Source of the DNA: Acidobacteriota bacterium
GTDB taxonomy: Bacteria > Acidobacteriota > UBA6911 > RPQK01 > JAJDTT01
Assembly (NCBI GenBank): GCA_965209055.1
Contig: OZ242374.1
Span: 2,144,001 to 2,208,000 of the forward strand
Length of the DNA stretch: 64,000 nt
Reading direction: 5' to 3'
Part shown: positions 1 to 64,000 of the stretch, in pieces
Layout: every line of letters begins with the position of its first letter
How positions within the stretch are numbered: position 1 is the first letter of the stretch
Made by a program: the position numbers and the translations under genes
Notes under the pieces: model-generated
Database searches by the model: none
What the model was told of the DNA's origin: nothing
The model's input: the letters and a program-made list of their open reading frames with translations, nothing else

Positions 1-2833
1 CGACGCCAGCATCTACCAGATTATGCCCCGGGGAGTGGTCGTCCCCCGGTGCGTGGAGGACGTGATCCGGACCGTCCGCACCTGCCGCCGCTACGGCGTC
101 CCCATCACCGCCCGCGGCGGAGGGACCTCCCAGGCCGGCCAGGCCATCGGCAGCGGTCTCCAACTGGATTTCTCCAAGTACATGAACCGGATCCTGGACC
201 TGGACGTGGAGGGCCGAACCGTGGTGGTGGAGCCGGGGATCGTCCTGGACGAGTTGAACCTCGCCCTCAAACCCCACGGCCTGGTCCTGCCGTTGGACCT
301 CTCCACCGCGAATCGGGCCACGGTGGGAGGCGCCATGGCCAACAACTCTGCAGGAACCCGGTCCGTGGTCTACGGCAAGACCATCGACTACGTTCTGGAG
401 CTGGACGTGGTGCTCTCGGACGGGAGCGTCGTCCACTTCGCACCCGTGGCGAAGGAAGACCTGGACGCCCGCTGCCGGAGCGGGGACCTGGAGGGTCACT
501 GCTACCGGATGGTGCGGTACCTGGCGCGCCGCCACGCTGACGAGATCGACCGGCGCTATCCCAAGATTCTGCGCCGGGTCGGCGGCTACAACCTGGACGA
601 CTTCGTCCCCACGGCCGAGTCCTTCAACCTCTCGCGCATCATGGTGGGGTCGGAGGGGACGCTGGGACTGGCCGTGGCGGCCAAGCTGCGCCTGGTCCCC
701 CTTCCCAAGCGCCGGGTGCTCTGCTCGGTCCAGTTCGATGGGGTCCTGGACTCTCTGGACGCCGTGTCGCCCATTCTGGAGCACGGCCCCTCCGCGGTGG
801 AGCTTCTGGACCGCTTCATCCTGGATACGACCAGGGGCAAGAGCGAGTATGAACCGTTGCGCGACTTCATCCAGGGAGACCCTGGAGGGGTCCTGCTGGT
901 GGAGTTCACGGGGAACACGCTGGAAGATCTTGCGGACCGGGTCGACCGCCTGGAAGCGGACCTGGCGAGCCGGCAATTGGGCAGCCACTTTCACCGGGCG
1001 CTGGAGCCGGACGCCCAGGCCCGCATCTGGCGGCTGCGCAAGGCGGGGCTCGGCCTGTCCATGTCGCAACGGGGAGACGCCAAGGCCCATTCCTTCGTGG
1101 AGGACACGGCGGTGGCGCCGGAGAACCTCAAGGAGTACATCCGGCGCTTCATGGAGGTGTTGGAGCGCCACCAGACCCGGGCGGGGTTCTACGCCCACGC
1201 CTCGGTGGGCCTGCTTCATGTCCGCCCCGTCGTGGATCTCAAGACCGCGGACGGAGTGGACAAGTTCGCCCGCATTGCCGACGAAGTCGCGGACCTGGTC
1301 CTGAAATACGGCGGCGCCCTTTCCGCCGAGCATGGCGACGGCCTGGTCCGGAGCCCGTTTCAGGAGAAGATGTACGGCCCGGTCCTGTACCAGGCCTTCC
1401 GCCGGCTCAAGGAGGCCTTCGATCCCACCGGCGTCTTCAATCCGGGCAAGATCGTGGACGCGCCTCCCATCACCGAGAACCTCAAGTTCGGGACTCAATA
1501 CACGACGCACGAGGTGGAGACCGTCTTCGACTTCTCCGACTACGGAGGCATTTCACGGGCCGCCGAGCAGTGCAGCGGGGTCGGCGCCTGCCGGCAGAGC
1601 CTGCGAGCCACCATGTGCCCCTCCTACCGGGCCACCCGGGACGAGGTGGACGTCACCCGCGGCCGGGCCAACGCCCTGCGGCTGGCCATCTCGGGTCAAT
1701 TGGGTCCCGACGGTTTGGCCGACAAGGACCTGTATCCGGTCCTGGACCTCTGCCTGGAGTGCAAGGCCTGCAAGACCGAGTGTCCCACCGGCGTGGACAT
1801 GGCCCGCCTCAAGAGCGAGTTTCTGCACCACTACCACGCCCGCCACGGCGCTCCCCTCGGGGCTCGCGTCGCCTCCCGCATGGATCTTCTGGCGCGCCTG
1901 GGAAGCCGTCTGGCGCCGCTGTCCAACTGGCTCTCGGCCGCCTCCGTGAGCCGCTGGTTGAACGAGAAGCTGTTGGGCCTGGACCGCCGGCGCCGGCTTC
2001 CCGAATTCGCCGGCCGGACCTTTCTGGACTGGTGGACCCGCCGAAATGGAGGCTCTGCGGCCGCGGAACAAGGTGACGTGGCCATCTTCGCCGACACCTT
2101 CACCAACTACTTCGAGCCGCAGCATGGAGTGGCCGCGGTGCGGGTGGCCCGCCGCCTGGGAGCCCGGGTCGTGGTGCCGGCCCGTGTCTGTTGCGGGCGG
2201 CCCCTCATCTCCAAGGGATTCCTGCGGCAGGCGGCGCGGCAGGCCGAAGCCACGACGCGGACCCTGACCCCCTTGGCGCAACGGGGGATCCCGATCGTCT
2301 TCTGCGAGCCCAGTTGTTATTCGGCCGTCTGCGACGACCATCCGCACCTGGTGTCCGAATCCATGCGGGAACAGGCTCGAGCCGTGGCCCGGGCGGCCCG
2401 AACCTTCGAGGAATGGTGCGGTCAGGCGCTGGAGGTTCTGCCGGAACCGGAGGTCGGCAGGCTGTTGGGCAACGGAGCTTCAGAATCCCAACAGATTCTG
2501 CTCCATGGCCACTGCCATCAAAAGGCTCTGGTGGGAATGGAGGCGGCCGTCGGGCTACTGTCGAAAATCCCGGGAGTTCAGGTCACACCTTTGGACAGCG
2601 GCTGCTGCGGCATGGCCGGGATGTTCGGATACGAGAGCAAGCACTACGAGGTGTCCCGCGCGGTGGGAGAGCTGCGCCTCTTTCCAGCTCTCAGAGAAGC
2701 CGCCTCCGGCACCGAGGTGGTGGCGCCCGGTTTCTCCTGCCGGCATCAGATCGATCACTTCACGGATCGACAGGCGGTCTCCTCCATGGAACTGCTGGCG
2801 TCGCTGATGGGAGAAGCCAGGACTCGGCCCTGA
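1..2833 (+). CDS. FAD-linked oxidoreductase with 4Fe-4S and CCG domains (GlcD/GlcF fusion, YdiJ-like); 5' end outside window
   Basis: Frame open from nt 2 (DASIYQ..); motifs ARGGGTSQAGQ, SAEHGDG, CSGVGAC, CLECKACKTECP, two CCG motifs. Confidence 0.9.
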   Translation, partial: DASIYQIMPRGVVVPRCVEDVIRTVRTCRRYGVPITARGGGTSQAGQAIGSGLQLDFSKYMNRILDLDVEGRTVVVEPGIVLDELNLALKPHGLVLPLDLSTANRATVGGAMANNSAGTRSVVYGKTIDYVLELDVVLSDGSVVHFAPVAKEDLDARCRSGDLEGHCYRMVRYLARRHADEIDRRYPKILRRVGGYNLDDFVPTAESFNLSRIMVGSEGTLGLAVAAKLRLVPLPKRRVLCSVQFDGVLDSLDAVSPILEHGPSAVELLDRFILDTTRGKSEYEPLRDFIQGDPGGVLLVEFTGNTLEDLADRVDRLEADLASRQLGSHFHRALEPDAQARIWRLRKAGLGLSMSQRGDAKAHSFVEDTAVAPENLKEYIRRFMEVLERHQTRAGFYAHASVGLLHVRPVVDLKTADGVDKFARIADEVADLVLKYGGALSAEHGDGLVRSPFQEKMYGPVLYQAFRRLKEAFDPTGVFNPGKIVDAPPITENLKFGTQYTTHEVETVFDFSDYGGISRAAEQCSGVGACRQSLRATMCPSYRATRDEVDVTRGRANALRLAISGQLGPDGLADKDLYPVLDLCLECKACKTECPTGVDMARLKSEFLHHYHARHGAPLGARVASRMDLLARLGSRLAPLSNWLSAASVSRWLNEKLLGLDRRRRLPEFAGRTFLDWWTRRNGGSAAAEQGDVAIFADTFTNYFEPQHGVAAVRVARRLGARVVVPARVCCGRPLISKGFLRQAARQAEATTRTLTPLAQRGIPIVFCEPSCYSAVCDDHPHLVSESMREQARAVARAARTFEEWCGQALEVLPEPEVGRLLGNGASESQQILLHGHCHQKALVGMEAAVGLLSKIPGVQVTPLDSGCCGMAGMFGYESKHYEVSRAVGELRLFPALREAASGTEVVAPGFSCRHQIDHFTDRQAVSSMELLASLMGEARTRP

Positions 2834-2955
2834 CGGGACTTCGCTAACCCGTGGCAGCTCCGCCGCCGCAATGCCCTACCATTCCCATCGATCAGCGGTC
2901 CCATGGGAACGTCAGGGAAGAGTGTGGTGGACTGTTTGATGGCAGTCCGTCCAAT

Positions 2956-3337
2956 TCACCAGAGTGTGGGTGCAGGATAGCGGGTAATTATCGGATCAGG
3001 CGTCACGATGGTCATCCCGTGGAGGATCGCCTGTGACACCAGACCCCGGTCGAACGGGTCGGAATGATACGGGGGTAGCTGAGTGTCATGTGCCGCGCAG
3101 GCTTCGTCGAAGGCCAACGATTCAATCTGCAGTTGCTCCCGTTGGTTGGCCACGTAGCGTCCGGGCGATTCGGGTAGCGGCAGCCGCCCCAGTCGATGCT
3201 TGATGGCGATTTCCCACACAGAGAGCGAGCTGAGGTAGACGGCGTTCGCCGGATTCACGAAAGCAGCACGAACCCGGGCCGTAAGACGAGGATCGTTACC
3301 CGCCAACCAGAGGAAAGTGCAGGTATCGACCTCTCAC
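2956..3337 (-). pseudogene. vapC: VapC/PIN toxin with broken N-terminus
   Basis: VDTCTFLWL..SSLSVWEIAIK..HSDPFDRGLVSQA..VTPD is a PIN toxin signature. The GTG at 3337 is out of frame with the first catalytic Asp, and an in-frame TGA lies at 3334-3336. Confidence 0.7.
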
Positions 3338-3582
3338 TACGACTCGCCACCACTTCCGAAAGCCCGGAGGATGTCCTCAGGAAGCGGCTCGAAGAAACTG
3401 TCAGGCACCTTCAGGCCCGGATCGGTACCGATCGGACGTTTCTTCATGGACAGCTTTGGAAGGGGTCGGATCTCGGCAATGGGCACATTGCGTCGACACA
3501 GGACCACCGTCTCACCCCGTTCGACGCTCTGGAGGTACTCTGAGAGACGGGCTTTCGCCTGCGCGATGTTTGCCTTGATCAT
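3337..3582 (-). CDS. Phd/YefM family antitoxin
   Basis: MIKANIAQAKARLSEYLQSVERGETVVLCRRNVPIAEI Phd motif; directly upstream of the PIN toxin. Confidence 0.9.
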   Translation of the reverse strand: MIKANIAQAKARLSEYLQSVERGETVVLCRRNVPIAEIRPLPKLSMKKRPIGTDPGLKVPDSFFEPLPEDILRAFGSGGES

Positions 3583-3595
3583 GGTCAAATACTAG

Positions 3596-4786
3596 GGAAG
3601 GTCTGATTAAGTCGAGTCAGCGTTCTGCACGATAATTCTTTCATCATCACTGCGTTGGGGGGAAAGACGATGTCGCAACGGACGTTCGCAGATCTGGAAT
3701 ACGACACCAAGAAGCGGGTGACCCGTCGAGAGAAGTTTCTGGCCCGCATGGACGGGTTGATTCCGTGGGAGCATTTGGAAGCCCGGATTGAGCCGTTTTA
3801 CCCGAAAGCGGGACGGGGCCGGCGTCCCTACCCGCTCTCGACGATGCTGCGGGTTCACTGCGTGCAGCTGTTTTACAACCTGAGCGATCCGGGGATGGAA
3901 GATCTGCTCTATGAGGTGGAATCGGTGCGGCGGTTCGTGGGCCTGAAGCTCACGGGGCCGCTGCCGGACGAGACGACGATTCTGAAGTTCCGTCATCGGC
4001 TGGAGGAGCATGGTCTGGGGGAGGCGCTGTTCGAGGAGATCGGTTCTCACCTGCAGCGGCAAGGCCTGCGGCTGAGCCGTGGGACGATCGTCGACGCGAG
4101 TATCCTGGCGGCGCCTTCCTCGACGAAAAACAAGGATCGGGCGCGGGATCCGGAGATGCACCAGACGAAAAAGGGAAAACAGTGGTATTTCGGAATGAAG
4201 GCCCACTTGGGGGTGGACGCCCAGACGGGGGTGGCGCACACGGTGGTGACGGCTCCGGCCAACGAGCATGACGTGACGCGGGCCTCCGAATTGCTGCACG
4301 GCTCGGAGTCGCAAGTTTGGGGGGATTCCGGATACCAGGGAGTGCAGAAGCGGTCGGAGAATCGAGATCGGCCGATGGATTGGCAGGTGATGATGAAGCC
4401 CGGGAAGCGTTGGCAGCTGTCGCCGGAGAGTGAGGCGGCGTTGGCCGAGCGGCGCAAGGCATCGGTTCGGGCGAAGGCCGAACATGTGTTCGGGTACCTG
4501 AAACGGCATTTCGGCTACGCCAAGGTGCGCTACCGCGGGCTGGCGAAAAACACCCAACGGATCTATCTGCTGGTGGGATTCGCCAATCTGATGATCGCCG
4601 AGCGCTCCGGTGTGACCGCCTGATCGGAATGCGGCACGGCTGTGTTTGAGGCTGGGGAAACCGTCTCGCAATCGCTTGGTCAAGACCAATTCAGGGTTGC
4701 AAATCCCACGTTACAACGCCTGGATCCGAAAAAGGCAGAGATACAAGGTCTGTTTCGCCCCGTATGAGGACTTATTCAGACCTTCC
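3596..4786 (+). mobile_element. IS5-family insertion sequence (1191 bp) with CTAG target duplication
   Basis: Terminal IRs GGAAGGTCTGATTAAGTC (3596) and GACTTATTCAGACCTTCC (ends 4786), 17/18 match; CTAG at 3592-3595 and 4787-4790. Confidence 0.95.
3670..4623 (+). CDS. IS5 family DDE transposase
   Basis: GRRPYPL, PDETTI, IVDAS, WYFGMKAH, GDSGYQG, RAKAEHVF, KVRYRGL motifs; intact ORF. Confidence 0.95.
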   Translation: MSQRTFADLEYDTKKRVTRREKFLARMDGLIPWEHLEARIEPFYPKAGRGRRPYPLSTMLRVHCVQLFYNLSDPGMEDLLYEVESVRRFVGLKLTGPLPDETTILKFRHRLEEHGLGEALFEEIGSHLQRQGLRLSRGTIVDASILAAPSSTKNKDRARDPEMHQTKKGKQWYFGMKAHLGVDAQTGVAHTVVTAPANEHDVTRASELLHGSESQVWGDSGYQGVQKRSENRDRPMDWQVMMKPGKRWQLSPESEAALAERRKASVRAKAEHVFGYLKRHFGYAKVRYRGLAKNTQRIYLLVGFANLMIAERSGVTA

Positions 4787-4814
4787 CTAGATCAACAATA
4801 TGACTATCAACAAG

Positions 4815-5975
4815 TTACAGATAGAGGTGGAGCTGTGCCAGAAGCGTTTTCGTGTGCAGGTCGCCGAACCGGAAGTGGTCCCGGTAGTACGACAGGCTCA
4901 CGTGCCAGTGGGTCCGCGGATAGAAGTCCAGGCCGTACACCATGCGGCGCACATCACCCCAAGGGTCCTTGTCGGTCCAGCGCACCTGCGGCGACACTCT
5001 CAGCCAGATCCCCCGGAACGCTTCCACCGACGTCTGGTTGGCGACTATGTACGCCCGATCGCTCCGGGCCAGACTTTGGAGCCGGCGGTCGGCGTGGGTC
5101 CAGGTGACCAGCCAGCGCACCGGGGCATATCCGAAGGACACGCCGGTGTGCGTGCTTCGGGGCCTGAAATCGGTCTCGCCGCGGTACAGCAGCGACCCCG
5201 CGACGACGGTGCGCGGGGTGAGGTCGAACTGGTACCGGCCGCTCACGGTGAATGCTGCCCGGCCCTTGCCGTCGATGAGCGAGTCGGCGCGGCCCGGACC
5301 GACCGACATTTGCAGCAGCGATCGATCGAGCGACAGCCCCACCTCGACCCCGTAGACCTGGTCGTCCTGCGCGAGGCCCGGGCCCTCGCGTGTAAATGAG
5401 GTGTGATCCGCGAACCGAACGCCGTAGGCCGGCAGGAAGCGCCCTCCCCGCACGCTCAGCGCATCGCTGACCTGGTAGGCCACCCAATGTTCGTAGAAGA
5501 CGAATTCACCGCCTCTTACGGGCTTTCGTCCAACGCTCCCGTAGGCTGTCCAGCGGTCCCGTTTCCAGGCGGCCTGCAGATCGAGGTTCATCAGGAAATT
5601 GCGGTCGTCGATGGCGATGCCGGGCACCGTGACGCCCACGTGCGAGGGCCGGAGGTCGAGGCCGAGTTGCAGGGGGGAGTCGCTCCCAATGGCGCCGTAC
5701 AGGAAGGATTCCTCGCTTCGGGTCCCTCCCGGGGATGCCGCGCCAGCCGCTGGGCGCCGGCCGAAAGTCGAGATCTCCTCCCGCGACAGCGACCGCCCGT
5801 AAGGCGTGAGCAATCCACCGCCCGATGGCGAGTAGTGGCAGGCCGTGCATCGCGGGTACTGCTTGGAGAGGAAAATCGGTTCGGCGGATGCAGGCGTCAT
5901 GCCCCAACCGCCGAGGAGAGCGGCGGCTGCGAGACCCGTTCCCAAGCTTCGGCGCAACGTTGCCGTACGGATCAT
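4815..5975 (-). CDS. Exported protein with N-terminal CxxCH and probable C-terminal beta-barrel
   Basis: Signal peptide, CTACH, amphipathic strands, C-terminal QLHLYL; ATGA overlap with upstream gene. Confidence 0.7.
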   Translation of the reverse strand: MIRTATLRRSLGTGLAAAALLGGWGMTPASAEPIFLSKQYPRCTACHYSPSGGGLLTPYGRSLSREEISTFGRRPAAGAASPGGTRSEESFLYGAIGSDSPLQLGLDLRPSHVGVTVPGIAIDDRNFLMNLDLQAAWKRDRWTAYGSVGRKPVRGGEFVFYEHWVAYQVSDALSVRGGRFLPAYGVRFADHTSFTREGPGLAQDDQVYGVEVGLSLDRSLLQMSVGPGRADSLIDGKGRAAFTVSGRYQFDLTPRTVVAGSLLYRGETDFRPRSTHTGVSFGYAPVRWLVTWTHADRRLQSLARSDRAYIVANQTSVEAFRGIWLRVSPQVRWTDKDPWGDVRRMVYGLDFYPRTHWHVSLSYYRDHFRFGDLHTKTLLAQLHLYL

Positions 5976-6643
5976 TGGGGCCCACCGGTGGAAGAGTTGT
6001 CGCTGACCGCGTCGAAGGTGACGAGGATTCCGACCTCGTCGCGCACACCGACGCCCAGATAGCGGGGAGGGGGGATGTCGAACACCTTCAGGCTCAACGA
6101 GAACGCCGCCTGCACGTGAAGCTGCCCGTCGCGCCGGCTCAGTTCCGCCTTGCCCGCTATGGCCCTTTCGACTCCGTGCAGCGACAACGTTCCCGAGAAC
6201 GGCGTCTTGTGGCGGGCGGCGTCCGGCGGGAGCGGGACAGCCAGTTCGATGCCGGTCAGGGCGGCGTGCCGGAACCGCTCACCGCGGGCCACCTCCAGAT
6301 AGGTCTCCCGCAGGTGGTTGTTGCGCAGTTCGATGCCGGTGTCGAGGGGGACGAGATCGACCCGGAGCGTGCCCGCATAGGACGCTTCGGGCCCGGTTTG
6401 CCGCAAGGTTCCGGAAATCGCCGACGTGGCGGCGTCGAAGCTGCCGCCGACGGTGAGGCGGCAGCGGACCCGCACATTCCCGGACGTAAGATTCCAGGAT
6501 TGTTCGGCACTTGCCGGCCATGCGGCGGCCAAGTCGAGGGTGGCCGGCAGAAGCGTCGTTGCGAGGGCGATCGAGACGACCCTCCGCGGAACCTTCAGGG
6601 TAAGTCCCCGGCTCGTATGAAGGACTCGCGAACACGTTGTCAT
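5972..6643 (-). CDS. YceI family lipid/polyisoprenoid-binding protein
   Basis: LDTGIELRNNHLR..GTLSLHGVER..FDIPPP YceI motifs; signal peptide. Confidence 0.85.
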   Translation of the reverse strand: MTTCSRVLHTSRGLTLKVPRRVVSIALATTLLPATLDLAAAWPASAEQSWNLTSGNVRVRCRLTVGGSFDAATSAISGTLRQTGPEASYAGTLRVDLVPLDTGIELRNNHLRETYLEVARGERFRHAALTGIELAVPLPPDAARHKTPFSGTLSLHGVERAIAGKAELSRRDGQLHVQAAFSLSLKVFDIPPPRYLGVGVRDEVGILVTFDAVSDNSSTGGPQ

Positions 6644-7914
6644 TGCATCGGTGCAACGGGAAGGCTTGCCATATTATTTCCGGAACTTATACGCAGCACT
6701 GTAGCCGCCACCCGGCCATGTGACGGAACGACCTCCAGAACACCCTGGAAATCTGTCAAGTCGGGGACAGGATCGTCCCAATTGAACTCCTCGATGAAGC
6801 GGGCCATGTGTCCATTTCCAGCCAACGGATCTGTGGCCACTGTTCCCGTTCCTGTCTCAGCGCCATCCAGGTCGATGAGCCTCACTTGAAGGGTCTTTTC
6901 CTCGGCGTCCAGATTCATCACAGCCACACCCGTTCTGATGAACCTGTCACCGGTACGGTTTTCCGCAGGAGCTCGAAACCCGGCCAGCGGCTCACTATTG
7001 CCGACCCCGGCCACACCCAGAGTTGCGCCCTCGAACAAGACAACGCCGCTCAGCGGCCCGTCGGAATGAACAGTCAAAGATCCTGCAACGACCGGCCCCT
7101 GGCCGTCGCTTGCGTAAACTGCGCCTCCACCGCCTGCAATACTGAAGACCTCGGTTTCTCCCGAAACCATCTCCCCGTTCAGAACCACATTCAGGGGAGC
7201 CCCATCGCCGCCCCGTAGTTCCAGCTTCGCGTTGACAGCTTCCCCAATACCATTCAGAAGAGAGATCTGGCTGACAATCCCGGCCCCATTGGCGAATTGC
7301 GCGAAATGGAGCCTTTCGGTCAACTCGACGGGACTCGGGACATTGATCTCGCTGTCGGTGGGAATTGAGACAGCGAGAGTGTTGATCGCATCTCCCGTCG
7401 GCCTGTCGTTACCGTCGGCGGAATTGGACGCCACCCTCAATGTCACGCTTGTCTCTTTCGGATCCATCGGCGCCGTCCACTGAAAGTCGACCATCCCGGC
7501 ATCCAGGTTGTTGGTATGAGTCAGTATCTGCGGCCCCACTCCGTCGACCACGGTGGTGTCTCGGGTGACGGCCGTAAGGGCGCCCGCCTGCGTGCCATCG
7601 GAGAAAACAGCTGCCACCTGGAACCCGTACGTCGTGCCTCCAGTGATCGTGATCCCCAAGTCGTAAGTTTCGCCAGGAACGAAACTTTCGGGCAGATTAT
7701 TGAAGGAGACGGAACCGGCCTCGTTCAACGTGCTGCCGGAAGCAAAGTGACAGCCGGGCACGTAACAGCCGCGATCGTTGAGGACGCTGCCCGCTAACGG
7801 AATTTTCCGACCGTCAGGAAACCCTCCGATTGAGGCCACGAACAATAGGGACAGGAAGGCAAGCAGAGTTCCGAAACCGGCCAGAGCCGGCAGTCTTTCC
7901 CAGAACTTCTTCAT
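6640..7914 (-). CDS. Exported Reeler/choice-of-anchor-V-like protein with CxxxxCH motif
   Basis: CYVPGCH, PGETY..YGFQ..FQWTAP..GD Reeler pattern; second beta-rich C-terminal domain. Confidence 0.65.
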   Translation of the reverse strand: MKKFWERLPALAGFGTLLAFLSLLFVASIGGFPDGRKIPLAGSVLNDRGCYVPGCHFASGSTLNEAGSVSFNNLPESFVPGETYDLGITITGGTTYGFQVAAVFSDGTQAGALTAVTRDTTVVDGVGPQILTHTNNLDAGMVDFQWTAPMDPKETSVTLRVASNSADGNDRPTGDAINTLAVSIPTDSEINVPSPVELTERLHFAQFANGAGIVSQISLLNGIGEAVNAKLELRGGDGAPLNVVLNGEMVSGETEVFSIAGGGGAVYASDGQGPVVAGSLTVHSDGPLSGVVLFEGATLGVAGVGNSEPLAGFRAPAENRTGDRFIRTGVAVMNLDAEEKTLQVRLIDLDGAETGTGTVATDPLAGNGHMARFIEEFNWDDPVPDLTDFQGVLEVVPSHGRVAATVLRISSGNNMASLPVAPMQ

Positions 7915-8114
7915 GGTTATGATCCTCGACGAATTCTCTGATGACCGTATGTTAGCGACGGCCCGGCGTCAATTCACTTCCCTATCGCGATCAACGGGTG
8001 ACGCCGATTTTTTCCTGAAAGCTCAGACCGATGGGAGAGGATGACCGTCGGCCCTGAAGGACTGGCTCGAAACCGCACCGGTTCCCCGGCCCGTCGTCCC
8101 GCGTACAGAAGCGA

Positions 8115-9926
8115 TCAGCGATCCCAGGGAAACGCCAGCGTGGGACTCTGGGAGTAACGATCCAGAGACAAAACAAGTCGTCCGCCGCTCCCCGGCTTCA
8201 GCCGGACCCGGAAATGGGAGTCGTTCACCGGGGTCGCCCGGCCCCTGTGGTTCACCGAGAGGCATTGGTGCTCGGCGTAGCCGCCGGTTTGAACCACCAC
8301 TTCCCGTGCGTGTACGGGGCTCACGTTGACCAGCGTCAAGGTGACGGACCCTGGCCCGAGCTTTTCCACCAGTGCTCCCACGCCGGGCGGCAGGCCGGGC
8401 CGCCGGCGGTCCGGATCGAAATACCGCACCTGCGCATGGAGAGCATTCCCCGATCCCCCCGGGTAGTTGGCTCCCATCATCAGGTGCAGCAGCGAGGTGA
8501 CGGCGACGGTTCGGGCAAAACCGGTTGAGGACCGGGTGTCTCGAGTCGCTCCGTCCTCTCTCAGACGCTTCATCTGAAGGCCGATGACGGCGAAATCCTG
8601 TTGCAGAGCCTCCAGCGGGTAGCTGTCGTAGCGACCCTCCAGGTAGCGGATCCAGGGGTGGGCCGAGACCCGCCCGCGCTGGACCGGATCGACAGGATTG
8701 TCCAGAGACCAGAGATAGAGATCGACCTGCTCTTCCAGGTAGACGTTTTCGGTGTATCCGTACCAGCCGTCGTCTCCGTGCTTGTGAGGAATGAGAATCC
8801 GTCCGTTCTCCTCCCGGCCGGCCGCATACAGGTTGTCCATCTGGCGCCTGATGACGGCCGGGTATTCGCGATCTCCCGTCAATAGCAGGGCGATGCCGAA
8901 GCCGATGCGCGATCCCCGAATGAACATGTTGTTTCCCGGATTGGGTTGCCCCTCGCGATCGGGCGTGAACTCGTCGAAACGGGGACGAAAGTTCCAACCG
9001 TAGACTCCCCCGTACCACTTTCCGTCCCACTGCCCCCCGATTTGTCCGTCCAGGCCGATATTGGTGGGAATGTTGCCGCCGTTGGCCCGGGCCCTTTCCT
9101 TCCAGGCATCCACGTACTCCAGGATCCAGTTCCGGTACTTCTCCTCGTGGGTGAGCATGTAGGCCGTCATGGCCAGATGCGTGGCCATCAGGTTCAGAGG
9201 ATGGTCGCCGCTCAGGTCCACCATGTAGCCCTGGCGGGAGAACCGGAGGGTCCTTCGGGGCCGGCCCGGCCGGGAGTCGTGCCGGGGCCGGGGAGGTCCG
9301 GCCCAGTGGGCCTCGGTGGGTACTCCCAGCAGCGGCCCCCGGCTGCCGTTGAAGAGGCTCCGGATGATCTTGCGCTCCGGATCGTAGTTGGGAGCCGACG
9401 GGTCCTCGTCCATGTAGAAGGCGCTGAACCGCCGGGCGCGAATCAGGTACTGGGGATCCTTGGGGCGCGCCATCCCGTACCAGTACCAGCCCGCCATGCC
9501 TTCGCCGATGTGCTCCCAGTCGAAGGAAGGACAGAACTCCCGGTAGTACATCCCATCCCGGGTCGCCTCCACCAGCGGCTCCCGAGCCTCGGTGAACTGC
9601 TCCAGGTGCCCCTCCCAGATCTTCTTGTAGGTGGCGAGGACCGATTCGGATCCCCCCAGGATGTAGAGCAGCGGCCAGTGCCGGAACCTCTCCATGACGT
9701 CGTCGGCCCCGTCCATCCCGCCCCAGTTGGGCGTGATGGCCAGCCAGCCCCGCTCGTCCATGTACCTGTCGGCGAGCCGCCGGGCTTCTTCGGCATTGGC
9801 TTCCAGGAGAGCCCGTTGCGCCAGCGCCCACGCCGGCGGAGGCATGGGATCGTCCAAGGTGATCCGGGTCTCGGAGCGCACCGGCGTAGAGATGGCCAGG
9901 AAGAACAAAATGCCGAGTCGGCGCAT
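8115..9926 (-). CDS. Secreted conserved hypothetical protein (possible alpha/alpha-barrel glycosidase-like)
   Basis: Long ORF with signal peptide MRRLGILFFL after GGAGGA SD; Trp/Tyr-rich. Confidence 0.7.
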   Translation of the reverse strand: MRRLGILFFLAISTPVRSETRITLDDPMPPPAWALAQRALLEANAEEARRLADRYMDERGWLAITPNWGGMDGADDVMERFRHWPLLYILGGSESVLATYKKIWEGHLEQFTEAREPLVEATRDGMYYREFCPSFDWEHIGEGMAGWYWYGMARPKDPQYLIRARRFSAFYMDEDPSAPNYDPERKIIRSLFNGSRGPLLGVPTEAHWAGPPRPRHDSRPGRPRRTLRFSRQGYMVDLSGDHPLNLMATHLAMTAYMLTHEEKYRNWILEYVDAWKERARANGGNIPTNIGLDGQIGGQWDGKWYGGVYGWNFRPRFDEFTPDREGQPNPGNNMFIRGSRIGFGIALLLTGDREYPAVIRRQMDNLYAAGREENGRILIPHKHGDDGWYGYTENVYLEEQVDLYLWSLDNPVDPVQRGRVSAHPWIRYLEGRYDSYPLEALQQDFAVIGLQMKRLREDGATRDTRSSTGFARTVAVTSLLHLMMGANYPGGSGNALHAQVRYFDPDRRRPGLPPGVGALVEKLGPGSVTLTLVNVSPVHAREVVVQTGGYAEHQCLSVNHRGRATPVNDSHFRVRLKPGSGGRLVLSLDRYSQSPTLAFPWDR

Positions 9927-10016
9927 TGGGAGTCCTCCGTACACGGCCGGAACAGGCCTAACGAAAGGGATTGACTTCTTCTTGCTTTTCCCAGCAATTG
10001 TAGTCACAAAGATCAC

Positions 10017-10349
10017 ATGGGTGAACCACTCGTCGTTGGGATCCGGGAGTTCAAGGCACGGTTGGGGACTTATCTCCGCTGGGTACGCGAAGGGCGCATC
10101 CTGACCATCACCGATCGGGGCCGGCCGGTGGCGGAAGTGACGCCGATCGAGTTTGACGGTGGTTCTGTGGAAGCACGTCTGGCTCGTTTACGGAGGCAGG
10201 GCCTGGTGACGGGCCAAGCGAAACCGATGCCGCCGATCCCCAAGCCGATCATGGGAAGAGGCCGGAGCTTCTCTGAGGCTGTCAGCGAAGATCGGGAGGA
10301 TCGAGTCCTCAGCGCATCAGGTAGTCCCAGCGGGCAGCGGCTCCCTTGA
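10017..10349 (+). CDS. Orphan Phd/YefM antitoxin, 3' end running into the convergent gene
   Basis: VGIREFKARLGTYLRWVREGRILTITDRGRPVAEV; no toxin downstream. Confidence 0.85.
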   Translation: MGEPLVVGIREFKARLGTYLRWVREGRILTITDRGRPVAEVTPIEFDGGSVEARLARLRRQGLVTGQAKPMPPIPKPIMGRGRSFSEAVSEDREDRVLSASGSPSGQRLP

Positions 10350-12333
10350 CGACAAGGGGAACGTCCTGCGACAGCAGGTATCCCTGATCCATGAGCTGGA
10401 GGGCAACTTCGGTGACCCGGCCCAGGTACTCCTCCCGGCTATCGTACCTCTCCCGGATGGAGAGCCGGGGGTCACCCGCTTCGAGACGCTCCTCCTTGCT
10501 CCGGGCGAAGGGAATGTAGGAGCCGCGGAAGCTGCAGATTTCCGTCGGCGGACCCTGGCCGGGGCCGAAGAGGTTCCATCCCGCATACGTGGCCAGGGGG
10601 ACCGCCACTTCCGGAAGGCGGATCCCCGCCAGCTCGTTCCCGTCGGCGTCGACCTTGGGCACCAGAATCGGAAAGGGAGCGCCGACTCGCGGCGGCTGGA
10701 AGCTCACAATGCCCTCCGAACGAAACCGGGGGCCGTAATCCACCCGGTAGGCACGGTGGATTCTGGTGGGCACCCGGATGCCCGGCAACCGGGGAAACTC
10801 GAACTCGGGAAACGGGACCAGAGTGGCCTCGTCCAAGCGGGGATACCGGCTCGGCGGCGGAGTCGCTCCGTCGGCCACCCACCGATCCAGGGCCAGGAGC
10901 AGGGCGCGCATCGCCCAGCGGAAATCCAGCGGATTGTCCAGTTGCTGCCCCCTGGATCGGGAAGGAGGGAAGGGTCCCACGCCATGCTGGCTGCCCGTAA
11001 AATGGTAGTGGCGAACCTGGTCCATGAACTCCACGTCCCGGGTTCCGTCCACGGTGGTGTGAATCAGGGAAGAGGCGCGGCCCCAATATTCGTAGGAGGA
11101 GTTGGTGTAGAAGATCTTGGGGCAAAGCTCGGGCCGGGCGAAGTGGATGAGCAGTCCGTCGGTCTTCCCCGTCACCGGGTCGGTCTGGGCCCTGCCGGTG
11201 AAGGGGAAGATGTCGGTGGGATAGAAGAAGTTGGAGAAGGGCTGGGCGTCCCGCGACGGCTGTGCGAACCGGTGGTTGAAGCTGCCCCGACCGGCCCCCG
11301 CCACGTGCGGTATGAGTCCGTCGAAGACCCGCCGGTTCTGCTCGTCCGCGTTGAAACCCTGGTAGAGGAAGGTCCGCAGGAAGCGTCCGCTCTGCGAACT
11401 CCCGTACCCCAGGGCGCGGTTCAGGGCGGTCCGTGGAATGGACAGGTCCGGATCGCCTTCGTACTTGAGGTGGGAGATCATGTCTCGCACGGCCGTCGGG
11501 CCCAGTCCCACCAGGGGAGGATCCTGGCCCCGGTAGATCACTTCGTAAATCCGGCCGGGCTCGAATCCCCCTTCCAGAACGACATGAGTCGGGTCGGGCA
11601 CCGCCTGTCCCCCCTCCATTCGGGCGAACCGCCAGCGGTTCCTGGGAACGGGCTGGCGCTCACCCTCGACCTCATCCCGGACCGTCATGGAGTTCTCGGG
11701 GGCGTCGGGATCGGACACGGGGTACGGAATGTGGTTGCGGTCCGAGAGAATGTGGTGGTCGGCGCGGGTCTTGACCACGAAGTCGCATCGCACCAGGCCG
11801 GTGATGGGACGGTCCGGGTCCCGGGCGACGGCCGGGTAGACGCGAATGTTCCCCGACCGGTGGGGCGGGTCCAGTTGCCATCCCAGCCACAGCAGAGTGA
11901 AGCCCTGCCGCATGAGGAAGCCGTCTCCGAACTCCTCGCGGGTTTTGGGTGTCGGGCTGTACCGGGCCAGGTTGAAGTGTGCCACCAGGGCCTTCCCGCC
12001 CCGGTTGGAGACCTCGTAGAAAATGGCGCCGTTCCCTCGCTCCACCTGGACCGGTTTCAGCAGCGCCAGATCGGAGGAGAACTCAACCTCGCCCTGCTCG
12101 TTCCGGGGCGCCTTCCCGATGTCGGTGATGATCCGATTGGGTCCCACTTCGGGATCGACGGCGAAATGCACCCGTCCCGTGATTATTTCGTAGGGACCCA
12201 CGAGGGGATAGGGCTCGCCATCCAGGATCGGATTCCGTTCGTGGATCTCCACCCGGACGACGCGCGCCCACAGAGGGCTCAACGAAAAAAGTAGCGAAGA
12301 GATGACGATGAACAGGCGTGCCATGCCGGCCAT
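10309..12333 (-). CDS. Secreted alpha/beta-hydrolase domain protein (copy 1)
   Basis: YEVSNRG, GSSQSGRFLR nucleophile elbow, SSYEYW, PKVDADGNE..GIRLP. Confidence 0.85.
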   Translation of the reverse strand: MAGMARLFIVISSLLFSLSPLWARVVRVEIHERNPILDGEPYPLVGPYEIITGRVHFAVDPEVGPNRIITDIGKAPRNEQGEVEFSSDLALLKPVQVERGNGAIFYEVSNRGGKALVAHFNLARYSPTPKTREEFGDGFLMRQGFTLLWLGWQLDPPHRSGNIRVYPAVARDPDRPITGLVRCDFVVKTRADHHILSDRNHIPYPVSDPDAPENSMTVRDEVEGERQPVPRNRWRFARMEGGQAVPDPTHVVLEGGFEPGRIYEVIYRGQDPPLVGLGPTAVRDMISHLKYEGDPDLSIPRTALNRALGYGSSQSGRFLRTFLYQGFNADEQNRRVFDGLIPHVAGAGRGSFNHRFAQPSRDAQPFSNFFYPTDIFPFTGRAQTDPVTGKTDGLLIHFARPELCPKIFYTNSSYEYWGRASSLIHTTVDGTRDVEFMDQVRHYHFTGSQHGVGPFPPSRSRGQQLDNPLDFRWAMRALLLALDRWVADGATPPPSRYPRLDEATLVPFPEFEFPRLPGIRVPTRIHRAYRVDYGPRFRSEGIVSFQPPRVGAPFPILVPKVDADGNELAGIRLPEVAVPLATYAGWNLFGPGQGPPTEICSFRGSYIPFARSKEERLEAGDPRLSIRERYDSREEYLGRVTEVALQLMDQGYLLSQDVPLVVKGAAARWDYLMR

Positions 12334-12581
12334 TAGAGTCGGAGCGGGAGATGGGAGTCAAGAAGCCGGGAGGGTGACCTGACTTGATGGTCCGGCTGGA
12401 CGGGGTCCCTCGTTACCGGCGCCAGTATCGATCGCTCAGTTCCGTCTTTGCGGGACGCTGAGCGATTGCGCCGGGACCCGGCGCGACGAGCAGCCGAAAA
12501 TTCTCTTGCCGTACTCGTTCCGCGTCCTGGTGGCCACGGGTCTGCTTGGTCAGTCAAGCGTGCCCATGGCGGAAAAAGACG

Positions 12582-13007
12582 TCAGCCGAGCACAGTTTCG
12601 GCCACATCCTCTGCCTTGTTCACCAACATGATCGCAAGGACTATGACAATGACAACAGCAATCAAGAGCACCAGGATCATTCCCATGCCGCCGGCTCTGA
12701 ACTGCTCGTTCACCTGCCTGCTTTGCCGGGCCAGCTCCGCCAAAGTCTCGTTGTCCAGCGTGGGGACTGCAACCGCGACTTTCTCCAGGTCGAAAAGGTG
12801 CCCCACGTGATCTTGAACCCCCTGGTCACGGAGCAGCGTCTGGACTTCGCGAATGTTGCCGGCGCGTTCGGCCGTTAGTGCCGCGACCTGGTCCCGCAAC
12901 TCCTCGATCGATACCAGGTGAACCGTTTTCTGTGCCGGGAGGGGACCGGCCTGCAAGCTGGTATGTGAGACCAAGAGGACCGAAAGGAACAAGGATATGG
13001 CTTTCAC
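12582..13007 (-). CDS. Exported/membrane protein (PA2779-like)
   Basis: Signal peptide, LDNETLAELA..AGG followed by a hydrophobic C-terminal helix; GAGGAGG SD. Confidence 0.6.
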   Translation of the reverse strand: MKAISLFLSVLLVSHTSLQAGPLPAQKTVHLVSIEELRDQVAALTAERAGNIREVQTLLRDQGVQDHVGHLFDLEKVAVAVPTLDNETLAELARQSRQVNEQFRAGGMGMILVLLIAVVIVIVLAIMLVNKAEDVAETVLG

Positions 13008-13228
13008 TGTCTACCTCCTCTGCATCTGAATCGCTGGCAGTATAACGCCACGGAAGTGAAACATCGTGCGCGGGTTGAGATCGAGGGCCGGGATAGGCCT
13101 CGAGATCCGGATCCAGTGATCCCAACCGGCCGATTTTTTCGCCCGGGTCCTCGTGTCCGGATGGGCTGATTGACACTCTCGGTTCAGATGAGCTATGCAT
13201 TCTTCACGTTCCCCCATTGAGAGCCGAA

Positions 13229-13600
13229 ATGAACTGGAAGCATGTCAGCATCAAGGCCTTGGTTGTCATTGGCGCGATCATGGTCTGCGGATCTGTGGCG
13301 GGCATGGTGTTGGCAAACTATATGATCCACCTTTTCGGCACGAAGCTCATTTATTCGCAGGGACTCGGCGTTGCTATGTGGGGCACGATTTGGGGGGTGA
13401 TCTGGCTCGTGGATACCCATCACCTCTCCATGTCCCGAAAGGCGCTGTCTGCAGCCGATCCCGCGACTGCGAAAAAACATCTGGGACGAATCCGAATCCT
13501 GCGTAGCAAGGAGGAGTCGATCAGGCGGGAGCATGGCTTGATACGTCCCTATTCCGACCCGGGCCGGCCCCTGGGCCTGGACTCTCGCAAGGGGGAATAA
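13229..13600 (+). CDS. Hypothetical membrane protein
   Basis: Two hydrophobic helices. Confidence 0.5.
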   Translation: MNWKHVSIKALVVIGAIMVCGSVAGMVLANYMIHLFGTKLIYSQGLGVAMWGTIWGVIWLVDTHHLSMSRKALSAADPATAKKHLGRIRILRSKEESIRREHGLIRPYSDPGRPLGLDSRKGE

Positions 13601-13683
13601 TGGGAGGCGGTCGCATGCAAGAATCTTGGCGCCCCTCTGAGAGAAGGTGGAATCGGCAACGCGATCAAGAGCATCGAGGTGTG

Positions 13684-14298
13684 ATGGCAGACGTGTCCCG
13701 TGGCTTGGTGCTCCTGCTGTTGTTCGGCGCGGCGAGTGCCTGGGTTCACACTCAGGATCGCTGGAGCGTCGCGGAAGAGGAGATCGTGCGCCTGGCTCCC
13801 GCGGCATTCGAAAAGGTTCCGGCGGCGATCCGGAAGGGACTTTCCGACCTGGGTTGCTCGATCCCTCAGGCCTGGGACAACGCATCAGGCAAGAACGATC
13901 ACGGCTGCTCGATCCCTCCACCCCGAGGCAGCGACCAGCCGCACAACGTCGTCTCAGGCGAATTCATGGAAGCCGGCCAGACGCTGTGGGCCGCGCTCTG
14001 CTCTCGCAATCGAACATCAGCCATCATTGTGATCGATGAAAACGGGCGAGTTCGGGCCGAACTCGCATCGGCCCCGGACCGGAGTTATCTGCAAGGTATC
14101 GGGTGCGGAAAGATCGCCTATTCGCGCTGGTTGAGCCCGGCCGGGGCTGATTTCATCCTGTCCGTCTACCATGCCTACGGAGGACGGAAGCCACCGCCGA
14201 TCGATCATCAAGGTATCGACAATGCCTTTCTCGAAAAGGCCTCCACGGTGCACTACTTCCACGAAGGAAAGTGGCTGCGGTTGGCTGGTGCGGACTGA
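13684..14298 (+). CDS. Exported hypothetical protein
   Basis: Signal peptide MADVSRGLVLLLL; GAGG upstream; start uncertain (ORF open from 13600). Confidence 0.6.
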   Translation: MADVSRGLVLLLLFGAASAWVHTQDRWSVAEEEIVRLAPAAFEKVPAAIRKGLSDLGCSIPQAWDNASGKNDHGCSIPPPRGSDQPHNVVSGEFMEAGQTLWAALCSRNRTSAIIVIDENGRVRAELASAPDRSYLQGIGCGKIAYSRWLSPAGADFILSVYHAYGGRKPPPIDHQGIDNAFLEKASTVHYFHEGKWLRLAGAD

Positions 14299-14532
14299 GT
14301 CGCCGAGACATCCCCTTTCCGGTCCCTTCGATCTGGCCGGGCCTTCCATTTGAAATCACGACACGCCGGGACGAACCTTGGACATCGCGTGCCGGCGATT
14401 CTCTTCCGGATTTCGCACGGGAGAAGGACAGCCACGTTTTCGGTCCCTCTTGCGCTGTTATACAGATTCTCAACTGCGGGCTAGATTCGATTTTTGTTCC
14501 GGAATCGAAATTTTTTTGGACATTGCTTAGTG

Positions 14533-14567
14533 GTACGACCGGATCTGGCGTATCTGCTTGCTAGACT
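14533..14567 (+). promoter_or_regulatory. DriD-type WYL-regulator box plus extended -10
   Basis: GTACGAC-N7-GGCGTAT (14533-14553) resembles the DriD consensus ATACGAC-N7-GTCGTAT as recalled from the literature; TGcTAGACT at 14559-14567; GGAGG SD before ATG 14598. Confidence 0.65.
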
Positions 14568-14597
14568 CCCTCGACTCGTCGTTGGCGGAGGCAAGCG

Positions 14598-16688
14598 ATG
14601 CAGAACATCTATGAACGGCGGCTGATCCTGTCATACCTCTCGAACCTGGTTTCGCGCTGTCATCACAGTTCCCGTGCGGCCCGCAAACTGGCCGATTGCG
14701 TCGCCGAGTGGGGTGACCTGCTGGTGATCGTGGATTGCTCCGGCAGACGGACTGCAGAAAGACTCTGCACCTGTTCCCACGGAAAACTGTCAGCAACACG
14801 TTGGCAGCAGATAAAGGACATCCTCAAGGGCCAGCAAGAGGTGACGAGACGTGTACGCGGCGACCGGACGGCGGTCCGGCTCCGGCGCCTCGGGCGCGAA
14901 ATGCAGCTTTCTCGAACGGATATCGCGATTCTCGAATTTCTGCTGCGCTACGAATCGAAACCGCCCTTCGAGTCCTTCATCGACGACATTGGCCTTGCAT
15001 ACTACCGAACGTGGCGGAGTGCCTTTTCGATCGGTTGCCGTCCACTGATGGATTTTCTCGGTTTGTCGTCCGGCTCGTGTCGGGCCCGTTTTGCTACGGA
15101 CGCACCGCTCGTGAAGTCGGGCCTTTTGTCCATCACCTCCGATGGGACAATTCAACCCATCGCCCGATTGCATCGGCTCGTTTATACGCCTGGGAACGCC
15201 AGGATCGATGCGCGGAGGCTACTGTTTGACGTGGGTCCTCCGAGCGAACTTGAGTGGTCGGATTTCGAACATGTCGCTGAAAGCCGAGACCACGCCGAAC
15301 GCTTGATCAAGGGTGCGCTTCAGGCTCGCGAACCGGGCGTCAACATCTTGATCTACGGTTCGCCGGGGACCGGCAAGACCCAGTTCTGTAGAACCCTGGC
15401 CCGTCGGCTGAACGTGAAGCTCTACAGCATAGGCGAAATGGACGAGGGTGGGGACGAGCCCACTCGTGTCGAAAGGCTTCAGGAACTGCGGCTGGCGCAA
15501 CGCCTGCTGTCAAGCGGCCAAGATTCGATTCTGTTGTTCGACGAAATGGAAGATCTACTTTCCAATCCGGTTTCCAGGAGCGCGACGTTCATTATGAAGA
15601 TCAATCGGCGTCCGACTCGGCGCAATTGGCGTCAGGCATATGGTTCGAAGGTATTCATGAACCGGTTGCTGGAGCAGAATGCGGTGCCTACATTGTGGAC
15701 CTCCAACTCCGCCCGGCAGACCTGTCCCACTCTGCTCCGTCGTATGATGTTCGCCTTGGAAATGCGCCAACCCTCGCCTCGGGTCCGGGCCCGGATCTGG
15801 GCTCGTCAGCTCGCCAACCACGGTATCGAAGCGAGTCGCGAGGAGGCGAACTCTCTGGCCAGGGAGTACGACGTGCCGCCGGGTGTGGCAGCCGGAGTCA
15901 CCGCCGCCGCCCGACTTGTTGATGGAGGCGATATCGCGACGGTCCACTGCGGAGTGCGCAGCCTGTCGCGGCTGCTGGTGGGCGAAACCCCTCCTCAACA
16001 GGTACCGCACGAGTTTGAGCCCGCCCTGATTAATGCGGATATCGATCCGGCAGTGCTTGCCGATCGCTTGGCCGAGCGCGGGGCGAGGCGGGTTTCTCTT
16101 TGTCTGAATGGACCGCCCGGCACCGGGAAGAGCGCGTATGTCCGCTACTTGGCCGAGCGGGTTGGATTGGAGGTCGTGCAAAAACGTGCGTCCGACCTGA
16201 TGTCCATGTGGGTGGGGGCCACCGAGAAGCAAATCGCCACCGCCTTCGCCGAGGCGCGCGACGCAAGACAATTTCTCGTATTCGATGAAGCCGACTCGCT
16301 GCTCGCCGACCGGAGGTTTGCTCAGCGCTCATGGGAGGTGAGTCAAGTCAACGAAATGCTGACCTGGATGGAAAGTCATCCCCTGCCGTTCGCCTGCACC
16401 ACCAACTTCAGCGAGCACCTTGACCCTGCGACCTTGCGACGTTTTGATTTCAAGATCGCGCTTGACTACCTGCGTCCCAGGCAGGCGATGGCGGCCTTCC
16501 GCACCTTCTTCGGCCTCGCGCCGCCGCCGGAAATCACAGGTCTCGCCAACCTCACGCCGGGCGATTTTTCCGGGGTTCGCCGGCAGGCTGAGATACTCGA
16601 TCAGTTGGAAGACCCGGAGGTCCTCTACGGCATGCTGCGCCAGGAGTGCGAAGCCAAACCAGATCGTCCGACGGCGGTTGGTTTCTGA
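14598..16688 (+). CDS. Double AAA+ ATPase (SpoVK/Ycf46/Vps4-like)
   Basis: Walker A GSPGTGKT and GPPGTGKS; Walker B LLFDE and LVFDEAD; SRH TTN..LDPATLRRFD. Confidence 0.9.
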   Translation: MQNIYERRLILSYLSNLVSRCHHSSRAARKLADCVAEWGDLLVIVDCSGRRTAERLCTCSHGKLSATRWQQIKDILKGQQEVTRRVRGDRTAVRLRRLGREMQLSRTDIAILEFLLRYESKPPFESFIDDIGLAYYRTWRSAFSIGCRPLMDFLGLSSGSCRARFATDAPLVKSGLLSITSDGTIQPIARLHRLVYTPGNARIDARRLLFDVGPPSELEWSDFEHVAESRDHAERLIKGALQAREPGVNILIYGSPGTGKTQFCRTLARRLNVKLYSIGEMDEGGDEPTRVERLQELRLAQRLLSSGQDSILLFDEMEDLLSNPVSRSATFIMKINRRPTRRNWRQAYGSKVFMNRLLEQNAVPTLWTSNSARQTCPTLLRRMMFALEMRQPSPRVRARIWARQLANHGIEASREEANSLAREYDVPPGVAAGVTAAARLVDGGDIATVHCGVRSLSRLLVGETPPQQVPHEFEPALINADIDPAVLADRLAERGARRVSLCLNGPPGTGKSAYVRYLAERVGLEVVQKRASDLMSMWVGATEKQIATAFAEARDARQFLVFDEADSLLADRRFAQRSWEVSQVNEMLTWMESHPLPFACTTNFSEHLDPATLRRFDFKIALDYLRPRQAMAAFRTFFGLAPPPEITGLANLTPGDFSGVRRQAEILDQLEDPEVLYGMLRQECEAKPDRPTAVGF

Positions 16689-16776
16689 AGCTCATGGGGT
16701 GCGAGCGACCTTCCCGGACGAGAGTCACGGGTCGGGCAAGGCCGAACGTCCGGGGATAGACAAAGGAATCGGCGGA

Positions 16777-17835
16777 ATGCGTTACCAACGGGTTATTGAC
16801 ATTGTGCGCTTGGCGATTCAGCTCCAGGGAACGTTGGGCGGATTGACGTTGAATGGTATTTCCGAAAGGTTCCGCGTCAGCCGCCGTACGGCGGAACGGA
16901 TGCGCAATGCAGTCGATGCAGCGTTTGGTCCGCTTCAGTTGGTGGACAGAGACGACAGGCGGCGCCACTGGCAGCTCCGATCCAGCGCCCTATGCCGGTT
17001 TATCCGAATTTCAGCGGAGGAGTTGGCGGAAATCGATTCCGCAGCTAAGTCTCTGGACCGGACGGGGCTCGTCGAACGGGCTGTCATGCTCCGGGAGCTG
17101 GCGGAAAAGCTCCGCGCCCTGCGGCGACCCCTCGCCGCAGAGGAGTTCGATGCCGACCTGGAGGTGCTTATGCGGGCTGAAGGACTCGCCATGCGCCCCG
17201 GCCCCAGACCTCACGTCGAGAAAGGGCTGCTTTCGTTGCTGCGCGATGCCATCAAGGCGAGACGCGCGGTGGAATTTGACTACTTCTCACAGTCGACGGA
17301 ACGGTGCAGTTTGCAGCGGGTCCAGCCCTACGGCGTCCTCTACGGAAACCGGGCGTTCCTGGTCGCATGGACGGATTGGGCAGACGACATGCGGCTTTGG
17401 CGGCTCGGGAACATCAGTAATGTCCGCGCGACCGGCGAAACCTTTGAGCGTGACCGGTCATTCGATTTGCGGCGCTACGCAGAGCGCTCGTTTGGCACCT
17501 TCCAAGAATCACCCGTCGAGGTGGTCTTGCGTTTCGACGCCGGGGTGGCCGGCGATGCAGCCGCATTCCTGTTTCATCCGAGCCAGTCCCTCACCAGGCA
17601 CCGTGATGGCTCGCTGACAGTGCGTTTCAAAGCCGGCGGCCTCGACGAGATGTGCTGGCATCTCTTCACTTGGGGCGACAGCGTCACGGTGGAAAACCCG
17701 GCCAGCTTGCGCCGCCGCCTGGCCCAGATGTGCGCTTCTCTCGCGGCTCACCATGATGCGCGGAGCGCCCTAAGAGACGCTCCGGCGACTGATCCGGACC
17801 TTCCCACAATTCCCAAATTTAGGAGAGAGCCATGA
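16777..17835 (+). CDS. HTH-WYL-WCX transcriptional regulator, DriD-like
   Basis: GLTL..VSRRTAERMR wHTH, GPRP, VQPYGVLYG..WRL, SFG, FHPSQ..DGS..AGG..WHLFTWGD match the DriD architecture. Confidence 0.9.
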   Translation: MRYQRVIDIVRLAIQLQGTLGGLTLNGISERFRVSRRTAERMRNAVDAAFGPLQLVDRDDRRRHWQLRSSALCRFIRISAEELAEIDSAAKSLDRTGLVERAVMLRELAEKLRALRRPLAAEEFDADLEVLMRAEGLAMRPGPRPHVEKGLLSLLRDAIKARRAVEFDYFSQSTERCSLQRVQPYGVLYGNRAFLVAWTDWADDMRLWRLGNISNVRATGETFERDRSFDLRRYAERSFGTFQESPVEVVLRFDAGVAGDAAAFLFHPSQSLTRHRDGSLTVRFKAGGLDEMCWHLFTWGDSVTVENPASLRRRLAQMCASLAAHHDARSALRDAPATDPDLPTIPKFRREP

Positions 17836-18905
17836 ATTCGAAGACTCCCAATCTTTTCCACTATGCCACCAAGGAACTCTCTCAGGACGCATTGATCTGC
17901 TGGTTGATCGAATGGGCTGGACAACCGCCAGGCACCAAGAAGGCGGACGAAGAAATGCGCCGTTGTGGACTCCGGTTCGTAAACGCCTTGCTTAATCATA
18001 GGAGAGACGAAGCAGATCCCATCGAGTTGAAGAGTGTGTCCAAGGTCGAAATCCTTCAGCAAGAGCGAGGCATCGACGTTCTTGCGCGTATCAATAAACG
18101 ACATGTGCTTTTGATTGAGGACAAGACCGACACGAAGGATCACAGCAACCAACTGTCGAGGTATTACCACGATGTAGTGGAGGGTCGCACCACGTTCGGC
18201 AAAGTGAAGGAGAGAGATCTCTATCCAGTCTATTTCAAGACAGGCAATCAGCCTCTCGCAGATGATCGCCGCATTGAGGAAATTGAAGACTGTACCTACA
18301 AAGTATTCAATCGAAAGGATTTTCTGACTGTCCTCAATGACTGCAAGGGTCGCAATCCGATTCTCTTGGATTTCCGGAAATATCTTCAGGAACTGGAGGA
18401 CGACACCAACGCCTACGCGGGATGGACCAGATCCCAGGGCGGTTCCCGGCTGCCCTGGGAAGGATTCTGTCGGTGCCTCGAATACGAATGGGACAGCTCC
18501 GGGCGCTGGATCTGGTGGGGCTATGTCTCAAATCGTTCAGGTGGGTTTCACTGTTTCTCATGGGCTCCGTCGGACGATACCGAGCAGTACCTTCAAATCG
18601 AGGCGCGCCTTGAGTCTGAAACGGTGGCCGAAGCCAGACTTTGCTTCAAGGTTGACGCTGGCGAAACACCCCGTGATCAGTGGCAAGACTTGAAATGGTC
18701 CTGGCACGAGCGGGTTGTAGAGGCAGGTAGAGGACGAGTGGTTAAGCCCCACCGAATGAGGGTTGGAAACACTATGACTGTTGGTTGGTGGAAAGAGAAT
18801 TGGATGGCCTTCGGCAAGGACAATAGGCTGGACTTGGCCGGCACCATCGAGAACCTGAAGCAAGCAGAGGAGGTATTGCAAGCCGCCATTTCATCGAACT
18901 CGTGA
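17832..18905 (+). CDS. PD-(D/E)XK nuclease (PDDEXK_4-like)
   Basis: NLFHYATKELSQDALICWL..IDVL..LLIEDK..NQLSRY; ATGA overlap with the WYL gene. Confidence 0.8.
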   Translation: MNSKTPNLFHYATKELSQDALICWLIEWAGQPPGTKKADEEMRRCGLRFVNALLNHRRDEADPIELKSVSKVEILQQERGIDVLARINKRHVLLIEDKTDTKDHSNQLSRYYHDVVEGRTTFGKVKERDLYPVYFKTGNQPLADDRRIEEIEDCTYKVFNRKDFLTVLNDCKGRNPILLDFRKYLQELEDDTNAYAGWTRSQGGSRLPWEGFCRCLEYEWDSSGRWIWWGYVSNRSGGFHCFSWAPSDDTEQYLQIEARLESETVAEARLCFKVDAGETPRDQWQDLKWSWHERVVEAGRGRVVKPHRMRVGNTMTVGWWKENWMAFGKDNRLDLAGTIENLKQAEEVLQAAISSNS

Positions 18906-18935
18906 GACTTCAGTTCGGACCGAATCATGGCGCCA

Positions 18936-19048
18936 GGAGCGGCGATTGCTAATTGCCGAACTCCAGAGTAACGCTGGGGCAAGAAGGGAATGGGCGATTG
19001 GAAATCGCCCTTCCAAATCGCCCTTCCAAATCGCCCTTCCAATTCGCC
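18936..19048. repeat. REP-like inverted doublet with triplicated 13-bp terminal arm
   Basis: GGAGCGGCGATTGCTAATTGCCG ... GGGCGATTGGAAATCGCCCTTCC; AAATCGCCCTTCC x3 at 19002-19040. Confidence 0.8.
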
Positions 19049-19179
19049 ACCATGGCTCTTGCCCCGAACCGGAGCCCTCCGGTAGCATTTTCCGTATCAA
19101 TACTTTTCGAGTCTCGGCAGTCACGTCCCCCGTCCGGTCCGGCCGCTGACCGGATTTTTCCATTGAGGAGTCGCCAGTC

Positions 19180-20466
19180 ATGAGTCAAGCATCCATTCAC
19201 CGCCGTTCCTTTCTGACCCGTTCGGCCGGAGCCGGAGCGGGCTTGGCCCTGGCCGGCTTTCCCGGCATCGTCAGCGCTCGCAACGTCAACAATCGCCTCA
19301 ACCTGGGAATCGTGGGGCCGGGAGGGCGCGGCACCGGACGACTGAAGCGGTTCTTTCAAATGAACCGGCGGTTCAACGCCCGGCTCGTCGCCGTCTGCGA
19401 CCTCTGGAACTACCGCCGCGAAAATGCCGTGGAGCTGGCAAAGGCCGAGCAGGGCTACGCCCCCAAGGCTTACCGCCATCACGAAGAGATTCTGGCCGAT
19501 GCCGAGGTGGACGCCCTGATCATCGCCACCCCCGACCACGCCCACGCTCAGATCCTGAAGTTGGCCGCCGACTCAGGCAAGGACGCCTACTGCGAAAAAC
19601 CCATGGCCAACGTGCTGGAGGAGGCCAACGCGGCCCTGGACGCGGTGCGCAAATCCGACACCATCGTCCAGATCGGGACCCAGAGACGTGCCAATCCCAA
19701 GTATCGCCAGGCCAGCCGCATGATTGCCGAAGGGTTCATCGGCGACGTGGTCAAGGCCGACTTCCATTGGAGCAAATACAGTCCTTATCGTTGGGCCCGG
19801 AAGGAAAAGGACATCCTGATGGCCAAGGAGGACGATCTGGACTGGAACACCTGGCTCATGGGACGCCCCCACCGGCCCTTCGACCCCCGGATCTTTCGCT
19901 GTTTCCGGCTCTTCAAGGACTTTTCCAGCGGCATCATCGACCAGTGGATGAGCCACGGCATCGACTTGGCGCACATGCTCACGGGTGTTACCTACCCCTC
20001 GACCGTCGTGGCCCATGGCGGGATCTACCAGTGGAAGGACTACCGGGAGAATCCGGACACTCAGGAGATCACCCTGGAGTACAAGAAGGGTGACCGGAAG
20101 TTCCTGACCGTCTACTCCACCAACTGGATCAACGGGTACGGCAGCGGCACCCGGGTCCACGGGACCCTGGGAAGTTTCAAGGGCGAGGCCATTTCCTACC
20201 GTGACGACGACTGGCATTTCACCGGCAAAGGGGTGAAGGCCGACGGCAGAGTGGCGGACATAGTTCCGGTTGAAGGGGACCCCGGAGAGACCGACCACAT
20301 GGCCAACTGGCTGGACGCCGTCCGCAGTCGAGATTCAAAGCGGCTGTATTGTCCCGTCGAGGCCGGCTACGGTCATTCCATCGCCTGCATCATGGCGACC
20401 GATTCCTACTGGAGCGGGAAACGAATGGTCTTCGACCCGGTGAAGCGAACCATCCGGGCCGGATAG
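19180..20466 (+). CDS. Gfo/Idh/MocA oxidoreductase, Tat-exported
   Basis: RRSFL Tat signal, GIVGPGGRG, ATPDHAH, YCEKPM, QIGTQRR. Confidence 0.9.
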   Translation: MSQASIHRRSFLTRSAGAGAGLALAGFPGIVSARNVNNRLNLGIVGPGGRGTGRLKRFFQMNRRFNARLVAVCDLWNYRRENAVELAKAEQGYAPKAYRHHEEILADAEVDALIIATPDHAHAQILKLAADSGKDAYCEKPMANVLEEANAALDAVRKSDTIVQIGTQRRANPKYRQASRMIAEGFIGDVVKADFHWSKYSPYRWARKEKDILMAKEDDLDWNTWLMGRPHRPFDPRIFRCFRLFKDFSSGIIDQWMSHGIDLAHMLTGVTYPSTVVAHGGIYQWKDYRENPDTQEITLEYKKGDRKFLTVYSTNWINGYGSGTRVHGTLGSFKGEAISYRDDDWHFTGKGVKADGRVADIVPVEGDPGETDHMANWLDAVRSRDSKRLYCPVEAGYGHSIACIMATDSYWSGKRMVFDPVKRTIRAG

Positions 20467-20570
20467 GAGGGGACTTTCCTCTCCCCCCTGCTCCCCGGAG
20501 TCGGCGGCTGGAAGCCGCCGCTCCAGCCGCCGCTCCAGCCGCCGCTCCAGCCGGCGGGGGAGCTTTCCTC
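20466..20570. repeat. REP-like inverted doublet with triplicated 12-bp terminal arm
   Basis: GGAGGGGACTTTCCTCTCCCC ... CGGCGGCTGGAAGCCGCCGCTCC; AGCCGCCGCTCC x3 at 20513-20548. Confidence 0.8.
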
Positions 20571-22916
20571 TTACTTCTCCGACATCCAATTCCGGTGGCG
20601 CAGGTCGTATTCCCGATCCCCAATGAGGCTGGGAAAGCTCCAAATCTCACGCTGGATCTCTCCCGACAGGATCTTCGACCGCTCCAGCAGCGACAGCAAC
20701 TGGTAGACGCGGGACTCGACCAGCGGGAAATAGGCCCCGATGTTGTAGGAGCCCTGGGCGCCGGGCCTGGTGTTCAAGACTGGCCAGACTCCTTTCTCGT
20801 TCTGTCGAGCCAGGATTTCCCCCAACTCCCCACCGGCAAACTGGGAAACGGACTCGGCCAGTTGGGCCCGGGTCATGCGGACGGGCACGGGCCGCGGTCC
20901 GTCCCGGCGCTTTCGTAGTTCCGGCTCCAGCCGCTGCCCATCGGGCCTCTTCATGAAAACGGACCAGGGAAATTCCTCTTCCGAGATCTGATCCGGGTTG
21001 GCCCACATCGCCGAACCGGTCTTCAGGAAGGCCACCCGATCCTGAGGGTTGTCCAGGTAATAGGTCTTCCAATTCTTGAGGTCCACGGCGATGGGCCGGC
21101 CGGTCCTGTGGTCCACCAGTCGGCTCCGCATCGGCACTCTCTCTCCGCCCACGTTCACCTCAATCAGAGCGCTCTTCTCCCAGTCGAGGTAACGGGCGAC
21201 CGGATCCAGGTATTTCCGGTCACGGGTCAGGTCATAAAGGAAGAAGAGGTTCTCACAGGCGCTGACGCTGGACCCGGGAGAAAGGCCCGGAGGGTGGTAG
21301 ACGCGGGACCAGACCGGCTGGTTCCGTCCGTCGTAGGCCAGGGCCCAGCCGTAGGTCGGGGGACCCAACTGGGCCGCGAGATGCCAATCGCCGTTGCGAA
21401 CGATGGCGTCCCGGTACTTGTCCAAGCCGGTCAGGTGATGGGCCAACTGCATCACCCGAAGCTGGTTGCGCTGGTTCCCGTTGTCGAACTCGGCCCCGTG
21501 GGGGTCCTGGTTGCGGTTCTCGCTGCGGCCTTCCTTCAGGTTGTAGGTGTAGCCCCAACTGCCGTTGGGGTTCTGGGCCTTGAGGATGAAGTCGGCCGAG
21601 CGCCGGAAGCCCTCCAGCCACCGCTCCTCCCGCGTCACCAGGTAGAGCCGGGCCATGAAGAGGGCGGCCTGGCTCTGGCGGCCGTCCTGAAAAGTGGGAT
21701 AGTCGCGGTGGACGGTCCGCCGGTGGGAAGTGAGGACCTCTCGCCGGGGTGTCGGCCGACCGCCGGTGTGACGGTCGTAATGGTTGACCCAGTAGCCCTC
21801 CGGCTGCTGGGCCGACAGCAGCCATTCTCCCGCCTTCCGGGCCACTTCCAGGTAGCGCCGGTCCCCCAGCACCTGATACGCGTACAGGAAGAGTCGTCCC
21901 GCTCCCGGCGTGCCGTTCCTGCCGTGGGCCAGCTCCATGAAACGGTCCAGGCCGGGATGGAAGTAGGTGCGGTAGCTGGTTTCCCCCGGCAGCAGGTGAG
22001 GCCAGGCGTAGAGGATGGCGCTCCAGGCTCCGTCGATTTGGAGCCGGCTGATGAAATCCAGGTGGCGGCAGACGGCGTCCGTGATCCGCACCGCCGCCTT
22101 CTCCGGCAGGTGCGTTTCCCGGCCCCGAAGCGCCAGCATCTCCTGGACCGTCACGTCGCTGATCTTCAACTCGTCGAAGCGCGCCCCGGCAGTCTGCAGG
22201 ACGACCCGGGGATCGAGGCCCTCTCGGCCCACTCCCCCATAGTAGGAAGCTCCCAGAAACAGAATGTGGAAGCGGTTCACCTCCAGGGGCTTGCCCACCG
22301 AGAGACTCCGGAGCCGGCCATCCAGGGCCAGCCAGAGCCGCCCCTTCCGGTCGTCCCAGGAAAACAGCAGATGGTGCCAGTCCTCGGCCTCCAGATCGGA
22401 AACCGGAAAGTCGAGGGAGCCCACCACCTCGCCGTCTCCTTTCCAGTGGCGGCCGGCCCAGGAGAGCCGCAACCGGTTGTCGCTCGTTTTCCACAGTTCC
22501 AGGTCGCGGCGCACGGCGGCCGCTGAGAAGAGGCAGTGCCTGAGCCCGTCCCGCCAGATGTTCCGTCCCGGTTTGCTTCGGACCCAAAACTGGACGGTCC
22601 CTCGGTCCGGTCGCATGTTGCCGTGGGCCCGAAGGTTGATCTGGGCTCCCGGGATGTCGATCTCGATCCCGCCGCCGACCCTGCCGGGAACCGAAGCGTC
22701 GTAGTTGCGTCCGGCCGCGCCCATCCCGTCTCGCTCGTAGTCGGGCTGGATGCCGCCGGGTGCGTCGAAGCGGGCCAAGAGGGTGGTGTGCCGGTCCCGC
22801 TCGACGGGGGCGCTCACCCAATCGGGAAGATCGGTCGTGGTTTGAACCGGCCGGCCGCCGGCCGGAAAAGTGGAAGCCAGGAGGAGAGTTGCCGCCAGAA
22901 GATTCTTCGTCGAAAT
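20571..22916 (-). CDS. LamG-like domain plus alpha/alpha-barrel (pectate lyase PL10-like) protein
   Basis: GTVQFWV..WHHLLFSW LamG pattern; repeated AQ-x-x-x-G-x-W motifs. First canonical start is GTG 22817, but an in-frame signal peptide extends to ATT 22916. Confidence 0.6.
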   Translation of the reverse strand: MSTKNLLAATLLLASTFPAGGRPVQTTTDLPDWVSAPVERDRHTTLLARFDAPGGIQPDYERDGMGAAGRNYDASVPGRVGGGIEIDIPGAQINLRAHGNMRPDRGTVQFWVRSKPGRNIWRDGLRHCLFSAAAVRRDLELWKTSDNRLRLSWAGRHWKGDGEVVGSLDFPVSDLEAEDWHHLLFSWDDRKGRLWLALDGRLRSLSVGKPLEVNRFHILFLGASYYGGVGREGLDPRVVLQTAGARFDELKISDVTVQEMLALRGRETHLPEKAAVRITDAVCRHLDFISRLQIDGAWSAILYAWPHLLPGETSYRTYFHPGLDRFMELAHGRNGTPGAGRLFLYAYQVLGDRRYLEVARKAGEWLLSAQQPEGYWVNHYDRHTGGRPTPRREVLTSHRRTVHRDYPTFQDGRQSQAALFMARLYLVTREERWLEGFRRSADFILKAQNPNGSWGYTYNLKEGRSENRNQDPHGAEFDNGNQRNQLRVMQLAHHLTGLDKYRDAIVRNGDWHLAAQLGPPTYGWALAYDGRNQPVWSRVYHPPGLSPGSSVSACENLFFLYDLTRDRKYLDPVARYLDWEKSALIEVNVGGERVPMRSRLVDHRTGRPIAVDLKNWKTYYLDNPQDRVAFLKTGSAMWANPDQISEEEFPWSVFMKRPDGQRLEPELRKRRDGPRPVPVRMTRAQLAESVSQFAGGELGEILARQNEKGVWPVLNTRPGAQGSYNIGAYFPLVESRVYQLLSLLERSKILSGEIQREIWSFPSLIGDREYDLRHRNWMSEK

Positions 22917-22937
22917 GGTGTCCTCGGATCGAGTCGT

Positions 22938-24962
22938 TCAGCGCATCAGATAATCCCAGCGTGCAGCCGCTCCCTTGACGACTTGGGGAACATCCTGGGA
23001 CAGGAGGTATCCTTGATCCAGGAGCGCAAGGGCGACTGCGGCGACGCGGCCCAGGTACTCTTCCCGGCTCCCGTACCTTTCCTGGATGGAAAGGCGCGGG
23101 TCACCCGCCTCGAGTCGCTCCCGCTTGGTCCGGGCGAAGGGAATCCAGGAGCCGCGAAAGCTGCAAATTTCCGTCGGCGGCCCCCTTCCAGGGCCGAAGA
23201 GGTTCCATCCCGTGTAAGTGGCCAGGGGCACCGCTACTTCCGGAAGGCGAATCCCCGCCAACTCGTTGCCGTCGGCGTCGACCTTGGGGACCAGGATCGG
23301 AAAGGGTTCGCCGACTCGAGGCGGCTGGATGCTCACGATGCCCTGGGAACGAAACCGGGGACCGTAATTCACCCGGTACGCCCGGTGGATTCGGGTGGGC
23401 GCGCGAACTCCCGGCAAACGGGGAAAGTCGAACTCGGGAAAGGGGACCAGTGTGTCCTGGTCCAAGCGCGGGTAGCGGCTGGGGGGCGGGATCGTGCCCT
23501 CCGCCACCCATCGGTCCAGGGCCAGGAGCAGGGCGCGCATGGTCCAGCGAATCTCCAGCGGATTGTTGAGTTGTTCTCCCGTCGTCCGGTCGGGAGGGAA
23601 GCGTCCGGGGGAGTGTTGGCTGCCGGTGAAGAGATAGTGGCGAACCTGATCCATCGGCTCCACGTCCCCGGTTCCGTCCACGGTGGTGTGAATCAGGGAA
23701 GAGGCGCGGCCCCAATACTCGTAGGACGAGTTGGTGTAGAAGATCTTGGGGCTCAGCTCAGGCCGGGCAAAGTGGATGAGCAGCCCGTCGGTCCGGCCGG
23801 TCACCGGGTCGGTCTGGGCCCTACCGGTGAAGGGAAAGATGTCGGTGGGATAGAAGAAGTTGGCGAAGGGCTGGGCGTCCCGGGACGGCTGGGCGAAGCG
23901 GTGGTTGAAGCTGCCCCGTCCCGCACCCGCCACGTGCGGCATGAGTCCGTCGAAGACCCGCCGGTTCTGCTCGTCCTCGTTGAAACCGTGGTAGAGGAAG
24001 GTCCGCAGGAACCGGCCGCTCTGGGAGCTGCCGTACCCCAGGGCCCGGTTCAGGGCGCCCCGGGGAATGGAGAGCACCGGATCGTCCTCGTACTTGAGGT
24101 GGGAGATCATGTCCCGCACCGCCGTGGGGCCCAGTCCTACCAGGGGCGGGTCCTGGGCCCGGTAGACCACTTCGTAGATCCTGTGGGGCTCGAATCCGCC
24201 TTCCAGCAGGACGTGGGTCGGGTCGGGCACCGGCCGCCCCCCCTCCATTCGGGCGAATCTCCAGCGCTCGCGGGGAATCGTCTGGCGCTCGCCCTCGACG
24301 GCATCCCGGACCGTCATGGAATTCTCGGGGTCGTCGGGATCGGACACGGGATATGGAATATGCCTGCGGTCCGAGAGCAGGCGGTGTTCGACGTGGGTCT
24401 TGGGCACGAAGTCGCACCTCACCAGTCCGGTGATGGGGCCTGCCGGATCCCGGGCGACGGCCGGATACACACGAACGTTTCCGGGAGTGTGCGGCGGGTC
24501 CAATTGCCAACCCAGCCAGAGGAGCGTAAAACCGCGGCGCATGAGAAATCCGTCCCCGAAATCCTCGCGGACCTTGGGATCGCGCCTGAACCGGGCCAGG
24601 CTGAAGAAGCCCAGCATGTTCTTCCCGCCCCGGTTGGAGACCTCGTAGAGCAGGGCGCCGTTGCCTCGCTCCACCCGGACCGGCTTCATCATCACGAAAT
24701 CGGAGGAGAACTCCACCTCGCCCCGATCATTGCGAGGGGCTTTCCGGATGTCGGTGATGATCCGGTTGGGAACCAGTTCGGGATCGACGGCGAAGTGCAC
24801 ACGTCCAGTGATCCTTTCGTAGGGGCCCACGAGGGGATAGGGCTCACCCTCCAGCAACGGATCCCTCTCCTGGATCTCCACCCGCACGACGCGCGCCCAG
24901 AGCGGACTCAGGAAGATCAGGAATGAGGAGATGGCAATGAAGAGGCGGGACACACGAATCAT
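22938..24962 (-). CDS. Secreted alpha/beta-hydrolase domain protein (copy 2)
   Basis: Colinear 674-aa paralog of 10309-12333. Confidence 0.85.
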   Translation of the reverse strand: MIRVSRLFIAISSFLIFLSPLWARVVRVEIQERDPLLEGEPYPLVGPYERITGRVHFAVDPELVPNRIITDIRKAPRNDRGEVEFSSDFVMMKPVRVERGNGALLYEVSNRGGKNMLGFFSLARFRRDPKVREDFGDGFLMRRGFTLLWLGWQLDPPHTPGNVRVYPAVARDPAGPITGLVRCDFVPKTHVEHRLLSDRRHIPYPVSDPDDPENSMTVRDAVEGERQTIPRERWRFARMEGGRPVPDPTHVLLEGGFEPHRIYEVVYRAQDPPLVGLGPTAVRDMISHLKYEDDPVLSIPRGALNRALGYGSSQSGRFLRTFLYHGFNEDEQNRRVFDGLMPHVAGAGRGSFNHRFAQPSRDAQPFANFFYPTDIFPFTGRAQTDPVTGRTDGLLIHFARPELSPKIFYTNSSYEYWGRASSLIHTTVDGTGDVEPMDQVRHYLFTGSQHSPGRFPPDRTTGEQLNNPLEIRWTMRALLLALDRWVAEGTIPPPSRYPRLDQDTLVPFPEFDFPRLPGVRAPTRIHRAYRVNYGPRFRSQGIVSIQPPRVGEPFPILVPKVDADGNELAGIRLPEVAVPLATYTGWNLFGPGRGPPTEICSFRGSWIPFARTKRERLEAGDPRLSIQERYGSREEYLGRVAAVALALLDQGYLLSQDVPQVVKGAAARWDYLMR

Positions 24963-25046
24963 TAGAGTCCCGGCGGGAGACCGGAGTCAAGAAGGGGGAA
25001 GGGCTGCGACGAGAGCCGTCGCGGCTCTAACTGCCGGCCGAATGTC

Positions 25047-26090
25047 TTAGCGGCCCGTGTGTGGCTTGACGGCATTCGGGTCGACGGAGGCGACGGCGAG
25101 GCGTGACATCCGGGCCAGGATCTCGCGGCCGGATCGGTCGCCCGGATCGTCGCTCAGGGCGAAGGCGGCGATGACCACCGGCCGGCCGGACAACTCGACG
25201 ATTCCCGTGTCGGCGGCGATCCGCCGGCTACCGCCATACTTGTTGGCCACGGGGATGCCTTCTCTGACGTACTTGGCAATGGTTCGTTTATGGGTGGAGG
25301 CGCGCATCAAGTCCAACATCTCGCCGGTATCTTCCCGGCTCGCCAATTCGCCGCCATGCAGCTTGGCCAGAAGCGATCCGATGTCGCGGGGACCGCAGAC
25401 GTTGTTGTCCAGCGAATCGGAGTAACCCAAGCCATCGTCGAACTTCCCGGCGCGCATGTGTTCCAGGATCCGGGCATCGTTTTTTCGAGAGATGGGAGCG
25501 TCAGCCAGACCGACGATCAGGTAGTGCCATCGGCCCAGCTCCATGGAAGCCCGGGTGTTTTTCAGTCCCAGTTCCCCCAGAAACCGGTTGACCGCCTCCA
25601 GCCCGACCTTGCGCATCACCAGGTCGGTGGCCATGTTGTCGCTGTGCACCATCATCAGACGGCCGTACTCGCGCAAGGTGAGGGAGACCGGCCCGTCGCG
25701 GCGTTTGAGGACGCCGCTGCCGTGGGTCGAAATGTCCTGGGGCAGAGTTTCCTTGGCGTCCAGGTCCAGCGTCCCGGCCGCCGCCTGCCGGTAGAGTTCG
25801 ATCATGACCGGCAACTTGATCACGCTGGCCGGCGGAAAACGCTGGTCGCCGTTCCAGGAATACTCGGCGCCATCGGCCAGGTTCCTGGCGAAGAAGCCGA
25901 TCCTCCCGCCGAACCGGCTCGCCATCGCATCCAGATCTTCTCGAGGGAATTGGGTCTTGGGAGGGTTGCCGGAGGCAATTGCCCCCAGGACCAGACCAAA
26001 GGTCAGCAGAAGAATGAATCTGGCCTTGCCGTCGGGAGAGGGGTGCTCCGGCGAGGTGGAAGAGGCTGTCTTTCCGGATTCCCGTCTCAA
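25047..26090 (-). CDS. Class A beta-lactamase-like serine hydrolase
   Basis: FPPASVIK (SxxK), SDN, NKYG (KTG-like). Confidence 0.85.
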   Translation of the reverse strand: MRRESGKTASSTSPEHPSPDGKARFILLLTFGLVLGAIASGNPPKTQFPREDLDAMASRFGGRIGFFARNLADGAEYSWNGDQRFPPASVIKLPVMIELYRQAAAGTLDLDAKETLPQDISTHGSGVLKRRDGPVSLTLREYGRLMMVHSDNMATDLVMRKVGLEAVNRFLGELGLKNTRASMELGRWHYLIVGLADAPISRKNDARILEHMRAGKFDDGLGYSDSLDNNVCGPRDIGSLLAKLHGGELASREDTGEMLDLMRASTHKRTIAKYVREGIPVANKYGGSRRIAADTGIVELSGRPVVIAAFALSDDPGDRSGREILARMSRLAVASVDPNAVKPHTGR

Positions 26091-27535
26091 GCCAGGAGCT
26101 TCTCGATCACGTGGCCGCCGACGTCGGTAAGGCGGAAGTCGCGGCCCTGGTAGCGGTAGGTGAGCTTGGTGTGATCGATACCCAGCAGGTGAAGGATCGT
26201 GGCCTGGACGTCGTGGACCTCCACCTTGTCCTTGGTCACGAAGAATCCCAGGTCGTCCACTTCACCGATGGTCTGACCGGGCTTGATGCCGCCGCCGGCG
26301 AACCACATGGGAAAGTTGTCGATGTGGTGGTTGCGGCCGACGCTCTCCCGGAATTCCGCCATGGGGGTTCGTCCGAACTCGCCGCCCCAGATGACCAGCG
26401 TGTCCTCCAACAGGCCGCGCTGCTTGAGATCGGTGATGAGGGCGGCGGAGGGACGATCGGTCTCCATCGACACCTCGTCGATCCGCTCGCTCAGGTTCCC
26501 GTGATGGTCCCAGCCGGTGTGGTAGAGCTGGACGAAACGGACGCCCCGCTCGATCATGCGGCGGGCCAGCAGGCAGTTGGTGGCGTACGAGGGTTCCCCT
26601 GGCGTCACTCCATAGAGGTCCAGTGTGGCCTGGCTTTCGCTGCTCAGGTCCATCAACTCGGGACCGCTGGTCTGCATGCGGAAGGCCATCTCGTAGGAGG
26701 CGATCCGGGTGGCGATTTCCGGGTCGCCGTATTCCTTCTCATGCATCCGGTTCAGATCCTGGATGGCGGCCAGCTTTGCCCCCTGACGCCGGATCGAGAC
26801 ACCCTTGGGACTGGCCAGATTGGGAATCGGAACCGCCGAGCGCAGGAACTCGACGCCCTGGTACGCCGTGGGCAGGAATCCGCTGCTCCACATGAAGGCG
26901 CCGCCCATCAGGTCCGCCTCCCCCGATCGGAGGACCACGAACCCGGGGAGATCTTTTGACTCGCTGCCCAGTCCGTAACCCACCCAGGAGCCCATGCTGG
27001 GCAGTCCGAAGCGGGTCGATCCGGAGTTGCAGAAGAGCTTGGCGGGAGCATGATTGAAGTTTTCGGTCACGACCGATTGGACCAGGGCCACGTCATCCAC
27101 GACCTTGGCCATCTGGGGGAACACTTCCGAGACCCAGGTGCCCGACTGTCCGTGCCGGGCGAATTTCCGTTTTGGACCGAGCAGTTTGGGCTTCACCTTG
27201 GTGAAACGTTCCATGAACGCGAAGCGCTTGCCCTCCAGGATGGAATCGGGTGCGGTCTGGCCGTTCAGCCGGGCCAGTTCCGGCCGGTAGAGCCAGGTCT
27301 CGAACTGACTTGGCCCGCCGGCCATGAAGAGGTAGATCACCCGTTTGACCTTGGGTTCGTAGTGGGGTTGCCGGAGGGCGAGGGGGTTCCTGGCGCGGCT
27401 GTCGCCGGCGGCGAACATTTTGCCGTCGCTCAACAACTGACCCAAGGCAACGTTGGCCAGCCCGACGAAGCACCGGTCGAAGAAATGGCGCCGTGTCTGA
27501 CCGATAAGCTGGAGCCCGTAATTCGTCATTTCCAT
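26087..27535 (-). CDS. DUF1501 domain protein
   Basis: LFMAGGPSQ, NHAPA, ERGVRFVQ, GWDHH, GEFGRTP. Confidence 0.9.
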   Translation of the reverse strand: MEMTNYGLQLIGQTRRHFFDRCFVGLANVALGQLLSDGKMFAAGDSRARNPLALRQPHYEPKVKRVIYLFMAGGPSQFETWLYRPELARLNGQTAPDSILEGKRFAFMERFTKVKPKLLGPKRKFARHGQSGTWVSEVFPQMAKVVDDVALVQSVVTENFNHAPAKLFCNSGSTRFGLPSMGSWVGYGLGSESKDLPGFVVLRSGEADLMGGAFMWSSGFLPTAYQGVEFLRSAVPIPNLASPKGVSIRRQGAKLAAIQDLNRMHEKEYGDPEIATRIASYEMAFRMQTSGPELMDLSSESQATLDLYGVTPGEPSYATNCLLARRMIERGVRFVQLYHTGWDHHGNLSERIDEVSMETDRPSAALITDLKQRGLLEDTLVIWGGEFGRTPMAEFRESVGRNHHIDNFPMWFAGGGIKPGQTIGEVDDLGFFVTKDKVEVHDVQATILHLLGIDHTKLTYRYQGRDFRLTDVGGHVIEKLLA

Positions 27536-27563
27536 CCCGACCTTCCTCTTGGGCCTCGGCCTG

Positions 27564-30131
27564 TCATTCCCGGGTGAAAAACTCGTCTACGTTGAGCAGC
27601 ACGCTGGCCGCCATGTACCAGACCGCCTCCTCCTGGCCCTTCTTTCCGTCCGGCATGGCAAGGCTCAGAATCTCTTCCGTCTCCGCCGGATCGGCGCGAA
27701 ACTCCTGGCGCTGGGTGGTCAACAGGCGCTCCAGCCGGGCTTTCTCCTGGGGCTCCGGCGGTCGGGTCAGGCAGATTCTGAAGAGATGGTCGAGGCGTTC
27801 CGAGTCCGTGCCGTCCGGAAGCTCTCTCAGGACTCTGTAGGCCAGGCCTTGGGCGAACTCGTGAAATCCTTCGTCGTTCAGAAGCGTCAGGGCCTGCAAC
27901 GGCGTCGTCGACCGGTTTCGGCGGGTGACCGTCAACATGGCGTCCGGGCTGTCGAAGACTGCCAGAGCCGGATGGGGACTGAGTCGCCAGTAGTAGGTGT
28001 ACAGTCCTCGCCGATACCGGTCCTGCCCCTTGCTTTCCGGCCATCGCTCATGGCTCCCGTCGGGCCTGGCGCCATTCTTGATGATGACCCAGGGGGGTTG
28101 CGGCGGGTATACGCTCGGCCCGCCGATCTTCGGCGCCAGGAGGCCGCTCGCCGACAACGCCAGGTCGCGGATCACTTCCGACTCGACGCGCAGCCGGTTC
28201 TGCCGCGCCAGCAGGCGGTTGCGGGGGTCCTCCTGCCGGAGATCCGGGCGGTGCCGGGACGACTGCCGATAGGTGGCCGAGGTGGCGATGAGGCGATGGA
28301 TGGCCTTCAGGCTCCAGTCCTGAGCCACGAACTCCGAGGCCAGCCAGTCCAGGAGCCGGGCGTGGGAGGGAGGGGTGCCCTGGGTTCCGAAATCGTTGCT
28401 GGTCTCGACGATTCCAGTACCGAAATACCGCTGCCAGATCCGGTTGACGGTGACCCGCGGCGTCAGGGGATTCTTCTCGTCCACGAGCCAGTGGCCCAGG
28501 TCCAGGCGAGTGTAATTCTCACGTTCGGGCAACGGCGGCAGCACGGCCAGGGTTCCGGGCCAGACCTGAATCCCCTTCTGCAGGAAATCGCCTCCCAGCA
28601 GTACGTGGGTCGGACGGGGTTCGGGCAACTCCCGCATGACCAACGTGCTGGGGATGTCGGGCTTCAGCTCCCCGACGGTTGCCAGCGCTTTCGTTCGTTC
28701 CTGATGTCCCGCATCCTGCCGGAAATAGGCGCGCCGCGTGTACCTCTGCTGCTCCGGATGGCGTTCCGCGATGGGAATCTTCAGAGCGGCCAGATGGCCC
28801 GGGGTCAGCTTGGCGCGGGCTTCTTCGTCCAGGTTGGCCTCCCACTCCTCCTGCTTGGAAACCAACAGTTCCTCGTACTTCTCGTTTTCCTCCCGCATCG
28901 CCTTGAGCTGGGCCTGGATGGCATCACGCCGCGCAAATTGTTCGGGGGTGCCGAACTCCATGATCGGCTCGTAGGCGCGGGCGCGTCCGGCTTGGTTCTT
29001 GTACTCGCCGCTCAGCTCGTCGATGTTGTTGAAGAAGGAGAAGAACCGGTAGAACTCCCGTTGGGAGACGGGGTCGTACTTGTGGTCGTGGCAGCGGGCG
29101 CAGCCCAGGGTCAGACCCAGGAAGACGACGCCCGTGGTATGCACCCGGTCGACCACCGCCTCGACGCGGTACTGTTCGAAGTCGATGCCCCCCTCCAGAT
29201 TCAACTGGGTGTTGCGGTGAAATCCCGTGGCGATGACCTGGTCCCGGGTGGGCTCGGGCATCAGGTCGCCGGCGATCTGCTCGACCACGAACTCGTCGTA
29301 GGGAAGGTCGCGGTTCAGAGCCTCGATCACCCAGTCCCGGTATTTCCAGATCTTGCGGGGCAGGTCGTTGTTGTAGCCGTCCGAGTCGGCATATCGGGCC
29401 AGATCGAGCCAATGGCGTCCCCAGCGCTCGCCGTAGTGCGGCGACCCCAGCAGCCCGTCGATGAGCCGTTCATAGGCGTCCGAGCGCGTATCTTCCAGAA
29501 ATGCGTCCACCTCCTCGGGGCGGGGCAACAGTCCGACCAGGTCCAGATAGGCCCGGCGGATCAGGGTGGCCTTCTCCGCTTCCGGCGATGGTTTCAAACC
29601 TTGCTGATCGAGGCGGGCGAGGATGAAGCGGTCGATGGGATTGCGCACCCAGCCGGCGTCGGACACTGCCGGTTCCGCGGGACGCCGGATGGGCTGGAAC
29701 GCCCAGTGTTTCGACGGGTCCTCCATGGCCTTGGCCCGGTCCGGCGCCGGGTCGGGCCAGGGAAGCCCCATTCGGATCCAACGGACCAGCGCCGAAACCT
29801 CCTGATCGGCCAGCGCCTCCCCTGGAGGCATCTTCAAATCGCCCTGCCGCCTGATGGCGTGGACGAGAAGGCTCTCCCCGGGCAGGCCCTCGGCCACGGC
29901 TTCGCCCCGGTTTCCACCCTTGAGGAGCCCCTCCCGGCTATCGGTGGAGAGGCCGCTGGTGGGCAGCTTGTCGTTGTGACAGCCGGAACACTTGTTCCGC
30001 AGGACCGGACGGATCCGGTTTTCGAAGAACTGGATCTGGTCCGCGGAAAACCGCGCCGTCTCCGCCGCGGCGAGCAGATGGAAACTACTGCAAGCGGTGA
30101 GGATCAAGACTGTTAGGAGAGGGCGAACCAT
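27564..30131 (-). CDS. Planctomycete cytochrome c / PSD1 (DUF1549+DUF1553) protein
   Basis: CSGCH, NPIDRFI, YGERWGRHWLD, CARCHDHKYDP, NPLTPRVTVNRIW, TPLQAL. Confidence 0.9.
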   Translation of the reverse strand: MVRPLLTVLILTACSSFHLLAAAETARFSADQIQFFENRIRPVLRNKCSGCHNDKLPTSGLSTDSREGLLKGGNRGEAVAEGLPGESLLVHAIRRQGDLKMPPGEALADQEVSALVRWIRMGLPWPDPAPDRAKAMEDPSKHWAFQPIRRPAEPAVSDAGWVRNPIDRFILARLDQQGLKPSPEAEKATLIRRAYLDLVGLLPRPEEVDAFLEDTRSDAYERLIDGLLGSPHYGERWGRHWLDLARYADSDGYNNDLPRKIWKYRDWVIEALNRDLPYDEFVVEQIAGDLMPEPTRDQVIATGFHRNTQLNLEGGIDFEQYRVEAVVDRVHTTGVVFLGLTLGCARCHDHKYDPVSQREFYRFFSFFNNIDELSGEYKNQAGRARAYEPIMEFGTPEQFARRDAIQAQLKAMREENEKYEELLVSKQEEWEANLDEEARAKLTPGHLAALKIPIAERHPEQQRYTRRAYFRQDAGHQERTKALATVGELKPDIPSTLVMRELPEPRPTHVLLGGDFLQKGIQVWPGTLAVLPPLPERENYTRLDLGHWLVDEKNPLTPRVTVNRIWQRYFGTGIVETSNDFGTQGTPPSHARLLDWLASEFVAQDWSLKAIHRLIATSATYRQSSRHRPDLRQEDPRNRLLARQNRLRVESEVIRDLALSASGLLAPKIGGPSVYPPQPPWVIIKNGARPDGSHERWPESKGQDRYRRGLYTYYWRLSPHPALAVFDSPDAMLTVTRRNRSTTPLQALTLLNDEGFHEFAQGLAYRVLRELPDGTDSERLDHLFRICLTRPPEPQEKARLERLLTTQRQEFRADPAETEEILSLAMPDGKKGQEEAVWYMAASVLLNVDEFFTRE

Positions 30132-30244
30132 GGCCCTAGCCTACCACTGTTCCATCACCACGTTCCATCACAGCGGGGACGGGCATCCCGCCGGGAGCCG
30201 CACTCTGCCGGCTCGATGGAATCGGGGGTGACGTTCCACGAATT

Positions 30245-31465
30245 TCATCGTTCGTAACCCGCGAAATCAATCGGTGCCTCGACCAGCCACTTGTGCAGGA
30301 ACCGCTGCCAGGCCGGGTCGATGTGGTGTCCGTTGGCCGAATGTCCGTCCGGCGTGGGCACGTATTCGTATCGTTCCCGGACTCCGAGAAATTCGTAGAC
30401 TTCCGCCGAACGGTTGCAGTACCCCTCGTTGTGCAGGTCAGCCATTCGTCCGCCGATGAGCATGAAGCCCCGGGGCGCGCACATGGCCATCAGCTCGTGG
30501 TGGTTCCGCTCGAGTCCGGGACGGCCCACGTCGGGATTCAGCAGGCTCAGGACGGTGCCACGCAGGCCGTGTATTGGGTAATCGTGCGTGCGGATGCCGG
30601 GGAACCGTTTCAGCCAGTCCAGGTACCAGGGCTTGAACCAGTTGGTCCTGCCGTTGAGGGCGACTCCCGGATCGAAAGAGACCGTCGCCTTGATCTCGGG
30701 GACGAGGGCGGCGGCGTAGATGGCCGCCTTGGCGCTCAGGGAGAATCCCATGAACCCGATCCGGTCCGCGTCCACCTCCGGCAGGGAGCTCAGGTATTCC
30801 ACCTCCCGCGAGACGTCGTGGATCATCTTGCCCATGGGCAGCCAGTGTCCGAACCGGGAATAGAGTGTCTCGTGCACCCCGTTGCGAAAGCTCCGGCCCT
30901 CCCGGTACTTCTTGATGAAGGATTGGCTGGTCAGGACCACGAAGCCGCGGCGCGCCAGGTAGCTGCCCCACCATTGCTCGGGAGCATCGTAGTCGGAGCT
31001 GGTGGCAGCCCAGGCGATGACCGCGGGAAATGGGCCGGATCCCTGGTCCTTGGGTAGCAGCAGGAGGTGGTCCTGGAAAAAATCGACCTCCATGGGAAGC
31101 CCCAGGTGGATCCGTGTGTAGCCGTCATGCTCTTGGCGACTGTAAACCTGGGTCTTCGTGATGTCTCCGAACCAACGCCGGTCCTCCGGCGCGGGACTCA
31201 GCTTGCCCAGGATCCGGGTCCAGAGTTCCACCAGCTCAGGTCGCCGGCGCGCATACCAATCCTCCGCGGTCTCGACCTTCTGCCCGTCTTCAGAAACCAG
31301 AGCCGAAGGGATTTCCATCAGGTGTTGCCCTGGTTGCCTGGAAGGTCCCCGGACCCAGGGATGGTAGGTGATCCTTCCCAGGTTTCCGGTCTCCCCTGGC
31401 GCCAGCGAAGTCAGAATGAGTCCCAACAGGCCCGCGAGGACCGATTTCCTGTATTTCCGTCTCAC
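30245..31465 (-). CDS. Exported alpha/beta hydrolase (dienelactone hydrolase/esterase-like)
   Basis: GPFPAVI, VDADRIGFMGFSLSAK, HHELMAMCAPR. Confidence 0.75.
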   Translation of the reverse strand: MRRKYRKSVLAGLLGLILTSLAPGETGNLGRITYHPWVRGPSRQPGQHLMEIPSALVSEDGQKVETAEDWYARRRPELVELWTRILGKLSPAPEDRRWFGDITKTQVYSRQEHDGYTRIHLGLPMEVDFFQDHLLLLPKDQGSGPFPAVIAWAATSSDYDAPEQWWGSYLARRGFVVLTSQSFIKKYREGRSFRNGVHETLYSRFGHWLPMGKMIHDVSREVEYLSSLPEVDADRIGFMGFSLSAKAAIYAAALVPEIKATVSFDPGVALNGRTNWFKPWYLDWLKRFPGIRTHDYPIHGLRGTVLSLLNPDVGRPGLERNHHELMAMCAPRGFMLIGGRMADLHNEGYCNRSAEVYEFLGVRERYEYVPTPDGHSANGHHIDPAWQRFLHKWLVEAPIDFAGYER

Positions 31466-31492
31466 TCGGCTCCCCTTACTTGTGCAAAATAT

Positions 31493-31553
31493 GTAGGTGC
31501 GCCCCTTGTGAGCGCCCTCGTTCGTCTGTTGAGGAGGGACGACTTTCCAGTCG
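31493..31553 (+). repeat. GTAG-type and GGAG-type REP-like palindromes
   Basis: GTAGGTGCGCCCCTTGTGAGCGCCC (31493-31517) and GGAGGGACGACTTTCCAGTCG (31533-31553). Confidence 0.6.
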
Positions 31554-31621
31554 ATTCTTTAACCTCTCCTGCCTCTTCTCTGGTTCCTCTTTCCTCGAAT
31601 TCCCACACTCTCTCACGAGCA

Positions 31622-31888
31622 TCAGCGCTGGATTTTCTTGTACACGTCACGGCGGTGGCCGATCGCAACGACGAGGATTTCAATGCGAGATTCGATAAGG
31701 CGATAGATGATGCGGTAACGTCCGGTGCGCCAGGCACGCAAGCCCGTCAAGCCAAGGCGCAGCCGTTTGCCGTGTTCCGGGTCCTTGCTGAGTTTCTGCA
31801 GGGTGTCACGAATACGCTTTCGGACAGTTGGAACTAGTTTCTTGATCGCGCGTGCGGCACTGGGCGCATACTTGATAGTCCATGTCAA
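31622..31888 (-). CDS. relE: RelE/ParE family toxin
   Basis: WTIKYAPSAARAIKKL..P..GKRLR..LRAWRTGRYRIIY..IGHRRDVYK; TTG start overlaps the antitoxin stop. Confidence 0.9.
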   Translation of the reverse strand: MTWTIKYAPSAARAIKKLVPTVRKRIRDTLQKLSKDPEHGKRLRLGLTGLRAWRTGRYRIIYRLIESRIEILVVAIGHRRDVYKKIQR

Positions 31889-32340
31889 TCCCAGACGTCC
31901 TCGTGGCTCATCAGATTGCCCGCTGCTGCTTCCGCCAAGCCCTGTCTGATCGATGTCGTCAACTCTCGGTCCGCCAGGATTTCCCAAGGTTCGATGGAAC
32001 CAAACACCTTGGCAAGCCAGGAACTTCGAGCAAAGAGGTGAGGCTTCTCGTCGTATTCCCTGGACTCGATGCAGTCAACGAACTCCGAGCGAGGGAAGGT
32101 GACTCTCACCGGGATGGTGGTTTGAACACCACCATCGACAAGCCATTCCAACTCGATGGCGTCTCCTCGTTCCCGAGTTCTTGCCGCGGTCACGAACAAG
32201 ACGGATCCAGGTTGCGGTTCATCCACACCACGATTCTCGATGACTTTGTTCAACCACACCTCGTATGCGTTCCTCCACTTCTCATCCATCAAGTAGAGAG
32301 CTTGTCCGAGTGGGATGTCCTCGAAACGCAGGTGCCTCAT
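31885..32340 (-). CDS. Putative antitoxin with atypical N-terminal domain
   Basis: C-terminus EILADRELTTSIRQGLAEAAAGNLMSHEDVWD is RelB/Phd-like; coupled to relE. Confidence 0.6.
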   Translation of the reverse strand: MRHLRFEDIPLGQALYLMDEKWRNAYEVWLNKVIENRGVDEPQPGSVLFVTAARTRERGDAIELEWLVDGGVQTTIPVRVTFPRSEFVDCIESREYDEKPHLFARSSWLAKVFGSIEPWEILADRELTTSIRQGLAEAAAGNLMSHEDVWD

Positions 32341-32457
32341 GATCTCATCTTCTTTCGATACGCGATCAACCCAGACGGAACTCGCATGGTCATAATTGTA
32401 CGCTTGTGTGAGTTAACGTTTCTATCCGCAAAAAGACGAACCGCTGCGATGAAGAAT

Positions 32458-32478
32458 GGAGGGACGATTCAACAGTCG
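32458..32478 (+). repeat. GGAG-type REP-like copy
   Basis: GGAGGGACGATTCAACAGTCG, 17/21 identical to 31533-31553. Confidence 0.55.
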
Positions 32479-32535
32479 CCTATTTCGCCAATCTCCCGCG
32501 CCATCCCTCAACCGTGTTCCATCTAACGGCCGTGT

Positions 32536-34260
32536 TTACCTTGGCCTTCCCTTCTCGTTCGTTGTCCCTCCGCCGGCAAGATTCTCCAGCGCCAGGGAGC
32601 GGAACTCCCTCATCCGTCTCGCCCACAATTCCTTCAGCCGGCCGACCTTGCCGGGGTGCCCCGAGGCCAGATCGGTGGTCTCGGTGCGGTCGGACTCCAG
32701 ATCGTAGAGCTCCCACGGCCCTTCCGGGCCTTCAGAGACAAACTTCCAGCGGCCGGACCGCACCGCCCGGTTTTTCTCGTGGTACCACCAGAGATGGTCG
32801 CGAGCGACTGTGCCATCTTCGGCGAGTACGGGAAGGAGGCTCTTTCCCGGAAAGGGAGGAGCCGCAACCGGTCTTCCTGTCCAGTTCCGCCAATCCGAGG
32901 GTCCGGTCAGTTCCAGGACGGTGGGGACGAAATCGATCACGTGCCCCACGTTGTGGCGGAGCTCGTTTCGGGATGAGATGCCGCGGGGCCAGTGCACGAT
33001 CATCGGCGTGGCGATGCCGCCCTCGTGGACCCACATCTTGTGGCGCCGGAAGGGGGTGTTGGCGACGGTCGAACCACCCGGGCCCAGGCACAGGAATGTG
33101 CCGGCCGAGCCAGGGTCCGCCTCCGGGTCGTGGCCGTCACTGCGGACGATGAGCTCGCAACTGGCGCCGTTGTCGGAGAGGAAGAGGATCAACGTGTCCT
33201 CGAAGGCGTCCATGCGGCGAAGTTGATCCAGGACCCGCCCGATCTCCCGGTCCATGCTGTGGATCATGGCGGCATGGATGGCCATCTTCGCCGCTTGAAA
33301 CTCGCGCTGCGCGGCGGTCAGCCGGCTCCAGGGAAGCGGCCGGTTCACCTCGCCCGGTCCCAGCGCCTCCAGGGTTCCGGGGAATTCCCGGATCGGGCCC
33401 ACGCCGGGTTCCATTTCGGGCAGCCGGCCGGAGACGATGCCCATCTCGCGGATCCGTCGCCACCGGTCCCGGCGGACTTCATCCCAGTCGCGCCGGTACC
33501 GGTCGCGGTATCGGGAGATGTCCCCGGGCAGGGCGTGGAGCGGGAAATGGGGTGCGGTGAATGCCAGGTAGTGGAAGAAGGGCCGGCCGCCGAATTCGGC
33601 CGCATGTTGCCTGAGGGTCCGGATGGCGTGATCGGCAATGGCGGTGGTGGCGTAATAGCCGCTGCCGGGCTCGATGGGCGGCAGTTTCCCATCGTCCTCC
33701 CAGTGGACCTGCGGATTGAAGAACCGTCCCTGGTCCCGCAGGTAGTAGGACCGATGGAATCCGTTGGCCACGGGCATCCCGTCGATGTGCCACTTGCCCG
33801 AGTGGTAGGAGCGGTACCCGAGCGGCCGGAGCATATCGGGAAGCAGGCGGGCCCAATCCGGACGTTCGCCCCTTCCGCCGGGGACACCGGGCAATTTATC
33901 CCGTCCCACCTGCTGGGCATAGTAACCGGTGAGCAGCGCGGCGCGGGTGGGCCAGCACCTCGCCGTGTTGTAGAACTGGGTGAAGCGGAGGCCGCCTCGG
34001 GCCAATCCGTCCAGGTTCGGCGTCTCGATCTCGCCCCCGTAGCACCCGAGATCGGAAAATCCCAGGTCATCGGCCAGGATGACCATGATGTTGGGACGGT
34101 TGGGCTCTGTCAGGACAAGGAACAGTATCGTGCATAAAGCACAAAATGGCAGAAAAGCACCAAGCACCAGATTCCAAACGGCATTCGGCCGCCCGGGCAC
34201 AAAACGCCGGGGACGTGTCTCGGTGTCACGGGGATTGGATTCAGAGAATTCAGATTTCAT
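32536..34260 (-). CDS. Arylsulfatase (formylglycine type)
   Basis: PNIMVILADDLG, CWPTRAALLTG (CxPxR), GKWH, SDNG; start uncertain. Confidence 0.92.
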   Translation of the reverse strand: MKSEFSESNPRDTETRPRRFVPGRPNAVWNLVLGAFLPFCALCTILFLVLTEPNRPNIMVILADDLGFSDLGCYGGEIETPNLDGLARGGLRFTQFYNTARCWPTRAALLTGYYAQQVGRDKLPGVPGGRGERPDWARLLPDMLRPLGYRSYHSGKWHIDGMPVANGFHRSYYLRDQGRFFNPQVHWEDDGKLPPIEPGSGYYATTAIADHAIRTLRQHAAEFGGRPFFHYLAFTAPHFPLHALPGDISRYRDRYRRDWDEVRRDRWRRIREMGIVSGRLPEMEPGVGPIREFPGTLEALGPGEVNRPLPWSRLTAAQREFQAAKMAIHAAMIHSMDREIGRVLDQLRRMDAFEDTLILFLSDNGASCELIVRSDGHDPEADPGSAGTFLCLGPGGSTVANTPFRRHKMWVHEGGIATPMIVHWPRGISSRNELRHNVGHVIDFVPTVLELTGPSDWRNWTGRPVAAPPFPGKSLLPVLAEDGTVARDHLWWYHEKNRAVRSGRWKFVSEGPEGPWELYDLESDRTETTDLASGHPGKVGRLKELWARRMREFRSLALENLAGGGTTNEKGRPR

Positions 34261-34414
34261 CCGGGCGTCGACGTGAGGACTCCTCGGCATTGTCCGATTT
34301 CCTCGTGGATGCTTGAATTTGATCGTACGTTACACTGTCGGTACTGACAACGACTGCGGCACGGGGTTAGTCCGGATCTGCCCCAATCATTCCAGGTCAA
34401 CGATGGTTTCACCT

Positions 34415-35974
34415 ATGGAAAACAGACTCGACCGGCGGCGGCGCTGGACCGGATCCCGCAGAGACTTCCTGAGGATCTCCTCACTCGGGTTCGGGTCGCT
34501 GCCGTTGATTCAACCGGCACGGATTATGGCGTCCGGCGCCCGCCGGTCATCTCCGCAAGTGCGCGAGATCGGGTCGCGGCTCGAGCTGTTCGTGGACGAC
34601 TGGCTGATCGAGACCATGAAGGGGGTGGAGCTGAAGCTGCACCGTCCCGTACCCCGGGAGGTGGTCCTCGAGTTCGATCGTCCCTGGGAGGGCTCCCTGA
34701 GTTACGCCCCGGTCTACATGAAGGAGGGAGACCGCTACCGGCTCTGGTACCGGGGAGGCGGCGTATGGGACGGGATCCGGGCGGATCGGCGCCCGGAGCC
34801 GTGCACCTGCTATGCCGAGAGCCGCGACGGCATCCATTGGGAGAGGCCGGTCCTGGGGATCCACGAAACCCGGGGCATCCGCGGATTCGAGCCCTCCAGA
34901 GACAACAACATCGTGATCCACGGAAGCACCGCCCAGCACGTCTGTGTCTTCAAGGACAGCAACCCGGCGGCGCGCGAGCGCGAACGCTACAAGGCCATCG
35001 GCCTCTCGTCCGGGTTCGACCCGCCGGGAACGCTCCGCGGCCTCGTTTCGCCGGACGGACTTCACTGGACGGTGCTGGACAAGGACCCCATCCTCACTGC
35101 ACCCGGAGACGACCACTGGCCCCATTTTGACTCCCACAACACAGCTTTGTGGGATCCCAATCTCGGGCAGTACGTGGCCTACATGCGGGGAATGGACCCG
35201 CGGTTCGGAGTCTTCGAGACCTACCCGCCCGGAATCCGCTCCATCCGGCGCAGCGTTTCTACCGACTTCAGAACCTGGTCCAAGCCGCAGTTCATCGAGT
35301 TGGGCGATGCTCCCGTCGAGCATCTCTACATGAACGCTTGCGACCTGTACTACCGGGCGCCTCACCTCTACCTCATGTTTCCCAAGCGCTTCTTCCCGAA
35401 ACGCAAGGTCCGCCAAGACTGGACAGCGAGCGGAATTTCCGAAAGCGTGTTCATGACCAGCCGCGACGGCATCCACTGGGACCGGCGTTTCATGGAGGCG
35501 TTCCTGCGCCCCGGGCCCGACCCGGACAACTGGACCGACCGGAACATGTACAAGGGGGTCGGCATCGTGCCCACCGGACCGGCGGAGATGTCCATCTACT
35601 ACGTCGAGCACTACCGGCACCCCTCGGTCCGGCTGCGGAGGGGGACTCTCCGCATTGACGGATTCGTGTCGGTGAACGGAGCCTGGTCCGGCGGGGAGCT
35701 CCTGACGCGGCCCCTTGTTTTCCAGGGCAGGGAGTTGGTCCTGAACTACGCCACTTCGGCGGCGGGCAGTCTGCGGGTGGAGGTTCAGGACGGTCAGGGA
35801 AGGTCCGTAGACGGCTTTGGGCTGGCCGACTGCGGGGAACTCGTGGGGGACGAGATCGAACGGGTCGTCGCCTGGCGGCCTGGACGCGATTTGAGTTCGT
35901 TGTCGGGGACACCCGTCCGGCTGCGGTTCGCCGTGAAAGACGCGGACCTGTATTCCATTCGGTTCCGGACCTGA
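34415..35974 (+). CDS. Tat-exported beta-propeller glycosidase-like protein (paralog 1)
   Basis: SRRDFL, repeated S-x-DG-x-x-W boxes, LRIDGFVS..ADLYSIRF. Confidence 0.75.
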   Translation: MENRLDRRRRWTGSRRDFLRISSLGFGSLPLIQPARIMASGARRSSPQVREIGSRLELFVDDWLIETMKGVELKLHRPVPREVVLEFDRPWEGSLSYAPVYMKEGDRYRLWYRGGGVWDGIRADRRPEPCTCYAESRDGIHWERPVLGIHETRGIRGFEPSRDNNIVIHGSTAQHVCVFKDSNPAARERERYKAIGLSSGFDPPGTLRGLVSPDGLHWTVLDKDPILTAPGDDHWPHFDSHNTALWDPNLGQYVAYMRGMDPRFGVFETYPPGIRSIRRSVSTDFRTWSKPQFIELGDAPVEHLYMNACDLYYRAPHLYLMFPKRFFPKRKVRQDWTASGISESVFMTSRDGIHWDRRFMEAFLRPGPDPDNWTDRNMYKGVGIVPTGPAEMSIYYVEHYRHPSVRLRRGTLRIDGFVSVNGAWSGGELLTRPLVFQGRELVLNYATSAAGSLRVEVQDGQGRSVDGFGLADCGELVGDEIERVVAWRPGRDLSSLSGTPVRLRFAVKDADLYSIRFRT

Positions 35975-35999
35975 CGCCGGCACGGGCTGGGAGGGAAAG

Positions 36000-37739
36000 A
36001 TGAGACTGCATCGCTGGTTGACGCTCCTTTTCGGTGTCATGTTCGCAACCGTCGCCTGCTCTCCCCAGGGAGGAGGAGAAGGCGGCGGCGCCGAAGGGAC
36101 GGTCTTCCCCAAGGACCGGAAGCGGCGGATCCTCTACTACGACGCCGCCTCGCAGGAAACCTGGGGTTACATCGACCAGGGTCGCAAGATCCCCTACACC
36201 AAGCTGATCGCCGACATCACCGACCATCAGGCCTTCCTCGACGCCCGCACCAACATGACCTTCGGCACCCAGGTGGACACCTACGTCTTCCACGTCGGCA
36301 ACGGCGCGGACCCTCCCTACAACACCTCGACGGAGATGCTCTGGCCCTGTTTCAGTTCCTACGAGGAGGTGCGGGACCTGGTCATCGAAGCCTGCCACGC
36401 CCGCGGAATGGAGGTGTGGGCCTCCCTGAGGATGAACGATCTGCACGCATCCTGGCGGTCCGTCTCCCTCCATGATCTGGACGATCCCTTCAAGATCGAG
36501 CATCCGGAATTCCTGCTGGCCCCTGAAAGCAGTCGGCACCTGGCCTCCGAACTGACCGAACACATGCTGTGGTCCGGGTTCAACTTCGTCCATCCGGAGG
36601 TCCGGAAACACCGGCTGGACTTCATCGAGCGGACCGCCGCGGCCCATGATTTCGACGGCTACGAGCTGGACTTCAACCGCATGGGCATCAGTTTCCCGCT
36701 GGGACAGGAGCGGCAAAACGCGCACCTGTTGACCGAAATGATGCGCGAGGCGCGGCAGCGGCTGGATGCCGTGGGGGAGCGGCGGGGACGTCCCTACACC
36801 CTGGCCGTCCATGTCGTGGACTCCCTGGAACGGTCGCAGGAGCTGGGCATGGAGGTCGATGTGTGGGTCCGGGAGGGGCTGGTGGACGTGCTGCTTGTGG
36901 GCATGGGCCACCTCCCCAGCCGGCTGCGGCTGGACCAGTTCCTGAGTCTGGGGCGGGCCCACGGGGTTCCCGTCTACGCCACCCTCAACGGCAACTCCTA
37001 TCGGGCCGGGGCCTGGGACGGGCTCTACGGGCGGCCGGTGTTTCGGGAAGGCATGCGGGCCAGCGCCGCCTTTTACCACCAGGAGGGTGCGGACGGCGTC
37101 TACCTGTTCAACTACGTCAACGAGCCGACCCAGGAACTGACCCGGGAGGAGTTCGTCTCGGCCCTCAGCGAACTGGGGGAGGCCGGGACTCTGGCGGGCA
37201 AGAACAAGGTCTACGGCATCCACTCCACGGCCCACACCGGAGGACCCATCATCCAGGGGTCCGAGTCGGCCCTCCTGCCCGTGGTCCTGGATCGGGTGGA
37301 GACCAAGCTGCCGCTGCTGATGGGACCGGACGGCGACGATGAGAACGCCCGTTTCCGCATCAGCCTCTGGACGGCCGACAGTCGAGAGGACACCCGCATC
37401 TGGGTCCGGCTGAACCACACCCTGCTTGCCGCGCCGACCCGGGAGGAGCCCTGGTATCACCTGGACGTTCCCGCCGGGATCATGCGCAGCGGCAACAACG
37501 AGTTGGGCATCATTTCGGACGTTCCGGCGGGAGGACCGTTCCCCGGGATCGTGGCTCCACCCGGCGTCAAGCGAAAGGACTGGCTGGGTTGGAAACGGAA
37601 CGAGGGGACCCTGGTGGACGAGTTCGCGGAGGGTCGATTGGTTCGGGACCCGGATACGGAAGGTAGAGACGGACCCGACAAGAGGCGTCCGGTGATCGTG
37701 CACCAGATCTTCGTGACCGTGGAGTATCCGAATCGATAG
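36000..37739 (+). CDS. Lipoprotein, GHL10-like TIM-barrel glycoside hydrolase-like
   Basis: Lipobox TVAC; ASLRMND, DFDGYELDFNR, GADGVYLFN. Confidence 0.7.
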   Translation: MRLHRWLTLLFGVMFATVACSPQGGGEGGGAEGTVFPKDRKRRILYYDAASQETWGYIDQGRKIPYTKLIADITDHQAFLDARTNMTFGTQVDTYVFHVGNGADPPYNTSTEMLWPCFSSYEEVRDLVIEACHARGMEVWASLRMNDLHASWRSVSLHDLDDPFKIEHPEFLLAPESSRHLASELTEHMLWSGFNFVHPEVRKHRLDFIERTAAAHDFDGYELDFNRMGISFPLGQERQNAHLLTEMMREARQRLDAVGERRGRPYTLAVHVVDSLERSQELGMEVDVWVREGLVDVLLVGMGHLPSRLRLDQFLSLGRAHGVPVYATLNGNSYRAGAWDGLYGRPVFREGMRASAAFYHQEGADGVYLFNYVNEPTQELTREEFVSALSELGEAGTLAGKNKVYGIHSTAHTGGPIIQGSESALLPVVLDRVETKLPLLMGPDGDDENARFRISLWTADSREDTRIWVRLNHTLLAAPTREEPWYHLDVPAGIMRSGNNELGIISDVPAGGPFPGIVAPPGVKRKDWLGWKRNEGTLVDEFAEGRLVRDPDTEGRDGPDKRRPVIVHQIFVTVEYPNR

Positions 37740-37748
37740 GGGGGAATC

Positions 37749-39374
37749 ATGCGCGCCCTCGGACGAATTCCGCTGTTTGGGCTGGGAATCTTGTTGTGCC
37801 TCGTCTCCACCGCCGGATCGGCCCGGGGTCAGGCCGAGACCCGGATCAAGGAACCGCCGGGCCGCTTCGACGGGACGGGGCACATCGTCACCGGCGACAA
37901 GCTCTCCGCTTCCAAGTACGTGAAGGGGACCTCCATCGAGGGCTCTTGGGCGGTGTTGCCGACGCCGCCTCTCGAGATCGGGAACCGGCGCCAGTTGCTC
38001 ATGGACGGCTACGTCGTCGAGGACCTGGCCGGCTGCCGGAGGGTGGTCCATCGGCCCCGGCGGCACCCGGAGAACCCCCTCATCACCGGCGGCGCCTCAC
38101 CGGACCACAGGCAGACCCACGTGGTGAGCACTCCCAGTGTCGTTTACGACCGGGAGCGGGGCCTCTACCGCATGTGGGCCAACGGCTACCGGATGTATCG
38201 CACCGCAGGCCAACACTTCGGACTCTATTTCGAGTCGCGGGACGGATTGACCTGGACGGCGCCCGACCTGAAGCTGCCCCGGATCGAGGGCCTTTCGGCT
38301 CCCAACATCTTCTTCACCCAGCCGGGACGGAGCGCCTCCATCGCGGTCACCGAGTTGCCCGCCGAATGGCGCCGCAAGGGGCGCTATCTGCTGGCCTACC
38401 ACAGCGGAGAACTGGGCCGGAACCCCGCCACCCTGCAGATGCCCGGAGGAGGAATGGAGGTCCGGATCGCCCTGAGCGAAGACGGCATCCACTTCCGGGA
38501 CCAGGAGGAGAACCCCATCTTCCGGGGCCAGAGCGACTGTGAGAACCAGATTCTCTACAACCCGGAGCGGAAGGTCTTCATGCTCTACCGGAGGCCGCCC
38601 ATCAATGCCAGCCGAATCCGGAAGATCGCCTATTCGGAAAGCTCCGATCTCGTCAACTGGACCCAACCCGCCGTGATCCTCAGGCCCGACGAACTGGACC
38701 CCTCCTCGTTCTATGGAATGACGGTGGCGCGCTACGAAGGGCTCTACCTGGGATTTCTGGAGAATTTCTACTACAAGCAGCCGTTCGACGTGGAATCCAA
38801 GCCGGCCAAGCACATGCAGATCGACATCCAGTTGGCCTGGAGCCGGAACGGCATCCACTGGGAGCGCCATCCGTCCCGTCCTCTCTTCCTGGAGACGGGA
38901 CCCGCCGGCACCTACGACTGGGGCATGGTCTTTCCGCCGGTGGGCCTGATTCAGCGGGAGGACCGGATCGACTTCTACTACGTGGGGCGCGAGCAGCTCC
39001 ATGTCCGCATGCCGGGCAACTCGCACATCTGCCTGGCCACCCTGCGCAGGGACGGCTTCGTCTCCATCGAGGCGCCCCAGGAGGGGTTTCTCCTGACCCG
39101 GCCCCTCAAGCACCCGGGCGGACGGTTGCACATCAACGCGAAAACTTCCGCCGCCGGCTCCATCCGGGTGGCCGTCCGGAATGGAGACGGCGAACTGGAC
39201 GGGCAATGGCTGCCGGAGTGGGACTACGACCGGTCCCGCACCTTCACCGGCGATTCCACCGACCACGTCATGGTCTGGAATGAAATGGAGGACCTGGAAT
39301 CACTCAATGCAAAGAGTATCCGCCTCCAATTCTGGCTGCGAGAAGCTCATCTCTTCTCGTTCTGGTTCGAGTAG
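37749..39374 (+). CDS. Secreted beta-propeller glycosidase-like protein (paralog 2)
   Basis: SRDGLTW, SEDGIHF, SRNGIHW, LRRDGFVS. Confidence 0.75.
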   Translation: MRALGRIPLFGLGILLCLVSTAGSARGQAETRIKEPPGRFDGTGHIVTGDKLSASKYVKGTSIEGSWAVLPTPPLEIGNRRQLLMDGYVVEDLAGCRRVVHRPRRHPENPLITGGASPDHRQTHVVSTPSVVYDRERGLYRMWANGYRMYRTAGQHFGLYFESRDGLTWTAPDLKLPRIEGLSAPNIFFTQPGRSASIAVTELPAEWRRKGRYLLAYHSGELGRNPATLQMPGGGMEVRIALSEDGIHFRDQEENPIFRGQSDCENQILYNPERKVFMLYRRPPINASRIRKIAYSESSDLVNWTQPAVILRPDELDPSSFYGMTVARYEGLYLGFLENFYYKQPFDVESKPAKHMQIDIQLAWSRNGIHWERHPSRPLFLETGPAGTYDWGMVFPPVGLIQREDRIDFYYVGREQLHVRMPGNSHICLATLRRDGFVSIEAPQEGFLLTRPLKHPGGRLHINAKTSAAGSIRVAVRNGDGELDGQWLPEWDYDRSRTFTGDSTDHVMVWNEMEDLESLNAKSIRLQFWLREAHLFSFWFE

Positions 39375-39389
39375 GAGGGGAAACCCCAA

Positions 39390-41114
39390 ATGAAGAGAGT
39401 GAACCTGAACCGACGCCGTTTCCTCAGCCGGACGCTGGGCGCCGGCGCCCTCGCCTCTGTCTCCCCGGGTCTTCACGGAGCCGCGTTGTCCGCACCGTCC
39501 CCCGGCCGGCGCAGCCGAATGCGCTCCCTTGACGCCGTTGCCGACCGGCAAGTCACGGTCTGGCGGCCCCAGGGGCGCTTCACCAAGAACCCCGACCTGA
39601 TCCGGTTTCCCGGCGGGAAGCTGATGCTGGTCTACAACGACTGCGACGCCCACTGGCCGCAGGAGACGACCCGGCTCACGATCCTCGAAAGCCATGACAA
39701 TGGAAAGACCTGGGGGACTCCCCGGGTCGTCTCGGAGGCGGACCCTCGAAAGGGCGAGGAGCGCTGGGTGACCCCGCGGATCAGCCGACTCAGCGACGGG
39801 CGGCTGGTCATCATCTGCGACCAGAACGACTTCAGCCACATCCACGAGGACCAGCCCCCCGGGATCTGGAGCTGGTTCAGTTCGGACGAGGGGCGGACTT
39901 GGAGCGTGCCCCGGCTGACAGGGGTTCCCGGTTTCGAGCCGGACCGGATCGTGGAGCTGCCGGACGGAACCCTGCTCATGGCCTCCCAGATCTTCTTCAA
40001 GGCCACGCGCAAGATCGGCGTCCTGGTCATGCGCTCCACCGACGGCGGGATGACCTGGAAAGACCGGAGCATCGTCGCGGCCGACACGGTCCACCATCAT
40101 TCGGAAGCCGCCATCGTGGTCCTTTCCGACGGCTCCCTCGCCTGTGTGCTGAGGGAGAGCAACCATCACGGCTATCCCTCGTACCTCTGCTTCTCCAACG
40201 ACGGGGGCCGGAACTGGAGCCGGCCCGAACCCATGCCCTTCGCGGGAGACCGTCCCTACGCCAAGCAACTTCCCGACGGACGGGTCCTGGTCACCTACCG
40301 GAACCGGTCGGGGAACCGGGGCACCCACGCCTGGATCGGAGATCTGCGCCGCAATCCCGGATTCCAGCCGGGCGGAGTCCACTACCACGACCGGGTCAAG
40401 CTCGAATCGGGGGAACTGCGCGTCGATGACGTTCCCGGCGGCGTGACCCAGTACATTCTTCTTCCTCCCGAGAACTTCCGGAGCGACCTGTTTCTGGAAG
40501 CGGTGCTTCGAGTTGAGGGCCCACCCGATCAGCCCGTCGCCTCCTTGGAGATCGGCCGTCTGGAACGGAGGCTGGACGTCTGCAGCAACGGCCTCCGGCT
40601 CTATGCGCCCAAGCGGGACCTGGGACCCGACCGGGCCAGCGGCGGCCGCATCGACCTGAAGCACGAACTGGACATGACGAAGCCGAGAAACGTCCGGCTC
40701 AACGCCTGGAAGGGACTGTTCACCGTCCAGGTCGACGGCAAGGTGGTCATGAGCCGGGCTCTCTACAACGACTTTCCGCTGCTGGAGACGTGGTTCGGGC
40801 GGGCGGAGAACGGCAAAGGCACGAGCTGGTGGAGCCGCGCCGCCTACCAGGTCAGCAACGACACCGAGCCGCATCACCAGTGGGAGTGGCGGGCCGACAG
40901 CGGCGAGCATCCCGACCAGTACCAGTTGGACCACATGCTGGAGCTCCACGCCAATACGCCTTCCGCCACCCACCGGCCCGACAACGGTTACTCCTCCTGG
41001 GTGGAGCTGGAGGACGGACGGATTTTCATGGTGGACTACAGCAACCGGGGCGACCCCCGGACCAAGGCCCATCTCTACGGGGTCTATTTCTCACCCGGGG
41101 ACTTCCTCACATGA
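39390..41114 (+). CDS. Tat-exported sialidase-family (BNR/Asp-box) protein
   Basis: RRRFL; Asp boxes SHDNGKTW, SSDEGRTW, STDGGMTW, SNDGGRNW. Confidence 0.8.
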   Translation: MKRVNLNRRRFLSRTLGAGALASVSPGLHGAALSAPSPGRRSRMRSLDAVADRQVTVWRPQGRFTKNPDLIRFPGGKLMLVYNDCDAHWPQETTRLTILESHDNGKTWGTPRVVSEADPRKGEERWVTPRISRLSDGRLVIICDQNDFSHIHEDQPPGIWSWFSSDEGRTWSVPRLTGVPGFEPDRIVELPDGTLLMASQIFFKATRKIGVLVMRSTDGGMTWKDRSIVAADTVHHHSEAAIVVLSDGSLACVLRESNHHGYPSYLCFSNDGGRNWSRPEPMPFAGDRPYAKQLPDGRVLVTYRNRSGNRGTHAWIGDLRRNPGFQPGGVHYHDRVKLESGELRVDDVPGGVTQYILLPPENFRSDLFLEAVLRVEGPPDQPVASLEIGRLERRLDVCSNGLRLYAPKRDLGPDRASGGRIDLKHELDMTKPRNVRLNAWKGLFTVQVDGKVVMSRALYNDFPLLETWFGRAENGKGTSWWSRAAYQVSNDTEPHHQWEWRADSGEHPDQYQLDHMLELHANTPSATHRPDNGYSSWVELEDGRIFMVDYSNRGDPRTKAHLYGVYFSPGDFLT

Positions 41115-42646
41115 CCTCGCGTCCGGCACGGGGCTGGTTGTTGGCCGCCGGCCTGCTCTTCTGCGGGCTGTTTTCGACGGGCTTCCCGGTTCCCTCCGAA
41201 GTGCGGGAAGTGGGAAGCGAGCTCCAGCCCCTCTGGGACGACTGGCTGATCGAAAGCCTGGAGAACGTCCGGCATGTTCTTCACCGGCCGGAGCCGCGGG
41301 AGGTCGTTCTGCGGCGCGACCGTCCCTGGGAGGACCACGCCATCTACAACCCGGTGGTCATCAAGGACGGATACCGGTACCGGATGTGGTATCGGGCCCG
41401 GGCGGTGGAGAAACCGATCCTGACCGCCTACGCCGAGAGTCTGGACGGGATCCATTGGGTGAAGCCCAAGCTGGGCCTCATCGAGCACGACGGGTCGAAG
41501 GAGAACAACCTCGTCTGGCCGGTGCCCGGGGGCATCGGCCGGTCCGTCTCCGTCGTCAAGGACGGAAACCCCGAGGCGGACCCTCAGGAGCGCTACAAGG
41601 CCATCACCAACCAGGGGACCAAGCTGCCTTCGGGCCGGGAGATCGCCCTGCTCTACGGCCTGGTCTCCCCCGACGGCCTGCGCTGGCGCATGGTCCGGCA
41701 GGGACCCATCGTCGTGCCGCCGCTGGGAGACGGAGCCTTCGATTCCCACAACATCATCCTGTGGGACGAAGCCCGGGGGTGCTATTCCATCTACGCACGG
41801 GGCTGGTACCGCCGCGGAAGCAGGCCGCTGGACGGAAAGACGGTGGGCAGGGGACCCTACCATGTCCTGATTGGGCGCCCCTCGGGATTGGTCGAGAAAA
41901 TCAGCCGGATCCGGGACATCCGCCGTTTCACTTCAAAGGACTTCCGGGACTGGTCCGAGCCCGAGTACATCGGTCTCGGCGAGACGCCCCTGGAGCACCT
42001 CTACAAGAACTCGGCCGTGCCCTACTATCGGCGTCCCGACCTGATCCTCATGTTCCCGAAACGGTATCACCCCACCCGGAAGTTTCACGCCGACTGGCCG
42101 GCGCCCGGACAGTCGGAGGTGGTTTTCATGTTCAGCCGGGACGGCGTGAATTTCGACCGGCGCTTCATGGAGGCGTTCCTCCGGCCCGGCCCGAACCCCT
42201 TGAACTGGCATGAACGGGCCATCCAGGTGGGCCCGACGCTGGTCCCCACGGCACCGGGCGAGATGTCCCTGTACTACGCCGAGCAGGGCAAGACGGACCA
42301 GGTCCGGATCCGCCGCGCGGTGCTTCGTGAGGATGGATTCGTGTCCCTTCGCGCTCCCTACCCGGGAGGCGCCGTTCGAACCCGGCCCCTCGCGTTCTCC
42401 GGGTCGAGGCTGTTCCTCAACTACTCGACCTCCGCAGCCGGAAGCATCCGGGTGGAGATCCAGGATGAGGCGGGCAATCCGTTCCCGGGCTACGCCTTTG
42501 AGGATTGCCCGGAGATCTACGGGGATGAGATCGAAGGGGAGGTGAAGTGGCGGGATGGAGCCGGAGTGGAGAAACTCGCGGGCCGAACCGTCCGCCTCAA
42601 GATCTCCATGAGAGACGCTGACCTCTACTCCCTGCGTTTCCGGTAG
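41111..42646 (+). CDS. Secreted beta-propeller glycosidase-like protein (paralog 3)
   Basis: ATGA overlap with the sialidase; homologous to 34415-35974 (FDSHN, MFPKR, RRFMEAFLRPG). Confidence 0.75.
   Translation: MTSRPARGWLLAAGLLFCGLFSTGFPVPSEVREVGSELQPLWDDWLIESLENVRHVLHRPEPREVVLRRDRPWEDHAIYNPVVIKDGYRYRMWYRARAVEKPILTAYAESLDGIHWVKPKLGLIEHDGSKENNLVWPVPGGIGRSVSVVKDGNPEADPQERYKAITNQGTKLPSGREIALLYGLVSPDGLRWRMVRQGPIVVPPLGDGAFDSHNIILWDEARGCYSIYARGWYRRGSRPLDGKTVGRGPYHVLIGRPSGLVEKISRIRDIRRFTSKDFRDWSEPEYIGLGETPLEHLYKNSAVPYYRRPDLILMFPKRYHPTRKFHADWPAPGQSEVVFMFSRDGVNFDRRFMEAFLRPGPNPLNWHERAIQVGPTLVPTAPGEMSLYYAEQGKTDQVRIRRAVLREDGFVSLRAPYPGGAVRTRPLAFSGSRLFLNYSTSAAGSIRVEIQDEAGNPFPGYAFEDCPEIYGDEIEGEVKWRDGAGVEKLAGRTVRLKISMRDADLYSLRFR
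42596..42646 (+). repeat. 51-bp direct repeat copy 1 (3' end of the propeller gene)
   Basis: 44/51 identical to 56783-56833. Confidence 0.85.
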
Positions 42647-42811
42647 GAGGGGGGACATTCTTGTCCCCCGTTCCTCATCACTCAAGGAGCGGGGGATTTC
42701 CTATCCCGACTGTTCCACAGTCAACAACTACCAAAGGTTAATTTTTTCAATGGATTACCGGGTTCTTCGCCGAATCGGTAAAGTGGTTGACTCCCAACGT
42801 TCGACGTTCTG

Positions 42812-42830
42812 AACAGGCAACAAACAGGCA
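42812..42830 (+). repeat. Putative integrase arm-type site (left)
   Basis: GGCAACAAACAGGCA at 42816-42830 is identical to 55766-55780; internal 11-bp tandem; ~110 bp inside the left core. Confidence 0.65.
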
Positions 42831-42908
42831 GCAGGATTCGGCTCGTCAAAGCCGCGACATCCTTCTTCGTTCCGATCAGCCCTACCGGACAGAACCGCTT
42901 AATATACT

Positions 42909-43088
42909 TTATACAGATCTAATCCAATCCCAGAGCGTCGCCCGCTTTCTCCCGCCAACGATCCGGCGACATCTCATCCGCCCGCCACGCTTGGAGGCGA
43001 CCTGTTCCAACCGGGGCTTTGTTTCCTGAAGACAGCGCCGGTAGAAGTCCTCGACCCTCACTAGCCGGGACTCGTTCTTCCTCTTCAT
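42909..43088 (-). CDS. Small basic protein, possible excisionase (may be decayed)
   Basis: 59 aa, very basic, GRMRCRRIVGG wing-like motif; GGGAG SD; lies at the element end. Confidence 0.3.
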   Translation of the reverse strand: MKRKNESRLVRVEDFYRRCLQETKPRLEQVASKRGGRMRCRRIVGGRKRATLWDWIRSV

Positions 43089-43173
43089 GCTCCCGGTCGG
43101 TCTGTTGGAACTCCCCGCTGCCGTCCAGTTTGCTGGACTTGTGTGCAATGGCGGGCGCGATCATCCTTGGGGA

Positions 43174-43548
43174 TCATCTCGAGCATGCGTTATAGACTCT
43201 ACTCAATTCTTCGCTCCAACACCTGAGCTCATCGTCCGCATCGCGGCCCAGCAATCGGGCTAACGTGAAAAAGCCGGGTCCGGGTCTCCCATCGCGCTTG
43301 TTCACGACCACGGCGGAGAGCATCCCTCGGCCTGCTTCATTCTCTTCAGTCGAGATATCCTCGATCATCTGTGCCAAGCGAGGGTCATGGGGCTCGAGAG
43401 TGCAACTCTTAATCTTTTTGTATGCGAGGTCTGAATAAGTAATCACCCTGGCAGCCTGAGCCACAGCAATCATGGCTTCGCGAGCTTCTTTCTTCGCCGC
43501 GTTCCAGGCGATTTCAGTAAATCCATGATTGAAGGTTTCACGCTTCAT
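43174..43548 (-). CDS. Conserved hypothetical (ITYSDL..LSAVVV..PGxGFF domain)
   Basis: AGGGAG SD; 124 aa; motif pattern recalled from restriction/HNH-associated N-terminal domains. Confidence 0.65.
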   Translation of the reverse strand: MKRETFNHGFTEIAWNAAKKEAREAMIAVAQAARVITYSDLAYKKIKSCTLEPHDPRLAQMIEDISTEENEAGRGMLSAVVVNKRDGRPGPGFFTLARLLGRDADDELRCWSEELSRVYNACSR

Positions 43549-44081
43549 GTGCTTCTCCCTTCTGGCAGATCGGACGACTGTCTCGGGGCAGCGTCCATTG
43601 ACGGCCCCTTTCTCTTGATACCCTCCCCCCCGATGAGCGTTTACGGTAACGGACTGAACCGGCAATAATTCGCGGCCCCCGCCCCGGCTTGCAGGATGCC
43701 CGTAGCGCTTCCGGATCTGGCACGCCAGTGCCAAGAGTCGGGCCAATTCGCCGGTCCCGGACCGACTTCGCCCGCTCCCGAGAAACGAGACGCTCTCAGG
43801 AATCCTGTGTTGGCTTAGCGCGTCCGGACTGCGGAGTCCGCAGCACTGGGAACGCTGTGGGACGGTCACTGAAACCGTCTGGCGCCGGAGGGACCGTAGA
43901 TTACCCCCAAGCTGCCAACGTGACTTTCAAGCGAGGAAGGCGAATAAGACCCAAGTTGTCGAAGAAGCAGAATCACCTACCAATGAAGCCTGACTGAACC
44001 GCCTCCACCTAATGCTTGGTTGTCAGCTTGACTTCGTAGGTTGTGTTCCGCTCCAAGTCTGCAAATCAGCATATGGCCTAA

Positions 44082-44318
44082 CTAACCGACACGGACTTCT
44101 TCGTTGTCCAAATGTGATTGCACAATCGCCCCATTATGATCAGCCACGGCCTTTTCTACGAGCGACCTAAAGTTCATTGCGTCGTTTGGATTGTCGAAGC
44201 TTACTCTGCATGAATAACGGTAATCTACCTTTGTTACCGTCTCTGTCTGGCTTAGCTTTGCCTTCCCAAGCCCCGGTATGCCCAATTCGATCTCGGATTT
44301 TTTTTCTTTGAGGCTCAC
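44082..44318 (-). CDS. Hypothetical protein
   Basis: 78 aa, lower GC; same frame as the upstream ORF. Confidence 0.45.
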   Translation of the reverse strand: MSLKEKKSEIELGIPGLGKAKLSQTETVTKVDYRYSCRVSFDNPNDAMNFRSLVEKAVADHNGAIVQSHLDNEEVRVG

Positions 44319-44324
44319 GGCAAC

Positions 44325-45098
44325 TCACCCGAGTCTTTCGACCGCTTTTTGGCCTTCGTTTCCAGTGTGTACTACATGGAACAACACACCCGGTGGATGT
44401 TGCACAATGACGCCAAGAGGGGTTTCCGAAAAAAAAGCGGAGGCCATGTCTTTTTCATACTTGAGACGCGCCCCTTTAAACATCTCGGAAGTGGTCGGGC
44501 TTGGCAGTCTTCGTATCGCTTCAGATAGCTCATTGCTTCGCCCAGTAATTTCCCCAACGATGTCGTAGTTGTTCGCGGCGAACATAAACGGAATAGGCTT
44601 CATCGAAGATTGAAAACCATAGCTTCTTGGGCTGTTTTTGATATGCCAGCGAGTTTGGATGCGATCAGTATCCGTTTGCCATCCGACGTAAATGTGTGTA
44701 GAGCAGAAGTGGGTATTATGATGATGGAACGTGAGGACCGTCGACTCTGTAAGCCCTTGGTCGTCGCCCTTTCCTTCGATCGAATGTTGATGGGGAGAGA
44801 AATTCTGATAGAACCAAGATGATCCGCCTGACGCGCCGATTCCACCGACGATATCCAACAAGGCATCTTCCACATTATCTGCTGGACCTACGACGGGCGT
44901 ACCCTTCGGGACACGTTCCTGCAAGATAGCCCTTCTTTCATTCACCAACGCGATAAGCCCATTTTCCGTCCTCCCACCTATCGCCAAGGTGACTCGTTTA
45001 CTGAACGGGCGTTCCCCTACGTCCACGACAGACGGCACATCAGGCTGCTTCGATGAGAACCGTATGCTAGCCAAGGTTTTTCTCCTTTCTTGGCACAA
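44325..45098 (-). CDS. Hypothetical protein
   Basis: 257-aa ORF in a lower-GC segment; start uncertain. Confidence 0.55.
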   Translation of the reverse strand: MCQERRKTLASIRFSSKQPDVPSVVDVGERPFSKRVTLAIGGRTENGLIALVNERRAILQERVPKGTPVVGPADNVEDALLDIVGGIGASGGSSWFYQNFSPHQHSIEGKGDDQGLTESTVLTFHHHNTHFCSTHIYVGWQTDTDRIQTRWHIKNSPRSYGFQSSMKPIPFMFAANNYDIVGEITGRSNELSEAIRRLPSPTTSEMFKGARLKYEKDMASAFFSETPLGVIVQHPPGVLFHVVHTGNEGQKAVERLG

Positions 45099-46411
45099 GC
45101 AAGGTGCAGTGTAGTCCCTCCAGTCAGCCCGTGGAGGTCCCCAGATCGATCATGTTCCCCATTCTATCATTGGGGGTGCAGCGCTTGGGGCAGTTTATCC
45201 TAGCGGATCGTAGCGTCCGTGGTCTCCACGGGCCCTTCCCTAGGGATCAATGAGAAGTGAGCGACTCCAAACAGGGAAAATAGTATATCAGCCCAGCCCG
45301 ATGGGGAAGTGCTGTGGGTGCCGCCGTCCCTCAGTGGAGCGCTACCCCCTCATGTCCTATGCTGGTCTGGTTCCCGTACAGGTGTTGGCGGCCATGTGAA
45401 AGTACAGGAAAAGTGGCCGTCGAAAATGCCAAGCCTCAAGAGTGTGACAGATTGATGGCTGGACCGCAGGATTTGCGTGTCCGGGAGGGAGGCCGGCGGG
45501 GTCCATTGGCAACCGTTGACAAAAGTAGAAGAGCACTCCATCGGGATGCCCATCAGCGACTCTACGACTTGGGGGTCGACCAAGTCGTCGGGATCGAGGG
45601 ACAAGGAAGTTCCGCCGTATCGATCCGGGAGTTGAAGGACTACTCCGTCTGCTGGCATCCAACCCCAGCGCTCCCTTCGTTTCTGTGGGAATGTGTCCAT
45701 GAGTTTCGAGCAAGCGGATCCGCAAGGACGGGCAACACCAATTCCTATTGAGGACAAGGGGTCCCAGGGAAGGTTTCCCCGGCAAGAGCTTTCATAGAGG
45801 GAAAGCAGGCCTCGCCCCATTCTCTCCCGTCACGGGCCAGGAGCACAAAAAGTATCTCTTGTATTTCATATCGTAATTGTAGGGAAACGTACGGCTTGTG
45901 AGACGTCCCCGGAGACCCGCGGGTCTCCAGGGCGTGGCTGGCCGGCCGCGAGGACCGGGCGCTGGAGCAACCCGAAACGGTCCGGCGCCACTGGGTCAGG
46001 GCCTCCGGCCCCAAGGTTGGCACACGGGATCGTTCGACGGCCAGAGAGTCCGCCAGGATCAAACGCGCCGTACTCATGGCAAACACGGCCGTCGTCAATT
46101 CCTACGGCGGCGTGCCGCCCGCGTTGAAACGGGCCATTGTTGTTGGGGAACCGTTGGCCAAGGGCTGTTCCTTCGGAGTCGTGATTGACGGCGACTCGAC
46201 TTGGCGGTCGATACGATTGCTGGGGACTCATTTCGGAGGGGCACAAAAGGACTTTCGCGCCCGATCCGGGATGTGAATGGGACATAGGGGGTGGATTCAC
46301 AAAAAGCGGTCCCGGTGACTCACAAATGCACTCTCCCCGATCTTGTTTCCTTTCAGTCAGTTACGGCCCAATTTCCGGCCGCCGGGTGGCCGCACGAGGA
46401 AAATGGAGGTG

Positions 46412-46509
46412 GACGGGAGCGACCCCCCCTTTTTGTTGCCCGGTGCGGGCGCGGGGGTGTTGCGCAATTCACATTTGCGCAGCACCCCCTGGGGGGGGTC
46501 GCTCCCGTC
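46412..46509. other. Branched palindromic structure (candidate origin or structured RNA)
   Basis: 18-bp perfect IR enclosing a 5-bp hairpin and a 15-bp hairpin. Confidence 0.75.
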
Positions 46510-46817
46510 TCAATTATCCCTGCCGGGAAGGCTCCAATAAGGCTGGCTCTGGCAACCCGTGTAGTCAATCCTCTATGGGCCACCGCAGGCCACCGGTCTT
46601 GCTGATCCGGGGTGGAAAGTGGATCTGGTTGAACGCTCGATCTGGAATGGGAACCAGGACTTCGTTGAAGCGCTGGAGCAGAATGCCGATAGACAAATGA
46701 GATTAGCTGACCTTGGCGATCGGTGACGAATTGGGAAAGGTCCAAGTGGTACTCCGCCTTGCTCCGGTGAGCCGAATTGGCCAAGATTGACGTTTGACAT
46801 CAACTGTTACGAGTCGC

Positions 46818-47002
46818 TTGCGGGTGCTAAGCGCGAAAGACGCGAAGTACGGCTTCGGCCGACTCATCGACCTCGCCCGCGCAGCGCCCGTCACAGTGAC
46901 CAAGCACGGGCGGTTGTCGTAGTGCTCTCGGTCTAGGAATATGAGCGGCTGAAGGCGCTCAACACACCTGAGACGCGCCCGGGAACGGTGGAACGGGAAT
47001 GA
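46818..47002 (+). pseudogene. Phd/YefM antitoxin pseudogene
   Basis: LRVLSAKDAKYGFGRLIDLARAAPVTVTKHGR, then a frameshift, then VVVVLSV*EYERLKAL. Confidence 0.8.
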
Positions 47003-47033
47003 CGTGGGACAGAACCGGAGGCCGCTGAACCGG

Positions 47034-49361
47034 ATGGACAAGCGAGACCTCTCAGAACGCGACATCTGCATGAAGTTCATCACGCCCGCCCTGCGCAATG
47101 CCGGGTGGGACGAGATGTCTCAGATTCGCGAGGAGGTGAGCTTCACCAAGGGCCGCATCATCGTGCGGGGCAAGCTGGTCGCACGCGGCAAGGGTAAACG
47201 CGCCGACTACATCCTTTACTTCAAGCCAAACATCCCGATCGCGGTGATCGAGGCGAAGGACAATTCCCACAGCGTCGGCGACGGCATGCAGCAGGCTCTG
47301 GATTACGCTGAGATCCTGAACGTTCCCTTCGCGTTCTCTTCGAACGGCGACGGCTTCGTGTTCCACGACCGTACGGGGGCCAGTACACCGCTTGAGTCGA
47401 ACCTTTCTCTCGAAGACTTTCCGTCACCCACCGACCTGTGGGCGCGCTATCGGGTCTGGAAGAGCCTGACGCCGGAAGCCGAGGAGATCGTCCTTCAAGA
47501 CTATTTCGAGGACGGCAGCGGCAAGACGCCGCGCTATTACCAGGTTAACGCCATCAACGCGACAATCGAGGCCATCGCCAAGGGGCAGGACCGTATCCTG
47601 CTCGTCATGGCCACGGGTACGGGCAAGACGTACACTGCCTTCCAGATCATCTGGAGGCTGTGGAAGGCGCGCCGCAAGAGACGCATCCTGTTCCTCGCCG
47701 ACCGCAACGTGCTCGTCGACCAGACGATGACGAACGATTTCCGCCCGTTCGGCGGCACGATGACCAAGCTCTCGCGCCGCATCGACCCCGCCTACGAGGT
47801 CTATCTCGGCCTCTATCAGGCAATCACCGGACCGGAGGAACGCCAGAAGACGTACCGAAAGTTCTCGCCGGAGTTCTTCGATCTGATCGTGATCGACGAA
47901 TGTCACCGGGGCAGTGCCGCCGCCGATTCGGCATGGCGCGAGATCCTCGAGTACTTCTCCTCCGCAACCCAGATCGGCCTGACCGCCACGCCGAAGGAGA
48001 CGAAGTACGTCTCCAACATCGCCTATTTCGGGAAGCCGGTTTACTCCTACTCCTTGAAACAGGGCATCCAAGACGGTTTCCTCGCGCCCTACAAAGTGGT
48101 CAAGATCCATATCGATCGCGACATCGAAGGCTACCGCCCAGAGAAGGGCAAGCTCGACCGCGACGGCGCGAAAATCGAGGACCGCATCTACAACCTTACG
48201 GACTTCGACCGGACGCTGGTCATCGACGAACGAACAACAGTCGTCGCGCATAAGGTCACGACTTTCCTGAAGGAGAGTGGCGACCGCTTCCAGAAAGCGA
48301 TCATCTTTTGCGTCGATCAGGAACACGCCGCGCGGATGCGCCAGGCACTGATCAACGAGAACGCGGATCTCGTCGAGGGCAACTCACGTTACGTCATGCG
48401 GATCACCGGTGGCGATGCTGCGGGACAGGCCGAGCTCGGGAACTTCATCGACCCGGAATCGAGATATCCTGTTCTGGTCACCACGTCGCGCCTGCTATCC
48501 ACCGGCGTCGATGTCCAGACTTGCCGGTTGATCGTTCTCGACCGAAAGGTGGGGTCGATGACCGAGTTCAAGCAGATCGTCGGACGCGGTACCCGCGTTC
48601 ACGAAGACACAGGAAAGTTCTACTTCACGCTTATCGACTTTCGGGGGGCCACCGATCATTTCGCCGACCCGGATTTCGACGGCGAGCCGGCCCAGATCTA
48701 CAGGCCGGAAGAAGGCGGTCCGATCGTGCCACCCGATGGGCCGGATACTGGCGGCGACGGGAACGGCGAGGTGGATACACCGCTGCCTGGACCACAGAAG
48801 AAAGTCTATGTCGATGGTGTTGAAGTGGCCATCGTCGCCGCCCGGGTGCAATACCTCGACGGGCACGGCAAGCTGGTTACGGAGTCGTTACGTGATTTCA
48901 CGAGGAAAGCCCTGCGCCGGCGCTTCGCGAGCCTTGACGACTTCCTGAACCGTTGGAACGCCGCAGAGCGCAAGCAGGCGATCATTGATGAAATGGAGGC
49001 CGAGGGCCTGCCGCTGACCGTGATCGCCCAAGAGCTGGACAAGGATCTCGACCCCTTCGATCTCGTCTGTCACATCGCCTTCGACGCCAAACCGCTGACC
49101 CGCCGCGAGCGAGCCGAGAACGTCAAGAAGCGGGATGTGATTACGAAATACGGAGGTCAGGCTCGCGCTGTGCTGGACGCGTTGCTCGACAAGTACTCTG
49201 ACGAGGCTATGCTAAATCTGGACGACGCCAACGTGCTGAAGATCCCGCCCCTCGATAGCCTCGGAACGCCGGTCGAACTGGTCCGCGCCTTCGGCGGGAA
49301 GCCCGGTTTTCAGCAGGCCGTGCATGATCTTCAGTCCGCTCTCTACCGGGAGATCGCCTGA
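47034..49361 (+). CDS. hsdR: Type I restriction enzyme R subunit (EcoAI-like, type IB)
   Basis: LSERDIC, ADY..VIEAK, ATGTGKT, DECHR, GLTATP, QIVGRGTR. Confidence 0.95.
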   Translation: MDKRDLSERDICMKFITPALRNAGWDEMSQIREEVSFTKGRIIVRGKLVARGKGKRADYILYFKPNIPIAVIEAKDNSHSVGDGMQQALDYAEILNVPFAFSSNGDGFVFHDRTGASTPLESNLSLEDFPSPTDLWARYRVWKSLTPEAEEIVLQDYFEDGSGKTPRYYQVNAINATIEAIAKGQDRILLVMATGTGKTYTAFQIIWRLWKARRKRRILFLADRNVLVDQTMTNDFRPFGGTMTKLSRRIDPAYEVYLGLYQAITGPEERQKTYRKFSPEFFDLIVIDECHRGSAAADSAWREILEYFSSATQIGLTATPKETKYVSNIAYFGKPVYSYSLKQGIQDGFLAPYKVVKIHIDRDIEGYRPEKGKLDRDGAKIEDRIYNLTDFDRTLVIDERTTVVAHKVTTFLKESGDRFQKAIIFCVDQEHAARMRQALINENADLVEGNSRYVMRITGGDAAGQAELGNFIDPESRYPVLVTTSRLLSTGVDVQTCRLIVLDRKVGSMTEFKQIVGRGTRVHEDTGKFYFTLIDFRGATDHFADPDFDGEPAQIYRPEEGGPIVPPDGPDTGGDGNGEVDTPLPGPQKKVYVDGVEVAIVAARVQYLDGHGKLVTESLRDFTRKALRRRFASLDDFLNRWNAAERKQAIIDEMEAEGLPLTVIAQELDKDLDPFDLVCHIAFDAKPLTRRERAENVKKRDVITKYGGQARAVLDALLDKYSDEAMLNLDDANVLKIPPLDSLGTPVELVRAFGGKPGFQQAVHDLQSALYREIA

Positions 49362-49364
49362 GAG

Positions 49365-50816
49365 ATGTCCGTCAGCACACTCGTCAAGTCGATTCAGAAC
49401 ATCATGCGCCAGGACGTGGGCGTCGATGGCGATGCGCAGCGCATCAGCCAACTGTGCTGGATGTTCTTCCTCAAGATCATCGACGATCAAGACCAGGAGC
49501 TCGCAGTTCTCAAAGACGGATACCGTTCGCCCGTACCTGACCCTTTGCAATGGCGGAGCTGGGCCGGCGACCCGGAAGGCATCACGGGCGATGATCTGCT
49601 CGACTTCGTCAACGGCGATCTCTTTCCGAAGCTGAAGGAACTTCCGCGCAGGGCCGGCCCTCGCGCCAGCGTCGTGCGCGACGTGTTCGAGGACGCATAC
49701 AACTACATGAAGTCCGGCCAGCTGCTGCGGCAGGTCGTCAACAAGATCAACGGAATCGACTTCAACAACCTGACCGACCGGCGGCACTTCGGAGACATCT
49801 ACGAGCAAGTCTTGAACGATCTGCAATCGGCCGGCAATGCGGGCGAATACTACACGCCACGCGCCGTGACCTCGTTCATGGCCCAAATGATCGACCCGAA
49901 GCCGGGCGAGACCCTGCTCGATCCGGCGTGCGGCACGGGCGGGTTCCTCACCTGCGCCGTCCGGCACATGCGCGAACGGTACGTGAAGCGGCCGGCGGAC
50001 GAGGCGAGAATGCAAACCTCCCTTCGGGCGGTAGAGAAGAAGCCGCTTCCCCACATGCTTGCTGTCACGAACATGCTCCTGCACAGCATCGAGGATCCGT
50101 CCTTCCTGAGCCACGACAACACGCTGGCGCGCCCCTACATCTCCTGGGGCCGGGACGAGCGCGTGGACATCGTGCTGACCAATCCGCCGTTCGGCGGCAA
50201 GGAGGAGGACGGCATCGAGTCGAACTTCCCGAAGCACTTCCAGACGCGCGAGACGGCGGACCTGTTTCTCGCCCTGATCATCCGACTTCTGAAACTCGGC
50301 GGCAGGGCTGCCGTGGTCCTTCCTGACGGCTCCTTGTTCGGCGAGGGTGTCAAGACACGGCTCAAAGAGCACCTGATGAGGGAATGCAACCTTCACACCA
50401 TCGTGCGCCTGCCGAACTCGGTGTTCCGTCCCTACGCTTCGATCGGGACGAACTTGTTGTTCTTCGAGAAGGGAAAATCGACCAAGGACGTCTGGTTCTG
50501 GGAACATCTCGTTCCCGAAGGCCAGAAGGCCTATTCCATGACCCGGCCCATACAGCTGGAGCATCTCAAGGACTGTGCCGCTTGGTGGGGCGGGGAGGAA
50601 CGTAAGAGCCGCGAGGAAGGTGAACGAGCTTGGAAGGTGACTGCCGAAGAGATCACGGCGCGCGGCTACAACCTCGACATCAAGAATCCTCACACCGAAG
50701 AAGATGACCTTGGCGATCCCGAGACGCTTCTGGAGGAGCTGACGCGTGCCGAGACCGAGGTGATATCAGTACGAAACCAGTTGAAAGGAATCCTGACAGA
50801 GGCGCTGTTGCGGTGA
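49365..50816 (+). CDS. hsdM: Type I R-M methyltransferase subunit (m6A)
   Basis: GEYYTPR, DPACGTGG, NPPF. Confidence 0.95.
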   Translation: MSVSTLVKSIQNIMRQDVGVDGDAQRISQLCWMFFLKIIDDQDQELAVLKDGYRSPVPDPLQWRSWAGDPEGITGDDLLDFVNGDLFPKLKELPRRAGPRASVVRDVFEDAYNYMKSGQLLRQVVNKINGIDFNNLTDRRHFGDIYEQVLNDLQSAGNAGEYYTPRAVTSFMAQMIDPKPGETLLDPACGTGGFLTCAVRHMRERYVKRPADEARMQTSLRAVEKKPLPHMLAVTNMLLHSIEDPSFLSHDNTLARPYISWGRDERVDIVLTNPPFGGKEEDGIESNFPKHFQTRETADLFLALIIRLLKLGGRAAVVLPDGSLFGEGVKTRLKEHLMRECNLHTIVRLPNSVFRPYASIGTNLLFFEKGKSTKDVWFWEHLVPEGQKAYSMTRPIQLEHLKDCAAWWGGEERKSREEGERAWKVTAEEITARGYNLDIKNPHTEEDDLGDPETLLEELTRAETEVISVRNQLKGILTEALLR

Positions 50817-52609
50817 ATGCCGACCGCCTTTTCGCTCTCTACGACCGTGTTGCCGAGGCCCCGGCCGCCGTTGACCGCCTGCGCCGCTTCGTGCTGGATC
50901 TCGCTGTGCGCGGCAAGCTGGTGGAGCAGGATCCGGTGGATGAACCGGCATTGGAATTGCTGAACCGGATTGATAAGGCGAAAGATCTACTGGCAGGATT
51001 CAACCGGGCTAAGAAATCACGAGCACTACCACCGATTAACCCGAGGGAGGTCCCGTTCGAGTTGCCACCAGCTTGGCAATGGGTGTATTTCGGGGACATC
51101 GTCGATTTTTCCGCAGGCCGGACGCCCCCACGGAAAGAACCATCGTATTGGAATACCGGTGATTTCCCATGGATCAGCATCGCCGACATGGCGGACGGAA
51201 AGACCCTTCGATCTACGAAGGAGACTGTAAGCACCGAGGCCCGTCTCAATGTCTTTAAGCGTGAGCCGGAGCCACCCGGCACAATGATCATGAGCTTTAA
51301 GCTCACAATTGGAAAGATCGCCAAGCTGGGCATCCCCGCGTTTCATAACGAGGCAATTATTTCCATTCGGCCACATGTCGGTGAGCTAAACTCCTACCTA
51401 TTCAAGGTTCTACCTGATCTTGCACGGGGCGCCAATACCAAAGGAGCAATCAAGGGCGCAACGCTTAACCGCAAGTCACTTTCGACCATAATGGTCCCGC
51501 TCCCACCCCTAGCTGAGCAGCGGCGCATCGTTGCGAAGGTCGATGAACTCATGGCGGTTTGCGACCGGTTGGAGGAAACACGCACAGCGCGGGAGGAAAC
51601 CCGCGATCGGCTGACCAAGGCCAGCCTGACTCGTCTGATCGAACCCGACATCGACGCGCCGACGTTTCGTTCTCACGCGCACTTTGCTGTTGATGCCCTG
51701 CCAGCGCTGACTGCCCGCGCCGATCAGATCAAGCATCTGCGTCAGACGATTCTCAACCTCGCCGTGCGGGGGAAGCTCGTGGAGCAGGATCCGTCGGATG
51801 AACCGGCGTCAGAACTGATCAAGCGGATCGATGCCGAAAAGCGACGGCTAGTAAAGGCGGGCGTGATTAGGAAGCCGAAACCACTCCCGTCTCTCGAAGG
51901 CACCGAAACCCCGTTCGATCTCCCAGAAGGATGGGCATGGACTCGGCTCGGCCACCTTAGTCAGTTCGTGACCAGCGGTTCTCGCGGTTGGGCTAAGCAC
52001 TATTCCGACCAAGGCGCGATCTTTGTTCGGATGGGGAATCTGTCCAAGGACCACTATCGCCTCCGCCTCGATCAAATCCAGCGGGTGAAGCCGCCGCTGG
52101 GTGGCGAGGGCACTCGAACCCGCTTGAAGGGTGGCGATATCCTCATCTCGATAACGGGCAACGTGGGGATGCTTGGGCTGATTCCAAAGGGGTTTGGTGA
52201 AGCGTACATTAACCAGCACACGGCTATGGTGCGCCCTATGCCCGAGATGAAGGGCCGCTACCTTGCGGAACTGTTCCGTTCGCCGTTCGCGCAGAAACAG
52301 TTCAACAAACCCCAGCGGGGCATCAAGAACAGCTTTCGGTTGACGGATGTGACCCAGCTCTCGATCCCCCTCCCGCCCCTCGCTGAGCAGCGCCGCATCG
52401 TTGCCAAGGTCGATGAACTCATGGCCCTCTGCGGTCGTATGGAGACCGGTCTCGCTGCCACAGATGGCACCCGTACTCGCCTTCTCGATTCCCTTCTACA
52501 TGACGCGCTGGCCTCCGCCGCGTACGAAACCGCGAAGACTACGAGGCCTGAAGCACGAAGTACTTGGCCCGAGAGGGCACGGAGCGGGGGTGTCCCATCA
52601 AGGAGTTAG
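50813..52609 (+). CDS. hsdS: Type I R-M specificity subunit
   Basis: Two TRDs; LAVRGKLVEQDP x2 and PLPPLAEQRRIVAKVDELM x2. Confidence 0.95.
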   Translation: MNADRLFALYDRVAEAPAAVDRLRRFVLDLAVRGKLVEQDPVDEPALELLNRIDKAKDLLAGFNRAKKSRALPPINPREVPFELPPAWQWVYFGDIVDFSAGRTPPRKEPSYWNTGDFPWISIADMADGKTLRSTKETVSTEARLNVFKREPEPPGTMIMSFKLTIGKIAKLGIPAFHNEAIISIRPHVGELNSYLFKVLPDLARGANTKGAIKGATLNRKSLSTIMVPLPPLAEQRRIVAKVDELMAVCDRLEETRTAREETRDRLTKASLTRLIEPDIDAPTFRSHAHFAVDALPALTARADQIKHLRQTILNLAVRGKLVEQDPSDEPASELIKRIDAEKRRLVKAGVIRKPKPLPSLEGTETPFDLPEGWAWTRLGHLSQFVTSGSRGWAKHYSDQGAIFVRMGNLSKDHYRLRLDQIQRVKPPLGGEGTRTRLKGGDILISITGNVGMLGLIPKGFGEAYINQHTAMVRPMPEMKGRYLAELFRSPFAQKQFNKPQRGIKNSFRLTDVTQLSIPLPPLAEQRRIVAKVDELMALCGRMETGLAATDGTRTRLLDSLLHDALASAAYETAKTTRPEARSTWPERARSGGVPSRS

Positions 52610-52666
52610 ACTCGCGGAGTACTCCCCACGTCCGGTCCGGCCGGATTGTTTTGCAAGGATAAGGCT

Positions 52667-53815
52667 ATGATTCGCGTTCCAGTGCCCCCTAAGATGCTTC
52701 GCTGGGCCTGCGAACGTGCCGGTTATGACGTGGCGCACCTTGCGGAACGCATGCCACAGCTTCGGGCCTGGGTCCGACGCGAGAGACAGCCGACGCTGAA
52801 GCAGTTGGAAAAGCTGGCCATAGCTACGCACACGCCCCTCGGCTACCTGTTACTCCCTGAGCCGCCGGAGGAACGCCTTCCGGTCCCGGATTATCGCACC
52901 GTGACGGGCGCTAGGCGAGACAGACCGAGCCCCGACCTGCTTGACACACTCTACACGATGCAACGCCGACAGGAGTGGCTGCGGGAGTCTCTCGTCGAGA
53001 ACGACGCGGAACCATTGGCGTTCGTTGGAAGCGCTCGTCTTGCCGATGATCCGGACGCTGTGGGTCAGGAGATGCGGCGGGCGCTCGGTCTCGATCATGG
53101 ATGGGCTGCGGGGGTCCGCACGTGGCAGGATGCCGTGAGCGAGTTGCGCCGGACGATTGAGCAGATCGGCGTGATGGCGGTGATCAACGGTGTGGTGGGG
53201 AACAACACGCATCGCCGGCTGAGCGTACAAGAGTTTCGCGGCTTCGCGCTCACCGATCCTTACGCGCCGCTGATCTTCGTGAACGGTGCGGATGCGAAGT
53301 CGGCGCAGATGTTCACGCTCGCTCACGAACTGGCTCATATCTGGCTTGGCACGGAGGGGCTCTCCGGCTTCGAGTCTCTTCTTCCAGGTGGTACGGATGT
53401 GGAGGACTGGTGCAATGTGGCGGCGGGCGAGTTCCTCGCACCGGAACGGGAACTCAGAGCGCGTTGGGGGCAAGTCAGACGGGAGGCGAGTCCCTTCCAA
53501 GAACTCGCTCGGACGTTCAAAGTGAGCCCTGTAGTTGCCGCACGCCGAACCTTCGACCTGAATCTCGTCGACCGCAACACCTTCTTCGATTTCTACAAGC
53601 TCTACGTCAATCGAGAACACAAGGCCGGCACGAAGTCGAGTGGGGGCGATTTCTACAACAACCAGAACACTCGTGTTGGCGAGTTCTTTGGGACCCAGGT
53701 GCTGCGCGCAGCGATGGAGGGCCGTATCGGTTTCAAGGAAGCCTATGACCTGACAGGACTGCGTGGGGGAACCTTTCAGAAGTACGCCAAGCGGCTGGGC
53801 GTGGATCTCCCATGA
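52667..53815 (+). CDS. XRE-HTH + ImmA/IrrE Zn metallopeptidase
   Basis: QPTLKQLEKLA HTH; FRGFAL..FTLAHELAH (HExxH). Confidence 0.9.
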   Translation: MIRVPVPPKMLRWACERAGYDVAHLAERMPQLRAWVRRERQPTLKQLEKLAIATHTPLGYLLLPEPPEERLPVPDYRTVTGARRDRPSPDLLDTLYTMQRRQEWLRESLVENDAEPLAFVGSARLADDPDAVGQEMRRALGLDHGWAAGVRTWQDAVSELRRTIEQIGVMAVINGVVGNNTHRRLSVQEFRGFALTDPYAPLIFVNGADAKSAQMFTLAHELAHIWLGTEGLSGFESLLPGGTDVEDWCNVAAGEFLAPERELRARWGQVRREASPFQELARTFKVSPVVAARRTFDLNLVDRNTFFDFYKLYVNREHKAGTKSSGGDFYNNQNTRVGEFFGTQVLRAAMEGRIGFKEAYDLTGLRGGTFQKYAKRLGVDLP

Positions 53816-54336
53816 TGGCGGATCGGACCTATCTCGTGGATTCGGATGTCTTCATCACGGCAAAGAATCTGTATTACTCGTTCGACATCTGCCCCGGTTT
53901 CTGGAAGTGCTTGGTTCACCACCACCGGGAAGGCCGAGTCTTCAGCGTCGACAGGGTACGCAGTGAACTCCTCGCGGGTCACAGGAAGGAGGATCTGGTC
54001 CGGTGGGTGAGGGACGTAGTCCCGAAGGGTTTCTTCCTCCCAGTGGACACCGGCGTGGTCGTTCGTGCGTATATGAACATCATGATGTGGGTCCAACGCC
54101 ATCCGAGATATTTTAACCATGCGAAGGCGAAGTTCGCGACGGGCGCGGACGGCTGGTTGGTCGCATACGCTCAGGTTCACGGCGCAACCATCGTCACCAA
54201 CGAGCAGAGTGCCCCGGAGTCCAGAAAGGAGATCAAGCTGCCCGATGTATGCGATCAGTTCAAAGTGCGGCGGGACAACACGTTTTCCATGCTTCGGGCG
54301 CTGGACATCCACTTCGATTGGGTGGGTGACCGCTGA
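53812..54336 (+). CDS. DUF4411 family PIN-like protein
   Basis: YLVDSDVFITAKNLYYSFDICPGFW..ADGWLVAYA..VTNE..KLPDVC. Confidence 0.85.
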   Translation: MMADRTYLVDSDVFITAKNLYYSFDICPGFWKCLVHHHREGRVFSVDRVRSELLAGHRKEDLVRWVRDVVPKGFFLPVDTGVVVRAYMNIMMWVQRHPRYFNHAKAKFATGADGWLVAYAQVHGATIVTNEQSAPESRKEIKLPDVCDQFKVRRDNTFSMLRALDIHFDWVGDR

Positions 54337-54719
54337 GCGAGTTGTTTCATCCGTAAGTTACCTTCGATCTCTCTCGTCTCAACTACCCCCCGTCTCCGGT
54401 AGATGCCCATCGTCGGAAAGATTCACCGATCGCCGGAGATATCCGCAGTCTCTCAAATCCTGACCCGATAATGGAGATTATGACCAGTGCGTACGCTTCT
54501 CCTGGATCGTACCTCAAGTATGCGAAGACTACCCCCTAAAATGGGGCCGACGGGAAGCGTGATGATGAAGGTGTACACAAGAGCGCGCCAGTGGAACAGC
54601 CAGAAAATCCGCACGCCTTACTCCAGGTGATTCCTCTCCAAAGTTTCCGCATTGTGACTTGGAGCCGTGGTACGATTCGCCCCACGGCGAAGAACCCGGA
54701 TCCGGAAAGGAGGAGATGC

Positions 54720-55805
54720 ATGGGCATCTATAAGGTGAAGGATCGCCGGGGGAGACGACGTTTCGTCGTCAGCAAGTACTGGCCGCACGGATCCGGTCGG
54801 CTTCGAATGTACGCCCCCAATTACCGAAGCGCACAGGCGCTTCAAACACGAATCGAGTCCAGCATCCTGGACGGCACATGGAAGCAACTCAAGCGGGAAC
54901 TCGCCGGTGGGAAACGCACCATCTGGACGGTCCGGAGCTTCTACGAGCGTTTTTTCGAGGAGTATTGCAAACCTCGTCTGCGCTGCTTGCGCCGCTACGC
55001 GCTCTCTTTCAATAGCCTCAACACCATGCTGGGGAACATTCCCCTGAAGGAGTTCCGACGCAAAGACCTGCACCGCTACGTCGCCAAGAGAAAGAAGCAA
55101 GTGCAGCCGGCCACGGTGAACCGCGACATTGCCGCCATCAGCAAGCTGTTTTCCTACGCGCTGGAGTGCGGGGAAGTGGACACGCACCCGCTGGTGAGAT
55201 TCCCCAAACTGAAGGAGCCCAAGAAGGTGTTCCGGCCTTTGACGGTTCAACAGTTCCGCGACCTGGTCGAGGCGGTGGACAACCCCTACCTGCAAGCTAT
55301 GGTTGCGGTGATCGGCGAGACGGGGATACGGAAAGGCGAAGCGTTGTCGCTCACCTGGAGCCGGGTGGACCTGAGTCGGCGGATGTTGTGGGTGGAGTTC
55401 ACCAAGGACGACGAGCCGAGGGAGATCCCGCTCTCGAAGTACGCCACGGGATATCTGGCCGGACTGGTTCGTTACCTGAACACTCCGTACGTCTTTGTCA
55501 ACAGCCGGACCGGAACAAGATGGGTGAATCCCGACAAGTCTCTACGTCGCGCGGCCGAGAGGGTGGGGTTGAAGGTCGGATTTCACGACCTGCGGCGATT
55601 CCGGTGCAGCCACTGGCTGATGCAGGGTGTGGACGTGAGGACGGTGCAGAAGCTGATGGGACACTCATCCATCAGCACGACGATGCGCTACGCGGGGTAC
55701 GTCAGTTCGCATGCGCTCGCAAGCATTCGAGAGGCACAGGCTACCGAAGACTCACAAACGCAACCGGCAACAAACAGGCAACGGGTCGGAAACAAGGGAC
55801 AATGA
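54720..55805 (+). CDS. Tyrosine recombinase/integrase
   Basis: PATVNR, TGIRKGE (R), FTK (K), FHDLRR (HxxR), LMGHS (H), TMRYA (Y); AGGAGG SD. Confidence 0.95.
   Translation: MGIYKVKDRRGRRRFVVSKYWPHGSGRLRMYAPNYRSAQALQTRIESSILDGTWKQLKRELAGGKRTIWTVRSFYERFFEEYCKPRLRCLRRYALSFNSLNTMLGNIPLKEFRRKDLHRYVAKRKKQVQPATVNRDIAAISKLFSYALECGEVDTHPLVRFPKLKEPKKVFRPLTVQQFRDLVEAVDNPYLQAMVAVIGETGIRKGEALSLTWSRVDLSRRMLWVEFTKDDEPREIPLSKYATGYLAGLVRYLNTPYVFVNSRTGTRWVNPDKSLRRAAERVGLKVGFHDLRRFRCSHWLMQGVDVRTVQKLMGHSSISTTMRYAGYVSSHALASIREAQATEDSQTQPATNRQRVGNKGQ
55762..55782 (+). repeat. Putative integrase arm-type site (right)
   Basis: AACCGGCAACAAACAGGCAAC, ~95 bp inside the right core. Confidence 0.65.
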
Positions 55806-55962
55806 TTAGAAGAAAAACTGGGATAAAGGGTTGAGAAGAAAGGATTATTCTTTTAGATCAGTTAGACAGAGCAGCGGATTTCCTACCCCCACTTCCGGTC
55901 CTCCATTTCCACATGCTCATTCCGCCGGGTGTTCGCTGACTCGCCGCCTGGAAAGCGGAATT

Positions 55963-56003
55963 TGTGTAGATCACTGTGTAATATAGTGTGTAGAGTGTGA
56001 CAC
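55963..56003 (+). promoter_or_regulatory. vapBC promoter/operator with repeated TGTGTA boxes
   Basis: TGTGTAGA, TGTGTAAT, TGTGTAGA, TGTGACAC directly upstream of the antitoxin ATG. Confidence 0.45.
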
Positions 56004-56004
56004 G

Positions 56005-56205
56005 ATGGCAACGAACCTTGGAATAGATCCGGATCTGCTCGAACAAGCCTTGGCGGTCAGTGGCGAAAAGACCAAGAAGGCCACCGTCAACCGCGCCTTG
56101 CGGGAATTCATTGCCCGCCGTAGTCAGGAACGACTGCTCGGTCTGTTCGGCACACTGGATTGGAACGACGACTACAACTACAAGCGCGAGCGTTCCCGTC
56201 AGTGA
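56005..56205 (+). CDS. vapB: VapB family antitoxin
   Basis: MATNLGIDPDLLEQAL..TKKATVNRALREFI. Confidence 0.9.
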   Translation: MATNLGIDPDLLEQALAVSGEKTKKATVNRALREFIARRSQERLLGLFGTLDWNDDYNYKRERSRQ

Positions 56206-56606
56206 ACCTGTTCGTGGATACGAGTGTCTGGTCTCTTGCACTCAGGCGTGATTCACCGCCGGAGGTTTCCGAGGTGCGGCGCCTCCGGAAAGCTCTCGTC
56301 GGGGGCACGGTTTACACGACTGGACTAGTGCTTCAGGAATTGTTGCAGGGTTTCCACGGTCCGCGCGCCCGGACACAGCTCATCGAGCGCTTCTCGGACA
56401 TGGCCATGATCGTGCCGACGCGCGGCGATCACATCTCCGCGGCCCGCCTGCGCAACGAATGCCGTCGCCGCGGAATACAGGTGGGAACCATCGATGCGTT
56501 GCTCGCCCAGCTCTGCATCAGCCACAAGCTCGTCATGTTGTCGACTGACCGGGATTTCAGTCATATCGCAACCTGCACGACACTTCGGCTGTGGGGGGCG
56601 AACTAA
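56202..56606 (+). CDS. vapC: VapC/PIN toxin
   Basis: FVDTSVW..QELLQG..TIDALLA..STDRDF; GTGA overlap. Confidence 0.9.
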   Translation: MNLFVDTSVWSLALRRDSPPEVSEVRRLRKALVGGTVYTTGLVLQELLQGFHGPRARTQLIERFSDMAMIVPTRGDHISAARLRNECRRRGIQVGTIDALLAQLCISHKLVMLSTDRDFSHIATCTTLRLWGAN

Positions 56607-56756
56607 CGAACCGCAGAGGTGACTCGCTCGTCGCCTGTTTCTTGTTCTCCTGGCACTCCATGCACCCATTTCGTTTTGTGATGGGTTGCTCGGGAGTGCG
56701 GCGGCAAGAAGGTCGCCGTTGCCCCAGTTTCGTTCCGGATTCCCCCAGACTCCCCC

Positions 56757-56833
56757 GGCAGGGAAATTCCCCACTCCTCCTACTCAAGATCTCCGTGGGA
56801 GACGCCGACCTCTACTCCCTTCGTTTCCAGTGA
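56757..56833 (+). repeat. Inverted REP-like copy followed by 51-bp direct repeat copy 2
   Basis: GGCAGGGAAATTCCCCACTCC(TCCTA), then a copy encoding LKISVGDADLYSLRFQ* at 56783-56833. Confidence 0.8.
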
Positions 56834-56963
56834 ACGGGAGCGATTGGCGGAAGGGCGCTGAACCGGCCAGTGGTGCGGGTATCCCGATCGCCAGCCAAGT
56901 GGCGGCGACTGCGCTGTGTACGGTGGCGTCGCAGGTGGCCCGCCGATGGGGCGGCCCGATCCG

Positions 56964-57917
56964 TCAAGTCCGCTCCCTGCGAATCCTCGCCATCAGTTCG
57001 AACGGATTGCCGGGTTGCACGGTCGAACCGAACTCCCGATACAGGGTCGCGACGTTGACGACGATCCGCTCCGCATCGCCCCACGATTCGAAGTCGGCGA
57101 GCGAGATGTCCATCGCCGCATCGTAGACGCTCAGACCGGCGTCGAAGCGGGCCTTGGCCTCGTCTCTCACATACACCAGGTAGTCCCGCACGGCTGCGAC
57201 GCCCCGCTTGCCGGTGATCGGACCGTGGCCGGGAACAACAGTCTCAACGGGCAACCCAAGTATGTGGTCGCAGGCCGCGATCCAGTTTTCGGCTGGTCCT
57301 GTCCAGAGGATCGGGTGTCCCTCGATGAACAGGATATCGCCGGTGAAGATCAGCTTGTCGTAGGGTACGTAAACCAGGACATCGCCCGTTGTGTGGCACG
57401 GCCCGACCTCCTTCAGGACGACACGCTTGTCGCCCACGCGCGTGGAGTAGTCGCCCTCGAACGTGGTGGTCGGGAGCGTCTGCGTGATGCCGTCGAAGTC
57501 GAATTCTCCGAACGCTTCCATGAGGAACTGGCCCGTCTCGCCCATGCCGGGGGCCTGGCGCATGAGCGCGGCGAGCCGGTCCGGGCTCTCGGAGGCCATC
57601 TCCTCGGCTGCTGCCCTGGAGGCGATGATCTCCGCCTCGGCCACCAACTCGTTGCCGTTGCAGTGGTCGGGGTTGGCGTGAGTATTGACCAGCTTGTCGA
57701 ACCGGCGCGTGGCCACGGGTTCCGCGCTGCGCATACCGGCCAGCATCGCGCGAGTCAGATCGAGGTCGAACAGCGTGTCCACCAGCAGGCTCCGGTCGCC
57801 GTCGACGACGAGCCCCGCATTGCTCCAGCCCCAGCCGCCATCCGGCTGGATCCACGCGTAGCATCCCGTCCCGACGTCGTGAAGACCGTAACTGAAGGGT
57901 CTGATCCCCAGCGTCAT
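56964..57917 (-). CDS. MBL-fold metallo-hydrolase (cyclase-like)
   Basis: SNAGLV, THANPDHCNGN, HTTGD, FTGD, VPGHG. Confidence 0.9.
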   Translation of the reverse strand: MTLGIRPFSYGLHDVGTGCYAWIQPDGGWGWSNAGLVVDGDRSLLVDTLFDLDLTRAMLAGMRSAEPVATRRFDKLVNTHANPDHCNGNELVAEAEIIASRAAAEEMASESPDRLAALMRQAPGMGETGQFLMEAFGEFDFDGITQTLPTTTFEGDYSTRVGDKRVVLKEVGPCHTTGDVLVYVPYDKLIFTGDILFIEGHPILWTGPAENWIAACDHILGLPVETVVPGHGPITGKRGVAAVRDYLVYVRDEAKARFDAGLSVYDAAMDISLADFESWGDAERIVVNVATLYREFGSTVQPGNPFELMARIRRERT

Positions 57918-57942
57918 GTCTCAATTGTGGGAAATAACCGGG

Positions 57943-58875
57943 TCAACGCACAAGATGTGCGTGCATGCCAAAGGCCAACCAAGTCGCGGCGACGGCACTG
58001 ACGATCAGGCACAAAGCACCGAGCCGCCGTGTACGTTTGAGTTGCCACCACATGAACAAGCCCGACAAGCCCCAGAACGTCATGGTGACGAACATGGCAT
58101 CGACGGCGACCGCCCAGAACCAACGTGCGTTTCGCTCGGCGGGGTAGCCGCGAGACGTGTGCAGCCTGAGCAGGTAGCTGCGCCAACCCAGCTCTTCCGC
58201 GCCCTTTCCCACGAGAGTCACGCGACCGGATTGAATCCCTTTTCCCGGCCGGGACGTATTCGCCGCCACTGGCCTTCTTCGGCTCGTTGCAAATCGTGCT
58301 CGATGGATCTCTCCATTCTCTTCCAGGTCGAATTCTACGGCGGGGACAGTGCGAAAAGTGATGGCTCCATGCTCCAGGCCAAGTTCCTTCAGAGTTGCCG
58401 ACATGGTCTGGCGCACGTCTTTTCTCAACTCTTCCACCGGAACGGAAACGGTTCGACCCTGCTCCAGAGGCGTCAAACCTTCTTCGTTCGGTTCCTTGTG
58501 TGGATCCTGCCGCTGGCGCACGTAGCCGTCGCCCTGACCCAGGTTCATGACCAGAGTGTAGCGGCTGCCATGGGTCCGGGCCGTGGCGATTGCCGGATGG
58601 GTGAAAGTTGAGTCTTGGGGATTGACGAGTCGGTAGGTGGGCGGTCCATTCGTTTTATCCTCTGCGTTGAGCTCGCCCACGACGAGATCCGCCATGGCCG
58701 CCGCGGCCGGAATGCCGGCGCTTTCAGGGACTCGTGCCTGGAAGCGGTGAATGCTGGTGTCCGGCCCCGGCAGAAGAGTCGAGTGGTTGAACAGCAGCGC
58801 CGTGAAACCATAGAGCAATACCCATGGAAACATCAGCAAGCCGGCGTAGAGATGGATGCGGCGTATCAATTTCAT
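57943..58875 (-). CDS. PepSY-associated TM helix protein
   Basis: RRIHLYAGL..GFTALLFNH; LRLH..W..D..SGLFMW. Confidence 0.8.
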   Translation of the reverse strand: MKLIRRIHLYAGLLMFPWVLLYGFTALLFNHSTLLPGPDTSIHRFQARVPESAGIPAAAAMADLVVGELNAEDKTNGPPTYRLVNPQDSTFTHPAIATARTHGSRYTLVMNLGQGDGYVRQRQDPHKEPNEEGLTPLEQGRTVSVPVEELRKDVRQTMSATLKELGLEHGAITFRTVPAVEFDLEENGEIHRARFATSRRRPVAANTSRPGKGIQSGRVTLVGKGAEELGWRSYLLRLHTSRGYPAERNARWFWAVAVDAMFVTMTFWGLSGLFMWWQLKRTRRLGALCLIVSAVAATWLAFGMHAHLVR

Positions 58876-58985
58876 CGAACTGGCGCTATCCCGAGGAAAT
58901 GGAAATCGGTCTTTCGGAGGTCCACGGCGACCGGTTCCCCTGATCGGTTCAGCATGTCAACGGATTCGAGGCACCGGAGACGAGA

Positions 58986-60662
58986 TCACTTCAGACTGGA
59001 CAGTTCCACCGTCTCGAAGTGAAGGCGCTTGCCGCTCCGCATGCTCGCCCCGCCGACGAGCAGCAGGCGGCTTTCGTAGGGCAGCATGCGGTGGAAAAAC
59101 CGGTCATCCTGGAGCTGGGCCGCGATCTTCCACTCGCCGCCCGCTGTCTCCAACACCTGGACGTTTCCGTTGTACGTGCTGACGATGAGACGGCCGCCCA
59201 GGGTGTAGGCCGAGGCGCCGAAGCCTTCCATGCCCTTGCCGCGTTTGGCGTCGGCGCGCGTATCGATCAAGCTGGGCCCCTGCGACCATTTGCCTTTGGC
59301 GGGGTCAAAGACGTCGACTCGCGTCGTCGGACCGCCCTTGGGTCGCATCCCGCCGATGACGTAGAGCTTGCCGTCCAAGTGCCCCAGAGAAAGGGCGCGC
59401 CGCTTGAAGGGAGGTTGGGGAAGCTGGATCCAGGCAATCTCGTCCTTCGACAGGTCCGCCATCCAAGCCGTCTCGTGCCAATCGGGCTTGTCTCCGCCGA
59501 GTCGCCATCCCCCCACGACATAGAGCCTGTCCTGGATCACGACTGCGTCGTGGGAAGAGCGGGGCTCCGGCAGTTCCGCCAAGGACTCCCATTTCCCCGT
59601 CTCCGGGTCGAAGCGGACGAAATCCGAGATGGATCGCAAGTCATGCTCATCGCCCTCGTCGTTGTGGGCCGTGAATCCGCCCACGCGGTACAGCTTGCCG
59701 CCATGGGCGACCATGGCCAAACCTTGCAGCCGCGGACCCTGGGCGACGACTTCCCAGTCTCCGGGCGTCGTCAGATTCAAGCGGCTAAGCTGATTGGATT
59801 GACTGGTGTTGGAGTAGTGGTGAGCCCGGCCGAAGTGTCCGCCGTAGACGTACATCCAATCGCCGATCACCGCCGCGCCGAAACTCGTGATCCCCCGCGG
59901 CAGGTCGGTGAGCCGGGGACTCGCGGCCGGCCCCGTGCCGGCACTTGCTTGGGAGTCGTCCGAAGTGGACTTTGACGTGTCGAAGGTGACCGCCGAATAG
60001 TGCCTGGCTTCAGCATATCGTTCCTCCTCGAACCAGCCGGCTTCTTTCTCGATCCACCGGGCCCGGATCTCGTAGCGGCCGGGGACCGGCGACTTGAGAC
60101 GCGCCGTCCCCTCGGCATCGGTCGTGAGCTCCACCGGTTCCCCTCCCGGAGACGTCACCATGACTTGTGAGTCGGAAGCGGGCTGTCCCTTCCAGAAAAC
60201 GCCGATCTGAATCTCCCCGTTGGACAGGCTCGGCGAAACATCCAGATCCAGTTTCCGGGACCGTCTCTGGTCGGCCCCCGCGTCCGAACTCAGCGACTTG
60301 GTGTAGTAGTGGAGCAACATGGTCTGGTCGCTGTGGGAGAAGGTGCCGTAGAGGCACTCCGCTTCGATGTTTCCCCGGTCCGAGCTCACGGCGCCGGCAA
60401 GCAATCCGCCGTCTTCTGTCTCGACCTTGCGGAGTTGGAGAGGGGAGTACTCGCCTTCGGGAGTGCGGTGCCAAGCCTGCAGCCGGGTCAGCCGGTCCAG
60501 GAATTCGGCGGAATCCGGCGTGGCGGTCTCGCTGAAATAGAGCCGGGCTTGTGGACCTCCGCTCTCCGTTTTCTCCATCACGGCCCAGATGAAATGGCCG
60601 TACAGAGATCCCGTCATCAGGAACAGTCCCAACAGGGACCCGATCGCGCTTCGAATGTTCAT
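58986..60662 (-). CDS. DUF4198-like domain fused to a Kelch beta-propeller
   Basis: Signal peptide followed by mature N-terminal HFIW; TDAEG; repeated YVxGG Kelch motifs. Confidence 0.75.
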   Translation of the reverse strand: MNIRSAIGSLLGLFLMTGSLYGHFIWAVMEKTESGGPQARLYFSETATPDSAEFLDRLTRLQAWHRTPEGEYSPLQLRKVETEDGGLLAGAVSSDRGNIEAECLYGTFSHSDQTMLLHYYTKSLSSDAGADQRRSRKLDLDVSPSLSNGEIQIGVFWKGQPASDSQVMVTSPGGEPVELTTDAEGTARLKSPVPGRYEIRARWIEKEAGWFEEERYAEARHYSAVTFDTSKSTSDDSQASAGTGPAASPRLTDLPRGITSFGAAVIGDWMYVYGGHFGRAHHYSNTSQSNQLSRLNLTTPGDWEVVAQGPRLQGLAMVAHGGKLYRVGGFTAHNDEGDEHDLRSISDFVRFDPETGKWESLAELPEPRSSHDAVVIQDRLYVVGGWRLGGDKPDWHETAWMADLSKDEIAWIQLPQPPFKRRALSLGHLDGKLYVIGGMRPKGGPTTRVDVFDPAKGKWSQGPSLIDTRADAKRGKGMEGFGASAYTLGGRLIVSTYNGNVQVLETAGGEWKIAAQLQDDRFFHRMLPYESRLLLVGGASMRSGKRLHFETVELSSLK

Positions 60663-60771
60663 TTCTCATCTCCTGGTTGCATGGAACGGATCCGGCACGG
60701 CTCGGGCCGCGACCACCGTGGGGTTCGAACGTCCCCACAAGGCAGGGGGCATCCCCGAACGGTTCCGGTTC

Positions 60772-60999
60772 TCACTGAATGAGTTCTTGGGTGTTCCGGC
60801 CGGTGGTGCCCTGGCCGGCAATCTGCTGAGCCGATTCGGCCAGCAATTCCATCATCTTCCAGTATTGATCCGTCGAGAGTCTCAAGGCCGTATTTCCGAC
60901 ACAGATGTGAATGCAGCCGTTGGGGCATTGAGCCACGACCCCGAAATTCTCGCGCCGGGAAAGGACTTGGAATTCATACTTTTGACATTGATCCAACAT
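60772..60999 (-). CDS. Small Cys/His-motif hypothetical protein
   Basis: CPNGCIHIC; AAGGAGA SD; lies within the operon. Confidence 0.6.
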   Translation of the reverse strand: MLDQCQKYEFQVLSRRENFGVVAQCPNGCIHICVGNTALRLSTDQYWKMMELLAESAQQIAGQGTTGRNTQELIQ

Positions 61000-61030
61000 G
61001 GTCGTCTCTCCTTAGTATTGGGGGCTAAGA

Positions 61031-62251
61031 TCAGGCGATCTTGATCAGCCTTTCGCCGTAGCGGATCAGGAAAGCGGCATCGGCCGCTGCGACGCCGTAC
61101 TGACGGCCGGCCGCCAGCGGAGGATTCTCGGCCAGCTTCTCGAAGCGGCTCGAGGCGCGCAGGACATCGGTTCCCTGTCTCATTGAGAAAAAATAGATCT
61201 GGTCTCCCGCGCCGATGGGGGAGACCCAGTTCTGGCCTTGGAGCCGTTGGGTCCAGAGCTCTTCTCCGGTGGCCAGGCTCAGGCAATAGGCGACACCGGA
61301 CTTGTTGACGAAATAGGCCTGGTCCCGATAGACCAGCGGCGAGCAGAAATAGGTGGTGGCGCTCGCGGCTCTCCACAGGATTGAGGGGCCGGCCTCGTCC
61401 TCTCCCGGGAAGCGAATGGCCAGGTTGTGCCCCCTCTTGCTGGAGCCGACGATGGCGCCGCCGGGGAAAGGAGTCGGGGAGGGGACCCGGTTCCCTTCCA
61501 ATCCGTCCAGGCTCCAGAGCATCTTTCCGTCCCGGCTGCGAAAGGCGTCGAGCCGGTCGCCGCTTCCGGCCAGAATGATCTCTTGGTTCCGGTGCCGGCA
61601 GACGGCCGGCGTGCTCCAGGCGATGCCTTGGGGCCGCTCCGTTCTCCAGAGGTTCTCCCCGGTTTTCTTGTCCGCCGACAACAGGAAGCTGGGACCGCTG
61701 TGGGCCGCCAGCGCCACGACACCGTTCTCCGTGAGCCGCAAGGAGCTGCCGATGCCGTGACGCCCCTGGAACTCGCCGTACTCCTCGACCAGGCTTCGTT
61801 GCCAGCGAATCTCTCCCGCATGGCTGAGCGCCAGGAACTCCCCGGTCTCGAAGAAGACGTAGACGGAATCGGCGTCCGCGGCGGGCGTCGGGGCGGCCTT
61901 GCTGACCATGTTGCTGACCTTGATCCGCTGGGTCGGCGAGACGTTCCTCCGCCAGAGGAGTTCTCCCGTCTCCAGACTCAGCGACAGGATCGAAAGAGTC
62001 TCCTTGTAGGGACCCTCCAATGCCGTCAGAAACACCTGAGAGCCATGGAGCACCGGACTCGACTGGCCGTATCCGGGAAGTTGAGTGTCCCACGCCAGGT
62101 TCTTCCCGGGGGACCACTCGAGCGGATAGCCGTTTCCCGAGGCCTGGCTCGTCCCCTCCCCGCGAAACCCCGTCCACCGGGCGGCTTGGGAGGGAACGGC
62201 AAGGCAGGCCGCAAGAAATCTCCGGCGTGAGTGGTGCGGCATTCGTTTCAT
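61031..62251 (-). CDS. PQQ-like (BamB-type) beta-propeller protein, Tat signal
   Basis: SRRRFL, WTGFRG, GQSSP, TGE..W repeats. Confidence 0.85.
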   Translation of the reverse strand: MKRMPHHSRRRFLAACLAVPSQAARWTGFRGEGTSQASGNGYPLEWSPGKNLAWDTQLPGYGQSSPVLHGSQVFLTALEGPYKETLSILSLSLETGELLWRRNVSPTQRIKVSNMVSKAAPTPAADADSVYVFFETGEFLALSHAGEIRWQRSLVEEYGEFQGRHGIGSSLRLTENGVVALAAHSGPSFLLSADKKTGENLWRTERPQGIAWSTPAVCRHRNQEIILAGSGDRLDAFRSRDGKMLWSLDGLEGNRVPSPTPFPGGAIVGSSKRGHNLAIRFPGEDEAGPSILWRAASATTYFCSPLVYRDQAYFVNKSGVAYCLSLATGEELWTQRLQGQNWVSPIGAGDQIYFFSMRQGTDVLRASSRFEKLAENPPLAAGRQYGVAAADAAFLIRYGERLIKIA

Positions 62252-62296
62252 ACGGCGCTTCCTCTTTCTGGATCTACGACTCGTTTGAGGAGGGGG

Positions 62297-64000
62297 TCAT
62301 TCACGGTTGAAGCTCCAGCGCAGGCCGACCCGGACCAATCGCCCCGGGTCCGCACGCAAGAACGAGGGGCTGTTGAGGTCCACGGCGGGGTCCTGGCTGT
62401 CCAGCAGGTTGTCCACGACGAAGTACATCTCCACACCCCGGGCGATCGGTTTTGCCACGTACCAGTCCCAGATCTGGTGGGCGTCGCCGATCAGCAAACC
62501 TCCCCGGCCCGAAACCGGCCATTTGCTGAAGTAGGTGCCCCGCAGGTTCGTTCGCCACCCGCCGAACCGGGTCGAGCTGTAGAAGATGCGGAAGTTTCCA
62601 TGGTGGCGGTGCCGTCCGCTGAGGAATGCATTGGTCGCCTTGTCCCGGGCGTCCAGGTAGGCGTGCCCGACCGAGATCAGCAGGTTGCGGGCCAGCCTCA
62701 GCTCCAGTTTGCTCTCGATGCCCGAGGTATAGACGTTGTCCACGTTCCGGTAGAGGTAGAAGGCACGGAAGAGGGCGGGACTGAACTCGGTCGCGATGTT
62801 GTAGGTTCGGAGCAGGCCCTGCATTTCTCCGGGATTGGTGGGAAAGCCGATGTACTCTGCCTGAATCAGTTCTTGAATGTCGTTGCGGAAAAAGTTGGTG
62901 GCGAAACGAAACTTGTTCGTGTCGTAGTCGAAACCGGCCTGGTATGTGGTCGACCGCTCCGGTTGCAGGTGCGTGTTTCCGATCACCTGGTAGTGGTGCG
63001 TCGGGTTCTGGAACCGGAAGAAGAGTTGTCCCAGGTCGGGCGCGCGAAAACCCCGGCCCACGGTTCCTCGAAGCCGGAAGTTCCCGGCGACCCGGAACAG
63101 GCCGCTGGCGCGCGGCACGAAATGGCTCCCATAGAGGTTGTGGCGATTGAAACGGCTGCCCAAGGTCAGAACGAACCGTTCGTGGACGGAGACGCGATCA
63201 TTGATCCAGAGATCGACCATGTTGATCCCCTGGCCGCTGTTGTCGCCCAAGACCCGGTTGAATCCCCGGTATTCGTCCTGTGTCCACTCTACCCCGCCCT
63301 GCAGCAACTGTCGCGCTCCGAGGACGTGGGAAATGGAACTGTCGAAGCGGTAGAGGCGCTGATTGAGATTGGCCACCGAATTGACGGGGCCCGGTTCGGG
63401 CAGGATGTCCAGAGCCGAGCTCTCGTCGTATTTTCCGTAGAAACCCCGGAGGTTCCAATTGGTCAGGGGAGTCAGGCCGATGTCCGCCGAAAGGGCGTAA
63501 TGTTGGGCGGTGTCGTCGGTAATGCTGTCGGTGGGGCCGGATGAACTGTAATAGCCTCCCTTGTCCTGGTTGACGAAGGCGTGGGCCATGGCCCTGAGCT
63601 TGAAGCGGTCCGAGAATTCGTAGCCGAGCTTCCCCAAATAATCGTAGCGATGAAAGCCGGGTGCGGTGGTTCCGTACCGGGCGGGAACCAGGCTGAAGGG
63701 ATTCTGCTTGTGGCGTTCGGCCTCGAAGAAACCGCTCCACTTGTCCTTTACGAAACCCACGTCGGCCCGCGTGTCGAAACGGTTCAGAGAGCCTCCGCTG
63801 GTGGTGACGCTGGCTTCCAGGGGATACCGGGGTTCGCGGGTGATCATGTTGATGACGCCGCCGATGGCGTCGGACCCGTAGACGGCCGAGGAGGCGCCCT
63901 TGACGATCTCGATCCGCTCCAGGCGGCCGACCGACTGCCGGTCCATGTTGAGAATGCCCCGCTTGATTCCCTTGGCGCCGACCACGGGGAGACCGTCGAC
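62297..64000 (-). CDS. TonB-dependent receptor (5' part outside window)
   Basis: RIEIVKGASSAVYGSDAIGGVINMIT plug; GFRAP, GNTHLQPE, NLLD..PGR. Confidence 0.92.
   Translation of the reverse strand, partial: VDGLPVVGAKGIKRGILNMDRQSVGRLERIEIVKGASSAVYGSDAIGGVINMITREPRYPLEASVTTSGGSLNRFDTRADVGFVKDKWSGFFEAERHKQNPFSLVPARYGTTAPGFHRYDYLGKLGYEFSDRFKLRAMAHAFVNQDKGGYYSSSGPTDSITDDTAQHYALSADIGLTPLTNWNLRGFYGKYDESSALDILPEPGPVNSVANLNQRLYRFDSSISHVLGARQLLQGGVEWTQDEYRGFNRVLGDNSGQGINMVDLWINDRVSVHERFVLTLGSRFNRHNLYGSHFVPRASGLFRVAGNFRLRGTVGRGFRAPDLGQLFFRFQNPTHHYQVIGNTHLQPERSTTYQAGFDYDTNKFRFATNFFRNDIQELIQAEYIGFPTNPGEMQGLLRTYNIATEFSPALFRAFYLYRNVDNVYTSGIESKLELRLARNLLISVGHAYLDARDKATNAFLSGRHRHHGNFRIFYSSTRFGGWRTNLRGTYFSKWPVSGRGGLLIGDAHQIWDWYVAKPIARGVEMYFVVDNLLDSQDPAVDLNSPSFLRADPGRLVRVGLRWSFNRE

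Follow-up and report, generated by a model that had tools for sequence, protein, structure and literature searches.

The locus studied here raises the question of whether three co-oriented genes of an acidobacterium, which encode a double-AAA ATPase, an HTH-WYL-WCX regulator and a PDDEXK_4 nuclease, form one system, which signal would switch it on and what it would serve. The window, i.e. the whole stretch of DNA analysed, comprises 64,000 nucleotides of contig OZ242374.1 (assembly GCA_965209055.1), and all three genes are real as judged from their open reading frames and Pfam matches (Table 1). A previous sequence-only reading had described them as co-oriented, the last two being coupled by an ATGA overlap, and this is confirmed: the regulator stop and the nuclease start share ATGA at 17832-17835, with AGGAGAG just 5' of it. 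For the regulator frame (16420/16777-17835) ATG 16777 was chosen as the start because the alignment to solved DriD begins at residue 1 there. The same reading placed the block among unrelated catabolic genes, which applies to some flanks only, since the ORFs at 12448-14298 are devoid of Pfam matches; Pfam analysis of the neighbouring ORFs yielded no known defence gene. The REP doublet reported at the end of the block was indeed found, in the form of four tandem 13-nt units (18989-19048) which pair with an inverted copy 3' of the nuclease stop, and as its palindromic unit GGCGATTGGAAATCGCC recurs 37 + 42 times genome-wide the cluster is a dispersed REP-like element. The end of the transcription unit is likely the hairpin further downstream.

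Table 1. Features of the locus and of its flanks, in window positions.
Feature	Position	Strand	Basis or remark
Abhydrolase_10 gene	10309-12333	-	upstream flank, Pfam
ORFs without any Pfam match	12448-14298		upstream flank
DriD-type operator box GTACGACCGGATCTGGCGTAT	14533-14553	+	predicted; 12/14 consensus match
Extended -10-like element TGCTAGACT	14559-14567	+	8 nt 3' of box
Double-AAA (type II, Cdc48/p97-like) ATPase, 696 aa	14598-16688	+	ORF and domains
DriD-family wHTH-3HB-WYL-WCX regulator, 352 aa	16777-17835	+	ORF, Pfam and PDB alignment
PDDEXK_4 nuclease, 357 aa	17832-18905	+	ORF and Pfam
REP-like palindromic and tandem repeat cluster, 13-nt unit, 4 copies	18983-19048		strand unspecified
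Terminator-like hairpin with T-run	19132-19165	+	hairpin itself 19132-19155
GFO/IDH/MocA oxidoreductase gene	19180-20466	+	downstream flank, Pfam
Pectate-lyase-like gene	20571-22817	-	downstream flank, Pfam

As regards the signal, the WYL protein is, judged by its sequence, a true member of the DriD family, which bears out its earlier designation as a DriD-like WYL sensor. Its WYL (PF13280, E 1.5e-13) and WCX (PF25583, E 3.4e-15) domains are above the Pfam cut-offs, and a PDB sequence search aligns residues 1-322 to DriD chains 9pfq and 8tp8 (E 2.9e-55 and 3.4e-55), the full-length wHTH-3HB-WYL-WCX architecture of solved DriD being present. Caulobacter crescentus DriD (PDB 8TP8, 7TZV, 9PFQ) is a homodimeric activator that responds to ssDNA, and its recognition helix RRTAERMR is identical in the two proteins (VSRRTAERMR in the window regulator, VGRRTAERMR in DriD), including Arg37 and Arg41, which are described as reading bases in DriD (PMC10853764); among 30 regulator homologs R41 never varies and R37 is retained in at least 90%. 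The residues named as ssDNA contacts of DriD are Tyr168, Arg176, Arg178, Tyr192, Arg204 and Arg207, and also Trp206, Tyr240 and Arg288 (PMC9186387). From the alignment, read by eye, contact positions are kept at Y169, R206, W208 and R209 of the window regulator, and F242 aligns with Tyr240, a position at which Phe is stated to be allowed in DriD homologs (PMC9186387). However, Tyr192 and Arg288 are replaced by Phe and Asp, and the loop carrying Arg176 and Arg178 aligns with a shift (R176 and R181 in the regulator), so that ssDNA binding, which we infer from the kinship, is not guaranteed. At E <= 0.01 the PDB matches were five DriD sequences and PafC only, no CapW or BrxR chain being among them, and this search thus gave no sign of kinship with these repressors. 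The PafC match is weak (E 8e-9) and restricted to the WYL-WCX part, and the window regulator also differs from PafBC in that the latter is a heterodimer or fusion acting through sigma adaptation.

The promoter of the AAA gene carries a predicted operator of the DriD type. Using the consensus ATACGAC-N7-GTCGTAT, taken from PMC10853764, the box was located 65 nt 5' of the AAA start codon; its cognate palindrome CGAC-N7-GTCG overlaps the -35 position, a DriD-type feature, and because the box occupies that place the -35 hexamer is absent. No sigma-70 consensus promoter was found within 14250-19250. Of 78 loci, 58 have a box with at least 10 of the 14 positions within -110 to -20 of the AAA gene, whereas such a match occurs in 69 of 3900 random 90-nt control windows drawn from the same loci, and by our own tally boxes accompany 53/60 loci with a DriD-type gene versus 2/15 assessable loci without one. 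In the 58 promoters the -10 element TGnTAnnnT stands at a fixed offset from the box (G27 83%, T29 86%, A30 100%, T34 97%), and the same spacing is seen in the promoters of didA and CCNA_03891 as given in PMC13004042, which are those used in the DriD-RNA polymerase cryo-EM structures. In the 6.08-Mb genome the composite of box and -10 element is found at exactly two places, each 5' of an AAA gene copy, and it does not occur at all in a simulated genome. With the pattern used, this confinement to AAA promoters is unlike the Caulobacter DriD regulon, which is dispersed (didA, bapE, recJ, dnaG, CCNA_03891/01149) and in the available part of its description includes no mention of an AAA ATPase, whereas in the window the regulator gene follows a double-AAA gene in one operon.

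These observations are consistent with a mechanism in which ssDNA, arising through DNA damage or supplied by a phage or plasmid that replicates, would be bound by the DriD homolog through its WYL domains; the dimer of this homolog would then bind the box replacing the -35 element and recruit RNA polymerase, as shown for Caulobacter DriD. The AAA gene would be induced, and read-through would extend transcription to driD and to the PD-(D/E)XK nuclease gene, which is translationally coupled to it; in Caulobacter, by contrast, DriD is not autoregulated. Neither a terminator-like site nor a conserved box was found in the AAA-driD spacer; a CTATGGT-like element recurs in this spacer in alphaproteobacterial loci, and an internal promoter before driD is possible. 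In principle, overlap of the box with the -35 position could also mean repression instead of activation. Nevertheless, because a DriD-family regulator and a DriD-type box/-10 arrangement before the AAA gene are found here and in most homologous loci, induction by ssDNA of an AAA remodeller and a nuclease, as already supposed in the sequence-only reading, appears to be the best account of the regulatory logic.

The same evidence bears on the possibility that the locus is a DNA-damage response or repair unit resembling the Caulobacter DriD regulon, in which the unfoldase would clear or recycle proteins on damaged DNA and the nuclease would process ends. The DriD kinship and the didA-like promoter architecture point in this direction, as do the reports that Caulobacter DriD drives, along with recJ and dnaG, bapE, which encodes an endonuclease (PMC13004042, PMC10853764), a nuclease being predicted among the controlled genes in the window too, and the AddB-like, UvrD-like, DnaB and holA genes that adjoin the pair of ATPase and regulator in several loci. 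Also, PafBC, a WYL-type ssDNA-sensing damage activator, is described as genetically linked in Actinobacteria to the Pup-proteasome and its AAA unfoldase system, Mpa (PMC9186387), although the proteasome and Pup genes of that locus are absent here. On the other hand, since the composite box stands only at the two AAA promoters, no recA-, recJ- or dnaG-type regulon emerges with the pattern used, and both the patchy, accessory distribution among relatives and the decay of nuclease copies (see below) argue against such a unit, which we hold as a tentative alternative.

The AAA protein would be the constant output of the module. PF00004 matches it most strongly over residues 501-623 (E 6.8e-34), and a further Walker A lies around residue 250, which gives two P-loop AAA modules in all; its regions are a helical bundle (1-87), a winged-helix-like part (~88-205), D1 (~245-420) and D2 (~495-640). 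Walker A, Walker B, the sensor-1 Asn and the Arg fingers are invariant in both D1 (G254..K260-T261, D315-E316, N370, R381-R382) and D2 (G505..K511-S512, D563-E564, N603, R614-R615). A pore loop of the aromatic-hydrophobic-Gly type is present in D2 (W538-V-G540, with W538 at least 90% conserved and G540 invariant), and none was seen in D1 of the window sequence; the ATPase thus has the two modules, and in D2 the pore loop, of type II classical AAA unfoldases. Its nearest solved relatives are VAT, Cdc48, p97, NVL and AFG2. Family-level membership in CDC48 was rejected (57.1 bits versus an NCBIfam cut-off of 802.65), as was a Cdc48-type double-psi barrel N-domain, the modelled N-domain consisting almost wholly of helices apart from a single small hairpin. 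In PADLOC and NCBIfam the best match of D2 is to IetA of the IetAS system (Gao 2020; E 1.3e-25 and 1.2e-25), but this identity was also rejected, given that NF042959 reaches 90.5 bits versus a curated cut-off of 510 and that only one AAA module aligns; the operon has no IetS-type protease gene, holding besides the ATPase only the regulator and the nuclease. The ATPase is probably a substrate-threading protein remodeller, targeted via its helical-bundle and winged-helix N-domain.

This N-domain, as modelled, is the sort of part suited to substrate recognition, which would also fit a role in negative feedback, with the ATPase stripping off or unfolding DriD on ssDNA and so resetting the response, the neighbour genes being incidental. 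The ATPase and DriD genes are tightly co-inherited and the ATPase gene appears to be DriD-driven, but contact between the two proteins is hypothetical, AAA loci without any DriD gene exist and recurrent nuclease cargo is left unexplained by a pure feedback device, making this improbable.

A comparison of homologous loci evidences that the conserved unit is the ATPase-regulator pair and not the trio. Of 77 assessable loci, which come from several phyla, about 60 keep the pair (in the set of 80 the two genes adjoin in 50, flank an insert in 9 and are divergent in 1), counts which are not independent events because the loci are related to one another and which rest on crude longest-ORF gene calls. 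Its carriers include Acidobacteriota, Alpha- and Gammaproteobacteria, Binatia and Nitrospirales, among others, with AAA protein identities of 51-78%. Genes of the window's nuclease family lie near the AAA gene in only 6/80 loci, the window's gene order recurs in 2, and conversely an AAA or WYL gene is nearby in 9/80 nuclease loci. The trio is thus not a conserved system, and lack of nuclease conservation beside AAA-WYL homologs, listed first in the sequence-only reading among the observations that would speak against it, is literally what is seen. The question raised in that reading, whether the third gene is a swappable effector, is answered in the affirmative: the third position holds Mrr, HNH, NYN, RNase T, REase-ARP, DUF2779 or AddB-like nucleases, the neighbour ORFs submitted to Pfam having been picked by hand, or alternatively the PADLOC candidates PDC-M31A/B (E 2e-147, 2e-68), PDC-S26 and PDC-S11, and two plasmids of cultured Rhodobacterales carry a further DriD-type box before the cargo operon. 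Moreover, 11 to 13 AAA loci have neither a DriD gene nor a box, so that the ATPase can work under other control.

The window nuclease would accordingly be one of many interchangeable cargo genes under shared ssDNA control. It exceeds the PDDEXK_4 threshold (PF14281, 30.9 bits versus a gathering cut-off of 22.3), and D82, E96 and K98 of its IEDK motif (D82...E96-D97-K98) do not vary among 46 homologs; fold matches to PD-(D/E)XK enzymes are middling (Z 6.3-7.7), and DNA cleavage is predicted. By PADLOC profile it is a distant relative of PDC-S26, a single-gene candidate, the match (E 8.6e-10) being limited to residues 63-115 around the catalytic core (model positions 87-140 of 397); a conserved, subfamily-specific C-terminal alpha/beta domain (~200-357) lies outside it.

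Could the trio nonetheless be a dedicated anti-phage system of the abortive-infection type, in which phage ssDNA triggers DriD, the nuclease kills and the AAA protein acts as co-effector or licensing factor? The distribution is patchy, with the AAA gene in 4/40 relatives and the nuclease as fragments only, in 2/40; this genome has two module copies, one with a decayed nuclease; identities of ~55-60% across phyla imply horizontal transfer, and homologs reside on plasmids, two of them conjugative. The low G+C of the nuclease gene (0.53-0.55 versus 0.628 for the genome), its relation to PDC-S26 and the PADLOC candidates among the cargo go in the same sense. In addition, CapW, BrxR and DdaA of Moraxellaceae are described as WYL regulators through which a DNA-damage signal controls defence or repair genes, as proposed here, DdaA also raising restriction-modification and CRISPR expression (PMC12392091). 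However, CapW (CBASS) and BrxR (BREX) are described as repressors beside named systems, the DdaA site (CGWCA-N5-TGWCG) is unlike the window box, and the closest solved relatives of the regulator are the DNA-damage activators DriD and PafC. Furthermore, the block lacks flanking known defence genes, the pair often occurs without any nuclease, the PDC entries are candidates only and an ATPase relative was found in a single phage record. We hold an anti-phage trio, like the repair unit, as a tentative alternative. The PADLOC run matched no named system, in agreement with the earlier impression, and a literature search retrieved no paper on the ATPase-regulator pair.

Altogether, we consider it likely that the locus is a self-contained, horizontally spread stress module with a DriD-family ssDNA-sensing activator and a Cdc48/p97-like double-ring AAA unfoldase at its core. 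DNA-damage and defence roles are about equally compatible with the evidence; we would give conflict or defence somewhat less than an even chance, DNA-damage handling a slightly lower one and any other role a small one. More speculatively, the pair may be a mobile, phylum-spanning chassis of a new class of ssDNA-triggered conflict systems. Diverse nucleases and candidate defence genes would plug into it as effectors, in the gap between the ATPase and regulator genes, following the pair or under a further DriD box, and the unfoldase itself would in every case be the effector or the licensing step, for instance by taking apart replication proteins of phages or plasmids on ssDNA.

A single model organism, in which the regulon is dispersed, is the source of what is known of DriD-type activators, and here the same sensor and promoter logic is packaged as a transferable operon, the constant output of which would be an uncharacterised Cdc48/p97-like ATPase. 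Since cultivable carriers exist (plasmids of Fuscovulum blasticum and Leisingera thetidis and a replicon of Paracoccus versutus), tests on the module are feasible, and it offers an entry point to the questions of what role p97-like unfoldases have in bacteria once ssDNA appears and of how nucleases and candidate defence genes come under a DNA-damage or infection signal.

The sequence-only reading had described three co-oriented genes with an ATGA overlap between the WYL and nuclease genes, and this arrangement is confirmed by the open reading frames, their Pfam domains and the overlap itself, just 5' of which lies AGGAGAG. The regulator start was set at ATG 16777 because the alignment to the solved DriD structure begins there at residue 1. 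By Pfam, the flanks hold an Abhydrolase_10 gene, ORFs without a Pfam match, a GFO/IDH/MocA oxidoreductase gene and a pectate-lyase-like gene; Abhydrolase_10 paralogs are found on either side of the region. The nuclease stop is followed by a cluster of 13-nt repeats forming a palindrome, which we regard as REP-like because the unit (GGCGATTGGAAATCGCC) occurs 79 times in the genome (37 + 42 copies), so that the block indeed ends, as had been read, at a REP-type element; a terminator-like hairpin lies 3' of this cluster. Arrays of a 12-mer related to the unit are also present near 1.19 Mb, 3.249 Mb and 5.837 Mb of the genome. The trio had not been recognised as a named system, and in agreement none was matched by PADLOC: the ATPase touches IetA models through one module only, generic WYL models match the regulator, and the match of the nuclease to PDC-S26 models is confined to residues 63-115. 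NCBIfam scores lie far under the cut-offs.

Features of the operon region, of the second module in the same genome and of related loci (L numbers, homologous loci)
Feature	Location	Strand	Remarks
Double-AAA ATPase	window 14598-16688	+	696 aa, ORF; two P-loop AAA modules by Pfam
DriD-type regulator	window 16777-17835	+	352 aa, ORF; WYL + WCX by Pfam
PDDEXK_4 nuclease	window 17832-18905	+	357 aa, ORF; PDDEXK_4 by Pfam
Candidate DriD-type box	window 14533-14553		GTACGACCGGATCTGGCGTAT; 12/14 consensus match, 65 nt before ATPase start
A/T tract	window 14505-14521		aaattttttt; just 5' of box, UP-element position
13-nt repeat cluster	window 18983-19048		palindrome after nuclease stop
Abhydrolase_10 paralog	window 10309-12333	-	674 aa; E 7e-41
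Abhydrolase_10 paralog	window 22938-24962	-	674 aa; E 1e-41
Second module (L164, L166, L002)	G000:C1:3892712-3896113		window's genome
TnpB/Cas12f-like gene	L062 2373-3947		between ATPase and regulator
Latescibacterota locus	L047 2670-10324		ATPase without DriD box
Latescibacterota locus	L081 3823-13295		ATPase without DriD box

Judged from gene neighbourhoods, the ATPase and the regulator are a conserved unit. The ATPase family has 1363 matches, and of the 561 ATPase stretches confirmed on scanning species-representative genomes the best 80 were kept as loci, regulator and WYL genes in the fetched loci being mapped by HMM and tblastn. According to the record titles, these best 80 of 561 belong to Acidobacteriota, Alpha- and Gammaproteobacteria, Latescibacterota, Binatia, Nitrospirales, Thermodesulfobacteriota and Entotheonella MAGs, with ATPase identities of 51-78%, and in 58 of them a regulator 52-82% identical adjoins the ATPase gene. 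The HMM count over the same best 80 gives 50 adjacent and co-directional pairs, nine with an insert and one divergent, four loci with a distant upstream WYL gene, 13 with none and three that are not assessable; among the 13, L062 is a contig-end case and L065 a pseudogene case. In the two Latescibacterota loci L047 and L081 a WYL gene of ~26% identity lies at a distance of 2-3 kb on the upstream side, with a DnaB-type helicase also in the vicinity, and in L047 two ATPase copies flank REase-ARP, OMP and DnaB genes. The second module of the window's own genome comprises an ATPase 73% identical and a divergent DriD gene 77% identical, and its promoter bears the same type of box, GTACGTCCGGATCTGACGTAT. 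There the ATPase gene is followed by what remains of the nuclease C-terminus, 56 residues with a TGA; an ATPase followed by a nuclease remnant is likewise observed in L010 and G004.

The ATPase gene lies behind a DriD-type promoter. Taking the consensus ATACGAC-N7-GTCGTAT from the consulted text of PMC10853764, we have surveyed the 78 loci whose upstream DNA was long enough, namely the window, the second copy in its genome and 76 fetched loci, and observed a match of at least 10/14 at -110 to -20 in 58 of them and the CGNC-N7-GNCG core in 64, as compared with 69 and 472, respectively, of 3900 stretches of 90 nt drawn at random from these loci. By hand tally, the box is present in 53/60 loci with a DriD-type gene versus 2/15 assessable loci without one, and both of the latter look degenerate, with a nuclease fragment in L010 and a regulator remnant of 76 residues in L065. 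In the 58 box-anchored promoters a TGnTAnnnT element is fixed 8 nt downstream of the box (G27 83%, T29 86%, A30 100%, T34 97%); a sigma-70 consensus promoter was not found in the operon region. The same G27/A30/T34 spacing is seen in the didA and CCNA_03891 promoters as given in the methods of PMC13004042, and according to the sections consulted of that paper DriD binds across the -35 position, its distance from the -10 element being constant. The composite of box and -10 element occurs at two sites of the 6.08-Mb genome, each before an ATPase gene, and at none of a simulated genome. As for a wider DriD regulon in the genome, a relaxed core plus -10 pattern showed no enrichment (17 sites versus 47 simulated). 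Under the patterns used, the regulator looks local rather than global.

Two further sequence elements were noted. An A/T tract precedes the box in the window and likewise in L003, L010, L020, L030, L070 and L164, and it may be relevant to a DriD-alpha-CTD contact, since the consulted part of PMC13004042 reports that DriD contacts alpha-CTD. Alphaproteobacterial loci such as L028, L044, L049, L054, L063 and L071 have a recurrent GCC(T/A)ATGGTG in the AAA-driD spacer, which may be a constitutive internal driD promoter. A DriD box within the spacer was also considered, as the window has a core match there (CGACCTTCCCGGACG), but was rejected because only 4/48 loci have the core, which is the chance level.

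The regulator itself is related to DriD, as its residues 1-322 match the Caulobacter chains 8tp8, 9pfq, 7tzv and 7u02 in a sequence search of solved structures (E down to 3e-55), the next family matched being PafC (E 8e-9). In the alignment the recognition helix is identical to that of DriD. Arg37 and Arg41, conserved across 30 homologs, are part of it; according to the portion consulted of PMC10853764 these two read the operator box. Considering the ssDNA-contact residues named in the consulted text of PMC9186387, our alignment reading indicates that Y169, R206, W208 and R209 are kept and that Tyr240 is replaced by Phe; the regulator also differs from DriD by Tyr192 to Phe, Arg288 to Asp and a shifted Arg176/178 loop. 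These changes at Tyr192, Arg288 and the loop are the reason why we grade ssDNA sensing as likely but not certain. A paper on the pairing of a DriD-type regulator with an AAA ATPase was not found in a literature search confined to openly available main text and abstracts.

Both AAA modules of the ATPase keep Walker A and B, the sensor-1 Asn and the Arg fingers, and the second module keeps a W-V-G pore loop, the nearest solved relatives being VAT, Cdc48, p97, NVL and AFG2. A Cdc48 N-domain was rejected for the N-terminus, as the model of its 248 residues shows a bundle of helices and a winged-helix-like domain instead (pLDDT 79; fold Z at most 7.2, which is middling). In fold searches residues 1-87 match generic helical bundles and 88-205 many winged-helix proteins; the profile of this domain reached at best E 0.19 against the PDB, and the clusters returned by the Atlas look-up were unnamed, a WHD family occurring on 11% of the members of one. 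The ATPase is probably a remodeller that threads its substrate and is targeted by a domain of its own. Complex prediction of the DriD dimer with the AAA N-domain returned 0.00 ("no answer"), which is evidence neither of binding nor of its absence. For the nuclease a confident model was obtained (pLDDT 91.6), with a PD-(D/E)XK-like N-domain at a middling Z of 6.3-7.7 (VIA-align) and a C-domain for which YbjN/chaperone-like, frataxin-like and E2-like folds are tied at Z 5-7; single-sequence and profile searches against solved structures gave no match to this protein, nor did Foldseek at E ≤ 0.001.

Neighbourhood conservation of the trio, which had been proposed as a check, does not hold: among the best 80 of 561 ATPase loci PDDEXK_4 genes lie near the ATPase gene in six, four being relatives of the window nuclease (L010, a fragment, L031, L056 and L081) and two more distant (L043, L055). 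L056 and L160 are the only loci that repeat the order of genes seen in the window. Conversely, nine of the 80 nuclease-family loci examined (L083-L162), gathered with an alignment query after a single-protein query had given one locus, contain an ATPase or regulator match; the family has 763 matches, mostly standing alone. Some nuclease homologs (P0033, P0037, P0042; P0060, P0069, P0076) are fusions to a response-regulator receiver (PF00072) or DUF2442 (PF10387), which suggests other ways to control the same nuclease. The nuclease is best regarded as cargo of the pair. The ATPase occurs in 4/40 relatives (3/8 within the genus) and the nuclease in 2/40, solely as fragments or with stops, the G+C of its gene being 0.53-0.55 versus 0.628 for the genome; the pattern is accessory, mobile and decay-prone.

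The notion of a swappable effector slot is borne out, as other genes occupy it in homologous loci. Between ATPase and regulator lie Mrr_cat (L013, L030) or PDC-M31A/B (L005); after the regulator, HNH_2 (L028, L041), NYN (L007), RNase_T (L033), REase-ARP/PDDEXK_13 (L040), DUF2779 (a cluster of 13 loci), DUF6642, weak GIY-YIG and weak PLD; L026 has PDC-S11. Neighbour ORFs were taken as one set hand-picked from crude gene calls and a second by rule (ORF start -30 to +150 from the regulator stop); many of the ORFs could be assigned to no family, and certain neighbours are clearly metabolic genes. Plasmids of the cultured Fuscovulum blasticum and Leisingera thetidis carry, in annotated order, an AAA ATPase, a WYL protein, an ADP-ribosylglycohydrolase, (HEPN), a PD-(D/E)XK nuclease and a UvrD-like helicase, with a second candidate DriD-type box and TAnnnT element just before the glycohydrolase gene. 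ADP-ribosylglycohydrolase genes recur right after the ATPase or the pair in L019, L029, L050, L081, L168 and L169, those of L019 and L029 being fusions with an inositol-monophosphatase domain, and they do so even where the lineage has no DriD gene.

The module may serve defence, to which its mobility, its decay and a cargo that includes PADLOC candidates point; it may equally serve DNA-damage handling, consistent with the kinship to DriD and with the AddB-like PDDEXK_1 (L067, L072, L082), DnaB and holA genes found nearby. The best-supported mechanism is that the DriD homolog would activate the AAA-driD-nuclease transcript in an ssDNA-dependent manner.

Follow-up and report, generated by a model that had tools for sequence, protein, structure and literature searches.

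The window analysed here, a 64-kb stretch (64,000 nucleotides) of the genome of one uncultured soil-type bacterium, contains a restriction-modification (R-M) island of ~13 kb (42704-55885; Table 1) that lies between the two halves of a split hairpin. The island is very probably an integrative element that is mobilised by the tyrosine integrase it encodes, an enzyme of a tRNA-Arg lineage that was retargeted to REP hairpins and went through an insertion sequence (IS)-like burst. A REP hairpin as the attB of a tyrosine-integrase island had been proposed in a preliminary description of this DNA; the proposal is supported by 25 complete elements in the same genome and by empty sites in congeners, and we found no published precedent for integrase islands that target REP hairpins. 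Insertion into such hairpins lets defence genes settle at many genomic places.

Ends and contents of the island

Both ends of the island carry the 7-nt loop TTTCCTA, with GC-rich hairpin halves on the outer sides. The 25-nt end repeat noted previously, identical at 21 of 25 positions, was confirmed at 42687-42711 and 55869-55893, as was the identical 15-bp motif said to lie ~100 bp inside each end: its two copies lie inward of the loops, at 113 nt from the left one and 99 nt from the right one, and the pair extends to 24 nt at 88% identity. The 10-mer common to the two ends, GGATTTCCTA (42694-42703 and 55876-55885), had been singled out as a feature whose occurrence at chance frequency would speak against a hairpin target. 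It is enriched, with 11 occurrences on both strands of the 6.08-Mb genome against ~1.4 per strand expected from composition (computed for a neighbouring 10-mer), and its copies are mostly found in hairpins or at element ends. The tRNA-Arg remnant in the right arm tail consists of a D-arm-like AGATCAGTTAGACAGAGC followed by the 5′ anticodon-stem strand GCGGA, and the "imperfect dyad" formerly ascribed to attP is redescribed as a degenerate tRNA-Arg anticodon arm. The GC content is 0.66 in the flanks and 0.50-0.62 within the island.

Table 1. Features of the island and its flanks (window coordinates; G001 is a congener without the island)
Feature	Position	Strand	Remarks
Left flanking host gene, no Pfam family	40790..42646	+	Stop codon TAG overlaps first hairpin
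Unoccupied host hairpin, GGGGAC...GTCCCC family, loop ATTCTT	42648..42672	.	
attL host side: GGAG, 5′ half-stem CGGGGG and loop	42686..42703	+	Orthologous intact hairpin in G001
Putative 7-nt overlap, left copy, loop TTTCCTA	42697..42703	+	
Conserved left arm (P′)	42704..42854	+	Starts TCCCGACTG...; 15-mer at 42816-42830
Candidate arm-type site, left copy, GGCAACAAACAGGCA	42816..42830	+	
Small ORF, 81 aa, no family	42919..43164	-	Common to fewer than 5 other elements
Conserved structured non-coding block	46199..46532	+	No Rfam family matched
hsdR, type I restriction subunit	47004..49361	+	
hsdM, type I methyltransferase	49365..50816	+	
hsdS, type I specificity subunit	50813..52609	+	Two target-recognition domains; internal repeats D1, D3
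HTH and M78 (ImmA/IrrE-like) peptidase protein	52646..53815	+	
DUF4411 protein	53812..54336	+	Overlaps stop of M78 gene
Tyrosine integrase, 361 aa from MGIYKV	54720..55805	+	Probable start; ORF opens at 54591; PF00589
Candidate arm-type site, right copy, GGCAACAAACAGGCA	55766..55780	+	Within C-terminal codons of integrase
Right arm tail (P)	55806..55878	+	Last ~35 nt a decayed tRNA-Arg 5′ half
Putative 7-nt overlap, right copy, loop TTTCCTA	55879..55885	+	
attR host side: 3′ half-stem CCCCC and ACTTCC	55886..55897	+	Runs on into G001-orthologous sequence
vapB/vapC (PF09957, PF01850)	56005..56606	+	Beyond element; same place in island-free G001
54-nt repeat copy (87%) of last 54 nt of left flanking gene	56778..56831	+	

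The integrase gene is intact, as had been stated: the reading frame is open throughout 54591-55805, and residues 217-368 of this long ORF match the PF00589 catalytic domain at 93.8 bits (cut-off 27.1). The probable start is Met 54720, at which the family alignment begins in all copies. Profiles of the N-terminal core-binding (SAM-like) domain scored 25.3 bits (PF24624; cut-off 27) and 21.7 bits (PF02899; cut-off 22.3). The segments GIRKGE, HDLRR, GHSS and MRYAG align with GLRVSE, HQLRH, GHSN and QIYTK of a solved XerC-like protein; we take them to hold the catalytic Arg, His-x-x-Arg, His and Tyr, respectively.

The toxin-antitoxin cargo attributed to the island was partly upheld, in that the gene pair for the M78/HTH and DUF4411 proteins, possibly a two-gene module, lies inside the element, whereas vapBC lies outside it. 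The left flanking gene has orthologues in eight congeners (86-93% nucleotide identity). The structured non-coding block folds into nested long hairpins, contains an 18-bp inverted repeat (46412-46429 and 46492-46509) and has a sharp 3′ boundary; it recurs in all 25 elements, in the orientation of the integrase. A bolder suggestion is that the element may need this block of ~335 nt as a cofactor or as a signal for transfer.

Replication of the element at 25 hairpin loci

The genome contains 26 near-full-length copies of the integrase (89-95% amino acid identity), all open from Met, and 25 of them lie in complete elements of 2.7-25 kb. Since the genome is a single metagenome-assembled contig with an estimated contamination of 7.4%, the copy number rests on the assembly and on depth ratios; in short-read contigs from a source-like sample, the left arm, the block and the integrase were present at 3-30 times the depth of the flanks. 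The elements share one plan: a left arm of 150 nt, the structured block, the integrase and a tail of ~110 nt. The integrase is the sole gene common to all 25, and minimal elements carry nothing else; an excisionase or other shared gene was looked for in the elements and none was found. The cargo of sampled elements is largely devoted to defence (R-M types I, IIG, ISP and IV; CRISPR-Cas).

Each of the complete elements occupies a separate locus and interrupts a hairpin that belongs to one of three REP-like families. In a congener, a further eight right ends finish in half-hairpins of this kind; the expectation that homologous integrases would be found at GGAG-type hairpins was thus borne out. 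In 24 of 25 elements, attL and attR have identical 7-nt loops, and the remaining element is off by a one-base anchor register only. Pairing between the outer half-stems extends over 4 bp or more in 24 elements and 5 bp or more in 23 (median 6 bp), compared with 23% of 350 cross-class control pairs that reached 5 bp. Homology between elements ends exactly at the loop on both sides, with unlike flanks beyond, and the circular joint predicted earlier (55885 to 42704) coincides with the exact start and stop of this homology. Within the ends, 15 or more of the other elements have the left arm (79-89% identity), and the motif GGCAACAAACAGGCA occurs in 20-24 of the 25 left arms and 22-25 of the right arms. 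Because 24 further complete elements replicate the same ends, a chance origin of the end structure is excluded.

Free target hairpins number 8 to 79 per type in the genome, with 79 copies of GGCGAT-TTCCA-ATCGCC and 8 of GGGGAC-TGTTA-GTCCCC. Counted more broadly, GGGGAC-N4-7-GTCCCC has 111 sites and GGCGAT-N-ATCGCC ~145, which is the copy number of REPs, taken as short imperfect palindromes with roughly 100 or more copies per genome. The attB hairpin of the 13-kb island had been placed in the family of those at 42646 and 20466, but it forms a separate low-copy subfamily (5 occupied and ~2-3 free copies). The large pools of targets are those of sister element types. Congeners that lack the integrase have such hairpins as well: the type-D hairpin was found in five of five (7-58 copies), and the TGTTA hairpin in 17 copies in G001, which has no integrase copy.

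Empty sites, competing explanations and origin of the target

At the orthologous position, G001 lacks the island and has an intact hairpin with an 8-bp stem and an 8-nt loop, adjoined by vapBC at the same place as in the window, without integrase or R-M genes. G001 is also empty at the locus of a second element (E1126164D), where the flanks lie 73 nt apart around an intact type-D hairpin; the empty-site check proposed earlier thus yielded intact hairpins at both loci. At the locus of E3710019A, the flanks are 55-83 nt apart in four of five congeners. At two of four further loci that were tested, the orthologous hairpins of congeners had other loops or stems, or the region was unalignable, so that an exact pre-insertion site is on record for two elements only.

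These sites bear on the question of where the island ends. A 54-nt direct repeat (87%; 42591-42644 and 56778-56831) brackets the island region, and the real island might be this larger segment, integrated at the 3′ end of the upstream gene, with the inner 25-nt repeat representing two unrelated look-alike REP copies. The outer repeat is the longer one, low GC reaches ~56.5 kb, and all of 42647-58974 is missing or variable in congeners. Nevertheless, we consider such a larger island very improbable: the homology with the other 24 elements runs from 42704 to 55885 and not to the outer repeat, no other element has an outer repeat of this kind, and in G001 vapBC stands beside the intact hairpin by itself. 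The outer repeat is best read as the trace of a separate, older insertion event at the same hot spot. We give slightly less credence still to the idea that the half-hairpins are terminal inverted repeats of the element itself, carried along during insertion that is not REP-specific. G-rich and C-rich half-stems do end every copy, but the empty orthologous sites of two elements hold an intact hairpin, the outer half-stems differ from copy to copy along with the host flank, with the inner halves remaining unchanged, and hundreds of solo hairpins exist, also in integrase-free genomes.

Whether the copies are relics, left from a burst that is over and spread further, as fixed islands, by homologous recombination or duplication, is a separate matter. 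Neither an excised circle nor a restored empty-site joint of the island was seen in the contigs, and decayed pieces are many (21 shorter integrase matches, solo left arms and 33 block copies outside complete elements). On the other hand, the 26 integrase genes all have open reading frames, congeners differ sharply in copy number (0 to 26), and two elements of 2,807 nt at different loci with different flanks are 100% identical over 2,779 nt; relic status is unlikely in our judgement. A little less likely again is that the integrase recognises its target in folded single-stranded form (a hairpin that is extruded or exposed during replication), like an integron integrase on attC, and not as a duplex. 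The targets are strong hairpins, and near-identical integrases use at least eight stem/loop sequences that have only their geometry in common, a GC stem and a 7-8-nt loop. Both junctions, however, look like products of classical recombination between duplexes, the 7-nt overlap being present twice, the ancestors use tRNA genes in the classical manner, and the mv4 integrase is described as tolerating core variation in a duplex 7-7-7 site (10.1101/2023.11.06.565760).

The preferred reading, an integrase redirected from tRNA-Arg to REP hairpins, draws on the outgroups. Complete tRNA-Arg genes follow the closest outgroup integrases, which come from the genomes G003 (84% identity), G035 and G010 (both 73%), and the crossover falls in the anticodon loop; in G003, a second copy of tRNA positions 1-42 is present 47 kb away, on the same strand. 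The tails of the elements align through the tRNA-Arg 5′ half as far as the loop, so that a decayed tRNA half is kept beside the core. An attB in a tRNA gene, found in these relatives, does not apply to the island: no tRNA gene was found in the 64-kb window or at the eight hairpin-type right ends. In the integrase tree, the hairpin clade (35 rows, support 98/90) is nested in tRNA-Arg-targeting lineages. Because the outgroups reside at tRNA-Arg and the elements keep the decayed tRNA half, we infer a retargeted tRNA-anticodon-arm integrase and an IS-like burst.

Under this scheme, the integrase would catalyse the reaction, binding one arm-type site per arm (GGCAACAAACAGGCA, ~100 nt from the core) and two inverted core half-sites around the 7-nt overlap. 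The attP core would be the degenerate anticodon arm (5-bp stem, 7-nt loop), and in the chromosome it would recombine with a GC-rich REP-like hairpin that has an identical loop. The hairpin would be split by an exchange of strands inside the loop, leaving the 5′ half-stem at attL, the 3′ half-stem at attR and the loop at both. From ancestors that inserted in the tRNA-Arg anticodon loop, with the tRNA 5′ half in attP, the "anticodon arm" may have changed within the genus to match several REP families; the many targets per genome would then have permitted an IS-like rise to ~26 copies with cargo largely directed against phages, and the elements may still be active.

Target classes are not cleanly separated in the integrase tree: B and C are mixed with each other, and the D clade includes one A-type copy. 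Either the target is set by the DNA and not by the protein, or recombination takes place between elements. We tentatively suggest, at somewhat less than even confidence, that the choice of target is encoded mostly in the element DNA, through the attP loop of 7 nt and its short stem, with little contribution from the protein. If so, a few base changes in the former anticodon arm would redirect near-identical integrases to whichever REP family the host has in abundance, and defence islands would in effect be self-multiplying, IS-like elements. A precedent for retargeting through DNA-site changes is the heterobivalent mv4 integrase, which is described as having two inverted 7-bp half-sites around a 7-bp overlap and as unusually tolerant to changes in attB and core attP (10.1101/2023.11.06.565760). 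In nature, mv4 uses only one target, a tRNA-Ser, in contrast to the multicopy hairpins here.

Relation to known mobile systems

The elements resemble anticodon-centred tRNA islands (Islander class A; Williams 2002 as cited in PMC4383910) in having a tyrosine integrase beside attP, a 7-nt-loop crossover between symmetric stems and a tRNA fragment in attP. The outgroups are ordinary tRNA-Arg islands of the minority type that displaces a 5′ fragment, which accounts for 159 of 3919 islands as against 2083 anticodon-centred ones in all (PMC4383910, Table 1). The elements differ in that their target is not a tRNA gene and the tRNA part of attP is decayed. Their target is also multicopy, which explains the ~26 elements in one genome, compared with a mean of ~3 per island-bearing genome in the same table.

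Specific insertion in REPs, with several copies per genome as a result, is described for IS1397, ISKpn1, IS621, ISPpu9/10, ISPa11, ISRm22 and others (PMC1525189, PMC2817692). These are cargo-free members of the IS3, IS110, IS4, IS256 and IS5 families with DDE/DEDD enzymes, whereas the 25 elements use no DDE/DEDD transposase as mobility gene, their sole universal gene encodes a tyrosine recombinase, and they carry cargo in elements of up to 25 kb.

Integrons, like the elements, combine exchangeable cargo with a tyrosine recombinase and a palindromic partner site. The integron integrase reads this site, attC, an imperfect palindrome, largely by its shape, and the cassettes, which lack an integrase, take the form of folded single strands when they recombine at a fixed platform. 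In contrast, each element here has its own integrase and long arms and moves as a whole, an architecture unlike that of an integron, and the integrase matches IntI4 over 56 residues only.

The host hairpins also recall RAYT/REP systems (REPtrons): they are REP-like, number in the hundreds and form a tandem array with an 82-bp period (5.8369-5.8378 Mb). RAYTs are thought to spread REPs themselves, whereas the elements land in REPs and have no gene for a Y1 enzyme. The genome has two Y1_Tnp ORFs (29.7 and 36.8 bits; cut-off 23), one of which, IS200-like, has type-D hairpins just upstream. Among 139 GGAG-hairpins, 40 overlap a TAG, which in 24 cases closes a frame of at least 100 codons.

The island and its variable locus

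The 25-nt repeats that the preliminary description had placed at the island ends were recovered at the same positions and with the same identity (21/25), and the 15-mer GGCAACAAACAGGCA was found in both ends. The integrase, which had been called intact, is indeed an open tyrosine integrase gene lying between these ends, with a PF00589 match of 93.8 bits. The GC content of the island is 0.50–0.62 vs 0.66 outside. An Rfam scan of positions 42000–57500 (E up to 1) gave no match; therefore, neither the conserved structured non-coding stretch (hereafter the block) nor the right-arm stretch downstream of the integrase (the tail) corresponds to a known RNA family. ARAGORN detected tRNA genes neither in the window nor at the right ends of the hairpin type.

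Positions of the island, its junctions and neighboring features in the window
Feature	Position	Remarks
Hairpin beginning with TAGGAG	20466	
Outer repeat, first copy	42591-42644	final 54 nt of the upstream gene
Hairpin beginning with TAGGAG	42644-42672	
Variable hot spot	42647-58974	flanked by two convergent genes
attL (left junction)	42686-42703	hairpin 5′ half and loop; matches the G001 hairpin
25-nt end repeats	42687-42711; 55869-55893	
15-mer	42816-42830; 55766-55780	
Blocks homologous to other elements	42704-42854; 46199-46532; 54660-55878	
Type I restriction-modification (R-M) system	between island ends	complete
HTH/M78-peptidase gene	between island ends	overlaps a DUF4411 gene
attR (right junction)	55879-55897	loop and hairpin 3′ half; downstream bases same as in G001
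Counterpart of G001 vapBC	55941-56609	88% identity
Reverse-oriented hairpin	~56745-56775	adjoins second copy of outer repeat
Outer repeat, second copy	56778-56831	87% identity to first copy, 14 kb apart
MBL-fold and membrane genes	56964-58875	
Kelch-repeat gene	58986-60662	

Orthologues of the upstream gene were found in eight same-genus genomes (86–93% nucleotide identity). In the seven of them that were read downstream, the next conserved gene is the Kelch-repeat orthologue, only 60–1200 bp away, and the interval between the two genes is therefore a variable hot spot. The preliminary description had proposed looking for an empty site in related genomes, and one exists in G001. At the orthologous position of this genome, past the stop codon and a first hairpin, there is an intact hairpin, its 8-bp stem being AGCGGGGG / CCCCCGCT and its loop TTTTCCTA. 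It is followed by vapBC, and integrase and R-M genes are absent. The outer repeat, vapBC and the genes for MBL-fold and membrane proteins are further occupants of this hot spot, the outer repeat being probably the trace of a different insertion between the convergent genes. In G001 (stretch L013), vapBC is bracketed by two direct copies of ~100 nt (~1285–1400 and ~2083–2200), each comprising an intact hairpin and the 3′ end of the Kelch gene; because of these flanking copies, it resembles what is left of a further integrated element.

A multicopy element family and its hairpin targets

Site-specific integrases are regarded as enzymes of a single site, a property that keeps the copy number of an island at one or a few per genome. 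The source genome, a single 6.08-Mb contig, encodes 26 near-full-length copies of the integrase (89–95% amino-acid identity), all open from the Met of MGIYKV, together with 21 shorter matches. Every copy is followed by a conserved tail (~110 nt) with a short core at its end, beyond which the sequences diverge, and the left 150 nt of the island occur ~30 times in the genome. A left arm could be paired with an integrase on the same strand for 25 integrase genes, giving complete elements of 2,723 to 25,107 nt; the 26th element runs past the end of the contig record. The island shares three homologous blocks with the other elements, and the smallest elements (2.7–2.8 kb; five, including the one at the contig end) contain only these blocks, with no convincing second gene. 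ORF clusters that seemed common to all elements besides the integrase were rejected, since they proved to be alternative reading frames overlapping the integrase or block.

In every element, attL reads host 5′ half-stem, 7-nt loop and the constant element sequence TCCC[A/G]AC..., and attR reads the constant ...GACAGAGCA-N-CGGA, the same loop and the host 3′ half-stem. The source genome has four target types.

Target types of the complete elements in the source genome
Type	Copies	Loop	Stems or relation
A (the island's type)	5	TTTCCTA (TTTCCAA in one copy)	GGGGG / CCCCC
B	8 (complete)	CTGTTAG	GGGGGGA / TCCCCCC
C	7	CTAACAG	type B hairpin entered from the opposite side
D	5	TTTCCAA (TTTCTAA in one copy)	GGGCGA / TCGCCC

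The attL and attR loops are identical in 24 of the 25 elements; in the other one, the anchor is shifted by a one-base register slip, and both junctions share the same 11-nt core. When the loop may be 7 or 8 nt long, perfect pairing of the outer half-stems extends to 4 bp or more in 24/25 elements and to 5 bp or more in 23/25 (median 6). When half-stems were paired across target classes as a control, 5 bp was reached in 23% of 350 pairs, a high value because every class is made of G-runs and C-runs. In type A, the base preceding the loop is T in attL vs A in attR in three of five copies, and the base following it is T vs C in all five. If the classical mechanism is assumed, these differences confine the exchange to the 7-nt loop.

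Pre-insertion states were sought by searching five congeners with the outer left flanks of four other elements. For the type D element E1126164D, G001 has an intact hairpin with the same flanks, 73 nt apart from left to right; in G002 and G003 the flanks are 48–62 nt apart and any hairpin is absent. The flanks of E3710019A (type A) lie 55–83 nt apart in four of the five congeners, with hairpins of other type. At the E4496682B locus (type B), the orthologous hairpin has the same stem and flanks, and its loops differ (ATCCCT, ATTCCT, TTTCCT). No clean empty site could be aligned for E835658C, where the congeners hold arrays of other hairpins. Thus, the elements are missing from relatives at all three alignable loci, and two elements in total, one of them the island, have a documented exact pre-insertion site.

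The hairpins themselves are numerous. The source genome has 111 sites fitting GGGGAC-N4-7-GTCCCC, eight of them with a TGTTA loop, and ~145 fitting GGCGAT-N3-7-ATCGCC, 79 of them with a TTCCA loop; GGAG precedes most of these intact hairpins, and some form tandem arrays. The type D hairpin occurs 7, 42, 58, 43 and 27 times in the five congeners, and a reversed-pattern control gave 0. Among G000 (the source genome) to G005, the TGTTA-loop hairpin of types B and C was present only in the source genome (8 free and 15 occupied), G001 (17) and G003 (1). The subfamily used by the island is scarce, with five occupied hairpins and two or three free ones that resemble them. It seems that the attP cores follow those repeat subfamilies that are locally abundant. 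A search at E up to 1e-60 found no integrase copy in G001 and only a broken one in G002; as hairpins occur in G001 without the integrase, they are independent of the elements.

Two IS200-like Y1 transposase ORFs were found, one of them with type D hairpins directly upstream, an arrangement that would fit a REP/RAYT system. One such ORF (L175:1006-1764, minus strand; PF01797, 29.7 bits) has three REP-type hairpins just upstream (L175 1800–1990), and the right end of element E1143861D sits in the outermost of them. Many hairpins of the source genome begin with TAGGAG. Of 139 GGAG hairpins, 40 overlap a TAG, and 24 of these TAGs terminate an open frame of 100 codons or more; the hairpin repeat often provides or adjoins the stop codon of the upstream gene. 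At ~5836877–5837800 of contig C1, at least 12 units of 82 bp, each with the GGGCGATTTCCTATTCGCCC hairpin, form a BIME-like cluster. Hairpins are also polymorphic at orthologous intergenic sites of the five congeners (L165–L169, L155–L159): at one site, the hairpin is present in the source genome and G001 and missing from G002 and G003, and at another the stem is conserved and the loop varies among species.

Descent from tRNA-Arg integrases

Close homologues of the integrase number 26 in the source genome, ~8 in G004 (10 matches if fragments and a more divergent copy are counted), one or two each in G005, G007 and G008, one in G003 and none in G001; by database records, the closest homologues come from uncultured Acidobacteriota. 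The right ends in G004, G005 and G007 stop in half-hairpins with variant loops and stems (CTTTCCT, CTTTTAG, TTTCTAG, CTTCCAG). In G003 (84% identity) and in G035 and G010 (73%), the integrase is followed by a complete tRNA-Arg in the same orientation, with anticodon TCT or TCG. Within the group of 49–53% identity, the same tRNA follows in reverse in G012 and G020, and its 3′ half only in G009. Positions 1–42 of the G003 tRNA are repeated 47 kb away on the same strand. The G003 element is an ordinary island: it sits in the tRNA-Arg anticodon loop, and its attP contains the 5′ half of the tRNA gene. The consulted sections of PMC4383910 describe tRNA-gene islands with an anticodon-centred attP as common and islands carrying a 5′ fragment as a 4% minority.

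The tails of the hairpin elements align with the tRNA-associated ones across the D arm and 5′ anticodon stem as far as the loop, and then diverge; in the window's tRNA-derived copy, the acceptor and D stems have decayed. Two of the seven positions distinguish the type D loop (TTTCCAA) from that of the tRNA (CTTCTAA). In a maximum-likelihood tree of 41 integrases, rooted at the midpoint, G012 and G009 branch first, followed by G010 and G035, then G003 and then a clade of all 35 hairpin-associated copies (support 98/90). The direction from tRNA to hairpin follows, under this root, from the three successive outgroups all being at tRNA-Arg. Inside the hairpin clade, the type D copies form one branch and types A, B and C the other, with B and C intermixed and one type A copy within D.

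Since the outgroups remain at tRNA-Arg and attP retains a decayed tRNA half, this natural lineage displays a stepwise move of an integrase from a tRNA target to a multicopy repeat. At least eight different cores are served by integrases that are 89–95% identical, making the family a testable case of integrase retargeting with relevance to genome engineering. We rate the island as a classical integrase island whose target class, a multicopy one, is new and whose origin can be traced; with it, tyrosine recombinases join the enzymes known to exploit REPs. In the consulted sections of two articles, REP targeting is described only for the IS3, IS110, IS4, IS256 and IS5 families (PMC1525189; PMC2817692), and a preprint on the mv4 integrase reports a 7-7-7 core that can tolerate sequence change (bioRxiv 10.1101/2023.11.06.565760). 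The main texts of openly accessible articles yielded no tyrosine integrase described as targeting REPs, and a search on SMAG repeats and islands returned nothing related.

The conserved block and the cargo

The block (~335 nt) occurs once per element and in the same orientation in all 25; its 3′ boundary is sharp, and the cargo beyond it differs among elements. The genome has 66 copies, 33 of them outside complete elements, and the block is also present in G004, G007, G003 and G005 and was not found in G035. It folds into nested long hairpins, for which RNAalifold gave 44 pairs, nine with compensatory change, and a covariation term close to zero, the copies being too similar; on this strand, most copies have G-U at several positions. 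The block may function as RNA, as a signal for transfer or replication, or as an insulator. A guide-like RNA was considered and rejected, as the variable parts do not track the target class.

Excision of the island would join ~42703 to ~55886, and no such joint was listed in the Logan contigs from four runs on a single sample. Those listed (43022 to 54661, 46427 to 54663 and others, with sides of 21–35 letters) were rejected as deletions at this locus, since they fit other, shorter copies of the family.

The cargo was sampled by scanning, in 17 other elements, 30 of 102 candidate ORFs with a length of 180 aa or more. Defence genes accounted for 14 of the 30, and 8 of the 17 elements had at least one defence match. 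They include type I R-M subunits (in two more elements), an MmeI-like enzyme, a type ISP enzyme, two GmrSD, two DNA methylases, and Cas1, a Cas3-like protein and a Cas_GSU0054 protein. The other matches were two reverse transcriptases, two other integrases, one DDE transposase, two LRR and one fn3, and eight ORFs had no family match. The R-M system of the island is also found in one further element. 'Defence island' is a fair name for this element family, whose multicopy target explains how a single genome can build up R-M and CRISPR-Cas modules.

The CRISPR-Cas module (Cas1, Cas3-like helicase and Cas_GSU0054-family protein) is carried by the hairpin-targeting element E3924000C (L185:4648-11607). 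A 499-aa reverse transcriptase ORF (PF00078), which may belong to a group II intron or be defence-associated, adjoins the integrase in three elements (L192:9709-11208, L194:56-1555 and L195:56-1555), the first two matched by equal E-value and the third by length only. E3393526B (20.6 kb) holds two unrelated integrase genes (L186:5067-6062 and L186:8532-9899), one with Arm-DNA-bind_3. The large elements, which contain additional, inverted copies of the block, are probably nested composites.
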